64,000 nucleotides of DNA, taken from contig NW_003314343.1 of the NCBI RefSeq assembly GCF_000143415.4, positions 682,813-746,812 on the forward strand. Direction: 5' to 3'. The translations under genes were made by a program, and so were the position numbers. Shown piece by piece: positions 1 to 64,000 of the stretch. This DNA comes from Selaginella moellendorffii. Taxonomy: Eukaryota; Plantae; Lycopodiophyta. The notes below the pieces were generated by a model. It made no database searches, was not told the DNA's origin, and saw only the letters and a program-made list of their open reading frames with translations. Each line of letters starts with the position of its first letter. Position 1 is the stretch's first letter.

Positions 1-319
1 TATTCCCAATTGGGTCATTCCTCCACCTCCACCAGTGCATCTCGAGGATGGGTCTAAGTACGAGGTTCAGGACATCCTTGATTCCAAGATTTCACGGTCT
101 AAACTCTACTATCTGGTCGACTGGAAGGGTTACGGGCCTAAAGAACGCACTTGGGAACCTGCGGACAACCTGATTCATTCTCCTGACCTTGTTTAGGACT
201 TCCACCGCCGCTATCCTAGTCGTCCCAGTCCTCATTCTTTTTCTCCATCTCCCATCCCTCGCCGCTCATCTCATCCTCCTCGTTGTTCTCATTCACATTC
301 TCGTTCCACTCGTTCTTGA
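1..319 (+). mobile_element. 3' end of chromovirus (Ty3/gypsy) pol: chromodomain with premature stop
   Basis: Frame 2 reads [66 protein letters not shown]. TAG at 194-196, next stop TGA 317-319, followed by a PPT. Confidence 0.9.
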
Positions 320-330
320 GGAGGGGGTGC

Positions 331-717
331 TGTCAGGAATCCCCCAATTCTTGCCACATTCCTGACTCTCGCCGGATTCCTGACCTGCAGACCACATTCC
401 TGATTCTCGAGACACTTCCCTATTCCTGACTCTCGAGACACTTCCCTATTCCTGACTCTCAAGACACTTCCCGATTCCTGAGTCTCGAGCCACATTCCTG
501 ATATTGATGTGGCGCCTCCTCGACCTCAGCTATATTTAGGCCGTCCTCGATCCAAGAGTGGTGGAGCTTCATCAACCTATAGTATATATAGGTTAGCCTT
601 GTTCCATTTCTCCACAATCTGAATCAACACCAGTCTAAGGCCTCTTCTTTGTTTTCACTAGCTTTTTCTCTTTGTCTTAGCATTTTCCAGTCTTTGATTT
701 TGTTGGGGGTCTTGACA
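331..717 (+). mobile_element. 3' LTR of the chromovirus element (PPT GAGGAGGGGG at 318-327)
   Basis: Starts TGTCA just after the PPT and ends TGACA at 717 (a duplicate end lies at 736). Contains ~25-bp tandem repeats and a TATATA box near 583. Confidence 0.8.
356..500 (+). repeat. ~25-bp tandem repeat (TCCTGACTCTCGAGACACTTCCCTA-like) inside the LTR
   Basis: About five or six imperfect units visible directly. Confidence 0.85.
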
Positions 718-3700
718 GTTGTTGGGGGTCTTGACAGTGATGTCCACTTTGATTTTGTGTTGCAAGTCGTCGTAGAGGATTGTGATGGCTTTGCTAGCTG
801 ACTTATGCATCTTGAGAGTTGAGATGAGAAACTGGAGCTTTGGCTTCACCTCATCAATGACATTGCTCATTTGAAGTGAGCTTCTAGAGTTGTAATTCTC
901 GATAATCTTGATGCATCCCGGTGGCATCCCTTTTGTTTGCAATATAGAATGTGACTTGCTTTCTGCCAATTGGAAGCTTGAATACCCATGCAATGTAGCC
1001 CGTGGTGAAGATATATTCGTGTTCTTGGGCACACACCATTTCTTCTCAAAAAGCTGGAAGCATTTTCTTCATGATGTCGATCTTGTATTCTTTCTCCATG
1101 ATGCAGGAAAACTCATAGAGGCCAATCTTGCACAGCTAGTCATCTAGTGCCCTTGTCCTATTCCATGCTAGATTACAGGTGAAGAGGAGATTTGTGCTCT
1201 CTAGACTCACTGTTGTTGGCTTGAAGATGAACTCCTTTGTGAGAGGGCATGTTGTCATACTGCATTGCTTCCCCATAGCTTGATCTCGGTGCTTAGAGAT
1301 ACAGTTGCATGTGCTAGGGTTAGGGTTTTGCCCTTTGCTCTAGAGTGTTGAGTTCGAGTCTCTATAATAACTTTCTTGAGTTTTCTTTTTGTTGGTGTGG
1401 TAGTGTTGGGGAAGCTTGCTTCATGTTAGTCTTTGGCATGCTTGTTAATGAGTCTTGAGAGATTCATTGTCTCTAAGTCTTGTTTTTGGTTAAAGTTCTT
1501 CAAGTTGTTGTTTTTCTTCATGTTTCTTTATTGAGCTTGATTCTTTAAAGTTTTTCTTGTGTTGGCTTTTTAATTTGAGCTTCATGTTTCTTGATTGTGT
1601 TGAGTTCTTGAGCTTGACCTTTATAAATCTTGAATGTGTTGAATTCTTGAGGTCGAGTCTTCATACTCTTGATCTCTCGATCTTCATGCTTATAGTTCTT
1701 CTTGATCTTCAAAGTTGAAACCTTCATTTCTTTCAAGGTTTCTGTTGATGATGTTGCTATTGAACAGTTGATATTTCTTGAGCTTGTTAAAGTTGACAAT
1801 TTAGAGATGTTTGCCATCAAGTGTTGCAATTGTTGTTGTTCTTAGAGCTTTGAATTCTTGGATGAGGAATGGTCTTTCCCATCTTGACTTTACTTTGGAG
1901 CCGATTTTCTCAATGTTTCCTGGAAACTAAAGTACTTGATCATTGATTTTGAATTCTTCATTTTTCTTTAGTTTTCTCTTTCTATCATGGTTGATTTTTC
2001 TTTATGCTTGAATGGCTTTGAGTGTCTAAATTGCTTGTAATCTTTCTTCATTAAGTTTTTCTAGCATTGCTAGTCTTCTTTTGATTGATTCTTCTTGGTT
2101 GATCTCGTAGTGTATTGTCATTTGCAATGAAGGAACGATATACTTGAGTGGTGTCAAGGCTTCTAATCTGTATGCGAGCTTGAATAGTGCCAAATTTGTT
2201 GAAACCTTGTATGTTGTTTAATATACCTATAGGGTGTCATAGATACAATCGTCCCAATCTTTTTAATTTGTCTTCACGATTTTTTCTTGAGGATGTTCTT
2301 AAGTGTTTTGTTTGTAAACTCTGCTTGACCATTGGCTTGAGGGTAATACGATGTTGAAGCCTTGTGCTTGATCGTGAATTCTTGAGTTAAAATCTTGATA
2401 ATCATGAAATTCAATTTTTCTCCAATGCTTGAGCATATGTAGAGAGAACAAATGTCCATGAAACTACATTTTTATAATACATAAAAAGTAAAAATGGACT
2501 TCTCAAGCTGGCCAGAATATAGGTTTTGTTGATGAAGTGTGTTCTTCAATCCATGACGAGTTCTCGAGGTAGGCCGTATCTTAGATGAACTTTGCTGTGT
2601 TCTTTACTGTTGCAATCTTTATTGGTTGAGCTTTGGCCCATTTTGTCATGTAGTTAGTCGCTATGAGGATGTGTTTGTTTCGCTTGGAGGTTGTTATGAG
2701 TGGTTTAACAAAGTCGAGTCCCCATCGTTAAAATGGTTCTAGTGGCATTATTGGATGAAGCTCTTGAGTTTTTTTCTTTGGTGTGTACTTAGTTCGTTGA
2801 TAAATGTTGCATTTTGCTGAGTCATGCCAAAGTGTTGGCCACCAAAGTCTTGCTTGCAAAATCTTGCGAGCTATGATTTCTTTTACAACGTGGCCTCCTA
2901 CTTGTCCATAGTGGCCTTCTTTGAGTAGATCTTGAGTTTCTTCAGATTGTACACATTTTCATAATATGTTGTCTTGTCCTTTCTTGTACAGTCTTCCTCC
3001 CAATATGGTCTTGTCCCCAAGACAAATTGTTTATGATGATCAAAGGTGGAGTATCGACTTGGTATTGTTGTTGTTGTGAGGTAGTAATAGATGTCGTCCA
3101 TCTATGTTGGTGATGTGTGGATGCAAAGTATGTTGAAGTCAGGAAAGTCATCCATGTTGTATTGTGGTTGTTCGCTAGTTGTAATGTAGCTAAGGTGGTT
3201 AGCTTGTTCATGTTGTTTGTCGGGTTTGTGAATATTCTCAAAGTTGTATTCTTGAAGCAATAAGAACAATTGGGCAATTCTACTGGTGAGGATGGTTTTG
3301 TTAAGGAAGTGTAGAAGTGCTTTGTGGTTGACTATGATCTTAACTTTAGTGCTGAGTAGGTAGTGTCAAAACTTTTGTAGTGTATAGACCATTCCTAAAG
3401 TTTCTTTTTCGGTGGTGATGTAATTCATCTCAGTTTAGTTGAGTCTTTGGCTAGTATAGTAGATTGGTCGATCTTTGAGGTCTTATTGTAATTGAGAAAA
3501 TATTGCTCCGATGGTGTAGTTAGAGGCATCAACTTGTGTGCTAAAATCTTTGTCCCAGTTTGGTGGGGCGAGTATTGGAGCTCTTGTTATGGAATTCTTG
3601 AGCATGTCAAATGCTTGTTGACAGTCTTGAGTCCAGATGTAGATGTGATTTTTCTTCAAAAGCTTTATGAGGGGTTTTGCAATTTTGATGAAGCGTCGAT

Positions 3701-6058
3701 GGTATCCCATTTTGCCGAGGAAGGATCGTAATTTGGTGATGTTTGTTGGATGTTGCATATTGATGATGGCAAGTGTTTTAGCTTTGTCAATGAGGATGCC
3801 TTCTTTGCAAATGATGTGTCCAAGTAAGATGCCAGATTTGACGAAGAGGTAGATTTCTCAGGGTTTAAGGCGATGTTATTCTCTCACCATCTGATGAAGC
3901 ATTTCTCGAGATGTTGGAGATGTTATTCTTTACTGCTAAAGACGATGAAGTCATCTATAAAAACTCACATAAAGTCAATGAGGTAATCTCAAAATGTGTC
4001 AGTGATGATACTTTGGAAAGTAAACAATGCATTAGAAAGATAAAAAAACATTCATAAATATGCATAAACACCCTAATAACTAATGAAGGCTGTCTTGTGC
4101 TAATCTTTAGGTGCAATATAAACTTGATTATATCCGTCAAGAAATAAGTACATTTTGTGTCTAGCTATTGTGTTAAGAATTTTATTGGAAAATAGAATTG
4201 GGAAGGTGTCTTTTCAAGTTGCATCATTAAGCTTTTTGTAGTTGACGTAGACTCTGAGTTTACTGCTTTTCTTGGGGACAATAACAAGTGGTGATAGCCA
4301 TTTTGGATTTTGAATTGATTAGATGAAGCCAACATTCTCGAGCTTGTCAAATTCTTCTTTAACTTTCGCTTGCATGTTGAAAGCTGTTTGCTTTCTTGGT
4401 ATAGTTTGAGGTAGAAGCTCGATTCGGTGCATGTAGATCTCAGGAGGAATTCCTCGCAAATTTATATATAACCAAGTGAAAACATCTTTGTACCTATTGA
4501 GAAAATTGATTGCTTTTGTCTTGAAGTTATAGTCAAGGTCTTTGGCAATGTAGAGCTTATTTGGTTTATCTTCAGTTCCTAAGTCAATTTCTTCAATTGA
4601 CTCTTCAAGATTGAGGATTAATGTGAATCGAGTTTCTTTTTGTCAAATGCTAGGTCTTCTTCAAGATGGATTTGTTGATAAATCGGTTGGAGTTGTTCAG
4701 GTTTGATTCCTGGTCGATCTCATTGCTTCTTGATTTTTGTTGGTGTGTCGATGGGTGTCAAGTTTTCGTGACTTAGGAATTTACCTTTAAGGTTGTTTTT
4801 TTGAGTATCAGGATTTGTTGTGCAGTGTGTACTGTTCTTTAGGATTACTTAGTTGAGATCAACTTTGATGAAAGGCTTTAACTCTGGATATGCCTTCAAG
4901 CTTTGTGCTTCTTCGTAGTCGTTAAGACCTTCATTCCAGCCGTACTGTTCAATGATGGTTGGTTAAAATTTCTTTACAATCGTCTTTGTTGTAGTTGTGG
5001 AGATTCAAGGGGTTTCTTGATGCTTTCCAAAGGTAATTGTGTTCTTTCTCCAGTATGTGACAACATTAGTTGTATTGAGCCAAGTTCGTCTGAAGAGTAC
5101 TTTATAGGAACTCTAGTCTTTTGCCATTTTGAGCACAATAAAAGTTACCTTAAATTCTTGATCTTTGATCTTGATAGGAATGTTTTGCACGATTCCTGAT
5201 GGTTGTACACTTCGATTGTCAACCATTTTGACATTGAAGGGTGTAGGGTGGATTGGCCCAAGTCCCCTTGCTTTGCAGGTTGAATACTTGATGATGTTGA
5301 CACTTACTTCGCTATTGATAATTGTTTGTGGAACTTGGTTCTTTCCTATCATGATTGGGATGTATGATACATCTTTGTCAAAATCGCCAGGTTGAATGTT
5401 GGTCTTGTGGGACAAAGAGGTGTTGATCTTTTTCTTGACTTAAGCTGAATTTGCTAGTGGCAATGCTTGACATATCTTGAGAAGTTGTTTTTTCAAGTAG
5501 GGAGTGACCTGTAAAAGCTCTTGAAGGGTGAGTGTGATACCTTGTCAAAGAATGTTGGTGATGAGCTCTAGTTGTTCCTTTTTTCTTGATAGAGTCTGTA
5601 TCGCAATTTCTTGATTGTCTTCAATTTCAAGTTGTTGTTATTAAAGGTTTTGCTAGATTGTGTCAACTAGCTTTTTTCTTTGTTACCATTTGTGTCTAGA
5701 GATTTCTTGTACTTCTTCTTGGAACTTTTGTTCTTCAATTTCTTCATCGAGGTTGTCTCTAAGGTTGTAGTGTCCTTTTTTACTTCGAGTTAAAGCTTGT
5801 ACCTTAAGTTCATTTTCACAGTGTTCATCTTGGCAACAATCTCAAATATTTGGTCCTAATTGATCATCGCATTAGCATCCAGAGTGGACACACTGGTAAA
5901 AAGAGGAAATGAAGGGAAGATTGCCCAAGAACATGCTCTTTTGCAGTTCTTTACACTTGAAAGTGATGTTGGTGAAGATGAATAGACTTGGAAACCACCA
6001 ATATGGCTCTAGCATCACTTTTCCAAGAGTGACAGAATGTGTACCTCCTCGAGTCCCT

Positions 6059-7871
6059 TGTAAGTGACTAAGTTTTTCCATTTTACTCTAGTCACTTAAC
6101 CGCACCTCCGACCACTTGGAGGAGTCTCATTCACAACCTCCATAAGTCCCCATTAGGACTTGGGGCTTGCTAGCCCCGAGAATGGCATCCATGCCACTCC
6201 ATATTTGCACTTGGTCCAAGTGCTCCACGTGTCCGATCCCATGACCGACACCCCAAGGTACCCCCGACATATCGGCCCGTTACGCTAAGGCCATGCCTAT
6301 TCACCTTGATCACACCGGTGGTCTAACACCACCTGCATCATAGTCCCGTCTCTCAAAGACTGGGCCATCCATCCATGAGCGATCATCCTAGATCTACTCC
6401 TTAGCATCCTTAGGATGCCCGCAAACATGGGGAATAGCCTTCCCCGACAACTCTTTTCCAGTCCCCACCAAATCCCTTTTAGTCCATGGTCGTGTTCGCC
6501 AACACTGCCACTGGATCAAGGCTCGCAGGCCCGACTGCTAAGTCCCACTATCCTTTGGGACTTCCTCACCATGTGATCATATCCTTAGTCATTGCATTAG
6601 AGGCCTACTCCTCTTCCCTTTCACCGTTTGGGATTTTGGGACAATATTTCGGAACACCGTGGCCTTACACAAGCCTCATGGGTACTCTCCCCGCCTTTCG
6701 CTTTTAGGTGCTCTAGCCATGGGCTTAGAGCGAGGTTCCGTTGAGCCACGACAGGTATCCAAGTAGGTAGTGCCATCCACACTTGGACTAGGAGCATTGG
6801 CCAATCGATCTCCCGGGGGAACTAGAGCCGGCTCTTGAACACTTCACCAAGCTACCCCGCTTGTCGGTTTGTATTCACTCTAGTCTTGGACTTCCCAGTG
6901 GGCAGCTCATCACCCAACACTGGGTCCGGCCTTCCTAGGCCAAACTAGCCTTTCCTGGCCAAACTGGCTCCACTGCAGTCCTCCCCTTATTATACTTTTG
7001 GAGCTCACCAAACCCCCCAGGGTCTGGGAGACGAACGCTTTGGGCTTTCACCCTCTCAGACTCGAACTCGAACTCGGACTCAGACTCGGACTCGGACTCG
7101 GACTCGGACTTGGACTCGGGCTTGGGCTCGGTCTCGGCCTCGTCCTTGGTCTCGGTCTCGGTCCCGGTCTCGGTCTCGGTCTCGGTCTTGACTTCGGACT
7201 CCATCTCGGTCTTGACTTCGGACTCCATCTCGGGTCCATCTCGGACTCCATCTTGGGTCCATCTCAGACTCCATCTCGTGTCCATCTCGTGTCCATCTCG
7301 GACTCCATCTCAAACTCCATCTCAAACTCCATCTCGTGTCCATCTCGGGTCCATCTCGGACTCCATTTTAGATCCATCTCGGACTCCATCTCGGACTCCA
7401 TTTCGGGTCCATTTCGGGTCCATCTCAGGCCCACCTCGGACTCCATCTCGGACTCCACCTCAGACTCCACCTTGGACTCCATCTCAGACTCCATCTCGGA
7501 CTCCATCTCGGGTCCATCTCGGACTCCATCTCGGGTTCGTCTCGGACTCAATCTCGGATCCATCTCAGACTCCATCTCGGACTCCATCTCGGGTCCATCT
7601 CGGACTCCATCTCGGGTCCATCTCGAACTCCATCTTGGACACTTCCACGTGTCATGTGTTGGTTTTTTTGGGTCTCTTTTTGGAGCCTCGCTTATTGCTC
7701 GCTTCGTGCTCGCTCCTCGAGCACTTTGTTAGGAGTTCCACTCCCACTCTTGACCTTTCAAGTCGGAGCTTTTAGTCCAAATGTGTTATGCTCGTTTGGT
7801 TTTCACTTCGGCCACCACCACATGGCACCCTTCCGGCTCCACTTTGGGGCCTAGGGATTTTGTGTCTCACA
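6059..7871 (+). mobile_element. Solo LTR, family A (1813 bp), with 5-bp TSD TCCCT
   Basis: TG(TAAGTGAC)...(GTGTCTCA)CA flanked by TCCCT at 6054-6058 and 7872-7876. Homologous to 56929-58875 in opposite orientation. Strand is relative only. Confidence 0.9.
7056..7640 (+). repeat. Hexamer/dodecamer tandem array (GACTCG, GTCTCG, GGACTCCATCTC) inside the family A LTR
   Basis: Seen directly. It produces the spurious ESEM/SISD ORFs. Confidence 0.95.
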
Positions 7872-10800
7872 TCCCTCACCTCAAACTCCCCACTGGGACT
7901 TTGACCACATGGACCACGATGGACACGGACTTGAGCTTCATTTCAACTCTATTATTGTTTTTGTCGAGGTTGATTGTACTGTCTTTTAGTTGGAGTAGAA
8001 ATTCAAAGTGTGTTCTTGATTCGAGTGACTTCAACTGTTCCATAGTATGGACAAATCTTTGTTGTGTGTCCTCTTTTGCAGGTTTGACACTTATGAATTA
8101 ATAATTTATATTCTGTGGTGGTGTATCTTTTGTTATTGCATTTCGTACACCATACTCTTTTTTTTTGTTCTTAATTGTAACTTTCTTGAGTATTTTGGTG
8201 AGTTCTTGATTCTTATTTTTCTTCTTAACTTCAAGTTTATATTCTTCTTTGTCATGAGAAGAGTCATCAATCCTTGATGTTTTTGCTCTTGAAAATTTTT
8301 AGAGCTGTTTTTTGAGATTCTTGATTTTCTTAAAGATCTCATCGATGGTGTTCACAGCATCTGGATCTTCTTCTATGCTTGCTAAAGTAACCATTTTTTA
8401 GTAGATCTTCTTCAATCCCTGTACATACGAAATGTATTTACCTTGTTTAGTGAATAAATATTTGTAGTGTTTTGTGTGATATTTGAATCTTCGGGTATAG
8501 TTTTCAATATCTTCTTTACTACCTTATTTGACGCTCTTGAGGTGTTCTAGATGTTGGTGATAGTGGATACGATTGATAATTATTGGTGGTGTAGCCTTTG
8601 TATTTTAGAGTCTTTAGTGGTGGTATATCTTTGTCTAGTTATAAATCTTCTATTGTTGAATTGTCTTTTAATCTTGTTGTAGTTATGTAGCTTGATTTGC
8701 TGACTTGTGTTGCTTAATTTATTTTGTCATAGATGTTGAATATTGTCTCAAGAATTTCTTCTTGAGTTTGAGTTTTCTGTTGTTTGTCTAATATTGAAGA
8801 GTTGGTAGAGTTATCTTCTACTTTCTCGATTTTCTTGTTGTTGATCTTGCTTTTATTGGGTTTGTACTTGTACATTCAATATTGTGTTAGAGTTTTCTTG
8901 AGTTGTTGCTTTCTTAAATTTAGTTTTTTGAATTTGTTTTATTAGGTTTATTATTGTTGTCTTTAGTTTGTTGTGTTCTTCTCGAGGAAATATTGTATAG
9001 TTATAGAATCATATAGTGTAGACTAACACAATCTTGTGTGTTGGTATTTGTGTTGCTATGTCGTACTCAACTCAGTAAAGTTGATCAGTCGTCAACAAAG
9101 TCATTTCTCACCAACTTTGGGATAAAACAGGAGTGCATACTATGGCTACTCTTTTATAAGTCTTTGTTGTGTTAAATTGTTGTAAAGTAATTGTGACCTA
9201 CCTTTAATTGTGTTGTATAAAGTTTTGTGTATCCTCACTATAAACGTCCGCATTTTCTAATTAATGGTGATATTCAAAAAGTTTAAGCTGAGTAGTGGTT
9301 TTATTTTAAATGTTGTTGTCCTTAAAATTGTTGTTGAAATAGATTTTCAGATTCTTAATTCTTGTATTCTTCTATCTTTTATTGTAGTCCATGCGTCAAG
9401 ATATGAATTCCAACAGATTTCTTGATTTAATAATTACAATGTTTGGGGGTGTATTCAGCATTCTTTTGCCCAAGTTCCTTTTTGTATTTTTTCATCTTGT
9501 AATTCATATATGGCTAAGCTAATGGGTGTAACTTATCTGTTGAAGAATTGTTATCCAATGATTTCTTTGATTTGTTGTAGTAAAAAGATTTGAAGTTTTT
9601 GTAGATTTGTTGTACTTTATGCTGATTGTAATGTTGTTTTTCTTCTCTTTGGTAAATATATTCTTGAATTTAGATAGATGTTGGAGATTCAAGAAAGGTT
9701 GAGGATGATTCTTCATATATAGATTCTAGTTTTGTCTTAATTTCTTACAAACTTCTCATAGTGGATGATAATTCTATAGCGAATTGGTGTATGTGTTTCT
9801 TGATTTTGTTGGTTGTAGGCTTTGTTGAAGATTCTTTTTTGAATCTTGAGAGGTAGATTCTTGAGTGCTTTCAAAAGTCTTTTTGTATCTTGCATTGAAA
9901 TGTAATAAATGTTATGGTTGTGATTTCTTTGATTTTCACGTCTTTTTCTTTTGATTCTATTGTGCTATTGTCTTTGGTAGTCTTGTATTTCTTGAGTTTC
10001 TTGTTGTGATACTTCAATGATTTCTTGAACTTTTCTTAGGATTATTTCAATGATGATTGTGCTTTGGTTTCATAATCTGGCTATAGGAATTTCAGTGATG
10101 AGTCAAATTAGTATTGTTGCAGTGATGTTGACCTTCTGAATTTATTTGTGAATTTGAGAGTTGGTATTTTTTACGTTGGTCTGAATGACTGTGATTAGAA
10201 TTTCGGTGCTTCAAACTGGATCTTAAGGTTGAGCTCTTCGAGTTTGTATATAAGCTTGAACTCGAGGTTGTTCTCATACTTGTTGACATAATAGTTGTCC
10301 TAGAATTCGTATTTTTATTTGTTGTGGTTGAGCTCTCAAGTGCGGTGGAACTCTCAGATATAGTGGGAGATAAAGTTAAGGTTGTTCATTTGTAACAGAT
10401 CTTCTAATCTCGAGATTTTTTGTTGGTATAGGTTGATGGCAGAGTCAATAGTCTCTAATTTTGTTGATGTGCATTACTGTGCTTCAATATACATAGTCAT
10501 AAACTCAAGTAAGCATTGTTGTTAGTAGTGTGTTGCTAATTGGTCCTTGCAGTAATCAAAGTAAAATCGTTATGTTTTCTTGAGTGTTGAGATTTCTTTG
10601 TTTAGTAAGAAGTTGATAGATTTGTTGTTTGACAATCCTATTTTGGTTGCTGCTAGCACTCAAGAAAGCTGAATATCAAGTAATTGGTATGAAATTTTCT
10701 TGTATATGTGTTCTTAAGAAATTGATAAAAGTGTGATAGAAAATATAACCTTGGTTTACCCATGTTAATCTTTGGACTGTTGCAAAGTGATCAAACCAAA

Positions 10801-11084
10801 TGTAATCTTGCTTGTGCATGCTTCCATCCTTCTTAGTCCTCTTTCTTCTCTACTGTTTTATTAACTTCCTCTTTGTCTTTAATTCTTATAGTTTTCTTGC
10901 TTTAGTAAGCACATTTCTTCTTTGGGTAGCACTCGGTGTATAGTTTAATGCAATCTTGGAAACCATAAAAAAGACAATCTTCATATTTTGTACATATTTG
11001 ATCTCTAAAGGGATAGTTATATTGCTTCATTTGCTATTATAAACTTCCTTGACTCTCAAAAAAATATTCTTGAGTGTTTGTTAA

Positions 11085-13068
11085 GAAAAAAAGTCTCAAC
11101 CAAATAATTTCTTTGGTAGCATATATGATTCCATTATATTCTGCTTTACATGTTAAAAGAGCTTCTGATATTTGCTTCTTGCAAGAGTATGAAATTGCTT
11201 ATGTACTTTAGATTTCAACACTGCTTAAAGTTGTTATTTAGGCAAGATGGGCAAAAGCAAGACATAGTCATTACTTTAATTTTGTAGTCTTCATGAATAT
11301 TATCTCCCCATACAAAATGCAACTTTTATATCCTTTTCACTGTCTCACACTTTAGTTTCTTGCTTTGATCCACTAATCTATAAGCCCTGCCAACTTTTAC
11401 TTTTCACTGTCTTTCACTTTAGTTTCTTGCTTTGATCCACTACTGTGTTATCTATAAGCTAAAAGGATTTGCCAAATACCTTTTTCCCACAACTTCTAGT
11501 GACTTTTGAGCAATGTTTAATGAACAAAATGACAATCAAAAACAATTCGTAATAAAAGTGCATCATTGATTTAAACCTTGCATAAGTTTAAACACACATA
11601 AGTGATGAAAAGTGCCTATCCTTGTCAACTCGGTTTCAATATCAGTAGCAACTCCATCATGTTCACCCTTCTCATGGCCCTGAAAAAGTTCTAAACCATG
11701 TCAATGTTAAAGTCCTTGAAGTGCTCAAGGCAGTGTTGAACAAGTGCATTTTATTATAATTGGCATTTAACAAGTAAAAGTAATAATACTTTGTCACTTC
11801 ATCACTTTTTAGAACACATGAGTAAGTGATGTGTGTTTACTTGTTCATTTTCCAAACATTTTGTTTTCCTTCGTTTGTCTCACAGAGGAATATCCAAAAG
11901 TATGGCATAAAAACCTAGAAAAAGGGAAGTGAAAAACCTAAGGGTACAATGGGTGCGAGGAGGAAGACAACGACGACACTGCCGCAGGAGCTTGTGGAGG
12001 AGATATTGCTCAAGCTGCCCTACTCGTCGCTCATCATTGCCAGGTCCGTTTGCAAGGCGTGGAAAGCAGCGGCGGACAGCTCCAGCGTCAAGAGCAGATA
12101 CAGGGACAGTGGTCACTTCTTCGCCGATGCCAATTCCATCACGGACAGCAGCGACAAGCTCATGCGATGGGCGCCGCGCGGTGATAGTCCGGATGTGCTG
12201 TGCGCAATCTCGTCCGCGGACCAGCGTTGCTTGCTGGCTCGCTCTACACAACAGAGGAAGCTCTACCTTGGGAATCCTTTTCTCAACGTGTGGCAAGAGA
12301 TTCCCTACAAGGTTTTCGGCGACTGGTCCAGGGCTTGCATCCTGCGCAACAAGATTGTGGTGTGGTGCGCTGATGGCACGCTTTTCACCTGGACACAAGG
12401 AGACGAGGGTTGGTCCAACATCGAAAGTCCTGTGGCTGAAGAATCCGAATCTGACTCCGAAACTGAAGTTGTGTTGAAGCCTGTGGTGAATGGCAACAAA
12501 CTGTTTTGCCTGGATTCCTTGCGCTACCCGAATCTGTTGGAGTTCGACACCACAAGTAATAGCTTCTCGTATACTGAGAATGTCTTGCCCAATGGCGAGG
12601 ACAATTACCTCGCCGGCGCTTGGAAGTCCAAGCTCTACGTAGGGATAGTGATTGACAGCGAGCGTAAGGTCCAGATCTTGGAGCTTGAGCGGGAACGTAG
12701 CGTGGTGCTCAGGCTGGTGAGCGAGTATGTGATTGATTTCCAGGCCAATGACGGGGTCTGGTTCATTGGTCAATCTGGGAAATACCTGAATTTTTGCGGG
12801 GAAGATTGCCACTTGAAGAAGACGGAGACGACCTACTTCTCCTACGACATGGATGCCGGGACTTGGGACAAGCAAATGCACCGGGCTGCCTCCGCAGCTG
12901 TCAACATAGTGTTACATTGATCTCGTTTGTCAAAACAATTGTACAAAGCCTTGCATTCCTGTACTAAGCCTTCCATTTTCTTGGGGATGATTAATTATTG
13001 CGGTATTTTAAAATCAAATCTCGTCAAATGGCAAAAAAGGAATGTTCTCAAAATTGATACACCATTTT
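11085..13068 (+). repeat. Segmental duplication unit, copy 1 (copia fragment, upstream region, F-box gene, 3' UTR)
   Basis: Near-identical to ~19520-21510 over the upstream ~850 bp, the CDS and part of the 3' flank. Confidence 0.9.
11949..12920 (+). CDS. Intronless F-box protein (323 aa)
   Basis: N-terminal F-box LPQELVEEILLKLPYSSLIIARSVCKAWKA, then a beta-rich Kelch/FBA-like C-terminus (LGNPFLNVWQEIP). Confidence 0.9.
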   Translation: MGARRKTTTTLPQELVEEILLKLPYSSLIIARSVCKAWKAAADSSSVKSRYRDSGHFFADANSITDSSDKLMRWAPRGDSPDVLCAISSADQRCLLARSTQQRKLYLGNPFLNVWQEIPYKVFGDWSRACILRNKIVVWCADGTLFTWTQGDEGWSNIESPVAEESESDSETEVVLKPVVNGNKLFCLDSLRYPNLLEFDTTSNSFSYTENVLPNGEDNYLAGAWKSKLYVGIVIDSERKVQILELERERSVVLRLVSEYVIDFQANDGVWFIGQSGKYLNFCGEDCHLKKTETTYFSYDMDAGTWDKQMHRAASAAVNIVLH

Positions 13069-13567
13069 TAAACTTCACATTACAGTGTGTTTAATACCTT
13101 GTTTGTTGTAATCCTTTTATAATGCAAATAGATTGTGGCAGGAATATATTATTATGGATATTCTAATAACCACTCTAAGTATGCTACTTACAGCTAAAAT
13201 CATTTTTATGTAGAGATGAAAGTGAAATATTAGTAGAACTTAGGGATGGAGGTGAAAATTAATATGAATGCTAAGAGGCCAAGTATGAGTACTAGTGCTT
13301 TGAGCCATTCCTATACTAAACTTTCCAACATTCCAAGGAACTCTATGATAACTATAACTTTTCTTGGAAATTTGTAGAGTAAGTTTTAGTTTTGGGAATG
13401 AAGTTTATTTATTATAACAATGATAATACTTAAATTTTTGAAATGTTCAATCTTAAAAATAAGACTTTATAATCATAGCTTTTTTGTAAGCAAAAGATCT
13501 TCTAGAATTTTAGATTATCATGTATACATATGCTAGAATATCTATCATTCTTATGAAAATCTCCTCC

Positions 13568-14015
<448 letters not shown>

Positions 14016-14839
14016 TTTTGTGTAAGATTTTAAATTCTATTATTCAAAAATGACTTCTGGAAACTTTTAATGGGATTTATTGTAAAATATACATTACTCT
14101 TCTCATATAAAAGGATTGTGATGCAATCAGGCAAACACTTTTTTTATACAAAGTAATATATAAATTATAAGTACCATGAAAAGTGTTATATATAGTAAAT
14201 TGTATAATCTTGAATTTAGAGGTTATCCAACCCAATACTATTCAAACCTAAAGACATTTATCTTTAAGTACCCTAAAACTTTGAAAAAATGGGTGCATTT
14301 TCATTTATAAGCCTTTTCCCTCTATATTTGAACATTTATTGATCATCTCTCAAGTAATTCTTTTTTATTACTTATATAGATTTATTTGTTGTACTATTTA
14401 TTTCTTCATTTTTTTTACTCTAGACTGTTTTTTCAAAAGTAATATAAACACTTTTATCAATGATGATAGTAGTCTCTATATTCCCTAAAAATGAGAAATG
14501 TAATATAAAGATTATGGTAGTTCCTTTGCATTATAGCTTTTACTCACTGTTTTATTTTTCCTTGCTTCCCATCTTCTCAAGAACCATCTCCAACTTAAAA
14601 TGATGTTATTCAAGAGGATTATAAACACTTAAAAGTCAAGCTTGAACCAATATAAATATTTGTTGCATAGCAAATACTTCTATGAAATATCTCCAAAACT
14701 TAGTGTCTCCCAAGATCAATCTAAGGTGACCCATTTGAGCAAGTTGACTCATTTCTAGCTTGAAAGGCAACTTATGGCACAAGATGTTAAAGTAGTAATT
14801 TCATCAGCTTTTCATATCTAGCTTCTATATGCAAAACAG

Positions 14840-15471
14840 TGTTAGATAAAGTTTGGCATAATTTTAACATACTGGTGGTTTAACACAAGGAGGAGGTACC
14901 CCATTAACTAAAATAGTATGAAATTTACCCAAGTTGGACTAGAACAAGGAATAATATAATCTAGTAGGAGCAAAACTAATGTTTCAAATAGTCGGCTATG
15001 CTTCCTACTATTATCCCTACTACACATTTAAAACCCCTAACAGTGCCCCCCCCCCCCCCCCCAAGAGAAACACACTTTGGGCTTTGCTTCTTAAGTAGAT
15101 CTAAACATTTACTATAAATAACATAGGGAATCGATATGGGATTAACATATATGTTTGGCAAATATAGTAAGTTATCATGTAGCGATATTAAGAGATTAAA
15201 CTCAACATGTGAGGTTTTTGCCAAGTTAGTGCAAAACAGAGTTTAAAAAAAATGAACAAATCAAGCTAAGTATGTTTAGTTAAATAAACACTTCAGAATT
15301 CTTTCCTATTTATCCAGCCCAAGTATAAATGTTAAATCTAGTTTAGTAACACTTAGACAAAATGGGCTGATAAAGGGAACTAGTAGTACAATCTCCTGCC
15401 ATCGTGGAAATAAGAAAAGAGTCTTCATAAAAACCAAATATCTTTCAATACTTGAAATCATATTCACGACA
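14840..15471 (-). mobile_element. Degenerate LTR fragment, family B
   Basis: Shares blocks with 60054-60744 and 58876-59602 (ACTGGTGG..TAACACAAGGAGGAGG, CTACTATTATCCCTACTACACATTT, poly-C, terminal ATTCACGACA). Confidence 0.7.
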
Positions 15472-17024
15472 ACAAACTAGGAAGAAAGCAACTATAAATA
15501 TAGATGGAGGAGAAGAATCTGCACTAAAGCTTTAGCCTGTAGTTAGACAAAAATTACCGTTCCCTTCAGCATTTGCAACACAAAGTGGATCCTCCACCAC
15601 ATCTTCTCCTCTAGTATTTACATGCCCATCACAATTCACTAACACTTCACCATATGGTGTTCAACCATCTTCAACTTTCCCAGAGTCTGTCTTACAGCTC
15701 CTAGTTTAGCACAATAATTGGAGCACTTCGCCATTTCTAGAGGCTTGACACAACCTCTAGAAACCTCTCTAAACACACCAATCCAAGTCATGAGAGGACA
15801 TAACACTCTCAAATCCCAAAGCTTTCATCATCCCAATTACCGTTTTAAATTCCAAACTGGTGGAGGCATTAATGGATAGTGGGTTTTCACTAAATATCAC
15901 CTCATCAAAACTAGCTCACTCCTTAGGCTTGCAAGTGTCTGGGAGCACAATTATGGTTCTCAAGACCTTTGGTAATCATTCAGACTTACTAGCAAGTATT
16001 TGTTGTTGCATTCTTGTCTGCATTATATGGAGGAGTTAGTGACTCACTCATCCTGGGATGAGTTGAGCATGAAGAAGCTTGTTGCCACACTGAGTAGGAA
16101 CATGGACAGCTGCATACCTCAGATGGAAAGGCCAATTTGGTGTTTCACAACAAGCATGGCCTTTCCTTAGTTTCTCAGTGAGTTTCTCCAGTGGTCAAGC
16201 AAACTCTATCTTGCTCGCTCATTTCAAGCGACAAGCCCCAGACTCGAGCAATATCTTCTGAAATGGATTACGTAAGTTTCTGTTTCTCAAGAAGTTATTC
16301 TCAAGTGAACTCTTGCCACAGGCTTGGCAGCTCCATTCCGATGGATTGCCTGCAAATCTTTTAGACCCAAGCTCGTAAGATCCAGCAGCAACCAGCAAAA
16401 GAAAACGTTGGTCCAGGCAATCCACATTCCTCAGGCCTTCAATGTCTCACATGGTAGTGATATCCTCTGGCCATTCCAACGTCCATGTCCCACTCTCCAC
16501 CACTTTCGACAGGCACTCGCATGGATTCAAGGCTCCACTCGCAGGGAGGAACAACCTCCTCAAAGCGATCCTCAAGGTACCACCCGAATATTCTTGATTT
16601 TAAATTTTGCTAAAGTTGGAACTTCAGGTTTCTTCTTTGTGGATTTTAACAGGGATGAAATCCTTGGATCTGGCAATTGGGATGCTCCTGGTGTTCGTAG
16701 TTCTTGTATGTCACTCTCGTGACTTTTTGTATCGCTTTTGTGGGAGGAATTGGATCCAAGTCACATTGCATCGGGCCCTGTGACGTTTCCGTACGAGTTT
16801 CGGAGACGTGCTGTGGAGCAAGCAAAACACTGTCCCTCCGGTAGGAAGCCCATATGATCCAACACATTGCAGGTGTTGAGCAGCAAAAAATTCGATCCAA
16901 CCCCAAAAGAAGAAAAATGTGAATGATGAATGAGAAAAGAAACAAAACTCTGTTGCATCAAATCCTCAAAGACCTCTAAAGTACGACATTATAAAAGCTA
17001 GGTACCGTTGGGAGCCCTAGGCAA

Positions 17025-18050
17025 ATGGGAGGTAGGGGAATGCGGGCGCAAGGCCGCGCCGGCCGCGGCAGCTCACAGGCGATCGCTCGCGAGGTGGTGG
17101 CTGGATGGCCAGCGGCGGCTACTTTCTCCGACGCTGGGCGTGGATGGGCCGATTACCAGAGTTCCGTTCTACACACGCTTGCCCCGCCCGAGCTCCCGCT
17201 CGTGTTCGCTTACAGCGACGGCCATGGCGATTGGGGAGGCGGCGGGATGCTGCACGGAGGACACGGAGCGCTCGGGCCGGGCAACAGCGCTCAAGGCGGT
17301 GATGGTCGCGTGCCGGAGACAATGCATCACGGTGAAAGCCTCGACTGGGGAGGCCGCGGAGTGCCTGGCCGGGGAGAAAGCAGTGGTCTCGCTGGGGGAG
17401 TCGAATTGCCCGGAGGCGATTTGGGAGGCGGCGGGATGCTGCATCACGGCGGAAGCCTCGACTGGGGAGTCCGCGGAGTGGCTGGTCTCGCCGGGGGAGT
17501 CGAATTGCGACACGATCACAGCCCTAGAGGCGATGGCGGGATGCTGCGTGGAGGATCTGGAGGGCCTGGGGTGCCCAGCAGCGCGAAAGCGATCGAGACA
17601 GAGGAAGATTTCGAAAGGAAGCAAAGGGGGCTCATTATCTGGCAAGCACTAGTTGAATCGTTCATGGGTCACGGCCAGGGAAGCGATGGCAGAGAAAGCA
17701 GGATTCCTGGTCTGGTGCTGGGCAGCAACTCGTCGTCTTCGTCCCCCAGCCGCCAGATCGTCCAGGCAATCGCCGGGGAGCCGCTCTCCGCGGCCTCGGG
17801 CAAGGGGACGCAGTGCGAGGCGGGCAGCAGCGGTGGCGGTGACGGCGGTCGCGGTGGCGATGACGGTGGTCGCGGTGGCGGGGGACGCGGCCCCGGTGGT
17901 CGCGGTCCCGGTGGCGATGACGGTGGTCGCGGTGGCGGGGGACGCGGCCCCGGTGGTCGCGGTCCCGGTGGCGGTGCCAGACACGAAGAAGCAAGGAAAC
18001 GCAAAGCCCGACAAATGATGCGAGAACTTGCAAGTTCCTGTTTTCAGTAG
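17025..18050 (+). CDS. Putative glycine-rich, low-complexity protein (first ATG 17026-17028 region) or captured GC-rich fragment
   Basis: 341-codon ORF in a GC-rich island, with TATAAAAG at ~16990. Has an internal duplication and GGRGPGG repeats but no recognisable domain. Confidence 0.35.
   Translation: MGGRGMRAQGRAGRGSSQAIAREVVAGWPAAATFSDAGRGWADYQSSVLHTLAPPELPLVFAYSDGHGDWGGGGMLHGGHGALGPGNSAQGGDGRVPETMHHGESLDWGGRGVPGRGESSGLAGGVELPGGDLGGGGMLHHGGSLDWGVRGVAGLAGGVELRHDHSPRGDGGMLRGGSGGPGVPSSAKAIETEEDFERKQRGLIIWQALVESFMGHGQGSDGRESRIPGLVLGSNSSSSSPSRQIVQAIAGEPLSAASGKGTQCEAGSSGGGDGGRGGDDGGRGGGGRGPGGRGPGGDDGGRGGGGRGPGGRGPGGGARHEEARKRKARQMMRELASSCFQ
17850..17975 (+). repeat. 57-bp tandem duplication encoding GDDGGRGGGGRGPGGRGPG
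   Basis: Two exact copies visible. Confidence 0.9.
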
Positions 18051-19299
18051 GTAGTGATAGCATTTTGATGAAATTCTAATCGACAATTTGAGACGAAGTA
18101 AGCGCAGCGGGAGTAGCAGTAGTAACAGCACCAGTCGAGACAGGCATGAAGGAGAAGCTCCGGGACGTAAGCTCCATGCTCGCCTTGTCCAAGGATTTGC
18201 CCGAGTGGCTGGTGTGGCGACGAGTTTTGCTGTTGGCGACGATGCTACTACCAGGGCTTACATTTTTTTAGGGCTTGTAACATTTTTTAAGAGTTTACAT
18301 TAGGAAACGATGAGACTCGCATAGCTTACACGCTGCTGGCTGAAGCTCAGAGCATTTTCTGCCACCGGAAGCTCCTGCCTGGTTTGCCAGCTCCCTGTCT
18401 TCTTGGCCGCTGGAGATCGCGACGTTGAGAAGTTGAGTACCAATCAACGAGTGTTGCCAAGCGTGGAGCCCGTTGGAGGAAAGTTTGGACTTGTTCAATC
18501 TCACCATTGTGCCCACTCGAGATGGAGTGGTGGTGAAGTCTGTAAAGACATGGCACTGGCTCAGTCCCACGGCCACCATGACTGCGAAGCAGGTGGTGAG
18601 AAAATACCCTAACAAAATTTTTTGATGGGCATATGGCTTCATGTTGATGTTGAGCAACCTTTTAGAATTTGAAGTATTTATGATTATAAGCTCCTGAATT
18701 TGAATTTATTTAAACTTAAGGATGTTTAACCCTAAGTATTTCAAATTTTTAATTGATTGAAAATGGGGGTGCATTTTTGTTCATGGGCCTTTTTCTTTTA
18801 TATTTAAACTCTTATGAATCGTTTCTTAAATTGTTTAATTTAGTTGCTTATATACATCTATTAGTAGTGTAGCATTTGCAATGTCAACAAACTAATCTTT
18901 TGTTCAAAGGAGCTTGAAATGGAGAGTAGCTGCAATGTCATTTAAAGACAGTTTAACAAGATTAAAAAAGGAATTATCACTAAAGTAGATAGAACAGATA
19001 AAAGTAAGAAGCAAGATGAAAGTTTTGAGGAAACTTAACACTTTCAAAAGTGGAGATCACCTCAAAAAATTTAATATATGATTTAAGAGCTCACACTATG
19101 ATGTTTTTGGCATACAACTTTCAGGCTAAGTGGAAAGCAATAGCTTGTGATATATGTTTTATTAATTTTTTAAATGAAGTTATAATTTTTGTTCTCAACT
19201 TTTCCAAAAACTAAAAATAAGCACTTCAAATCAACACTAAATTAAGCTATACATTGTTATCTATTCCAGGATCTATGCTAAGATCTTACCAACTCTTTG

Positions 19300-19640
19300 A
19301 TTCCAACACTCCTCCCCCTCAGCGAGTAGTAAAGATCTATAATCCAAGACTATTTTGATGTCTTACATATGATATCTCTATTTCTTAGTGTTCATGAATA
19401 AAAAGTGGTTCATTTCAACATGTTTTGTGCAAGAATGGAATATGAGATTTTAATTATTGCAAGAGCAAAAGTGTTGTCATTATGAATAACAGTGAGTTCT
19501 CTGCAAATTAATATTATAAAAAAAGTAGTTTCAACCAAATAGTTTCTTAAGTAGCATATGTGATTCCATTATATTCTGCTTTACATGTTAAAAGAGCTTC
19601 TGATATTTGCTTCTTGCAAGAGTATGAAATTGCTTGTGTA
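19300..19640 (-). mobile_element. Ty1/copia RNase H remnant with PPT and start of 3' LTR
   Basis: Minus strand gives ALLTCKAEY (cf. ALSTCEAEY) and FHSCTKHVE (cf. FHSRTKHIE), then GAGGGGGAGGAG-TGTTGG at ~19320-19303. Confidence 0.75.
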
Positions 19641-21510
19641 CTTTAGATTTCAACACTGCTTAAAGTTGTATTTAGGCATGGTGGGCAAAAGCAAGACATA
19701 GTCATTACTTGAATTTTTTAGTCTTCATGAATATTATCTCCCCATATAAAATGCAAATTTTATATCCTTTTCACTGTCTTGCACTTTAGTTTCTTGCTTT
19801 GATCCACTAATCTATAAGCCAAAAGGATCTGCCAACTTTTACTTTTCACTGTCTTTCACTTTAGTTTCTTGCTTTGATCCACTACTGTGTTATCTATAAG
19901 CTAAAAGGATTTGCCAAATACCTTTTTCCCACAACTTCTAGTGACTTTTGAGCAATGTTTAATGAACAAAATGACAATCAAAAACAATTCGTAATAAAAG
20001 TGCATCATTGATTTAAACCTTGCATAAGTTTAAACACACATAAGTGATGAAAAGTGCCTATCCTTGTCAACTCGGTTTTAATATCAGTAGCAACTCCATC
20101 ATGTTCACCCTTCTCATGGCCCTGAAAAAGTTCTAAACCATGTCAATGTTGAAGTCCTTGAAGTGCTGTCTAGCCAAAAGTGATAAAGCTCAAGGCAGTG
20201 TTGAACAAATGCATTTTATTATAATTGGCATTTAACAAGTAAAAGTAATAATACTTTGTCAGTTCATCATTTTTTAGAACACATCGGTAAAATGTTTACT
20301 TGTTCATTTTCCAAACATTTTGTTTTCAAGTATGGTATAAAAACCTAGAAAAAGGGAAGTGAAAAACCTAAGGGTACAATGGGTGCGAGGAGGAAGACAA
20401 CGACGACACTGCCGCAGGAGCTTGTGGAGGAGATATTGCTCAAGCTGCCCTACTCGTCGCTCATCATTGCGAGGTCCGTTTGCAAGGCGTGGAAAGCAGC
20501 GGCGGACAGCTCCAGCGTCAAGAGCAGATACAGGGACAGTGGTCACTTCTTCGCCGACGCCAACTCCATCACGGACAGCAGCGACAAGCGCATGCGATGG
20601 GCGCCGCGCGGTGATTACCCGGACGTGCTGTGCGCAGTCTCGTCAGAGGACCAGCGTTGCGTGCTGGCTCGCTCTACACAGCAGAGGAAACTCTTCCTTG
20701 GGAATCCTTTTCTCAACGTGTGGCAAGAGATTCCTTACAAGATTTTCGGCGACTGGTCCAGGGCTTGCATCCTGCGCAACAAGATTGTGGTGTGGTGCGC
20801 TGATGGCATGCTTTTCACCTGGACACAAGGAGACGAGGGTTGGTCCAACATCGAAAGTCCTGTGGCTGAAGATTCCGAATCTGACTCCGAAACTGAATTT
20901 GTGTTGAAGCCTGTGGTGAATGGCAACAAGCTGTTTTGCCTGGATTCCTTGCGCTACCCGAATCTGTTGGAGTTCGACACCACAAGTAATAGCTTCTCAT
21001 ATACTGAGAATGTCTTGCCCAATGGCGGGGACAATTACCTCGCCGGCGCTTGGAAGTCCAAGCTCTACGTAGGGACAGTGATTGACAGCGAGCGTAAGGT
21101 CCAGATCTTGGAGCTTGAGCGGGAACATAGCGTGGTGCTCAGGTTGGTGAGCGAGTATGTGATTGATTTCCAGGCCAATGACGGGGTCTGGTTCCTTGGT
21201 CAATCTGGGAAATACTTGAACTTTTGCGGGGAAGATTGCGACTTGACGAAGACGGAGACGACCTACTTCTCCTACGACATGGATGCCGGGACTTGGGACA
21301 AGCAAATGCACCGGGCTGCCTCCACAGCTGTGAACATAGTGCTACATTGATCGCTTGTCAAAACAATTGTACAAAGCCTTGCATTTCATGGGGGATGATC
21401 GACTATCCTATCTTTCAACTCGGTCAAACAGGTCAAATCTCGTCAAATGAGAGAGACAAGCATGGCAAAGAAAAAAGAAAAAATGTTCTCACAATTGATA
21501 CATAGTTTTT
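19520..21510 (+). repeat. Segmental duplication unit, copy 2
   Basis: Matches 11085-13068. Confidence 0.9.
20379..21350 (+). CDS. Intronless F-box protein (323 aa), paralog of 11949-12920
   Basis: Same length, with 17 amino-acid differences by my count. Confidence 0.9.
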   Translation: MGARRKTTTTLPQELVEEILLKLPYSSLIIARSVCKAWKAAADSSSVKSRYRDSGHFFADANSITDSSDKRMRWAPRGDYPDVLCAVSSEDQRCVLARSTQQRKLFLGNPFLNVWQEIPYKIFGDWSRACILRNKIVVWCADGMLFTWTQGDEGWSNIESPVAEDSESDSETEFVLKPVVNGNKLFCLDSLRYPNLLEFDTTSNSFSYTENVLPNGGDNYLAGAWKSKLYVGTVIDSERKVQILELEREHSVVLRLVSEYVIDFQANDGVWFLGQSGKYLNFCGEDCDLTKTETTYFSYDMDAGTWDKQMHRAASTAVNIVLH

Positions 21511-21660
21511 GACGTTATTTCTCGCCGATCACTTGCTTTCTTTTCTTCACCGTCCCTTTCTCTCTTTGAAAGTTTATTTTGGTTGCCAAAAAGCGCCAGT
21601 CCCTCTCTACTTCCTGCGTTGGGGGTAGAGTTAAAACCCGAAAGCCAAGAAAAGGAGATC

Positions 21661-23884
21661 TTACTTGAATCTCCTCGCAACTTCTTCGTATCTTGGAACA
21701 TGGACGACTGAAACGGAAAACCAAGCGCGAAGAATTTAGCTAGCTGACCAAAGCACAGTCCAGCTTACCATCTCCCCAAGAAGCCATTGTGAGCGGCGAC
21801 GAAAGCAATTTACTCGCAGTGGACGTGATGTTTTCCAACGTCAATCCCTGGACAGCACTGATAAAGTCCTGGATAGGCTTCCTCTTGCCATATGTGAGAA
21901 TTTGCCTTCCAATATCTTCCGTGACAACGACCTGGATGAATCGAATAGAGCATGTCGTGAGATGTCTTTTTGGAACAAAAGATTCTCACCCGTGACTCGA
22001 GATTCATGAGAACAGCGGATATTGTTGCATTCTTGGCGCGCTCCAATTCCTCCTCCGTCACTGTTTGAACGTTACCGGTTGATTTTCTCGCAAAAACATA
22101 TTGGAATTACCTTCACCACCCGTAGCGACAGTCGTGAGCTCGTCTGTTGCCAGATCGATAAGGTTGGGCACGAAGTCGGAGGTCTACGACAAAAGCGAAA
22201 TGAGAAAAATCGAGAAGACCACTATTTAGGCTCTAAATTCATACCGAAGTCGCATGAATTCCAAATATTCCGGTGTCATTGTAGATACTGTTGAAGGCAG
22301 TGAAGGACTGCACTTTGTCGTAGTGATTCAGGACACGCGTATCTGTTGACACGTCTTGTTAATCCAAAACAACGTCTGTATACAATACAGCACTCACATA
22401 GACGAGAATACATCCCCTTCCCAGGTCCTCCAGACGAGAACGAGCCACCTCCTCCAAGTAGTGTCTAAAATCCGGAACAACAACAGTCAGCGTGAGAGTG
22501 AAAAAGGCAAAACACTTCCTTACTTGCAAAACAGTAACAGCGAATGAATCGTGCTCGTTGCGCCAGCCGCCGGGAACTTCGAAGGCAAGAGCAATATGTG
22601 TGGTCTAGAACATAACATTAAGCACAACGTTTCTAAGTAATAAGCTAGTACCGGTGAATCGGCAGTGCCACGCCAGTCTCCACCAATATACTCGGAAGGT
22701 CCACAATCAACACCTTTCCCAGAAGGCCAATCGGTGAGCAAAGGTTCGGCTACTGCCATGAGTTCTTCATGATCTACTCCAGAGGCAGCCAACACAATGC
22801 GACGAGGAATGAAGTTATTCTGCAGCAAACGAGTTACTGAATGTCACGAAGAAACTATAAACACTTACCCTCACGAAGTCCGTAAGAGTTGCGCCATCTA
22901 GCTTAGATAGCGCAGATTCGGAAGCCAGTAAAGGATGTCCAATGGGGCCGCTATAACCGGCAGAATGCAGTGCCTCCAGCAGAATACTTTGAGGATTATT
23001 GAACATTTCAGCCAGCTCCGCCTTGATTTTGTCGACCTGCAAAACCATCACAACCATTCTAGAAGAAGTTACAAAAGGTAGTGGCCTTGTTACCTGTTCG
23101 TGTACTTCCCAGCCGTGGAAAGCGGGATTGCGAACACTGTCCACGAGCAATTCGACCATCTGAGGCATGTAAGTCTTGATGGTGTCTCCAGTGTAGGCCA
23201 TTTGTTCCCGTGTTGCCGAAGCCATGATATTTCCTCCGATTGCTTCCACTTCTCGCGTCAACCGGAAGTGCGAGCGGTTGTGTGTGGACTTGAAGGCCAT
23301 GCGCTCCAACAGATGCGTGGCCCCGGAATTGGAAGCGTCTTCATGGATGCTACCAGAGTCTACGTAAATCCCGAGAGTCGCAGTTGGGCCCTGCGAGCCA
23401 AAAAGCAATCAAACAATGTGTTCTATCGAGAATAGAAAAGTCCACTCACTGCTATTTGCTCCGAAGCTATCCTCACACCGTTGTTGAGCGAAGAGATTTG
23501 AGTTCCCGATGGTTCCACAGTGTCCTCCAAGGAAGGAGGCAAATTTACCTCCGGTAACGCCTCGTAGAGAGCTGGGAGCGTTGGCAGTGGTTCACGGAAA
23601 AGCCAAGACAGCCATCCTTTGCTGGGGGTTCTCAGCGCTGGAACGGCTTGGCTAAACGGCGTGGAGGCGTGAAATCCACGGGCTTGAGCCTGCGACAAGA
23701 TAGATCCACAAGAATGTAGGAAATTTCCAATCAGCCCAGCAGATCAAAACCTAGAAAAGAAATGGAGCTGCGAGTGGAAGGAGAAATCCAAGAAAAAGAA
23801 GCTAGATTGATGGATTGAGAGGAATCGATGCGAGCGTACCTTGTATTGGCCCAGGCGCCGGTGAAGAGCAGCTCTCACAACCAT
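21661..23884 (-). CDS. MPPA: Mitochondrial processing peptidase alpha subunit (M16), multi-exon
   Basis: Starts [15 protein letters not shown] (presequence-like). Exons contain [26 protein letters not shown], the Gly-rich loop [19 protein letters not shown] and [20 protein letters not shown]. Ends [12 protein letters not shown] (TAA at 21663-21661). Confidence 0.95.
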
Positions 23885-24032
23885 GGCGCAAGCGCTGTCC
23901 CAGAGAAGAAGAGGAAAGAAAAAGAGAATTTAGGGCTAGGGTTAGGGCTTCAACGATTAATGACACGTCAATTTTTTTTGAAAATCCCGTTAGGGCTGAC
24001 TAGGGCTTTTAGTGGCGGGCGGGAATGCGAGG
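23885..24032. promoter_or_regulatory. 148-bp head-to-head intergenic region with telo-box-like TAGGG(T/C)T motifs
   Basis: ATGs at 23884(-) and 24033(+). TTTAGGGCTAGGGTTAGGGCTT at ~23929-23950 and two more TAGGGCT at ~23990-24007. Confidence 0.65.
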
Positions 24033-26007
24033 ATGATCGCCCAGCTCTGCCTCATCGTCTCGCGCCTCCTCTTCCGGGCTCTGGCGCGGCCGATCTGGAT
24101 CTTCACCGACGCAGTCCTGGAATGGCCGCTCTTCATCCATTTGCTGGTAATCGCCAGTGCCGTGTGGATCGCCGGCTTCGCGGGCTTCAATTTCCTCATC
24201 TCGATCCTCCTCTCGGTGCTCTACCTCCACAGCGTCGACAGCGTCCAGAAATCCCGCCTGAGAACGCAGCTCCAGTTCCAGATCGATCACGAGAGTATTC
24301 GGGGCGTCCAGGTCTCGGATAGCGAGACTGTGACTTGGTTTAATATCTTGCTCCAGGAAGGCTGGCCGACCTTTCTGGAGCGGTACCTCGCCAGGAACAT
24401 CATCTATCTCTTGGACGTGAATCTCAACTATTACAAGCCCCGGGCAGTGAGCAAGATCCTGGTCGATCGTCTCCGCCTTGGAAACTCTCCTCCGGTTGTG
24501 CACTCGGTGAAAGTTTATCGAAACTCGAGCGCTGGCGAGCACGTTGTGATCGAGATGGATCTCTCGTTTGTGGCCGACGAAGACATGCAGTTGGAACTCA
24601 TGGCTTGTCTCAAGAAGGTGTCGGTCGGGTTTGGATTTGCGGGCAAGCTCTACGGGACCAACTTGAGGATCGAAGGGAAGCTCAAGCTCGGGTTTAAGTT
24701 TGTGGCTTACTATCCTTACGTTGGTCAGCTCTCCATCGCTTTTGTGACGGCACCGTTGCTGGGATTGAGTGTCAGGCCGCTCTCGTCGAGCAGTGTGGAT
24801 GTTACTGACTTGCCGCTAATCGCTTCCTGGGTGGTACGTTGCTAGCTCTTGAAAGTGATTGATTTCTTCGTTGATCCTTTTTCAGAGCAAAGCTGTTCAA
24901 GCAGCTATCGAGACGTGCATGGTGGAGCCTTACCCTTTGGTTCTTGACATGATACGGTTGTTTGGAGCCGAGTATGATCTCGACATTGATAAAGATGGCG
25001 TCAGGCTTCTCCCTGGTAAAAATCTTTGTTTTTAATATATGACTGATGAAACGTGAGCAGCGAGTCTTCATGAGATCAAGGAAGCCGCATTCGCGATACT
25101 GGAGATTTTGGAAGGCAAAGACTTGGAAGCCAAAGACAGATCGGGTATGTCGCATCAATTCATTTTTCTATATTGCTACATCCACAATTTTTTGTACAGT
25201 ACAGGCTACTCTGATCCATACGTGAAGATAAAAATGGGCAAGCTAAAGTTTACGACTTCTGTGAAGAAGCAGACGCTCAATCCCTCATGGCACGAGCTAT
25301 TCCGGGTGAGGATAATCAGCTGGAATTTGCCTTCCAAGATCCATTTCCGTGTTCGGGACCGAGACAAGTTTGGGAAAGACGATGAGCTCGTAAGTCTTTT
25401 CTTTTTCTAGCTCGGAGATTAATCTTCATGGTGTTCTTGTGATCGATCCCAGGGGTGGTACGAGCTCGACTTGATACACTTACGAGGTGGAGACAGGCAC
25501 GACATGTGGTTAAAGCTGCGAGACGTAAGGAAAGGCTTGCTTCACGTAGCCATTTCCATTCTCGAGCCTCCCTCGAAGATAGTCCAGGCAGCAGCAGGCG
25601 TTGGATCTCTAGCAAACAGCTCCACGACGCTTAAGGTGGCTCCGGCTCTGGAAGGATACCTGGTTAAGCCGGGACTGATGGAAGCTCTCCATCTCGGTGA
25701 CGTTTTGGATGCTCCAATGGCTCCAGCAGCACTCGTGGACAAGCCGGCTGCTAGTGTAGAGGACTGGAAGCTTGACGCAGTGGATCAAGGCAAGAGCATA
25801 GTCGATCTCGGGGAGTCGTCTCTCTCACAGGGAACAGTAGTGAGGTGCCAGAAGAGGCTTCTCGGAGGCTTGTACAAGAAACTCCGGCCTTGGGGGAGAC
25901 GATATGCCAACGACAGAGACGTGTTCATGGATATGGAGCACAAGCCGCGGCCATCTATCTTCAAGAGAATTTTTCTCAGCGACAGGAGACCCTCGAGAAC
26001 AGGCTAA
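24033..26007 (+). CDS. SMP + C2 domain (synaptotagmin-like/CaLB) membrane protein, multi-exon
   Basis: N-terminal hydrophobic segments, SMP start DSETVTWFNILLQEGWP, and C2 domain ILEGKDLEAKDRSGYSDPYVKIKMG...KKQTLNPSW...VRDRDKFGKDDELG. Confidence 0.9.
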
Positions 26008-26637
26008 GTCTCTCTCAAATCACAGAAGGTTCTTCTCGGAAAAAAAATCGAGAAAAAACATCACGAAGAATCAAAGGTACTTTTTTTTTTTCTTCATCCT
26101 ATAGGCTCGTGTGCTTCTTGGTTGCATTGCAGGGACGCAAATTATTCGTTCCATCAAAGAGGTAAGTAGTGAATGAAAACTACGTTCTTTCTAACTCCTT
26201 TTCCCCTTCATGGCAGGCACCAGAATATTCTGGCTTTTAATCAACAGATATTCTCCGCCAGCTAGGGTTCCTAGTTTTTTTTTCCTTTTTGCCATTTTGG
26301 CTTTTGCTGGACAGCGAATGCGGGCCGACGCTGAGGAACAGGGCGGGCGCTTGGCAATTCATAGCTCCGGGTAAGCCTCTCGCATTTCCCTTGGCGCTTC
26401 TTTGTTCACAGGATTTAGTTCTTTGGGGGTGATTTGTAGAATGCCTTGGATTTGGGTTCCCTAGCTTTGTTTTTCTTCTTCCTCCTGTCGGTATGGACGG
26501 CAGCCCGAACAGACAATCGATTGTTCAGGTGTAGTGGCTGGGAAAAATGTAAATTTGTAGAACAGCGAGGCTTGAAACGGTATTAATTCTTTCTTTCTTT
26601 GTCTTCGCAGGCTGTGAATGAAGGAGACGGCAAAGAG

Positions 26638-27614
26638 ATGAGGCGATTATCCGGGTCTTTCACGAAACGCTCCGGCAAAAGGAATCCGATTTATCTAAAC
26701 ATTTACGACCTCACTCCGATGAATGGCTACCTCTATTGGTTTGGCTTGGGAATTTTCCATTCCGGTATTGAAGGTAAGTTTTTGCTTTCTTTTTCACTCC
26801 CAGACACTGCCTATAGGAACTTACATTCTCTCTCTTTTCGCTTTTCCAGCTCATGGTGTGGAATATGGCTTTGGAGCTCACGACTATCCATCTAGCGGTG
26901 TTTTCGAAGTAGAGCCGAGGACTTGCCCGGGTTTTACTTTTCGAAAGTCAGTGTGCTTGGGAAACACTCGTCTTGGTGCCGGAGAGTTCCGGGAGTTTAT
27001 AGAACGTCTCGCGAATGACTACAATGGCGACTCGTACCACCTGATCGTGAAGAACTGCAATCACTTCACGAACGACGCGTGCATGCGATTGACGGGGCTC
27101 TCAATCCCAGGCTGGGTAAACAGGCTCGCAAGACTGGGTGAGTGGTGTTCTTTCGTAGGAAAGGAAAACTCACACTCGTGTTTTGTTACTTCGCAGCCCA
27201 GCTTTGTAATTGTTTGCTCCCGGATAGCCTCCAGGACACGACTGTGAAGAAAACTCCCGAGTACCATTCGTGTGAAGGTACGTTTGTGTTTGTTACGTTT
27301 GCTTCTCCTTTCGTGCTCTTCGGATCATCGGTTTTCTGGTATTTCTTGTTTTTATCTTTTGCCTTGGTCATCAAGTGTTTGTCTCCATCCAGACTTGACT
27401 TTGGTCGTTGAATTCCTCTATTTTATTCTCTTCTTAACGAGTGCTTTTGTTTTGCTCGCTAGATTTGTGCCTCGAGACACCGCAACATCCCAGCGGCGGC
27501 AAAGCCGAGATCGAGAACGAGCAAGACCAGTTGCTCGTCGCTACCGCGAGCAACGCATCGGAAACACTGATGCAAGAGCGGCTAAAGCAGGTCCGAATCG
27601 TGGAGACGCTCTAG
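26638..27614 (+). CDS. PPPDE/DeSI family cysteine peptidase, 4 coding exons
   Basis: IYLNIYDLTPMNGYLYWFGLGIFHSGIE, GVEYGFGAHDYPSSGVFEVEP and YHLIVKNCNHF (catalytic His/Cys). Exons ~26638-26773, 26850-27138, 27198-27277, 27463-27614. Confidence 0.93.
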
Positions 27615-28582
27615 TGAAGCTAGCCAAATCTCTTCCACAAATTTCCTTCTGGATCCAAGTAAGTTCCTGGATCAACAACAAAGTTTTTCTAAAGGTTTTC
27701 GCAATCCAAGTGATATTCCCGAGTGGATTTGACAAGAACAAGTGGTATACACGTAAGGCTTTGGTGGAATGTTGCTGTATCGCCCACGATCCTCACATGC
27801 GACAGGATTGATTTTCTTAAAAGTATGGCAACTGTGAAGATTGAAACTGTTTTTGAAAAACCATTCTACGAGCATGGGGCCACACCAGGCATGAATTTTG
27901 GGCTTTTTCTACGATTCAGTGCTCGGCATGATCCATGATCGTGGAGTACGGCCGTGAGCCGTCGATTCGATGCGTCCGGTGGCGTAGCAAAATTGCAGCC
28001 GCTCGATTGTGTTCTAGTCAGTGGAGTTCCTCGTGCCTTCTTTTGTAAAATATATTCTTCGTCTCCTTTGCGAGGATGGGATGTAAATTCCATTCTGTGC
28101 AAACGCAAGAGAGCGAATCATCGCAGCTTTGGCGGAAGGCTTGGTCAGCGATTGCGGCGACGATCGAGGTCAAAGGGCGGGAGTTCTTGTCTTGGGCGAT
28201 TCAATGGCCGCGATTGCTCGTTCTTGGTAGCTCTCTCTGCCAGCACTGGCACTGGCATTTCTTCGTCCATCTTTTCACTGTGGCTTTTGGCGGTGTTCGC
28301 TACGAAACATGTGAGTAGAGTTTGTTTTCTCTGTTGGTGAAAAACTATTTTGTATTTTTTATTTCTTGCGGCTGATTCATAGCATGGATTCTTATCGATG
28401 GAATGAAATGTAGATGGGACCTCGCACGGATCTCCACAAAAACTTTAGAGCAGGAGTGATGTGAAAGCATCTTCTTCGATCACTGCTCACTTTTCTCCAG
28501 GCGATAAACAATTGTGTGGTGAGTTGTTTCTTTGGTTCTTGCTTGTGAAGTTTTGTGATCGTTCTTTCTTTCCAGTCACACG

Positions 28583-31500
28583 ATGCGGGACGAAGATCCC
28601 GATCAAGCCACCAAGGTGGTGATCGAGATGGTCAACGACGATGGAGTTTCAGTGTCTAGCGATCGTCCTCTCCATCGCACCGAGTCCATTGCTTCGGGTG
28701 GAGGCGAGAAGAGATCCGCTGTGGTCACGGCCATCAAAGTTAAGACTGCTTTCACTCGTCTCGCCAGCACTGTCAGGAATCACAACTCTCCAAAGGCCAC
28801 CAAGTTTGATCGAGCGAAGCAAGCAAAGTTTTCCAGGACAAAGTCCAATGCCCTCCAGGGACTTCGTTTCCTTACCGGGAAGAACAAGAAGAAAGTGTCG
28901 TGGCTCGACATCGAAAGGAGATTCACGGTGCTGGCAGTGGATGGAAGCCTTTCTCGTGAAAAATTCGGTGAATGCATAGGTGAAGTTCCAATGTTTTCTA
29001 CCTTCCTTTTTCTTTTCTTCTTCAATCTTCTGACTATCAAGCTTTTGTGTTCTTTGCTTTCAGGAATGGAGACCTCGGAATTTGCTCAAGCGCTCTTCGA
29101 TGCGCTCGTCTCCAGCAAGAAACTCGAGAACCAGCAAAGCATTTCCAAGGAAGTTCTTCACGCCTTCTGGCTGCAAATGAGCGACGATAGCTTCGACTCT
29201 CGTATGCAAATTTTCTTCCAGATGTAAGTTCTCGATTGTGATCAAGATGCAGTGATTTCGAATCGTTTCTTCGTTCCTCAGGTTCGACAGAAACGCAGAC
29301 GGACATATATCAGAAGAAGAAGTCAAAGAGGTGATTGATTGAGAGTGAGTGACAACCATCTTGCTCTTCTCTTAACTCTTTTTTTTTTTCCTTGGTGCGG
29401 CACAATCGTGTAGATTATCATGCTTAGTGCGGCAACCAACAAGCTTGCCAAGCTCAAGGCACAAGCCGACGAGTTTGCCGCGTTAATTATGGAAGAGTTG
29501 GATCCTGACAAGAATGGCTTCATTGAGGTAAATATTTCCACGATGCCATGATCGAGCTTCATAGTTTTCCTTGTCCACTTTTCTTTTTCCTGGCAGCTTT
29601 CGCAGCTCGAAGCTTTGATGAGAGTTCCGGAGCCAGCGCATGCCAAAGACTCTTTCCTCAACTACAGCACAACCATCTCTCGGAATCTCGTCGGCGTCAA
29701 GCGGAAAAAGCACACTCCACTTCTCTCCTTTTGGAAAGATTCGAAGTTCTACCTCTCCGAGAACTGGAGGTACCTCATGTTCTTCGGACTTTGGATTGCG
29801 ACCATGGCGGGATTGTTCGCGTGGAAGTTTTTCGTGTACAAGCAGCGAGCAGCTTTTGAAGTCATGGGATATTGTCTGTGCGTCGCAAAAGGTGCTGCCG
29901 AGACTCTCAAGCTCAACATGGCACTCGTGCTTTTCCCGGTCTGTAGAAACACCATCACCTGGTTTCGTTCGACCTTCGTCGGCAACATCGTTCCGTTCAA
30001 CGACAACCTCAAGTTTCATATGGTACTTACAACCTTTGATCTTTTGTTTTCGTCTTCTTCTTCTGAAAGTTCTTTTTCGTCCAGATGATTGCGTCTGGTG
30101 TTGCAATTGGAACTGTGATTCACGCTGGAGTCCACTTGGCCTGCGACTTCCCGAGAATTACTAGCTCGTCTGACGAGCTCTTCATGCGCACCCTCGGCAA
30201 AAGTTTTCATTACAAGAGACAAACGTACGTTGATCTGCTCAAGTCAGTGGCTGGGGTTACTGGGATCGCGAGCGTGCTGCTCATGGCTTTTATATTCCTG
30301 CTAGCGACGCCATGGTTCAGGCGAGGCCAGGTAAAGCCACTGTGGCCTTTGCACAGGCTAAGCGGATTCAACGCCTTTTGGTACTCGCACCATTTGTTTA
30401 TCTTTGTCTACGTCCTGCTCATTGTCCACTCGCTTTTCATTTATTTGGCACATGGATGGTGGCAGAAAACGGTTCGTAAGTGGCTCCTTTGTTCTTTGAG
30501 ACTTGTTTTTCCACTGACGAGTTTTCTCTTTTCTCTCGTTTTGGTTTCTTGCACAGACTTGGATGTATCTCGCGATTCCAGTGGCTTTATATGCTTCTGA
30601 GCGATTGGTACGAGCCATCCGTGCGGGACTGTATACAGTTCGTGTAGTCAAGGTCTGGCACGAAGCTTTTCTTTAGGATTTCGTTCATGGTTTTGATTGA
30701 GCAGTTTAACTACAGGCTGCTGTTTATCCTGGAAATGTCTTGGCTTTGTACATACAAAAGCCTCGCGGTTTTAAGTACAAGAGTGGCATGTATCTCTTCC
30801 TCAAGTGCCCGGCCATCTCGCACCTTCAATGGTAAGTACTAGTAGTTCCTTGGCTTTTTTTTTTCTTTTCTTTAGTCAGCAAGCTTTGATCTTTTCATCA
30901 CAGGCATCCTTTTTCGATCACTTCTGCTCCAAGTGATGACTACTTGAGCATCCATATAAGAAGTGCCGGGGACTGGACCTCCAAAATGAAGAAAATCTTC
31001 TCAGAGGTACGTATGCTGCGATACATTTGAACTCCAACTCTGAAAGCCGTGTACAGGTTTGCCACAAACCCGAAGTTGGCAAAAGTGGCTTGCTCAGAGC
31101 TGAGTATGTGGATCATGATCTGGAGTTCCAGTCACAACCAAGGTAGGAAAAATAGATTTAGAATTGTACAGAAAAGCTGTGTCTTTTTTTTTTCGTCTAT
31201 TGCAGGTTTCCAAAGCTACGAATTGATGGTCCCTATGGTGCTCCAGCACAAGATTACATGAAGTATGATGTGCTGCTGCTCGTTGGTCTTGGCATTGGAG
31301 CAACACCTTTCGTAAGTATTCTGAGAGACATCTTGAATCACGTCAACAGGGATGTGGAAGTAAGTTCTTCCAAGTTACTCAAGCTACAAACTCATTCTCA
31401 TTTCGTTGGGATCGCAGAACAATGGGAAGAAGAGCGGTCCTACAAAAGTTTACTTCTACTGGGTGACTAGAGAGCAGGGATCTTTCGAATGGTTTAAAGG

Positions 31501-32062
31501 TGTCATGAACGAGATTGCAGAGATGGATCACAAGGTCGGATTTTTCTCGCATTCTTTTGCTTAATAGTTTGCATGAACTTTGACGAGCAGAGAGTTATCG
31601 AGATGCACAACTATCTCACGAGTGTGTACGAGGAGGGCGACGCTCGATCGGCACTGATCACCATGATCCAGGCTTTGAACCTGGCCAAAAACGGAGTGGA
31701 CATCTTGTCTGGAACTCGGGTACGTACGAAGATTTCTTCTAGTTCCTGTAGTTTCTAAAAACTTTCGCTCCTCTCCAGGTAAGAACACATTTTGCGAGAC
31801 CAAACTGGAAGACGGTGTTTTCACGGCTCTCAGCAGTTCACAGGCATGCTAACATCGGTGAGTGATTAATTCTCAAGACAAAGCTTTGGTCTAGCATCTA
31901 GAAAAGAGAAAAGGAGCCATCACTCCCGTTTTCCACGTTTTGTTCCTTGCAGGCGTATTTTACTGTGGTGCCCCAGCAGTGGCGAAAGAATTGGACACAC
32001 TGTCGCGAGAGTACACGCACCAGAACTCAACCACCTTCGATTTTCACAAGGAAAACTTCTAA
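28583..32062 (+). CDS. RBOH: Respiratory burst oxidase homolog (NADPH oxidase), multi-exon
   Basis: EF hands ([21 protein letters not shown]), [49 protein letters not shown] and C-terminal FHKENF*. Confidence 0.97.
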
Positions 32063-32503
32063 GAAAAAATTTCTCCTTGCGAGCAAATATCTTGCGCTCG
32101 AGCTCTGCTCTCAATGTACAAAGGAGAGAGAAAGGGGAAAATTAGGCGCTTATAGTTAGAGCTTAATGTTTCCGTACAGAATATCGGAAAATGCGATGCT
32201 CTTGTGCTGGGCCATATTTGGCCATGCTCGTACGCATTTGCCAATGTGTTGCGCGAGACCTAGTTCTGGCGAGCTCGGCCAACAATCAGGGTTTTTTCGA
32301 GAGGAGCAGTGCGAGAGGGTTTTAGGATCGATCGGCAGCGTCGCGGCAATCCAGGTGAGCTGCCAGGTTTTCTCTTGGCGTAGATTAGGTCTTGGAGGAT
32401 CCGGGGGCGCCGCGGCAGCTCGGCGGCGAAATTGCCAGAGTGTGGGGGATTCGCGATGGATTCCAGGCGCGATTCGCAGCAGTGAGAGGGGCGGCAGCTG
32501 TGT

Positions 32504-35500
32504 ATGGATCAGAGCTGGGAGCGGCAGAGCTTCCTGAGGCAGGAAGACAACGTAGAGCTGTGGGATAGGGAGAGCAACACCAGTGATGAGGAGTCGTCCA
32601 TTGGCGAGTACGAAGGCACAGATTTGACGATGATGCCCGTGAACGAGGTGGACTTGGAGGAGCTGTGCTGCGAGTTTCCCAGGGACGAGTTGGGGACCGT
32701 GCTCGATGGGCTCAACAAGTTCCCATGGACTGTCTATCCCATCCATCTCAGGAATTGCCTCTCGGCGGCTGCAAAGATCGTGAGTGGTGGCCGGGAAGAA
32801 TTCGGTGGGGACTTTCGCAAGCTCCAGACTCTGTACCGGGAGGCTGTGCCGAGCGCGTTTGAGAAGTGCCTGGACGACAAGGCGATATGGAAGTGGACCA
32901 ACGAGATCCACAACAACATCTTCGATGCCGTGTGTAAGCTCATGGACTTGGTATCCGTCAAGGCTCCGCAGCTGCTGCTCGACGACGTTGGTGTGGACGA
33001 TGACATGCTGCCGCTGCTCAGGACGCTCGCCATTGCCTTTGACAAGCAATGCCAATTCCATCTCAAGCACAAAGAACAGGGTCTGCCACCCTCGGCCTCG
33101 TCGGTTTCTCCTCCCTGCAACTTTGCGAGGCCGATGCCCGGGACGCCGTCGAGGAAGGCCAGCAGCAACAACGACTGGCATTGTGCGAACCGCAAAGGCG
33201 CCGCTGTCAGGGACGAGAGCTGCGACTGCAACAGGTGTCGTCCTCCGGATGTCTACTGCTGGCTGGCCTATCTCTTGAACTACTTTGGCCACACGGCTTA
33301 CGGGAATGGCTACCAGCATCTCCTGCGGGTGCTCAACTATCCGCAGAAGCTTTTGCCGGCGGTGATGGAAGCTCTGCTGCTTCCCATTGCGAGGTCGACG
33401 GAGTTTATCACGGACGAAGTCGCCAGCCACCTTGGCGACCCTTGCAGCAGGATTTTGAGGTACGTAGAGGACCTGCTGGAGAGAGACGTGGATGCTCTGA
33501 GCGACAAGACAAAAGACGGGTCTTTTGGAGCGCTGTCGCTGATACTGAAGCACTTGCAAGTCATACTCGGTCGGAGCTCGTCGGCAGAAAAGGCTGAGAG
33601 CATGACGAGCATTGTGCAACGGAAGATGGTGGAGCGCATGCTGGGATTCAACTCATTCAATAAGCAGCTGAGCGCGGTTCGGGAGATCAACAAGCTCCTA
33701 GAGAACGCTCGAGCGATAGCTCCAAGGTTCGTGTTGTTTTCTAGTTCTTACGTTAAAGCTTGATGTTTCGATTGATACGTTGCAGGGATAAGTCGCGGTC
33801 CGTTAATGCAACAATTCAGTGGCTCGAGCGAAACAATATCTTGCGGCATGTCCTTAGGTCCCATCTCCACCACAAACAATACGTAGACCAGGTGAGTTTG
33901 ACACTTTTTGTGGCTGCGTTTGAGTTTACCTTTATTTAACAATGAAACAGGTAGAAAAGATTATGAGGTTTTTGCTGCAAGAGCGTCGCCTTTCAGAGGA
34001 GCATATTGATGCTATCTGGGCAGCCACTGAAAAGCCGGACCAATTTGAAACGGTAGGTTTGATGTTGTTTGTACCCTCTGGAAGATTACGCTTTTCATTA
34101 TTGGCAGGTCAAAGCAAATATCTTTGATCTTCTCGCCGATCTTGCTTGGTCATTTTCAGCCGAGCAGCTGGATAGTCTATTTGGTCGCTTCGAGCGCAGC
34201 CAGGTACTTCATATCTCTGTTTTCTTGTGTCACTTTTATGTGTAACAGGGGCGCTCGCCGTCAGATATCGTGAAGATCCTCTCTTTAGTTAAAAAACTCG
34301 CCCGGAGTGACACAAAGGGAGTTATGGCTCAAAGGTGCGTGTTAGTAAGTTTGGTTTCTTATGTTTATGTTTTATTTAGGCTGCTGGAGCTACTCTGGAA
34401 TATGATGCACTCTGGAGAAGCACCTGCGGAAGTTCTTGACTCAGGAGCTCTCACCGAAATTCTCGGCCACTATGACTCGGTGAACTGTGCTAGTAAAGAT
34501 GTGGGTCAGAGAGGCTTTTCCTTTTGGCAGTAAGATTTAGTGGCACTTGCTGTTAGTTAGTCTCCTGTGTTCCTGTCTGATTCTGGGTTTTCACCGCCGA
34601 TTTTAACATGTATTTTCGCTTTGCAGGAATACATTTCGAAATGCCTGAAAAATGTAGAGCATGGAATCTCGGTGATTCCGTCTTTACGTCTACTTCGTGA
34701 AATCATACTTTTAGATAACGAGAAGCCATTTTACCAGGTAAGCGTTTTCTGTGGTTTTTTTATTCTCTCGTAACGATATCCACAGGATGAGGTTTCTCGT
34801 CAAATGCGCCTTCAAAAGCTCATAAAAGACGATTGTTTTTTACTCATGGTAAATATTGAAGGTTTTTATGATTTAGTTTCTCAAACTTGCTATTCAGGTT
34901 GTGAAGAGTTTGGAACAGTACATGGCCCACGCTCGATTGATGTGCTCTGAGAAGTTAGTGGTGGCAAAGCCGTCAGAGAAGACTGCAGCACCCTATTCCA
35001 TTGCAGATTGTCGGTACACCCATGATCAACACGTGAAGGAGCGCTTGGAATTCATATTGTTCTCAATACAGGTATATTTTGCACTGCTTCTTTGCGGTTT
35101 AATGGTTGGTACAGGCAGGCGATGTTAGTTTGCCCTGGGATGCTATGGAGAGGCTGTGGAACTGCATGATTGAGTCGTCTGTGTTCGATGCTGACAAGGA
35201 GAGGGGGTTCCAATGGCTGTGCGATGCTCTTGAAAAAACCCCGTGCTTGTCCTTCGACGCAATGCTCAACATTCTCACAAAGAAACTTACCTGCATGGAC
35301 CCTTGTTCTCTTTCGGAAATTGCCTGGAGGTAAGCTGCATGCAAGATGGTTGACACTCTTGATGTATTTTACATAGGTGCTTTATGAGGCTGTTTCTGTG
35401 GGTGAATCTTTTCGAGAAGAAACTTGTGCGAATAAGAATCGATGAAGGGACTGAGACGCACGACTTGCAGCTGATTGGAATGTCCTACATGTGGCAAGCT

Positions 35501-38500
35501 GCTCTTTCATCACCTGTCAATAGCATTGCGGAACAGAGCATAAGCATGTTGCGGGACATCCATACTCACCTCTCAGACAGCCTGCGGCAAAATTTGGTTC
35601 AAATACGCCAGTGCTTTATCAACGAGTGCCTGCGTAACTTGACTGCTGCCCTTGAGAATGGACACAGGAATACGGAGGCAACAGATAGTAACAGCATCAG
35701 TATGGTTGATGGGAACGTAGATGTGCCGGACGTGGAAAATTTTACCGAGTCGATAGAAAGTGAGGCAGACAAGCCGTGCACTGTGAATTTCGAAAAGGAT
35801 CCGTACAAAGTCGAGCGCTGCCTACGGATACTAAGAGTAAGCCTTCCTTTCCGTTTTTATGTTCTTTCGATGCTAATTCTTAACCGTTTAAATTTTCAGG
35901 AGTTTATTATAAAATGTGAAGGATCCTGCCCTCGTAAAGTTCCTGCGCATGGTGCTTCATTTCAAGGACGACCGCTTACTTTGGGGGTATTTGTCCAAAA
36001 TGTGTGGTAAAGTTGTAGAAAACGCGATGTTTTTCTGTAGGTTAGCACGGCAAATAAGCAGTCGACACGTTTTGACATTCTCGTTCATGCAAACGAGTAC
36101 CTTGGTTCGTTTCGAGCAAAGGTAAGATTTATTTTAATATTTGTGGTTTATTTCACCGCTCTATAGGTGGCTGAGAGGCTTGAATGTCCCGTTTCTCGTG
36201 TGCGTTTGATGCACGCAAACAAAGAACTTAAACAAGATTCACAGGTATGCTTTGCCGCTATAGTTGTTTCTGTTGGCTAGAAGGATGCATGGCAGGTGTT
36301 GCGGCAGCTGGGCTTAACCGATGGTCAGCCCCTGACTGCGTCGGTATGTTAGCTTGCTTGTGATTCCTTTTACTGATATTCTTGCAGGTTAATATCGTGG
36401 ACCTTGTTGAAGAGGAGATGGATGAGCTGCAGCTACCGGGACTTCTGATATCAAAGAGCCCTCAGGTACACGTCACACCCACCCTATTGTCTCTTGTGCA
36501 TTCTGATTATCAATTTTGCAGGTCTACGATATCCTTTTCAGACTTGCCGAGGCGGGTCACGGTGGTGTTCGGGAGGTTAGTCAGCATCGTACATTTCATG
36601 TTTTTAACGGAAATTTAAATGTCAGGAAGCAAACTATCTCCTTTCATTGCTGCCAACACATCCTGGAATCCTCAGTGAATTTCAGGTAAACGTTTCTTGT
36701 TTTTGCGTTGTCCGAACAAATTATTCATGACACGCGGGACAGAATTTACACAAGAAGCCAGTGGCCAAAGCAAAAGAATTTCTTACTTTGCAATTTGGAG
36801 CCCACTGTCGACTCCTGTATACACTTCAGGTATACATACGAGATTTTACGGGATTTTGATTTGTTTTCTTTTTTCACAGATAGTGGACGGCTTGCTTATG
36901 CCCGTCAATCGAAATGTCGAAAATCAGCGGTTTAGAAATGACTTTATTCGATTTGGAGGCTTTCGGTAAGTTGTGTCTATCAATTGTTTATCATGACATA
37001 ACAAACGAGTTCCAGGCATTTAATGACGGTTTTCGAACCTGGTGCGATGATGGGAGTTGATAGTCAGACACGGCGTGGCTGTTACACTAGCGCCCTACGT
37101 ATTTTAAAGCTTTTGGTGAGTAAGAAATTGTGTTCACAAATCCTTATTAGTTCCGAAATGTTCAGTTGTCAGAAACACAAACTACTTCTCTTTCCGACAA
37201 CACTCGAATCATCGGGTATGTATTTTCACTACCAGGCAGGGAGCGATTTCTGATGTTTTTAAATATGCAGAGGAGATACAGTCGAAGAATCTGAAAGTGG
37301 GAGCACCATCTCTGTTAACGACGACGTCAACGTTGAAAAAGTAACCAGAGTAGTTTTCCAACAATGACGTATATGTAAACCTTTTCTTTGAGCAGCTGGA
37401 AGTGATCGACATGTCAGTAGTCGCAGGTGCTCTAAAGCGACTTACTTGGGGGACTGCACTAGGCCAAATATCTATGCTAGCCAGTTCTGCGCCTTTGGCG
37501 GAGATTTTGAAGGGTCGAAGGTCTGAAAAGGTGACCAATGTCTAATTTGATGTGCTGACCCTGCTATACTGACTCTAGACGTTATTCTTGCAGAAGTTTG
37601 AAAACAGTGGGGACTTCTTAAACCAGGACGATCGATACCTCTGCCTTGAAGCGCTGGAACTTCTTGTAAGTTTTTCTCTTTTTATTTCTTTCTCTCTCTA
37701 AATCATACTTCTTACCAGGTGACATGCCTGCTGTCACATAAATCATTACTTGGAACTTTCTTTTCATCTCCCGACGTTGGCAGGTTTATTGTGGTACGTA
37801 TTTTGTCTCTTTTTCTACTTGTATCAACTTATTTCTTCTTAGGATATGGTTTTACATTCACCTGACGAGTTTGTCAGATACCAGGCAGCGTCCAGCTTTC
37901 TGAGATTGAGGTAAAAGATGTTTTTGTGTTTAGAATGTTGTAACAGCTATGATTTCTTCAGCAAAGAATCGGGAAAACATCCTATCGTTCGTCGGCATCT
38001 TATGGCCGCCCTCATTGACACGAAGGCGGAAGCTAACACCGAGCCGAAGCGCTGTTTACCAGTAAGTCCAAGTGACGTTAACGTAGCGACTGAGCTGTTT
38101 TGTTTCAGTTTTTGGAGCTCTTGGGGCAGCTCTTTTATCGCATCAGTGGGCCTGAAGAGCATGCAATGGGGGAGCAGCAGCTTCTGGAAGAGCTTTCTTG
38201 GCTTAGATGTGCACCCGAGGCCACTGATGACGATGACAGGGTGGGTTATTTTATTGTGATCGCAACTCTCTCTCATCTGTTTTCTCTGCACAGCTTCTTG
38301 AAGGACACTTATTTTTAGTAAAAGTGTTGATAGAAGTTCTTGATCGACGTCTTATTGGCTCGAGCAAGTTGCCTCAGGGGACCGGCCTAGTGCAAGAGGT
38401 ACTAAATTTCTGCTTGTCGGACCAGGAGAACGCTGACAGTGATAATTTGCAGCTGGTTGAGAGTTTCTTATTTCTAGAATCGGCAATGCTATGGAAAATC

Positions 38501-41500
38501 GACGATGACAGCTGCGACAGGCTCGATGACAGAGTCCTGCAGTCGAGGTGCGGGACTCGTCGAAGTCGCGAAAAGGCTTTTCAGCTGCTGACTTGCCTGG
38601 CCACCCACTGCATTGACAACTTGAAGGAAATAGTGGATCTGCTGGTGAAACTTCATTTCTCATCCGATATTCACGAATGGGAGCACTTGCCTTCGTATGG
38701 TCGAAAAGCTCTCAGTGGCTACGTCGGGCTGAAGAACGCCGGAGCCACCTGCTATATGAACTCGGTCTTCCAGCAGTTATACATGCAACCGGATGTTCGG
38801 CGGACAGTTTTAGAATGTAAGGAGTGCGACGACATGGAGAAGGCAGACTCAGTTTTTTTCCAGCTGCAAACCATGTTTGGGGCTCTTCTTGGCAGTAGTT
38901 TGGACCATTATACTCCTCAGGGATTCTGGGATGCGTACCGGGACTACGATGGGATGCCGATCAATCTTCGGGAACACCAAGATGCTTTTGAGTTTTTCAA
39001 CCGCTTATACGATGCTGTTGATGATACATTAAAAGCGACACACCAAGAGACAACGCTGACGAAAATCTTCGGCGGCATTTTTGTCCAGCAGGTATGCTCA
39101 ATTGTGCCTGTATGTCCTGGGATCATAACATTTTGTTTGTATCTCTTTCTTTTTCCCCAGGTGATTAGTCGCGGGTGTAACCATTGCAGCGAAAGAGACG
39201 AACCGTTTGCAGCGATCAGCGTGGATGTGAAGAACAAAAGAGATTTGCTCGAATCTCTGGATTCTTTTGTGCGAGGGGACTTGCTCGAGGCTGACAACGC
39301 ATATTACTGTGATGAATGTGGCCGGAAGGTTGACGCACTCAAGCGGGTATGCGTGAAGTCGCTTCCGCAGACTCTTGTGATTCACCTGAAGCGTTTCGAC
39401 TTCGACTACGAGACCATGCAACGGTTGAAGCTCAAGGACAGATTCGAGTTTCCGATGCATCTCGACATGAAAGCTTTTACGGTGGAAGGATTGGCCCTCC
39501 GTGACAGCATGAGTCAAGAAAGCTCGAGCCCAGCCACTACAAGCAATGGTGGTACTGATGGAAGTATCTGCAACGAGAATGGGGGCCTGAACTCCAAACC
39601 GGACTCTTACTATCAGTATGACTTGGTGGGTGTAGTTGTACATTCGGGGACCGCATTTGCTGGACATTATTATTCGTATATTAAAGAGAGGCAAGGGGAT
39701 ATTGAAAGGTTGGTACTACGATTCTTGGATCCTCGCTTCTAACTTTCAGCTGTGCATTCCAGGTGGATTGCCTTTGACGATAAACGAGTGGAACCGTATG
39801 ACGTAAACGATCTCGAGAAGGATTGTTTCGGTGGAAAATACAGCGTGGACGTGTATGATAATTTTTTAAAAACCATGTCGCCACAGGTACACAATTTGGG
39901 TGTCGTTTCAGTTGCTAAGTTTTGTCTCCTGTCTAGGACTTCGATCGACCGAACAGTGCGTACATGTTGTTGTACGAAAGGTCCCGTAATTACGTATGTA
40001 TCTTGGCTTTATTCTTTTCGACAATAACGTCCTCTTTGCAGGCTCCCATGGACTCGCCAGCAACGACATCTCACACAAAAGGTAGTTAGTTGTGTTCATG
40101 AATTCACGAATTATTTTGCTGTGTAATGTATCAGGTGAAGGCGATCAAGTAATGAAGGATAACTCGATTATGGATCGACTATTTACTGGGTATTTACTAG
40201 TTTTCATTGTCGGTACATTTTGAAGTTCTTTTTTTTTTTTTTTTGTAGGCGCCTAAGAATGCCAAGCTCAATACATCGAAGCGTTCGAAAAGAAAATCTA
40301 AGGTTAGGCTGTGGGATCTATTCTTAACTTTGCGGACTCTAATGACGTATGGGCTTTCAGATTTGTACACGAGAATCATCTCTTGGATAAGGATTATTTT
40401 AAGTTTCTTTACAGTTTGGTGGAGGCTAACTCGGATATAATTGAGGGAAGGTGCGTTTTCCGGTCTTCCAATGTCTGTTATAAACTATCGTCTGCAGGAC
40501 TCCTCGGTATGTTGGTGGACCTGACGACAGCCGAGACAGGAAGGGTGAGACAAGTGGACGTAAAGCCGATTTAGCGGCCAAGGACTTGAATGCTAGCGAT
40601 TTTGCAGAGCATAGTATCAGGATAGCTTTAGAATTTTTGTTTAGAGTATATTTGAGAACGCACGGTAGCCTTCGTGAAGACTTTCATCAATGGAAGGTAG
40701 TGGTATGATTTCGTCAATACCGTTTCTTGCATTGTTTCTAATCATTTGCTCTGTAGGTAACGATCTGGAAGCTCCTGGATCACAATATAATCGCCTGTCG
40801 ATGTTTTCTCAACACGCTGGTCGAGAGACCGCAATGGGTGCAGGATTTCCTCCTTCGGTGTCCCGTTGAAGAAGTTCGACAGGTTTGACGCTTTTGTTTC
40901 ATCCTTTGTAAGTTTTCCTGATATCGTTCCATTTAACAGGCTTTTGCTGCTCTTCTCGTCCATGCTCTAAAAACGGCCGTAAATATTTATCAAGGGAACG
41001 TGTTTTATGTGGACAATTGTGGTAGACAGCAAGACGCTTTGCATGTCGACGCCATGGTTGACACGCTGGTAATACTGCTGAGAGAAGCCGCGTCACCGAA
41101 GTCATATCTCCAACAGGTTTACAGCTCAATTCTTTTATAGTTGAGACTGCAACTAAAGTCTGTTGCAGTATTTCCAAGTTCTTTTGGACTACGTAAAACT
41201 GGGTCCCTATCCACGCCTACATTTACTTCGGAAAGCTGTTGTGGGTCATTTGGTGCGTTTCTTCTGTCTTTTGAGATTCTCTGGCATTTGCTAGACACCA
41301 AATGCTTTACGCAGGTGACATTTGCAACTAAATTCCAAATAGCTAAGCAAGATGCAGTGTACCTCCACACGGCCGTCTCTTTGCTTGTGAGGAGCTGCGA
41401 TGCTAGTAAACTTTATGGTAAGCTGATTGCTCTAAAATTGTCCAGATTGTCTGACGCTAAATTCTGACAGATGAACCGGAAGTTGACAAGAAGTCGGACA

Positions 41501-42080
41501 CCGAAACGAAGCCCTGTCAATCGAACCCTCAACAGTTTTGCTCCTTGTGTTTGATTCCAAAGGATGCGGCCGAAGGTGTCTTTAGGCACCGAATGTACAC
41601 TTCAATTTTGGTATGTGGCGCTGCGTACTCTTGTCTGGAAGGCTTAGTTGTTTTTCTTTCCTGTCTACCAGATCAAGACATGTCCAGAACAGGAGGAAGT
41701 TATTAGACTCGTGGAATTTTGTTCCTGGCGTAATGAAACGTTTAGTGTGGTAAGTTGTTGCTCGTTCGTATGTTGGAAGCCGAACTAACTGTGACTCCGT
41801 GCAGGCCGTGTTGCAAGATGTAATGGAGGCCCTTCATCACGCTGTAAATAGTGAAGCATTGAAACCTATTCTATCACTCGCGTACAGGCTTTTGCAACTT
41901 GGAGATAGCTTGCAAGCGGTAAAGCTAAAGCTGATTTGTCACAGAGAACTGATCCAGCTGATGTTTTTATTCCCAACAGACGAGACAAGAGGTTCTTCTC
42001 CTCGGTTACGAGAGTTTCCCCAATGGAGTTCTGGACCTTCTAGTCAGCAAGGTACGAAACCAAAAGCTCCAGAGTGAATC

Positions 42081-42116
<36 letters not shown>

Positions 42117-42380
42117 GCAGTAGCGGTCCACAAGAGGTACTGCCTGATCAAATTCATTGTCAAGCTGGTCGATTTGTTCCCCGCGTCCCGTGTGCACGTC
42201 CTAAGTCGGAAGCAGGACTGGAGGCGAGCCGTGGATTGGCTGCAACAGGAGCTCCACGGGATTGGGCTGAGCGGCAGCATTGCGCCGGTGTCCAACGAGG
42301 ACCTCTCCAATGGCTATCTGATGAGGACGAGCACCGCGGAATGGACCTTGACATCGGCTCGCAAGCTGCTAAGTTGCTAG
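32504..42380 (+). CDS. Large ubiquitin-specific protease, USP9X/Fat-facets (USP9/24/34)-like, many short introns
   Basis: Cys box [29 protein letters not shown], zinc ribbon YCDECGRKV, His box GVVVHSGTAFAGHYYSYI, WIAFDDKRV. Has a long helical N-terminus, a Ubl-like segment near 36080-36340 and a C-terminal WRRAVDWLQQEL...SNEDLSNGYLMRT. Confidence 0.92.
42086..42113 (+). repeat. (GT)n microsatellite abutting the last 3' splice site of the USP gene
   Basis: About 14 GT units immediately followed by GCAG. Confidence 0.9.
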
Positions 42381-42629
42381 AGGATACAAATATCCCCATC
42401 TTCTTCTTTGTGTATTATATTACCACAGGCAAAAAAAAGAAACTATCTTCTTCAGGGCAGTCCCACGGCTAATTTCCCCGCGTGAATACAAATAACATGG
42501 ATTGTCCTTGCATTCTAGTACACATTAGTTGAACAGCTCGCTCTTGCTTCTCTCACAGCTCTTGTTTTCGTTCATTGTCTCTGGCGCGGCTCTTGCTCTC
42601 TTGCTTCGTTCACCACGGCTCCTGGCGCA

Positions 42630-42935
42630 GCAGAGATGGATAATGCTGAAGCTCTACACCGCCCGCGCATTTCGATGAGCTTGTTGGAGAGGAAGACACC
42701 GCCGCTGGAAGACAAATCCTTTCAACTCACAACGCATGCGTGTGGCAGCGACGAAGAAATCCGCCGCCATGCACTGCCCGGCCTCGCCCGCGTGGGAGCA
42801 CGGCGCAGCCGTGGTTCGCGAGAGCATGGAGTTCCAGGCCACCGTGTTTTTGGTAGTGATCCTATCGAAGCATCGCTTGGCAGCGCCAATCCTAGATCCC
42901 TGGCGGCCGTGACGCTCTGGACGAGCTCTAGGCAC
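42630..42935 (-). pseudogene. PPR gene fragment
   Basis: GRIGAAKRCFDRITTKNTVAWNSMLS is a typical plant PLS-class PPR motif. Frameshifted. Confidence 0.7.
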
Positions 42936-42959
42936 TTTCTCTTGGGTAAGTTTTTAAAA

Positions 42960-43811
42960 TTTCTTCTTCTTCGAGTCTTAATTATTTTTCATGTAGCTTT
43001 GTTATTTTGGATGCTTATCACTTCTACAAGAGTTTCTAGCTTCCATTTGCACTTTGGAAATTTTCATGTACCTGAAGCCACTTTAATTATCAAGGATCCA
43101 AGGTCTAGAGACCCCAGAGCTTCTCCACAATTTTCCTTGATTGTGGACAGGTTCACTTGGGTGCAATCCAATGAGCTCCAAAAGGCAAGAGTAGCTGAAT
43201 GGTTTAGCGAATATCAATGTGCTGACTTTGCTAGTGAATGGGATTATAGTTATTCCGAGGGGCATTGTAACATTAACGTGACTTATGGAGGTGGTGAAGC
43301 AGGCATAATAGGCTATATGGCTGAGGCATATGATATAGCAATAGGTGGTACCACAGGAATTGTAGTACCGCATGGCCTGTTCCTTAATGCTACTCCATTG
43401 GGCAAAGTGACCAGGATTGCCGGAATATTGTCTCATGGGCTTCATGAATCTTCTTTTTTCAGCCAGATGAGCAAGACAAATAACATCAAAAGCATGGAAA
43501 TCTGTAGCGTTTATAACGAGACAACAGATCGCTTGAATGGGACGATGCAATTTAAGGGTGGTGCATTTGACACAAAGCGGCTACAAAGGATTAATATTAC
43601 AAATTATGTTAGAAATAATCATTGGGGAGTTCACCTAAATAGCATGACAATAAATGGGTTCACTATAGGAAAAGAGTGTGATCAAGATGTTATTTTCGAC
43701 ACAGGAAGTTCTTATGCCGCATTGGCAGGTGACTGCTACAAAACAGTCAAGGATACCTTTATCAAAAACATTCCTTGGCCTGTTTACAAAGCACCAGAAA
43801 ATCACTCAACG
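42960..43811 (+). pseudogene. Truncated A1 (pepsin/nepenthesin-like) aspartic protease
   Basis: Signal-like hydrophobic stretch, degenerate first site FSLIVD---RFTWVQ, C.INVTYGGG flap, AGILS.G...SFFSQM, WGVHLNSMTING and VIFDTGSS. The C-terminal part is missing. Confidence 0.75.
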
Positions 43812-44879
43812 TTAGAAGTAATACCTCTTTTTCCGCTGTTCATACCACTCCAGGAAACGCCTCATCCCTGTATCAAAGCTGATGTAGTGATCCAACAGAT
43901 AGAGCTGAGTAGGAGCGACGTAAGAAACCTCCCATGGTGGCGGATTCAGGTTGTCCGCCTCCTCGACCAATGCCTCCTTGCCTGTCAACCTGGAAACGAC
44001 CTCGATCACTTGCCTGAACGATAGAGGTGGCTCTGGAGTGCCGATGTCCACCACAGTGACAACACCGGGAACATGAGCGATTCCCAACACCATCTGTTTC
44101 ATGACTTTGACAGCATCATCGACGTGGATGTAGTTCTGGTTTCCGATCCTCTGCCGCCAAAGAGGGACCTTCTGCCCGCCAACAATCTGCTCGGCAAACT
44201 TGAAATACGGGAAATCAGGCCGTCCGAACTCTCCATAAACAGTACTAAATCGCCATTCTATAACAGGAAGATGTAGCAAGCCCGCCTTGAGAGCTGCAAG
44301 TTCTTCCCCCGATCGAGACGACGGCATGTAGAAGCGGTTGGGGCTGGCAAAGAAGACACCACGCACAGAGTCGCTCGTCGTGGCTGCGTCGATGGTCCCG
44401 CCCAGAGTGCGCTGGTTGATGGGCAGGCAGTAGGCATGCTCCTGCTGTGAGAAATCCACGATGGCATGGGGCCTGGCAAGCTTGACCACGTTGGCGACCA
44501 GATCCTTGGCAGTCACATTCCCGTAGATCATGTGCACTCCAGCCTTGTCAAGCAGCCTGGATCTCTCGGTGTGCCTGGCATCGATCCCCACAACACGGAC
44601 CTTGGGCTTCTCATTTCCCTGCAAACCCAGAGCAAGGTGATAGCCGAGGAAGCCGCTTGCCCCCACCACGACGACCCTGATCGGCTTCTCCTTTTCCTTG
44701 CGGAGCTGGACAGTCATCGAGATACCCATGGCGAGCATGGCGGCTGCAAGAATGGCGACGAGGGCCAGCATGATCTGAAGCCACGAGAAATCACCGCCTG
44801 AGCGCCTCCGAGCCAGATGCGCACGACAGGCGGGGATGATCCCGATTCCCCTCACGGCCAGCTCCATCGCGCGCTCCAT
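43812..44879 (-). CDS. Membrane-anchored NAD-dependent epimerase-like SDR (GAE-related, atypical active site), 355 aa from first ATG
   Basis: TM helix WLQIMLALVAILAAAMLAMGISM, VVVGASGFLG, WRFSTVYGEFGRPDFPYFKF, NYIHVDD, GMRRFLEWY. Intronless and intact. Confidence 0.85.
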   Translation of the reverse strand: MERAMELAVRGIGIIPACRAHLARRRSGGDFSWLQIMLALVAILAAAMLAMGISMTVQLRKEKEKPIRVVVVGASGFLGYHLALGLQGNEKPKVRVVGIDARHTERSRLLDKAGVHMIYGNVTAKDLVANVVKLARPHAIVDFSQQEHAYCLPINQRTLGGTIDAATTSDSVRGVFFASPNRFYMPSSRSGEELAALKAGLLHLPVIEWRFSTVYGEFGRPDFPYFKFAEQIVGGQKVPLWRQRIGNQNYIHVDDAVKVMKQMVLGIAHVPGVVTVVDIGTPEPPLSFRQVIEVVSRLTGKEALVEEADNLNPPPWEVSYVAPTQLYLLDHYISFDTGMRRFLEWYEQRKKRYYF

Positions 44880-44989
44880 CGCGCGCTCGCTAGAATGTGC
44901 CAAATGTGAGCGCAATGTTAGGGCTAAAACAAAAGAAAATAAATAAATTTTGCCAAGGGGATAAAGTTATATTCGTCACGTATCCTAGG

Positions 44990-45230
44990 CCGGATGTTTC
45001 CAGAGATGGAGGTCCACAAGATTGTTGAGGCACTTCCGATCCATAAGGAATGCCTGCTCCGAGGATTGCTGGCGAGTATGCCCTTTCCCCCGGACGAGGT
45101 GGCTTGCAAGACTGTTCTTGCGGCGTGCGGATCTATCGCGATCTGGAGCGAGCAATCAGAGTCGCAGACGCGATGATGATTGATGAAAGGCCAAGCGTCC
45201 CTCTGCAGAGATTGCAGGAGACACTCTGGT
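44990..45230 (+). pseudogene. PPR E-domain-like fragment
   Basis: LLASMPFPPDEVACKTVLAAC, with frameshifted IYRDLERAIRVA. Confidence 0.65.
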
Positions 45231-45244
45231 AAGGGGACAAGGTC

Positions 45245-45930
45245 ATTTTATTTCTTTGCGACCTTCCTGTACATTTACGAATCCAGCCTCTTCAAAACTT
45301 GGAAAGAAAGCACCAGCACAATCGATGTCATAAAGGAAAGAAAAATCTGCGGGTTTCTTACCATCTTCAAGAGGGCGACTTCCTTTGCCAAACTTTCAAT
45401 ATACAACAGTTCCAGACAGTAGTTCTGAAAATGACAAGAACAGTTGACATAACACAACCGAAAGAAACAACTCACTTTAAACATGGAACCTTCTCCAAGT
45501 GAGAGCTTTCGTTTCCCTGGCTCCTCCCGAGTTGCATGACTTCTTCGTATCCTTCGATTTCTCTTCCACTGTGGAAGCAATTTTGATCTGTAAATACCAT
45601 GTTTAGCTGAGGAGAAACAAGAAAGCATAGCAAACCTGAATAGCAGTCGTAGCCTCAAGAAGCATCCTTTGCTGTCGCCCACTTGCTTTCGTGTTTCTAC
45701 CTTCTTCATTGTACTGGGCTCATCAATACATACACTTTCTCGAGTCAAGAGAGTACCTCTTCTTCCGAAGATTCCAGCTCCAACTCGTCACTCGCCAGAT
45801 CTCCTTCCTGAGCACCAGCGTTGCACGGAAGCGGTGGCTGAGGCACCGCTGTCATGGCCAACCCGAAAACAAGTTCACACAAGAGCAGAAACGCTTAAGA
45901 TGTTGTCATCCGGTGGAGGCTAAGCATATC
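45245..45930 (-). other. Possible spliced gene fragment of unknown function
   Basis: Exon-like blocks bounded by AG/GT on the minus strand (e.g. NYCLELLYIESLAKEVALLKM|gtaag and MTAVPQPPLP...ELELESSEEE|gtac). Confidence 0.3.
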
Positions 45931-46066
45931 TGAAACATAAGAACAGAAAATGGACAGACGTAGTCTAGGTGATGTGGAAGATGGTTCACGCACGAATGAC
46001 TTCCATCTCAGCACCTGATTAGGAGTAAATTATAATTTGACGAAATTACCCTAGTTTAGGGCTCGA

Positions 46067-46996
46067 ATGTCTTTTTTATTGCTCATTGTCTTTGTACTTT
46101 TGCTAATTGGATGGGCAATCTTCCAGCTGAAAAAGAAGAAGGAACTTCGGGTTTTGATTGTGGGTGCAAGTGGTTTCCTTGGTAGCCAACTTGCTTTGGG
46201 ATTGGCGGCACACAATCATCGCAACCTCCGATTTGTGGTGACCGGTTTGGATTTGGTGCGTTCAAAGAGGACTCTTCTTCTGGAGAACAAGGGCATTGAA
46301 GTGATTATTGGAAGTGCAACAGATCCAAAGCTGGCCATGTCAGTGATGAGGAGTAAAAAGCCAAACATTGTGGTGGATTTTACACAGCGGGAGCATAGCT
46401 GGAGTTTAGAGGACAATGAAAGAACTATAAAGTCATTGATTGATGCAGCATGCAGTGTTCCATCAACCCAAGGTTTCTTTTTTGCAAGCCCTAATCGGTT
46501 CTACATACCATCAAGCCGGTCTGGGGAAAAGCTGGTGGAATCTTTGGCACCAGAGCTACCATTTCCAATTGTGGAGTGGAGGTTTAGTACAGTTTATGGG
46601 AGATACGGTCGTCCTGATTTTCCATATTACACATTTGTTGATCAGATTGTGCATGGGGCTCTGGTTCCACTCAGTAGAGGGCGACAAAATTATATATACA
46701 TTGATGATGCAGTGACTCTGATGATCAATAGTATCTTGTCAACTCACAGCATTGGAATGGTGAATCTTTTTGACATTGGGACACCATGGCGGCCTATCTC
46801 TTTTAGACGCGTGATTAAAGCTATTGCAAGGCTTACAAACAAGGAAGCTAATGTTGAAGAAGTAGCTAATTTTAATCGGCCACCCTGGGAGGTACCTTAT
46901 GAACCTCCAACAAAGCTCTTGCTCCTTGAATCATATACGCCATTTGAGACTGGTATGAGCTCATTCATAGAGTGGTTCCAGAAGAATGAAGGATAA
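46067..46996 (+). CDS. Membrane-anchored NAD-dependent epimerase-like SDR (GAE-related, atypical active site), 309 aa
   Basis: N-terminal TM MSFLLLIVFVLLLIGWAIF + KKKK, VLIVGASGFLG, WRFSTVYGRYGRPDFPY, NYIYIDD, GMSSFIEWF. Intronless and intact. Confidence 0.88.
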   Translation: MSFLLLIVFVLLLIGWAIFQLKKKKELRVLIVGASGFLGSQLALGLAAHNHRNLRFVVTGLDLVRSKRTLLLENKGIEVIIGSATDPKLAMSVMRSKKPNIVVDFTQREHSWSLEDNERTIKSLIDAACSVPSTQGFFFASPNRFYIPSSRSGEKLVESLAPELPFPIVEWRFSTVYGRYGRPDFPYYTFVDQIVHGALVPLSRGRQNYIYIDDAVTLMINSILSTHSIGMVNLFDIGTPWRPISFRRVIKAIARLTNKEANVEEVANFNRPPWEVPYEPPTKLLLLESYTPFETGMSSFIEWFQKNEG

Positions 46997-48479
46997 ACAA
47001 TAAATCATTTATACTAAACTACACTAAAAATAAATAAATTTTTAGTTAATGAGTTGGACAATTGATGATCTCCAGCCGTACTACTTGTTCTAGAGCAAGA
47101 GCAACCTGTGACCAGAGTGGAATCAGGCACGTCACCACCATCTTACATCATTTAAGGTCAATGGTTCATTAAGTTTAAGGTCAAGCTTTGAGGCAGTTAG
47201 TCCACAATGGCAGCTAGTAGTTATGACTGCACATGGCTAAGGTTGGGCATCCACTCATTGTGCCAAGGCATTGGAGATTCTCTAACTCTCTAGTGTTGAA
47301 TGGACTTTGGGGATCTAGGTATTGGTTTGTGTCTCCTTGTGGTAATCCTATCTCCCATTCTCCATTCTGATTCTTGCACCTTGCCTTTGTCTCCTAGTTC
47401 TTGGCAAGGGATCTGGTTTGGACCCATAGAGATATGTCTATTATACAATTGAAGGTACTTCTTGATAGTATTCTCAAGAGATTACTAGAGATTACTAGAG
47501 ACATGACACTAGGGTTAAATCTCAAGAGGATCAGGCCACCAAAAGGTATATTTTATCCTTTATTCCAACTTCATCTTAAGCAAGTTAATCAAGTATTATT
47601 TTCCCTTTGTATTTCTTCATCTTCATTTTGTGTTAAATGCCTCTTTACAGCCTCATCAAATGCTCTTTTCATACCACCACAAACCATTGTAACCATTTCA
47701 ACTCCAAACTTTAAAACTTTAAACCATCTAACTCTAAATTTTCAAACTCTAAACTAACTAATTCCAAGCCATCCAACTCCATTCAGTTGTAGAGAAGAAG
47801 AGGCAAGGAAGGAAAATAAATGTGGCATGTAAGTGTTCTTTGATACTTTAGTGAACAAACTTTGAGATGTTTCATTTGGTTTTTTTTATTGTACTAGTGA
47901 ACTAATTTAATCTTCATCTTCTAAAGAATCAATCTCTCTTAGAAATTGATCATGGACGAGTTGCTTTGCTCGAATTTGGAATAATATTTGTGCTTGAGCA
48001 TCACAATGTTTAACATTTCTCTGTGCTTCTGTTTTCAGTCAAATTCCACTAGCTTTAAGTTGATCAAAGCCATCTAATGCATGTTGTAATTCATCTCTAG
48101 AATTTAGATTTTCTACTTTAATTTGATATAGTTTATATATTGTTGTACAATTGATTTATTTGACACCTTGTGCTTCAAGTGATTGAATGCGTTCTGATGC
48201 TTCCTTCTCAAATTGAATTCATCTTATTAGCTCCTTAACTTGATCAATCCATGAAAAAGATCAAATCTATCACTATGAGTTATACACATGTTGTGTAAGA
48301 TACAACATACAGTGATGTGATCTTTGATATTGTCAAGTCTTGAATTATTTCGTTTCACGAGAATCTAAAACCTAACAAAAAGCAACAAATAATCATCTTT
48401 AGTTATAATATAAAGCAAAATTATGTTGATTTTAATATGCTAAAAGCTCTTTCCACCGCCATTCTTGTGTTTGATTAAA

Positions 48480-49100
48480 TGAAGTTTCAATTTTGCTGCC
48501 ATCTGTTTAACCTGTCTTTTGATCCCTTATATGAACTAAACATATATAAATGTCTTCTACTAACACAGATTTCCTAAGGTGTCCTTAAAGCAGCTATAGA
48601 CTAACCGATTGTGACAACTATCGGCCCATCTAAAATCAAAATCCCAAATCAAGAGTCTTATAGAAACTATAATTTGTATAATAACAGAATGAAACCCTTT
48701 TCTGTTAAAATATTATTGTGGATTTTTAAAGAAATCACTAGTATATAATTCTCATCAATTGCTCCAATTACATATGGTATACCTCTTAGCTCCTTAAATT
48801 CCTTTGCAACACAATTGTCAAAGCAATAACAACCTTAGTCTTTACCAAAATAGCCCTTTGAAGCCTAGTATCTTCAATAAATAACCATTTAAAAAGTCTT
48901 TCATTGAAATGTTTTTTAAAAACTCATAACCTTCTCTTGAACATCTTGTCACTGTAAGATTGGACCAAAGTATAACCTATGAAAGAGCTAAACCTTTCAT
49001 AAGCCCATACTTTTGGAGATTGACAAGATTTCCTCCTTACTTGCTCAACAGCTATAGCTAATAAATCAAGCCAAAATTTCAATAGAATAAGATTGCAATT
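48480..49100 (-). mobile_element. Degenerate PIF/Harbinger transposase remnant
   Basis: Minus strand VAKEFKELRGIPYVIGAID (~48810-48752; cf. GFP..IGAIDG) and IWDFDFRWADSCHN (~48655-48610; cf. GWPGS.HD). Confidence 0.6.
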
Positions 49101-49865
49101 GGTAAAATCAGGAAATAAAACATTAAGTTAATAGAACAAGATAGTAGCAAATAGAAATTTTTGTTTGAAATCCTTCTCTAGAATTTCAATCATCAATCCT
49201 TAAATTTGTGATTTGAATTTGAATTGTAACATGTGGCAATATACTAATGCTTACTAATAGAATAAAACTTTTGTGTGGTAGATTATTTTAAGCCCAAAAC
49301 TTCAAATTTCCCAGTGGAATATAGGCCTTATTAAAAAAAAAAACGAATATAATTAATGGCAAAAACCATATTAATTACAATGGAGAACATTAAGCATCAA
49401 ATGCTAAGCACCGTAGAAGAGCAAGACTCAGCAAGTGAAGTGATTTATTTTAGTTTTGGCATATTTGGAAGCCAATGAGTATAAAACTTATTTGAGGCTA
49501 CTTCACTAGTGGAAGTGGCTATTGTATCAACTGGATGATATGCTTAAATTAGGTCAGCAAAAATCTTTGATTAATAATTTACCTTGTAATATTTAAAACA
49601 AAGTATGAGAGATATTAAAAGATAATATTGTCAAGATAACAGCAAAATATTCTACTCATTTTCATAAAGGAAAATTTCTATAAACTCATAAGCTTAATGC
49701 AAGTTCCAATCTTAATCAAATTTATATTTGCATTACCAATCAAGATACAAGCTTCTATTTCTCAAGTTATGATTCAAGACATTGATTTAGCAGCTATTCA
49801 AGTAGTTCATATTGTTGCCTTAGTGTAGAGGCATTCTTAAACCACAACATATGACATTTATAAAT

Positions 49866-50300
49866 TATTGTGAATGTTATTGCCGGTATAAAAAGTTTAT
49901 TCCTTTTGAATATTCTTCTTATACTGCCACAACAGTAAGAGATTGATATTGCTGGTTCCTTTTTTAGTCCCTCTTGTTCAAGTGTTAGAAAATTGGGCTT
50001 AGCATTTATACTTAATTAGATGAATATAAAATAGGAACTTATTTTTCTGTTGAGCATACCTAGTCTGGCTTTTAGTTTTCTTTTGTTTTATTTTGCACTA
50101 GCTTAATAAAAACCTCTGTAATATTGAGTTTGGTCCATTAATATTCGTTAGGTGATAGTGTATTGTGTTTGTCAAGACACTCTTGCTATCATTTCCCCAT
50201 GTATTGGTTCCATTCGGTCCAAATGTATAGTAAAGATAGTGGGTGATTAGGCATGGCCAACTAACCTAAGGCATAGTTTAGCTCTGTTTGTGTGCATAGT
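49866..50300 (+). mobile_element. Degenerate, internally deleted family B LTR in plus orientation
   Basis: Begins with TTGTGAATGTTA..GGTATAAAAAGTT (cf. TGTCGCGAATGTGACTTCGGGTATCGAAAGTT). Reverse-complement similarity to 50320-50975. Confidence 0.65.
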
Positions 50301-53300
50301 TTAGTTTAATAAGGATAGACGCAGAACAAATATAGGCACGCAAGTAAAAGCTAGACTATGCCTTAAATTGGTTAGCCAACCTACTATCCCCCCCCCCCCG
50401 AGGAACACACATTTTGGGATTTCACCCCAAGCCTCCCTTAGTACTAGGAGTTAGTCTCTGGGACAAGCTTAAAATTTACTAAACATGGAATATCTCTAGA
50501 TTGCAAATTTGAACACGAAACGAATACCATTGTATTTAGAACAATCTTTACATTCCGTAGATATGCCAAATAAGCAAATTTAGACACTTTCCATAAATAA
50601 CATTTAGGACCAGAATGAAACTAACACAAAGAGCATGATAGCGAGGGTGTTTGGCAACCACGGTAAGCTATCATCCAACGATATTGAGAGACTAATCTCA
50701 ATACGTAAAGGTTTTTGTCACTAGCCAGTGCAAGACACAACGAGACAGGAACTCCTTACCAGGCTAAGTATGCTTAGCTAATAACACGTAAGAATTCCAT
50801 CCTTATGCTCGTCTGGTTTAAGTACACTTGAAATGCCTAATTAACTCCACTAGCACAAAAGGGATTAATAAAGGGTCTAGCAATACCGACCTCTTACCAT
50901 CATGGTAGTAAAGAAAAAATATCCGAAAGGACAATTGATATGTAACTTTTGATACCCAAAATCACATTCATGACACTCTCGCCTCTTTAGGGAAGATTGA
51001 CATCCTCGTCAATGCATACTCCAATCTAGACCACCAGCAAGGAAACAACTCTAGAAAAAGTTCACGGTGATTACATTATGTAAGAAATGCACCAACTTAA
51101 ATAAGTTAGGATAACCTCTTTGTCTAACGCAGATGCGCTACCAACTTAGACACCTTCCAGTCGTCGCCGACAAAGAAATGATCAATGGAGTTAACCACCC
51201 TTGCTACTTTAGGTGTCACTAAATTTACAAAAGTGTGATACGCCCTTACCCGCAAGGACATAGAAAGAGAAGCCAGAGGCCCCAATCCTCTTGAGCAAAT
51301 AAACTAAACCCATAGGTAAGGTTTAGATAGACTACTGTAAACAAGAAGTTAGAGTTGTTTACACAATTATGCCTTTTTAACGGAATAAAGAACATTGACA
51401 AAGAGGTAGGTGATGTGACCAGTTGACAGTAGCTACCCCATGATTAGAGATTTCACCATGCACATGAAGTGCTGAAACCAATCTGCCTATATGGGCCAAA
51501 CTCAAAGATCAATAGATGGACAATATCAAAGTTATAGACAATGATATCTTAGAGTCTTAATTATTAATGATTAAATCTTATATTAGAACACAAAAGTATC
51601 CTAAAGAAGTTATTATCCGATAAACCAGTATCAAAGTATAGAAACCACCAAGATCTTTAAGGTTAAGATTATAGGATTAACCATCCAACAAAATTCAATA
51701 GCAAGTGTATCATCAAGAAAACTCAATGATAAAACTTAACTATCAAAGATTTCAGATAGCATGCTAAAAAACTTGCATAAGATAACTAAAAAAAATATAA
51801 AGTATCATTGATTAGCAAGCAAGATACTCGCAAATGTATTACCCAAAGGTAATAACATTCAATTTATCAAAACCAACTATAATAATAATCAACAAAACAG
51901 AATGAATATAGCAATATCAACAAACACTAGTTCATGCCAACTATCGCACTACCCAATCTGAATAGATCTTGGTCAATAATAGAAAGGAACTCAAGTTGCT
52001 TAAACAAGTGTCAACAACATCCTAATGATATCTCAAACTCAAGAGACCAATCCAAAGCAAACTATAAAGAACTGTGGTATTGTAAAAAGGCATAAGCCAT
52101 CAAAGAGAATAACTAACCATCATGAAAAATCATTAATCATCCCATCAAAAAGAGATATGTAGAATTATCATCAAAGAAGGAATCCACCATCTCAAAGAAC
52201 AGCGAATCATTCTGTATCAACAACAATTAAGCAAAATCTTTTGACAAGAATAATCAACCATATTAGATGATGATCAATCATCACCAATAATTGCTAGATG
52301 CAAAAACCAACTTCAACATTGAAGCTAATGAGCCAAATATGTCTTCCCTTAACAACTCAAAACAAATAGAACAATGAGTATAAAAACTCAAAGAACCAAA
52401 AGTTCAAAGAAGCATATAGCTAAGTCTTGTCTAATAATGATCATGAGTTTTGCATGAACTAACTTCAATGCTAAAGTAGAAATTATAGTGTAACCCACAA
52501 TATCCTCCTCAACACATCCATAAGCCAAACTTCATAATACCAAAGCTGATGAAGAGAATATATGTATCAATTCAAAAGCCAAACATAATGGAGCTATGTT
52601 TAATAAATTATCACTAAATAATCCTCCATGAATCCATCTTTTATAGCAAGATATAACTCACATTACAACAAGCACAAGAAGAATCATCAATGATCAATAT
52701 ATTCCAACTCAAATCCAATAAAGATTCAAACATTCTAATATTGATTACTAACTCTTCCTCTCATAAAGCTGACATAGTCCACAATTAAATCACTTTTCAA
52801 AGAAAAGCCAAAACTCAACCCCTACTAAATAATCTCGTCTAGAGCACACTAACTCAAACTTGCCAATTAGTTCGTTTGAACACCAATATAGTTGCTAACT
52901 AACAAATGCATGAATGCCAATAACATAAAGCCATAACCAAATCATCAACATTATCTTCATCGAAACTAATAAAACTTAATATTAATATTGTCAATGACAA
53001 GGCATCATTTCAATGCCATCAACACCAATTATCACTCAAAGCTCTCTAGCAACCAAGCTAACCAAAGTTGACAATACCTTAGTTAGTACCTGAGACTAAT
53101 CCTTCAGAAAAATTCAATTACAGATAACACTTTATCAAGGAGTGAATCACCATATCCAAGACTCAATGAAATTCAACACTACAAACTAAATGCAACCAAA
53201 TGATATTGACAGAGGTAGAGTCGACATGCCAACATGGAAAACCCAAGTAAATCTAACGATATGATCCTTTGTAACACCATCTAGTAAAGCAAACCCATCA

Positions 53301-55019
53301 TTAATAAATCTTCATCGAGTGAAGCAAGTGTCAACAGTCCTTGACAAAGTCTACAAGTAATCACTAGTTGTAAAGCAACTAACAATCACTCTTTAATTTG
53401 CCTTCACAAGACCCAAACACTAAACTCATGTTATCGAGTTATATATTTGTCCAACATGAATGTAATACCCCAAGTACAAGATAAAGGTTCATGGGCAAAC
53501 ACGAACTAAATGACCACTTGAATCCAACTCAACCGCGATAAGCTCACCAACTTGTCTAGCCAATAGCTCTGAGCATGCCTTGAAGAGAGTAGCTATGCAT
53601 GATCAATAATTAGTCGAAACTAAAGTGAAGACTATGAGATAGACTCATATTGGTACACAACCTCCTCATAGACAAAGCTATAATATGGGTAACATCTCAA
53701 ACTCAAACAACTAAGTTGGACATCACTATCCTCAACCAAGGTGTAGGGCTACCAAGACCAAATTAAGATCAGTGAGAGCTCACTACTCTCATAAAGTTTA
53801 ATGAAATGTAATGTGCAACCTGCCACCAAACACAACGCTACAGAAGAAAAGCACAAGGGTCACCCTTTTTAGAAAAGCGTAACAACCACTTTTATACACT
53901 AACTTCAGACTTTATTCAACTCAATTGCCTTAGCCCCAAAAGTCAACATCCCTTTCAGGCCATATCATACAAATTACATACTAAGGTTTAAACTAACTAA
54001 AGTCAACTCCAACCCTTTCACTAGTTTGTATTAACTTACGAAAACAGAATGGTTTTTGAGCAAAATGATGAATAGATCAGCCATTGGAAAAGTCTAAGAA
54101 AATTTGTGGAAAGTCACAGAATACAAACTTTCAAAACTCAATCAACTTCTTCTTACCTACAACTTCACATAGATTCACCTTAACATTAATTCTCATGACC
54201 CATAGTATGCTTAAGTATTGAACATCATGCTTATATTTCCAATATCTAACACTAACATCCGCAAAATGCAAAATGAACATCCAAGGTTTGATCACGAAGA
54301 CTATATCTTCGAATATCCACATTGCACTAACACTTTTCTTCAATCACTTTCAAGATCCAATATGAAGCCCAAACACTAACAAAAAAATGGCATGAAAAAT
54401 CAAACTCTAAGGAAAAACTCCTCATCACTTGAAACAATAATGCCACTTCCACTAACACAAGTGCTAGTGATGTCAATGCTTTAACTACACACTTTCTCTA
54501 TCTAACAATCTACTCCAAGTGTTAACAGAGTAACTGATAAGCTATAGCAAGTGAATGTTATAACCTTTTCTAACACCTCACCCTCAAGGAAACAAAGTAC
54601 CAACATAAGCTTAGCATAATTGATTATTATCGAGAATCAAGTCAAAGCTACTACAATGCTACTATTTGTAAGTAAACTAGCTTCACTATCAACCAATTTG
54701 GGGTTGATCATCATTTATCCAAGTAACTTCGTAAACACATCATTCATTATCACATGGATATAATATAAATATCACAATGATTTAATCATCAATTAAGCAA
54801 CACCACGAGCAACACCTATATCATTAATTCAAAGGTTTATGTGACTATCAAGTGCCAACTCAATTCGACAAAATGTAACATAAATACCACACTTCACCGA
54901 TAGAAATTTATAACATCCAACACCACTAACTTTTATTCACAACACGAACAAACTCATGCCACTCTCTTTCCGACCAAACTCAAAATTAATCCAACACCAA
55001 ACTACTCAAAAAGCAATAG

Positions 55020-55666
55020 TGTAACACACTTTATCTTTCTCCCCTTAAACTAATTGAAAAAAGGGGCAATTGCTTGATGAGAGAGCCCTTAGTAGCTTTA
55101 TCCCCCAAAATTCCAAGAATCCACAGTGACAGTATATCCAAATTTCATCCCATAATTACATGCACTACACTCACCCCCCCTTTAGAGATGTAAATGTCCT
55201 TATTGACTATTGACTAATAACCTCTACTGAGCCAAGGGGAACTAACACCTCCATTTCTGCATTAAATTTACCAATCCTTTTTATTGTGTAAATTAGCTAT
55301 TCCATATGAGGCAACTAGTCATCCACCCATACTGCAGTCCCACAATGGATACTTTCGTCCGTGGATACTCCACACATGAGGAAGGACATACTCATGGATG
55401 CCCAATGCATATGATTTCAAATTTAGGGGTAGGAATATACCTTGCTCAAGGGTATATTATACTTTTAAGTAGCCACTAATAAATGGGAATCGAATTCGTG
55501 CCATTTGCTCTCACTTTATCTCTTTCCCTTTAAGCCAACTAGAAAAGGGGCAATTGCTTGATAAGAGAGCTCTTAGTGGCTATTTTATCTTTATTTATCC
55601 CCTAAGGTTCCAAAGATCCATGGTGACAGTATATCCAAATCTCATCCCATGATCATATGCACTACA
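55020..55666 (-). mobile_element. TRIM-like miniature LTR element
   Basis: ~150-bp direct repeats at 55020-55169 and ~55506-55666, TG...CA ends, PPT AAAGGGGGGGTGAG, TGG-starting PBS-like site at ~55503, flanks AATAG/AATAA. Confidence 0.8.
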
Positions 55667-56928
55667 AATAACAAGGTTCCCCAGAAAAAAATTAAGCATT
55701 GCAACCCAAATCTTCAATAGCAAGCCTAAACAAAATGGTTTAGCGCTTCACCACTATCTATCCCATAACTCACCACTTGTAAAACCACTATAACTAACAT
55801 GTATCAAGCTAAGGACTCTTGATTGCATAATGTGAACACGAGCAATGAGTTAACACCTCGTTGCAAATCATCTCTCTAAAAAGAGAAGATGATTTATGTG
55901 TTTGACCCGTCGTCCTTGATAACTCTCTTTTTGGTCTTATCTTTGACTAAACCTCAAGCTTGCATTCACACTATTTTCAGTCTAATCCAAGAAAAGTTTA
56001 TGAGAGAGCATAGCAATCACTATTTGAATCAATAGACTAATCCTTATAGTCTTGATTGATCCACTCATAATCATGCTTAAGAAGGATTCATTAGTGCTAT
56101 ATTAAACAGCTATGAACTAGCCTATTTACCACTTATAGCAAACCTAGGGGAAGTTTACTTTCACCCATGGTACATGGAACAATTCATGGAACCACCGATA
56201 GGTTAATATTAATCTTGCAAACTCAAAGTGTAACCTTGAGTTGCTAATGTGCCTCACTCACAAGCCCAAGCACAAACTCGTGCTAACAGAGCATCTCAGT
56301 CCATCTTATAAGCCCAAGAGCAGGCTCACATAATATGGTACTAAAGTTACTAAATCCATACCCAAGGAACGAATATGAAGCTTTTGCACCAAAACATGTA
56401 CCCACTCGGATCATCATTTTCATCTCTGTGTATACAACAAGATTAGTTGCCCAATCTCATTGGATAGTATTTACTGAGACGTATTTTCTAATACCAAATG
56501 TAGTGCATGTGGTTTTTACCCTTTATCCTATGGTGATTTACCATAGGATAACATCACAAAGTGGAACCTAAACCCTCCATATGCCACATGTCACATGCCA
56601 TGTGTCCAAAAGACAGTGGTACGGAACCTTAGTTTTAAGGCCTTGGGCCACTGGATGAAAGAATGGTGCCAAACTCCTAAGCATGGAGCCCAGGAGTAAT
56701 GGAATTGGACCACGGAGCAACTCCCAAGCATACAGCCCAAGGAGCGAAGGGACAGAAGCACAGAGTGACTTGGAATAATCCTAAAGTATCAAACATCCCA
56801 ATGCCAGGACTAGCACGCAAAATGAAGTTAAATGAAGTTTGGCACTATTTCAGCATACCAATGGTTTAACGCAAGGATATAGGTACTCCACCAACTAGCA
56901 TAAAATGGAACTTGGGCTTAGACCCAAG

Positions 56929-58875
56929 TGTGAGACACAAAATCCCTAGGCCCCAAAGTGGAGCTGGAAGGGCACCACGTGGTAGTGGCCGAAGCAAAAG
57001 CCAAACGAGTGTAACACGTTTGGACTAAAAGCTCCGACTTGAAAGGTCGAGAGCGGGAGTGGAACTCCCAACAAAGTGCTTGAGGAATGAGCACGAAGCG
57101 AGCCATAAGTGAGGCTCTAAAAAGGGACCCGAAAGGACCAACACATGACACGTGGAAGTGTCTGAGATGGAGTCCGAGGCAGACCCGAGGTGGAGTCCGA
57201 GATGGACCCGAAGTGGAGTCCGATATGGAGTCCGAGATGGAATCCGAGATGGACCCGAAGTGAAGTCCGATATGGAGTCTGAGATGGAGTCCGAGATGGA
57301 CCCCAAATGGAGTCCAATATGGAGTCTGAGATGGAGTCCGAAATGGAGTCCGAGATGGAGTCCGAGATAGAGTCCGATATGGAGTCCGATATGGAGTCCA
57401 AGATGGATTCCGAGATGGAGTCCGATATGGAGTTCGAGATGGAGTCCGAGATGGACCGAAATGGAGTCTGAGATGGACCCGAGATAGAGTCCGAGATGGA
57501 CCCGAGATGGAGTCCGAGATGGATCCGAGGTGGAGTCTGAGATGGACCCGAGGTGGAGTCCGAGATGGAGTCCGAGATGGAACCGAGACCGGGACCGGGA
57601 CTGAGACCGAGATCGAGACCGAGACCGAGACCGAGACCGAGTCCGAGTCCGAGTTTGAGTCCGAATACTAATACAGGCAGTTGGGTGAAAGCCCAAAGCG
57701 ATCATCCCCCAGGGGGGGGGGGGGGGGGGGGGGCTTCCCGGGGATTCCAAAAATTTATAGGGGAGAATGTGGGGGTTTGAACCCCACGGGGACCATTTTG
57801 TGCCGAGAAAGCCCTTTTTTCCCCCGGGGGGCAAAACCCAGTGGGGGGGGAAGGCCTTACCCCCGGGAAACTCCCAAAAAAAAGGGAANNNNNNNNNNNN
57901 NNNNNNNNNNNNNNNNNNNNNNNNNNNNNNNNNNNNNNNNNNNNNNNNNNNNNNNNNNNNNNNNNNNNNNNNNNNNNNNNNNNNNNNNAGGCCAGTTTAG
58001 CCCAGGCAGGCCAGACCCAGTGTTGGGTGATGAGCTGACCACTGGGAAGTCCAAGACTAGAGTGAACACGGACCGACAAGCTGGGTAGCTTGGTGAAGTG
58101 TTCAAGAGCCGGTTCTAGTTCCCCCGGGAGATCGACTGGCCGATGCTCCCAGTCCAAGCGTGGGTGGCACTACCTACTTGGATACCAGGCGTGGCTCAAC
58201 GGAACCTCACTCTAAGCCCATGGCTAGAGCACCCAAGGGCGGAAGGCGGGGAGAGTACCCAGGTGGCTCGCGTAAGGCCACTCCGAAATGTTGTCCCAAA
58301 GGCCCAGACTATGGAAAGGAAGAGGAGCAGTCCTCTGGGGCAGTGACCAAGGACGCAGTCGTGTAGTGAGGAAGTCCCAGAGGACCGTGGGACTTAGTGG
58401 TCGAGCCTGTGGGCCTCGATCCAGTGGCAGTGTTGGCAAACACGGCCAAGGGCAGAAAGGGACTTAGTGGGGACTGACAGAGGGATATTGGGGAAGGCTA
58501 TTCCCCTTGTCGGTGGGCATCCTAAGGATGCTAAGGAGTGGATCTGAGATGACCAATCACGGAGGGTTTGCCTAGTCTTGGAGAGCTAAGACTGTGATGC
58601 AAGTGGTATTGGACTACTAGTGTGGCAAAGGTGATTGGGCATGGCTTTAGCGTAACAAGCTGCCATGTTGGTGGTACCTTTGAGTGTCGGTCATGGGATC
58701 GGACACGTGGAGCACTTGGACCAAGTGCAAATGTTGAGTGGCATGGATGCCATTCTCGAGGCTAGCAAGTCCCAAGTCCTGAATTGGACTTATGGAGGTT
58801 TTGAATGAGACTCCTCCAAGTGGTCGGAGGTGTGGTTAAGTGACTAAAGTAGAATGGAAAATTTAGTCGTTTACA
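56929..58875 (-). mobile_element. Solo LTR, family A, with 5-bp TSD CCAAG, inserted in a family B LTR
   Basis: CCAAG at 56924-56928 and 58876-58880. Reverse complement of 6059-7871. The host LTR sequence resumes seamlessly after the TSD. Confidence 0.88.
57889..57988. other. Assembly gap (100 N)
   Basis: Run of N. Confidence 1.
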
Positions 58876-59602
58876 CCAAGTCGGACGCAAAACAAAGACA
58901 GCCACGCAAGCAAGTAAAAGCTAGATTATACCTTAGGTTAGTCGGCTATGCTTGACTTATCCACTATCCCTACTATACATTTGGATCCCCCCACAATGCT
59001 CCCCCCACCCCCCCCCAGCCCCCACCCCCCGCCCTCCAGGAGTAGACGCTTTGGGCTTTCACCCCAAGCCTCCCTTAGTACCAGGAGTTAGTCTCTAGGA
59101 CAAGCTTGAAACTTACTAAATATGGAATATCCCTAGATTGTGCATTTTGACACAAGATGAACATTAGGATAATCTTTACATTCTGTAGATATGCCAAATA
59201 AGCAAATATAGACACTTTCCATAAATAGCATTTAGGACCGGAATAAGACTAACACAAAGGGCATGATAGGGAGGGTGTTTAGCAGACACAGTAAGCTATC
59301 ATCCAACAATATTAAAAAACTAATCTCAATATGCAAGGGTTCTAGTCACTAGTTAGTGCAAAACAAACGAGACAAGAACTCATTACCAGGCTAAGTATGC
59401 TTAGCTAATAACACATAGGAATTTTTCAATGAAGATTAGAACATCGTCAATATATAAGATAACAAATATGTCCAAACTAGCATAAGAGGGACTGATAAAG
59501 GGTTCAACAATATCGACCTTCTACCGTCATGGCAGTAAGGAAAGAATATCCAAAAGAACAGTTGATAGGTAACTTTCGATACCCGAAGTCACATTCGCGA
59601 CA

Positions 59603-60053
59603 AAAGCTCTGACTTGAAAAGTCAAGAGCAGGAGTGGAACTCTCAATGAAGTGCTCAAGGAACAAGCACAAAGCAAGCAATAAGTGAAAGAAACACAAAA
59701 GGACCAACATATGACATTTGGAAGTGTCGAGATAGAGTCTGAGATGGACCCGAGATGGAATCTGAGATGGAGTCTGAGATGGACTTGAAATGGAGTCTGA
59801 GATGGACCTGAGATGGAGTCCAAGATGGAGTTCGAGATGGATCTAAGATGGAGTCCGAGATGGACTTGAGATAGAGTCCGAGATGGAACCAAGATGGATT
59901 TCGAGATGGAACCGAGACCAAGACCGAGACCAAGTTTGAGTTCGAGTCTGAGTCTGAGTCCGAGTCCGAGTCCGAGTTTGAGTCCGAATCTGAATCCGAA
60001 TACTAATACAGGCTATTGGGTGAATGCCTAAAGCAATCGTCCCCCTGGGGGGG
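59603..60053 (-). mobile_element. Truncated family A LTR fragment
   Basis: Matches 57028-57715, including the GAGATGGAGTCC array. Bounded on both sides by family B LTR termini. Confidence 0.85.
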
Positions 60054-60744
60054 TGTAGTGCACCTGAATTTGGAGCTGAACTCCAAGCCCGTTGCATTAC
60101 AAAACGAGGGTTTGGTACAATCCCATGAGCACCAGCTCCCCGTATCCAGCACCTGCACGCAAAATGGTGTCAGACGGAGTTTGGCACAATTTTAGCATAC
60201 TGGTGGCCTAACACAAGGAGGAGGGTACTCCACCGACTAGAGCAGCATGGAGCTTGAGCTTAGACCCAAGCTGGACGCAGAACAAGGAGCGACACAGCCC
60301 AGTGGGAGCCAAATTAATGTCTCAAGTGGTCAGACATGCATTCCAACTACTATCCCTACTATACATTTGGAACCCCCCATAGCACCCGCCCTTTGAGGAA
60401 CACATGCTTTGGGCTTTCACCCCAAGCTTCCCTTAATATCAGGAGTTAGTCTCTGGGACAAGCTCGAAATTTACTAAATATGGAATGGCGCTAGATTGTG
60501 AATTTGGATACGGGACGAACACCATTGTGTTCAAGTCAATCTCTACATTCCGTAGATATGCCAAATGAGGAAATCTAGACACTTTCCATAAATAGCATTT
60601 GGGACCGAAATGAGACTAGCACCAAGGGCATGATAGCGAGGGTGTTTGGTAGACATGGTAAGCTATCATCTAATGAATATTGAGGGACTAGTCTCAATAT
60701 CGTGGGGGTTCCCAACACTAGCAAGCGCAAGTCAGCATCATGAT
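60054..60744 (-). mobile_element. Family B (subtype 2) LTR, partial
   Basis: Starts TGTAGTGCACC on the plus strand and is highly similar to 62268-62955. Confidence 0.8.
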
Positions 60745-61560
60745 TGTTGCGAATGTGACTTCAAGTATCGAAAGTTATCTATCGGCCAGTCCTTACAGAC
60801 ACTCTTACCTTACTACCACGATGGCAGAAGGTCGGTATTGCTGGACCCTTTATCAGTCCCTCTTGTGCTAGTGGAGTTATGGGGGGTTCCAAATGTATAA
60901 TAGGGATAGTGGGTAGGTCGGGCATGGCTGACTAATCTGAGGCATAGTTTAGCTTTCACTTGTGTGGCTGTCTTTGTTCTGCGTCCGGCCTGGGTCTAAG
61001 CCCAAGTTCCATTCCATTCTAGTTGGTGGAGTACCCATATCCTCGCATTAGGCCACCGGTATGCCGAAATAGCGCCAGACTCCATTTGGCTCCGTTTTGT
61101 GTGCTGGTCCTGGCATTGGGATGCTGGTTGCTCCAGGACTGTTCTAAGTCGCTCCGGGCTCCTGTCCCTTCGCTCCTTGGGCTGTATGCTCGAGAGTCGC
61201 TCCGTGGTCCGGTTCCGTCACTCCTTAGCTCCATGCTTGGGAGTTTGGCACTGTTCCTTTGTTCAGTGGCCCAAGGCCCTGAACCTCGGGTTCCACACCA
61301 CATTCCTTTGGACATGTGGCATTTGTCATGTGGCACAAAGAGGGTTTAGGTTTTGCTTCGTGGTATTATCCTATGGTAAATCACCATAGGATAAAGGGTC
61401 AAAACCACGTGCGCTACATTTGGTATCAGAGGATGAATCTCGGCGAGTACTATCCAATGAGATTAAGCAACTAGTCTTGTTGCATATGCAGAGATGAAAA
61501 CGATGATCCGAGTGGGTACACGTTTTGGTGCAAAGGCTTCGCAATTGTTCCTTAGGTATG
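60745..61560 (+). mobile_element. Family B LTR (60745-61418, internally deleted) + PBS TGGTATCAGA (61421-61430) + short leader
   Basis: TGTTGCGAATGTGAC...GCGCTACA, then TT-TGGTATCAGAG. The leader matches the reverse complement of ~56360-56498. Confidence 0.85.
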
Positions 61561-63100
61561 TCTGCCCCTTTTCAGCACAACCTGGTGCCACTAAGTCTTG
61601 GCATGATCGATGAGAAAGGATTGTGCATATGCAACTTTCGTACAATCATCTACGTCTGCCGCTATGAAATATTTTTCCATATCGTAGACCTAGTCTTCCA
61701 AAACTTGATAGTCCCGCATGCCTCTGAAGTTGGGTGGTTTTGGAGGCTTGAACTTTGAAACTCGTGCAACCAGGGGCAACTGTAGAACTTCATCATCCTT
61801 AGAACTTGAGGAGGAATCCGGTTGTTTAGGCTTAGCTAGTTTAGCTACCTCAACTTCTTTCTTCCTCTTCTTGTTCTCCTTCTTCAATTTGCGAATCTCC
61901 CTTCGCAAATTCTCGATCTCGACTTCTTGAGCCGTACACTACAACGCCGCAGCATCTAGCTCTTCCTCTTTTGACTCAGCCTCAGTCTCTTCTGCAGCAT
62001 CTCTAGCAAGAGTTTCCTCCTCTCGATTCGCCCGTCTAGAGGTTTCAGCATTATCAGCATGGTTCCTTTTCACCATCCCGCTAGCTGCATGCATGCCTCT
62101 ATCAGTAACTGAACATGCTTACAACGTTCTTACCAAATGGTGTAATCCAACTAATCCTACACAGGTCGCTTCGGATTTACTAGAAAAGTCTCTGCATATG
62201 CAACTTGAGTCAGAAAATCTGACAAAAGTTGGATAGGAATCACTGAGACAATTCCTCTGATACCAAATGTAGCGCACCTAAATTTGGAGCCAAACTCCAA
62301 TCCCGTTGCACTACGAAACGAGGGTCCGGTACAATCCCATGAGCACTAGCTTCCCATATCTAGCACCTACATGCAAAATGGTGTTAGACGGAGTCTGGCA
62401 CAATTTTGGCATACCGGTGGCCTAACACGAGGAGGAGGGTACCCACCAACTAGAGTAGCGTGGAGCTTGAGCTTAGACCCAAGCCGGACGCAGAACAAGG
62501 AGTGACACAGCTCAGCGGGAGCCAAACTAATGTCTCAAGTGGTCAGACATACATTTCAACTACTATCCTTACTATACATTTAAACCCCCCCCCCCCCTCC
62601 CCCCCTTTGAGGAACACACGCTTTGGGCTTTCACCCCAAGCCTCTCTTAGTATCAAAAGTTAGTCTCTGGGACAAGCTCGAAACTTACTAAATATGGAAT
62701 GACGCTAGATTGTGAATTTAGACACGGGATGAACACCATTGTGTTAAGGTCAATCTCTACATTCCGTAGATATGCCAAATAAGCAAATCTAGACACTTTC
62801 CATAAATAGCATTTGGGACCGAAATGAGACTAACACCAAGGACATGATAGCAAGGGTGTTTGGTAGACACGGTAAGGTATCATCTAGCGAATATTGAGGG
62901 ATTAGTTTAAATATCGCAGGGTTCCCAACACTAGCAAGTGCAAGTCAGCATCATGAGTTTCTTGTCACCATGTCAAGTATGCTTGACTTAGTAACAACTT
63001 AGAATTTCCTTCCTTAGTGCCCTTCCGGTCTAAGTGAACATATGCTGACCAATTTCTCAACTAGCTTGGGTGGAGACCATAAAGGGTTCCAAAATTATAG
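61560..63100 (-). mobile_element. Family B subtype 2 element 5' portion: LTR (from 62268), PBS (62265-62255), disrupted gag (ATG 62076)
   Basis: CTCTGATACCA-AA-TGTAGCG. Gag-like translation KFKPPKPPNFRGMRDYQVLED*VYDMEKYF...KVAYAQSFL.DHAKT*W with in-frame stops. Confidence 0.8.
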
Positions 63101-63115
63101 TAAGGAAAGTGTGGG

Positions 63116-63350
63116 TGTAGTGCACATGGTTTTTACCCTTTATTATATGGTGATTTACCATAGGATAACAAAACCCTCCATGTGCCACGTGTCAGTGCCA
63201 CGTGTCATATGCCCGAGGTTCAGGGCCTTGGGCCACTAAACGAAACAACAATGCCAAACTCCCAAGCCTGAAACCAAAGAGTGACAGAACCGTACCACTG
63301 AGCAACTCTCGAACATACAACCCAATGAGCAAAAGGACAGGAGCCCAGAG
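63116..63350 (-). mobile_element. Family B LTR terminal fragment
   Basis: TGTAGTGCACATGGTTTTTACCC matches 56499 onward. Confidence 0.7.
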
Positions 63351-63399
63351 CAGAGTGTGGACCCAAAAGATTCATTTGTGTGGACATAGGAATGCATGA

Positions 63400-64000
63400 A
63401 GGGCGATCAGGTGTTCCTTCCACCTGCAGGGTCTGGAAACTCCAAGCACTTCTTCTTCCAGATTTCCAATCCAGATCTTGTGGTGGACAACAATGGTATC
63501 ATCTTATGCCCAGGCATCCGAGTGCTGGTGGCATACGCGGAAAATGGGCATGTTGAGGAAGCCAAGTTTGTGTTGAATTGTTTGCCAGAGACACTTGCAG
63601 AACTGGTATATGAGACAAGTCTGGCTCATCTCTTGTGGTCTATGTTAAGCGCTTACGTTAAACATGCAAATCTTAGTGTCAGTGTATGACTCAATGCCAA
63701 AGAGAGATCTTGATGGATATACGTTGGAACACCTTGCTTGATGGATATACAATGACCAGGTATTTACACAAACCTAAGATTTTGTTTGACTCACTGCCAC
63801 AGAAACTTGATCTCAATCCAGGAACCTTGGAGATGTTTTATGACCATGCTTGAAAGAGACACTGTCGTGGTGCTTGCTGCATATAAATTTGGATGAATCC
63901 AAGCTTGACAACTTGGAACACAAGCCTCTCGGCTTTTGAACCGCCTCAGATGCCAACGGTAATGCTGTCAGTGTGTGAGAGAAATCTCCTAGCTTTGACC
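63400..64000 (+). pseudogene. Decayed PPR gene fragment
   Basis: LVAYAENGHVEEAKFV...LPE, WSMLSAYVKH, WNTLLDGY and FDSLPQ motifs, with frameshifts. Confidence 0.7.

Follow-up and report, generated by a model that had tools for sequence, protein, structure and literature searches.

UDP-glucuronate 4-epimerases are the closest described relatives of the proteins reported here, providing their nearest sequence matches both in the PDB and among 1.84 billion representative proteins. Those compared were plant GAE1-6 (SDR50E), BcUGAepi (6zl6/6zla), a Klebsiella protein (5u4q) and MoeE5 (6kv9). The Arg of the RDFTYxDD motif is presumed to contact the UDP phosphate, by analogy with Arg231 of E. coli GalE. 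In BcUGAepi from B. cereus the carboxylate is bound by Thr126, Ser127 and Ser128 while Tyr149 acts as the base, and the Tyr/Ser/Lys triad is described as universally conserved (PMC7984243). The role of Arg185 in the same enzyme has also been described (PMC12338863).

The window analysed, a 64,000-nucleotide stretch of Selaginella moellendorffii contig NW_003314343.1, contains two divergently oriented ORFs that encode epimerase-like proteins (Table 1). The stop codon of ORF1 occupies 43812-43814 and its longest reading frame, 43812-44915, opens with TTG. Both ORFs were confirmed as intact and single-exon; ORF1 can be described as intronless over 43905-44851 because a 972-nt contig assembled from an RNA run aligns there without gaps. 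BLASTP gave 51% identity between the two proteins over 295 aa (E = 6e-106), against an earlier estimate by eye of 45-50%. The strong compositional contrast noted at the outset was also recovered, with GC contents of 56.4% for ORF1 and 43.3% for ORF2 and corresponding GC3 values of 68% and 41%. The motifs GASGFLG, FFASPNRFY(M/I)PSSRSGE, WRFSTVYGxxGRPDFPY and VDF(S/T)Q(Q/R)EH, on which the first-pass annotation was built, were all verified by translation at exact coordinates.

Table 1. Coordinates of the two genes and their features (positions within the window)
Feature	Position	Strand	Remarks
ORF1-type gene, membrane-anchored epimerase-like, transcribed	43812..44879	-	355 aa from ATG at 44879
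ORF1 GNQNYIHVDD; Gln at RDFTYxDD Arg position, no adjoining Arg	44115..44144	-	
ORF1 WRFSTVYGEFGRPDFPY, counterpart of RFFTVYGPWGRPDM; equivalents of BcUGAepi Thr178 and Arg185 retained	44205..44255	-	
ORF1 remodelled active-site block FFASPNRFYMPSSRSGE; Tyr184 retained, Ser188 at Lys position, Ser/Thr segment and linker deleted	44304..44354	-	
ORF1 VDFSQQEH, in place of canonical (H)LAAQAGVRYS; 8 alignment columns missing	44436..44459	-	
ORF1 Rossmann dinucleotide-binding loop GASGFLG	44643..44663	-	Translation and alignment
ORF1 hydrophobic anchor IMLALVAILAAAMLAMGIS, RRR just before	44718..44774	-	Residues 36-54, Kyte-Doolittle 2.54
Intergenic region common to both divergent genes, 1.19 kb	44880..46066	.	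Low-depth minus-strand RNA reads
ORF2-type gene, intact, divergently oriented ORF1 paralog, no transcript detected	46067..46996	+	309 aa
ORF2 N-terminal hydrophobic anchor MSFLLLIVFVLLLIGWAIF, then KKKK	46067..46123	+	Residues 1-19, Kyte-Doolittle 2.88
ORF2 Rossmann loop GASGFLG	46163..46183	+	Translation and alignment
ORF2 VDFTQREH, beta4 loop remodelled as in ORF1	46373..46396	+	
ORF2 remodelled active-site block FFASPNRFYIPSSRSGE; Tyr146, Ser150 at Lys position	46478..46528	+	
ORF2 WRFSTVYGRYGRPDFPY	46577..46627	+	Alignment and translation
ORF2 GRQNYIYIDD; Gln at invariant Arg position, Arg one residue earlier	46679..46708	+	

The N-terminal membrane anchor proposed for each ORF was found as a strongly hydrophobic segment, and residues 33-62 of ORF1 form a single long helix in the AlphaFold model. 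The RRR ahead of the ORF1 anchor is the pattern expected for a type II protein. The ORF2 anchor has no N-terminal flank and is followed by KKKK, so that its orientation may differ. Low-depth minus-strand RNA reads extend to approximately 45962; the shared intergenic region may thus contain both a leader and a promoter for ORF1.

Both proteins exceeded the Pfam PF01370 cut-off of 20.9 bits (ORF1 52.6 bits, ORF2 44.0 bits), the match falling in two stretches of which the N-terminal Rossmann part was the best. Scores against the NmrA profile PF05368 (21.2 and 22.5 bits) were under its cut-off of 27. AlphaFold modelling (pLDDT 88, pTM 0.82) and Foldseek yielded a two-domain extended-SDR fold of the epimerase/dehydratase type. 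The best Foldseek matches were UDP-Glc, UDP-GlcA and UDP-GlcNAc 4-epimerases and dTDP-glucose 4,6-dehydratases, with E values of 1e-16 to 1e-18 and target-normalised TM scores of 0.70-0.79. Model confidence was lowest at the remodelled site (pLDDT 68, residues 181-190). A feature search of the ESM Atlas returned generic bacterial epimerase/dehydratase clusters only. The initial description, of GAE/CapI-type extended SDRs whose active site has been remodelled, is supported.

Residues were counted in an alignment of 82 sequences, comparing six members of the family with 76 canonical relatives. The family retains 29 of the 58 columns that are at least 80% conserved among the relatives. Its retained features include the glycine-rich loop, the acidic position that follows beta2, Asn and Tyr of the active site, and the substrate loop RFxTVYGxxGRPD. 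All three Gly columns of GxxGxxG are kept, from which motif cofactor binding is predicted, and both ORFs retain WRFSTVYGxxGRPD with its counterparts of Thr178 and Arg185. Alignments made with phmmer and with profiles to 5u4q and 6zl6 placed Y146 at the catalytic Tyr and S150 at the Lys, upholding the reading of YxPSS as the homologue of YxxxK; all 76 relatives carry Lys at this position, whereas all six family members carry Ser. The replacement of the SSSSVY segment and loss of the linker were seen as a 22-column deletion that removes SSSVYG together with the linker, and the reported change of HLAAQAG to DF(S/T)QxEH as a second deletion, of eight columns, after HLAAQ and beta4. In canonical enzymes the beta4 loop covers NAD; the family has a shorter version of it. 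Of the Ser/Thr-Tyr-Lys triad, Tyr alone remains, and the Thr126-Ser127-Ser128 carboxylate-binding network (BcUGAepi numbering) is reduced to a single Ser (FFAS) ahead of the first deletion. The RDFTY Arg, present in all 76 relatives, is Gln in all six family members.

Across the family, conservation over 17 residues peaks in the remodelled block, where 14 of 17 positions are invariant compared with 35.5% overall; 41 of 5000 permutations reached this degree, which is level with that of the Rossmann loop and of the WRFSTVYG block. Exact retention of the motif had been claimed, and this held for most positions but not for the Asn, which is not strictly invariant since L001a, which corresponds to ORF2 on scaffold GL377648.1, reads PSRFY. 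Purifying selection on the motif, also proposed, was borne out by the substitution pattern. ORF2-type paralogs gave dN/dS values of 0.15-0.42, and those copies separated by a dS of about 0.6-0.9 gave 0.15-0.28; ORF2-type genes were thus under purifying selection over this interval. Alleles of ORF2 differ at 11 non-synonymous and 7 synonymous codons (dN/dS 0.41, p = 0.12), so that neutrality is not rejected between them. ORF1 is under purifying selection, its alleles showing seven synonymous and two non-synonymous differences (hand-computed binomial p ~0.001 against neutrality), with the allele comparison as the sole basis of the ORF1-type estimate. Synonymous sites are saturated between ORF1 and ORF2 and therefore yield no dN/dS estimate.

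Expression, put forward as a check in the first-pass annotation, was found for one gene of the pair. Strand-specific raw reads from two RNA runs and the colinear 972-nt contig show transcription of ORF1 in the expected direction, and sequence words of the ORF1 stretch occurred in 17 probable RNA runs from eight studies. No ORF2 transcript was detected in the two raw RNA runs, where reads were placed at 97% likeness and those of a more divergent ORF2 allele could be missed, and its words were absent from the assemblies of probable RNA runs.

Roughly eleven gene models make up the family, every one of them from S. moellendorffii. In an exhaustive profile search covering 1.84 billion representative proteins, whose clustering at the 50% identity level could conceal close orthologs, every strong match (E = 5e-167 to 1e-39) was from this species and the next (E = 2e-25) was an ordinary epimerase. 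Word-index searches, whose scope, like that of the profile search, did not extend to other Selaginella genomes, likewise found no member outside S. moellendorffii. The proteins do form a separate subfamily, as had been suggested; the 'deep divergence' invoked for them is one between paralogs of a single species. Each of the four ORF2-type copies compared has an unbroken frame from ATG to stop and carries the anchor. A second locus (L002) repeats the divergent arrangement, with an ORF1-like gene (minus strand) adjoining an ORF2-like gene (plus strand), and the split between ORF1-type and ORF2-type genes is older than the duplication of the whole pair to that locus. The ORF1-like copy there (locus B) is frameshifted at two points and has an R-to-L substitution in its motif, suggesting that part of the family is decaying. 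No third copy was found by tblastn within the 64-kb window; comparison with L001 suggests one just beyond its right end. Neighbouring ORFs in the window are aspartyl-protease-like, UCH, F-box and SMP-domain ORFs, and P450, SNARE and UGT genes occur at other family loci; no coherent pathway emerges from either. Public gene models of several members are inconsistent, and one member is recorded as 'UDP-glucuronate 4-epimerase 1-like', a name that is no sign of activity given that residues needed for the reaction are missing. No description of the family was found in a plant SDR inventory and its supplements, in a paper on the evolution of nucleotide-sugar enzymes, in a paper on pectin gene families or by keyword searches.

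Taken together, these data point, with a probability of roughly 0.55, to a membrane-anchored extended-SDR family of UDP-glucuronate-4-epimerase-like ancestry whose members are most likely ligand-binding and non- or barely catalytic. The ancestor would have been a UDP-glucuronate-4-epimerase-like protein from which the YxxxK Lys, the loop after beta4 and the RDFTY Arg were lost, along with the Thr/Ser-Ser-Ser segment that would have carried both the triad Ser/Thr and the grip on the uronate carboxylate. On this reading the proteins could no longer oxidise and reduce a UDP-sugar at C4 in the canonical NAD-dependent way. Each of the three best-conserved blocks borders the cofactor/substrate cleft, so this cleft is probably still in use; combined with the apparent loss of canonical catalysis, this would make a ligand-binding, at most barely catalytic role at an endomembrane the most likely one, judging from sequence. 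The putative ligand would be a dinucleotide or nucleotide sugar, and the proteins might act as sensors, as regulators or as subunits that pair with active enzymes via the SDR helix-bundle interface. As at least one of the two genes is transcribed and conserved by selection, binding or regulatory proteins are probable, rather than ordinary enzymes.

It is possible, although we consider it unlikely, that the family comprises neofunctionalised enzymes in which Tyr184/146 and Asn work with an invariant Arg (of NRF or SSR) in place of the Lys, on a substrate other than UDP-GlcA and, with the UDP-binding Arg gone, possibly not a UDP-sugar at all. Residual or altered catalysis is conceivable because Tyr and Asn are retained and an invariant Arg lies at Tyr+5; the Rossmann and GRPD loops are kept too, and a best-conserved segment that coincides with the remodelled block and its two invariant Arg residues would fit a site with a specific job. 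Enoyl-ACP reductases, which are divergent SDRs, function with a different Tyr-Lys spacing. The scaffold can bear the loss of a triad residue, as the B. cereus variant Y149F keeps 1/1200 of wild-type activity (PMC7984243). Against such an enzyme, three separate parts of the canonical machinery (Lys, RDFTY Arg and Ser/Thr segment) have gone together, and no relative lacks the Lys, the short-linker metagenomic proteins included. The Arg at Tyr+5, moreover, does not share a helical face with Tyr+4, in the model the helix begins only at the Pro at Tyr+2, and the genomic neighbours offer no hint of a pathway. A narrower form of this proposal, in which lycophyte-specific endomembrane SDR enzymes use Tyr and one invariant Arg of SPNRFYxPSSRS, without Lys and Ser/Thr, for a nucleotide-sugar or other carbonyl/alcohol reaction undescribed for plant cell-wall or specialised metabolism, is doubtful. 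The additional loss of the RDFTY Arg weighs towards lost canonical nucleotide-sugar catalysis and against the 'new nucleotide-sugar chemistry' raised at first, which keeps a minor chance. The opposite view, that the genes are functionless relics of epimerase duplication still open by chance, with a motif reflecting common descent and not selection, would account for the silence of ORF2 in the RNA data, its allelic dN/dS of 0.41, not significantly below 1, the frameshifts and motif change at locus B and the inconsistent gene models. It is nevertheless improbable, since ORF1 and ORF2 keep intact frames and 51% protein identity despite synonymous saturation, the older ORF2-type comparisons give dN/dS of 0.15-0.28, four of four ORF2-type copies are intact with their anchor, and ORF1 shows strand-specific transcription and the seven-to-two excess of synonymous allelic differences. 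For ORF1 itself, decay was ruled out by transcription and substitution pattern.

In a 92-row tree the family was unplaced on a stem of approximately 2 substitutions per site, a branch so long that placement is unreliable, and the trees included no Selaginella or bryophyte GAE. In a 36-row set, a constraint joining the family to the anchor-bearing GAE-like proteins of plants and other sources cost 7.4 lnL units (AU p = 0.16), which neither shows nor rejects the descent from a plant Golgi GAE that had been assumed. Horizontal transfer from a bacterium or virus with a short-linker epimerase, instead of derivation from the plant's own Golgi GAE, seems very improbable. The family does stand apart from plant GAE in the unconstrained tree, its best non-family profile matches are short proteins from metagenome or sequencing-run assemblies, and the metagenomic proteins P0031, P0068 and P0141 combine a shortened Ser-to-Tyr linker with an RFSTxYGEWGRPD motif. 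Grouping with the anchor-bearing GAE-like proteins, however, carries only the small likelihood cost given above, the N-terminal membrane anchor is common to both groups, and the short-linker relatives have Ser/Thr, Tyr and Lys in place, at an identity of just 24-28%.

Several proteins with a Rossmann/epimerase-type fold and incomplete catalytic residues act by binding, among them the NmrA/HSCARG redox sensors, the MAT2B regulatory subunit, the chloroplast CSP41/CRB RNA-binding proteins and complex I NDUFA9. In plants, MAR (MAT regulatory protein) and CRB are counted among the proteins with an Epimerase domain (PMC3220709), and atypical and unknown SDR types have been described (PMC3541173). 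The likeness of the Selaginella family to NmrA-type and atypical SDRs is a functional analogy from general knowledge and not one of sequence membership (21-22 bits to the NmrA Pfam profile). Atypical SDR families are widespread and soluble or organellar, whereas this family is N-terminally anchored and found, in the data searched, in one lycophyte, which limits its significance. The metagenomic short-linker epimerase-like proteins (P0031, annotated by JGI/IMG as a UDP-glucuronate 4-epimerase, P0068, P0141, P0024, P0032 and P0023) share the shortened segment between the Ser/Thr strand and Tyr, and the RFSTxYGEWGRPD of some is near the family's WRFSTVYGEFGRPD. Unlike the family, they keep the Ser/Thr (except P0023), Tyr, Lys and RDFTY Arg and have no membrane anchor, and the 92-row tree gave no support for grouping the two.

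With the UDP-glucuronate 4-epimerases the family shares the two-domain extended-SDR fold, single-exon ORFs, GxxGxxG, the Asp after beta2, Asn, Tyr and the RFxTVYGxxGRPD loop with its Thr178/Arg185 equivalents, and with the anchor-bearing GAE-like proteins its N-terminal hydrophobic anchor. It differs from them in having Ser for the YxxxK Lys and Gln for the RDFTY Arg, in lacking the Thr/Ser-Ser-Ser-VYG segment and linker, and in DF(S/T)QxEH for HLAAQAGVRYS, at an identity of only 20-28% and across its long stem. If the ligand-binding reading is true, Selaginella has a selected, expressed epimerase-derived protein that binds a ligand without converting it, and a membrane-anchored relative of nucleotide-sugar enzymes joins the short list of SDR-fold binding proteins. 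The family represents a natural test of what the extended-SDR scaffold does when stripped at once of its Lys, UDP-binding Arg and Ser/Thr segment.

The neighbouring genes ORF1 and ORF2 encode putatively membrane-anchored extended SDR proteins that resemble UDP-glucuronate 4-epimerase (GAE) and share 51% identity over 295 residues (E = 6e-106). Translation at the exact coordinates yielded every motif listed in the first-pass annotation, namely GASGFLG, FFASPNRFY(M/I)PSSRSGE, WRFSTVYGxxGRPDFPY and VDF(S/T)Q(Q/R)EH. The strong difference in base composition that it had reported was also found, with G+C contents of 56.4% for ORF1 and 43.3% for ORF2 (GC3 68% versus 41%). The ORF1-type and ORF2-type copies at a second locus show the same difference, which is therefore of long standing in both subfamilies.

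Each protein possesses one strongly hydrophobic N-terminal segment, at residues 36-54 in ORF1 and 1-19 in ORF2. The segment is preceded by RRR in ORF1, whereas in ORF2 nothing precedes it and KKKK follows. Given this difference in charge layout around the anchor, the two types may face opposite sides of the membrane. All four ORF2-type copies examined were open from ATG to stop, anchor included. The RefSeq models of ORF2 (window 46067-46150) and of its paralog (P0001/P0002) have upstream exons (MWKM..., MLLAS...) instead of the hydrophobic N-terminus, unlike the simple ORFs, which encode the anchor in every copy.

Features of the window and copies of the gene pair at other loci
Feature	Location	Strand	Description
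ORF1	43812-44915	minus	intact ORF; first ATG at 44879, giving 355 aa
ORF2	46067-46996	plus	intact ORF, 309 aa; divergent from ORF1
P0278	L001, GL377648.1		counterpart of ORF1
L001a	GL377648.1		ORF2-type copy, 96.8% identical to ORF2
L001b (P0002)	GL377648.1		further ORF2-type copy, 91% identity
L002	GL377588.1		second divergent pair: ORF2-type intact, ORF1-type broken
F-box ORF	11949-12920	plus	323 aa
F-box ORF	20379-21350	plus	323 aa
SMP lipid-binding-domain ORF	24012-24845	plus	unrelated to ORF1/ORF2
Ubiquitin carboxyl-terminal hydrolase ORF	38324-39742	plus	PF00443, E = 4e-42; unrelated to ORF1/ORF2
Aspartyl-protease-like ORF	42636-44024	plus	PF00026, E = 8e-07; converges on ORF1

Two word-index searches found close relatives of ORF1 and ORF2 only among S. 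moellendorffii gene models, of which there are about eleven, several representing the same loci on two haplotype scaffolds. When 1.84 billion representative proteins were searched exhaustively with a profile, the strong matches (E 5e-167 to 1e-39) were likewise all S. moellendorffii models, and the next match, at E = 2e-25, was an ordinary epimerase with canonical motifs. The occurrence of a second divergent pair at L002 indicates that a duplication copied the whole pair, and did so once the ORF1 and ORF2 types had already diverged. The ORF1-type copy of that pair (L002:6269-7334) contains two frameshifts, near 6600-6580 and 6420-6412, and reads PSSLSGE where others have PSSRSGE; the public models P0008, P0009 and P0010 each patch the frameshifts differently.

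The presumed haplotypes share only 94% DNA identity between window 45075-47204 and L001:1-2122, yet the ORF1 coding sequence has only 9 differing sites over 43917-44822; divergence along the locus is strongly uneven. Window 63350-64000 matches L001 6189-6819, and the ortholog of the third copy (L001b) should therefore start approximately 280 bp beyond the right end of the window. Within the window, an AT-rich tract of some 15 kb (48500-63350; approximately 30% G+C over the part profiled, to 50 kb) is missing from the other haplotype scaffold, where L001 positions 3834 and 6189 are separated by only about 2.3 kb. The tract probably represents a repeat or transposon insertion peculiar to one haplotype. 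Elsewhere in the window the two F-box ORFs, identical in length and 8.4 kb apart, probably represent a tandem duplication.

Both proteins scored above the Pfam cut-off for PF01370 (NAD-dependent epimerase/dehydratase), and the closest solved structures by sequence were 5u4q, a Klebsiella NAD-dependent epimerase, and 6zl6, the Bacillus cereus UDP-glucuronate 4-epimerase. ORF1 was modelled with AlphaFold from an 82-sequence alignment; the model was confident (pLDDT 88, pTM 0.82) and displayed, after one long helix at the N-terminus, the alternating strands and helices of a Rossmann fold. Foldseek matched this model to UDP-hexose 4-epimerases, UDP-GlcA 4-epimerase and dTDP-glucose 4,6-dehydratases with target-normalised TM scores of 0.70-0.79.

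The active site within this fold is altered, a reading on which the pairwise and profile alignments agreed with a multiple alignment that included 76 canonical relatives. The catalytic Tyr is retained. The proposed replacement of Lys by Ser was confirmed, the residue at Tyr+4 being Lys in 76/76 relatives and Ser in 6/6 family members. The SSSVYG segment is absent together with the linker that follows, 22 columns in the multiple alignment. Eight further columns, after the HLAAQ strand, are also absent from the family. A change missing from the earlier list concerns the Arg of RDFTYxDD, present in 76/76 relatives and replaced by Gln in every family member; ORF1 has no Arg adjoining this Gln. By analogy with E. 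coli GalE, this Arg would contact the UDP phosphates. Among the 58 columns conserved in at least 80% of the relatives, the family keeps 29, including the three Rossmann glycines, the Asp after beta2, the active-site Asn and Tyr and the RFxTVYGxxGRPD loop.

The Tyr/Ser/Lys triad is described as universally conserved; in the B. cereus enzyme Thr126, Ser127 and Ser128 hold the substrate carboxylate, Thr126 being the triad residue, and Tyr149 is the catalytic base (PMC7984243). UDP-GalA's carboxylate is held by Arg185 of the RPD loop (PMC12338863). On these published roles, the Arg185/Thr178 side of the pocket is retained in the family, whereas its Thr-Ser-Ser side is gone, as are the Lys and the RDFTY Arg. 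With three canonical elements lost together, these proteins are, judged from their sequences, very unlikely to oxidise and reduce a UDP-uronic acid at C4 in an NAD-dependent manner.

The altered block is nevertheless the most conserved 17-residue window of the family, with 14/17 positions invariant against 35.5% overall, a level that 41 of 5000 permutations attained. Next come the Rossmann loop and the WRFSTVYG block with 13/17 each, and all three line the cofactor/substrate cleft. Synonymous sites are saturated between ORF1 and ORF2. Comparison of ORF2, L001a and L001b with L002 gave dN/dS ratios of 0.15-0.28 over dS values of 0.6-0.9, and closer ORF2-type copies gave 0.26-0.42. Relative to the window, the ORF1 allele that is transcribed has nine differing sites, 7 synonymous and 2 non-synonymous, the two replacements being exactly those of the GL377648.1 allele P0278; under neutrality the binomial probability of such a division is about 0.001 (calculated by hand, approximately three quarters of sites being non-synonymous). 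For the allelic pair of ORF2, with 11 non-synonymous and 7 synonymous codon differences, neutrality was not rejected (p = 0.12).

Expression was evident for ORF1. About a quarter of the words of a 3.4-kb stretch, a share equal to the size of ORF1, occur in 17 probable RNA-run assemblies drawn from eight studies; words of ORF2 occur in none. In two raw RNA-seq runs of unspecified tissue (about 12% of each read, likeness threshold 97%), ORF1 was covered from approximately 43839 to 44900 at a depth of 1-13, with all first mates on the plus strand, the orientation that a stranded library should give for a minus-strand RNA. ORF2 and the flanks at 42600-43660 and 45963-47900 yielded no reads at that sampling and threshold; the former flank holds the part outside ORF1 of the aspartyl-protease-like ORF, a mechanical call that overlaps the ORF1 3' end. 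A 972-nt contig from a third run aligned without gaps to 43905-44851, which is therefore free of introns. Low-depth minus-strand reads also continue upstream past the ORF1 start for about 1 kb (44901-45962), where three reads form a loose end at 45893 and an opposite-strands joint lies between 45143 and 45227; the explanation could be a leader that is long or alternative, or else a distinct transcript, in combination with an inverted repeat.

Pure decay of the genes is rejected for ORF1 and possible for individual copies, certainly for the frameshifted ORF1-type copy at L002 and perhaps for the silent ORF2. Since the cleft-lining blocks are held more tightly by selection than the remaining protein and ORF1 is expressed, we infer that the cleft still binds some ligand and that the proteins would act mainly by binding at the endomembrane. 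A dinucleotide, nucleotide or nucleotide sugar would each be a candidate ligand, and the proteins could plausibly serve as sensors or regulators, or pair with active enzymes via the helix-bundle interface of SDRs without being catalytic themselves. The main rival to such a binding role is a neofunctionalised enzyme employing the retained Tyr and one of the invariant Arg residues, Arg182 or Arg189 in ORF1 numbering, to which we allow about one chance in four.

In a 92-row tree the family was monophyletic with full support, its stem measuring approximately 2 substitutions per site, and the tree did not resolve where it attaches. Forcing it together with plant GAE and other anchor-bearing GAE-like proteins cost 7.4 log-likelihood units in a 36-row set (AU p = 0.16); the family may therefore descend from the plant's own GAE, an origin that the hydrophobic anchor and single-exon structure fit. 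A foreign origin is possible but unsupported: some metagenomic relatives share a shortened Ser-to-Tyr linker and have the motif RFSTxYGEWGRPD, but they retain the full triad.

No description of the family was found in the literature searched. It should be of moderate relevance to those working on SDRs, pseudoenzymes and lycophyte cell-wall metabolism, its weight being limited by its narrow distribution and by a function read from sequence. Among known families UDP-glucuronate 4-epimerase (SDR50E) is the closest; the proteins share with it the fold, the Rossmann motif and the GRPD loop, but differ from it in the triad, the carboxylate network and the RDFTY Arg. They should not be classed as GAE, even though a database entry carries the name 'UDP-glucuronate 4-epimerase 1-like'. 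Plant Epimerase-domain proteins include MAT2B and CSP41/CRB (PMC3220709). Pfam placed the family in none of NmrA/HSCARG, MAT2B or CSP41/CRB, but in function it may be likened, by analogy, to these SDR-fold binding proteins.
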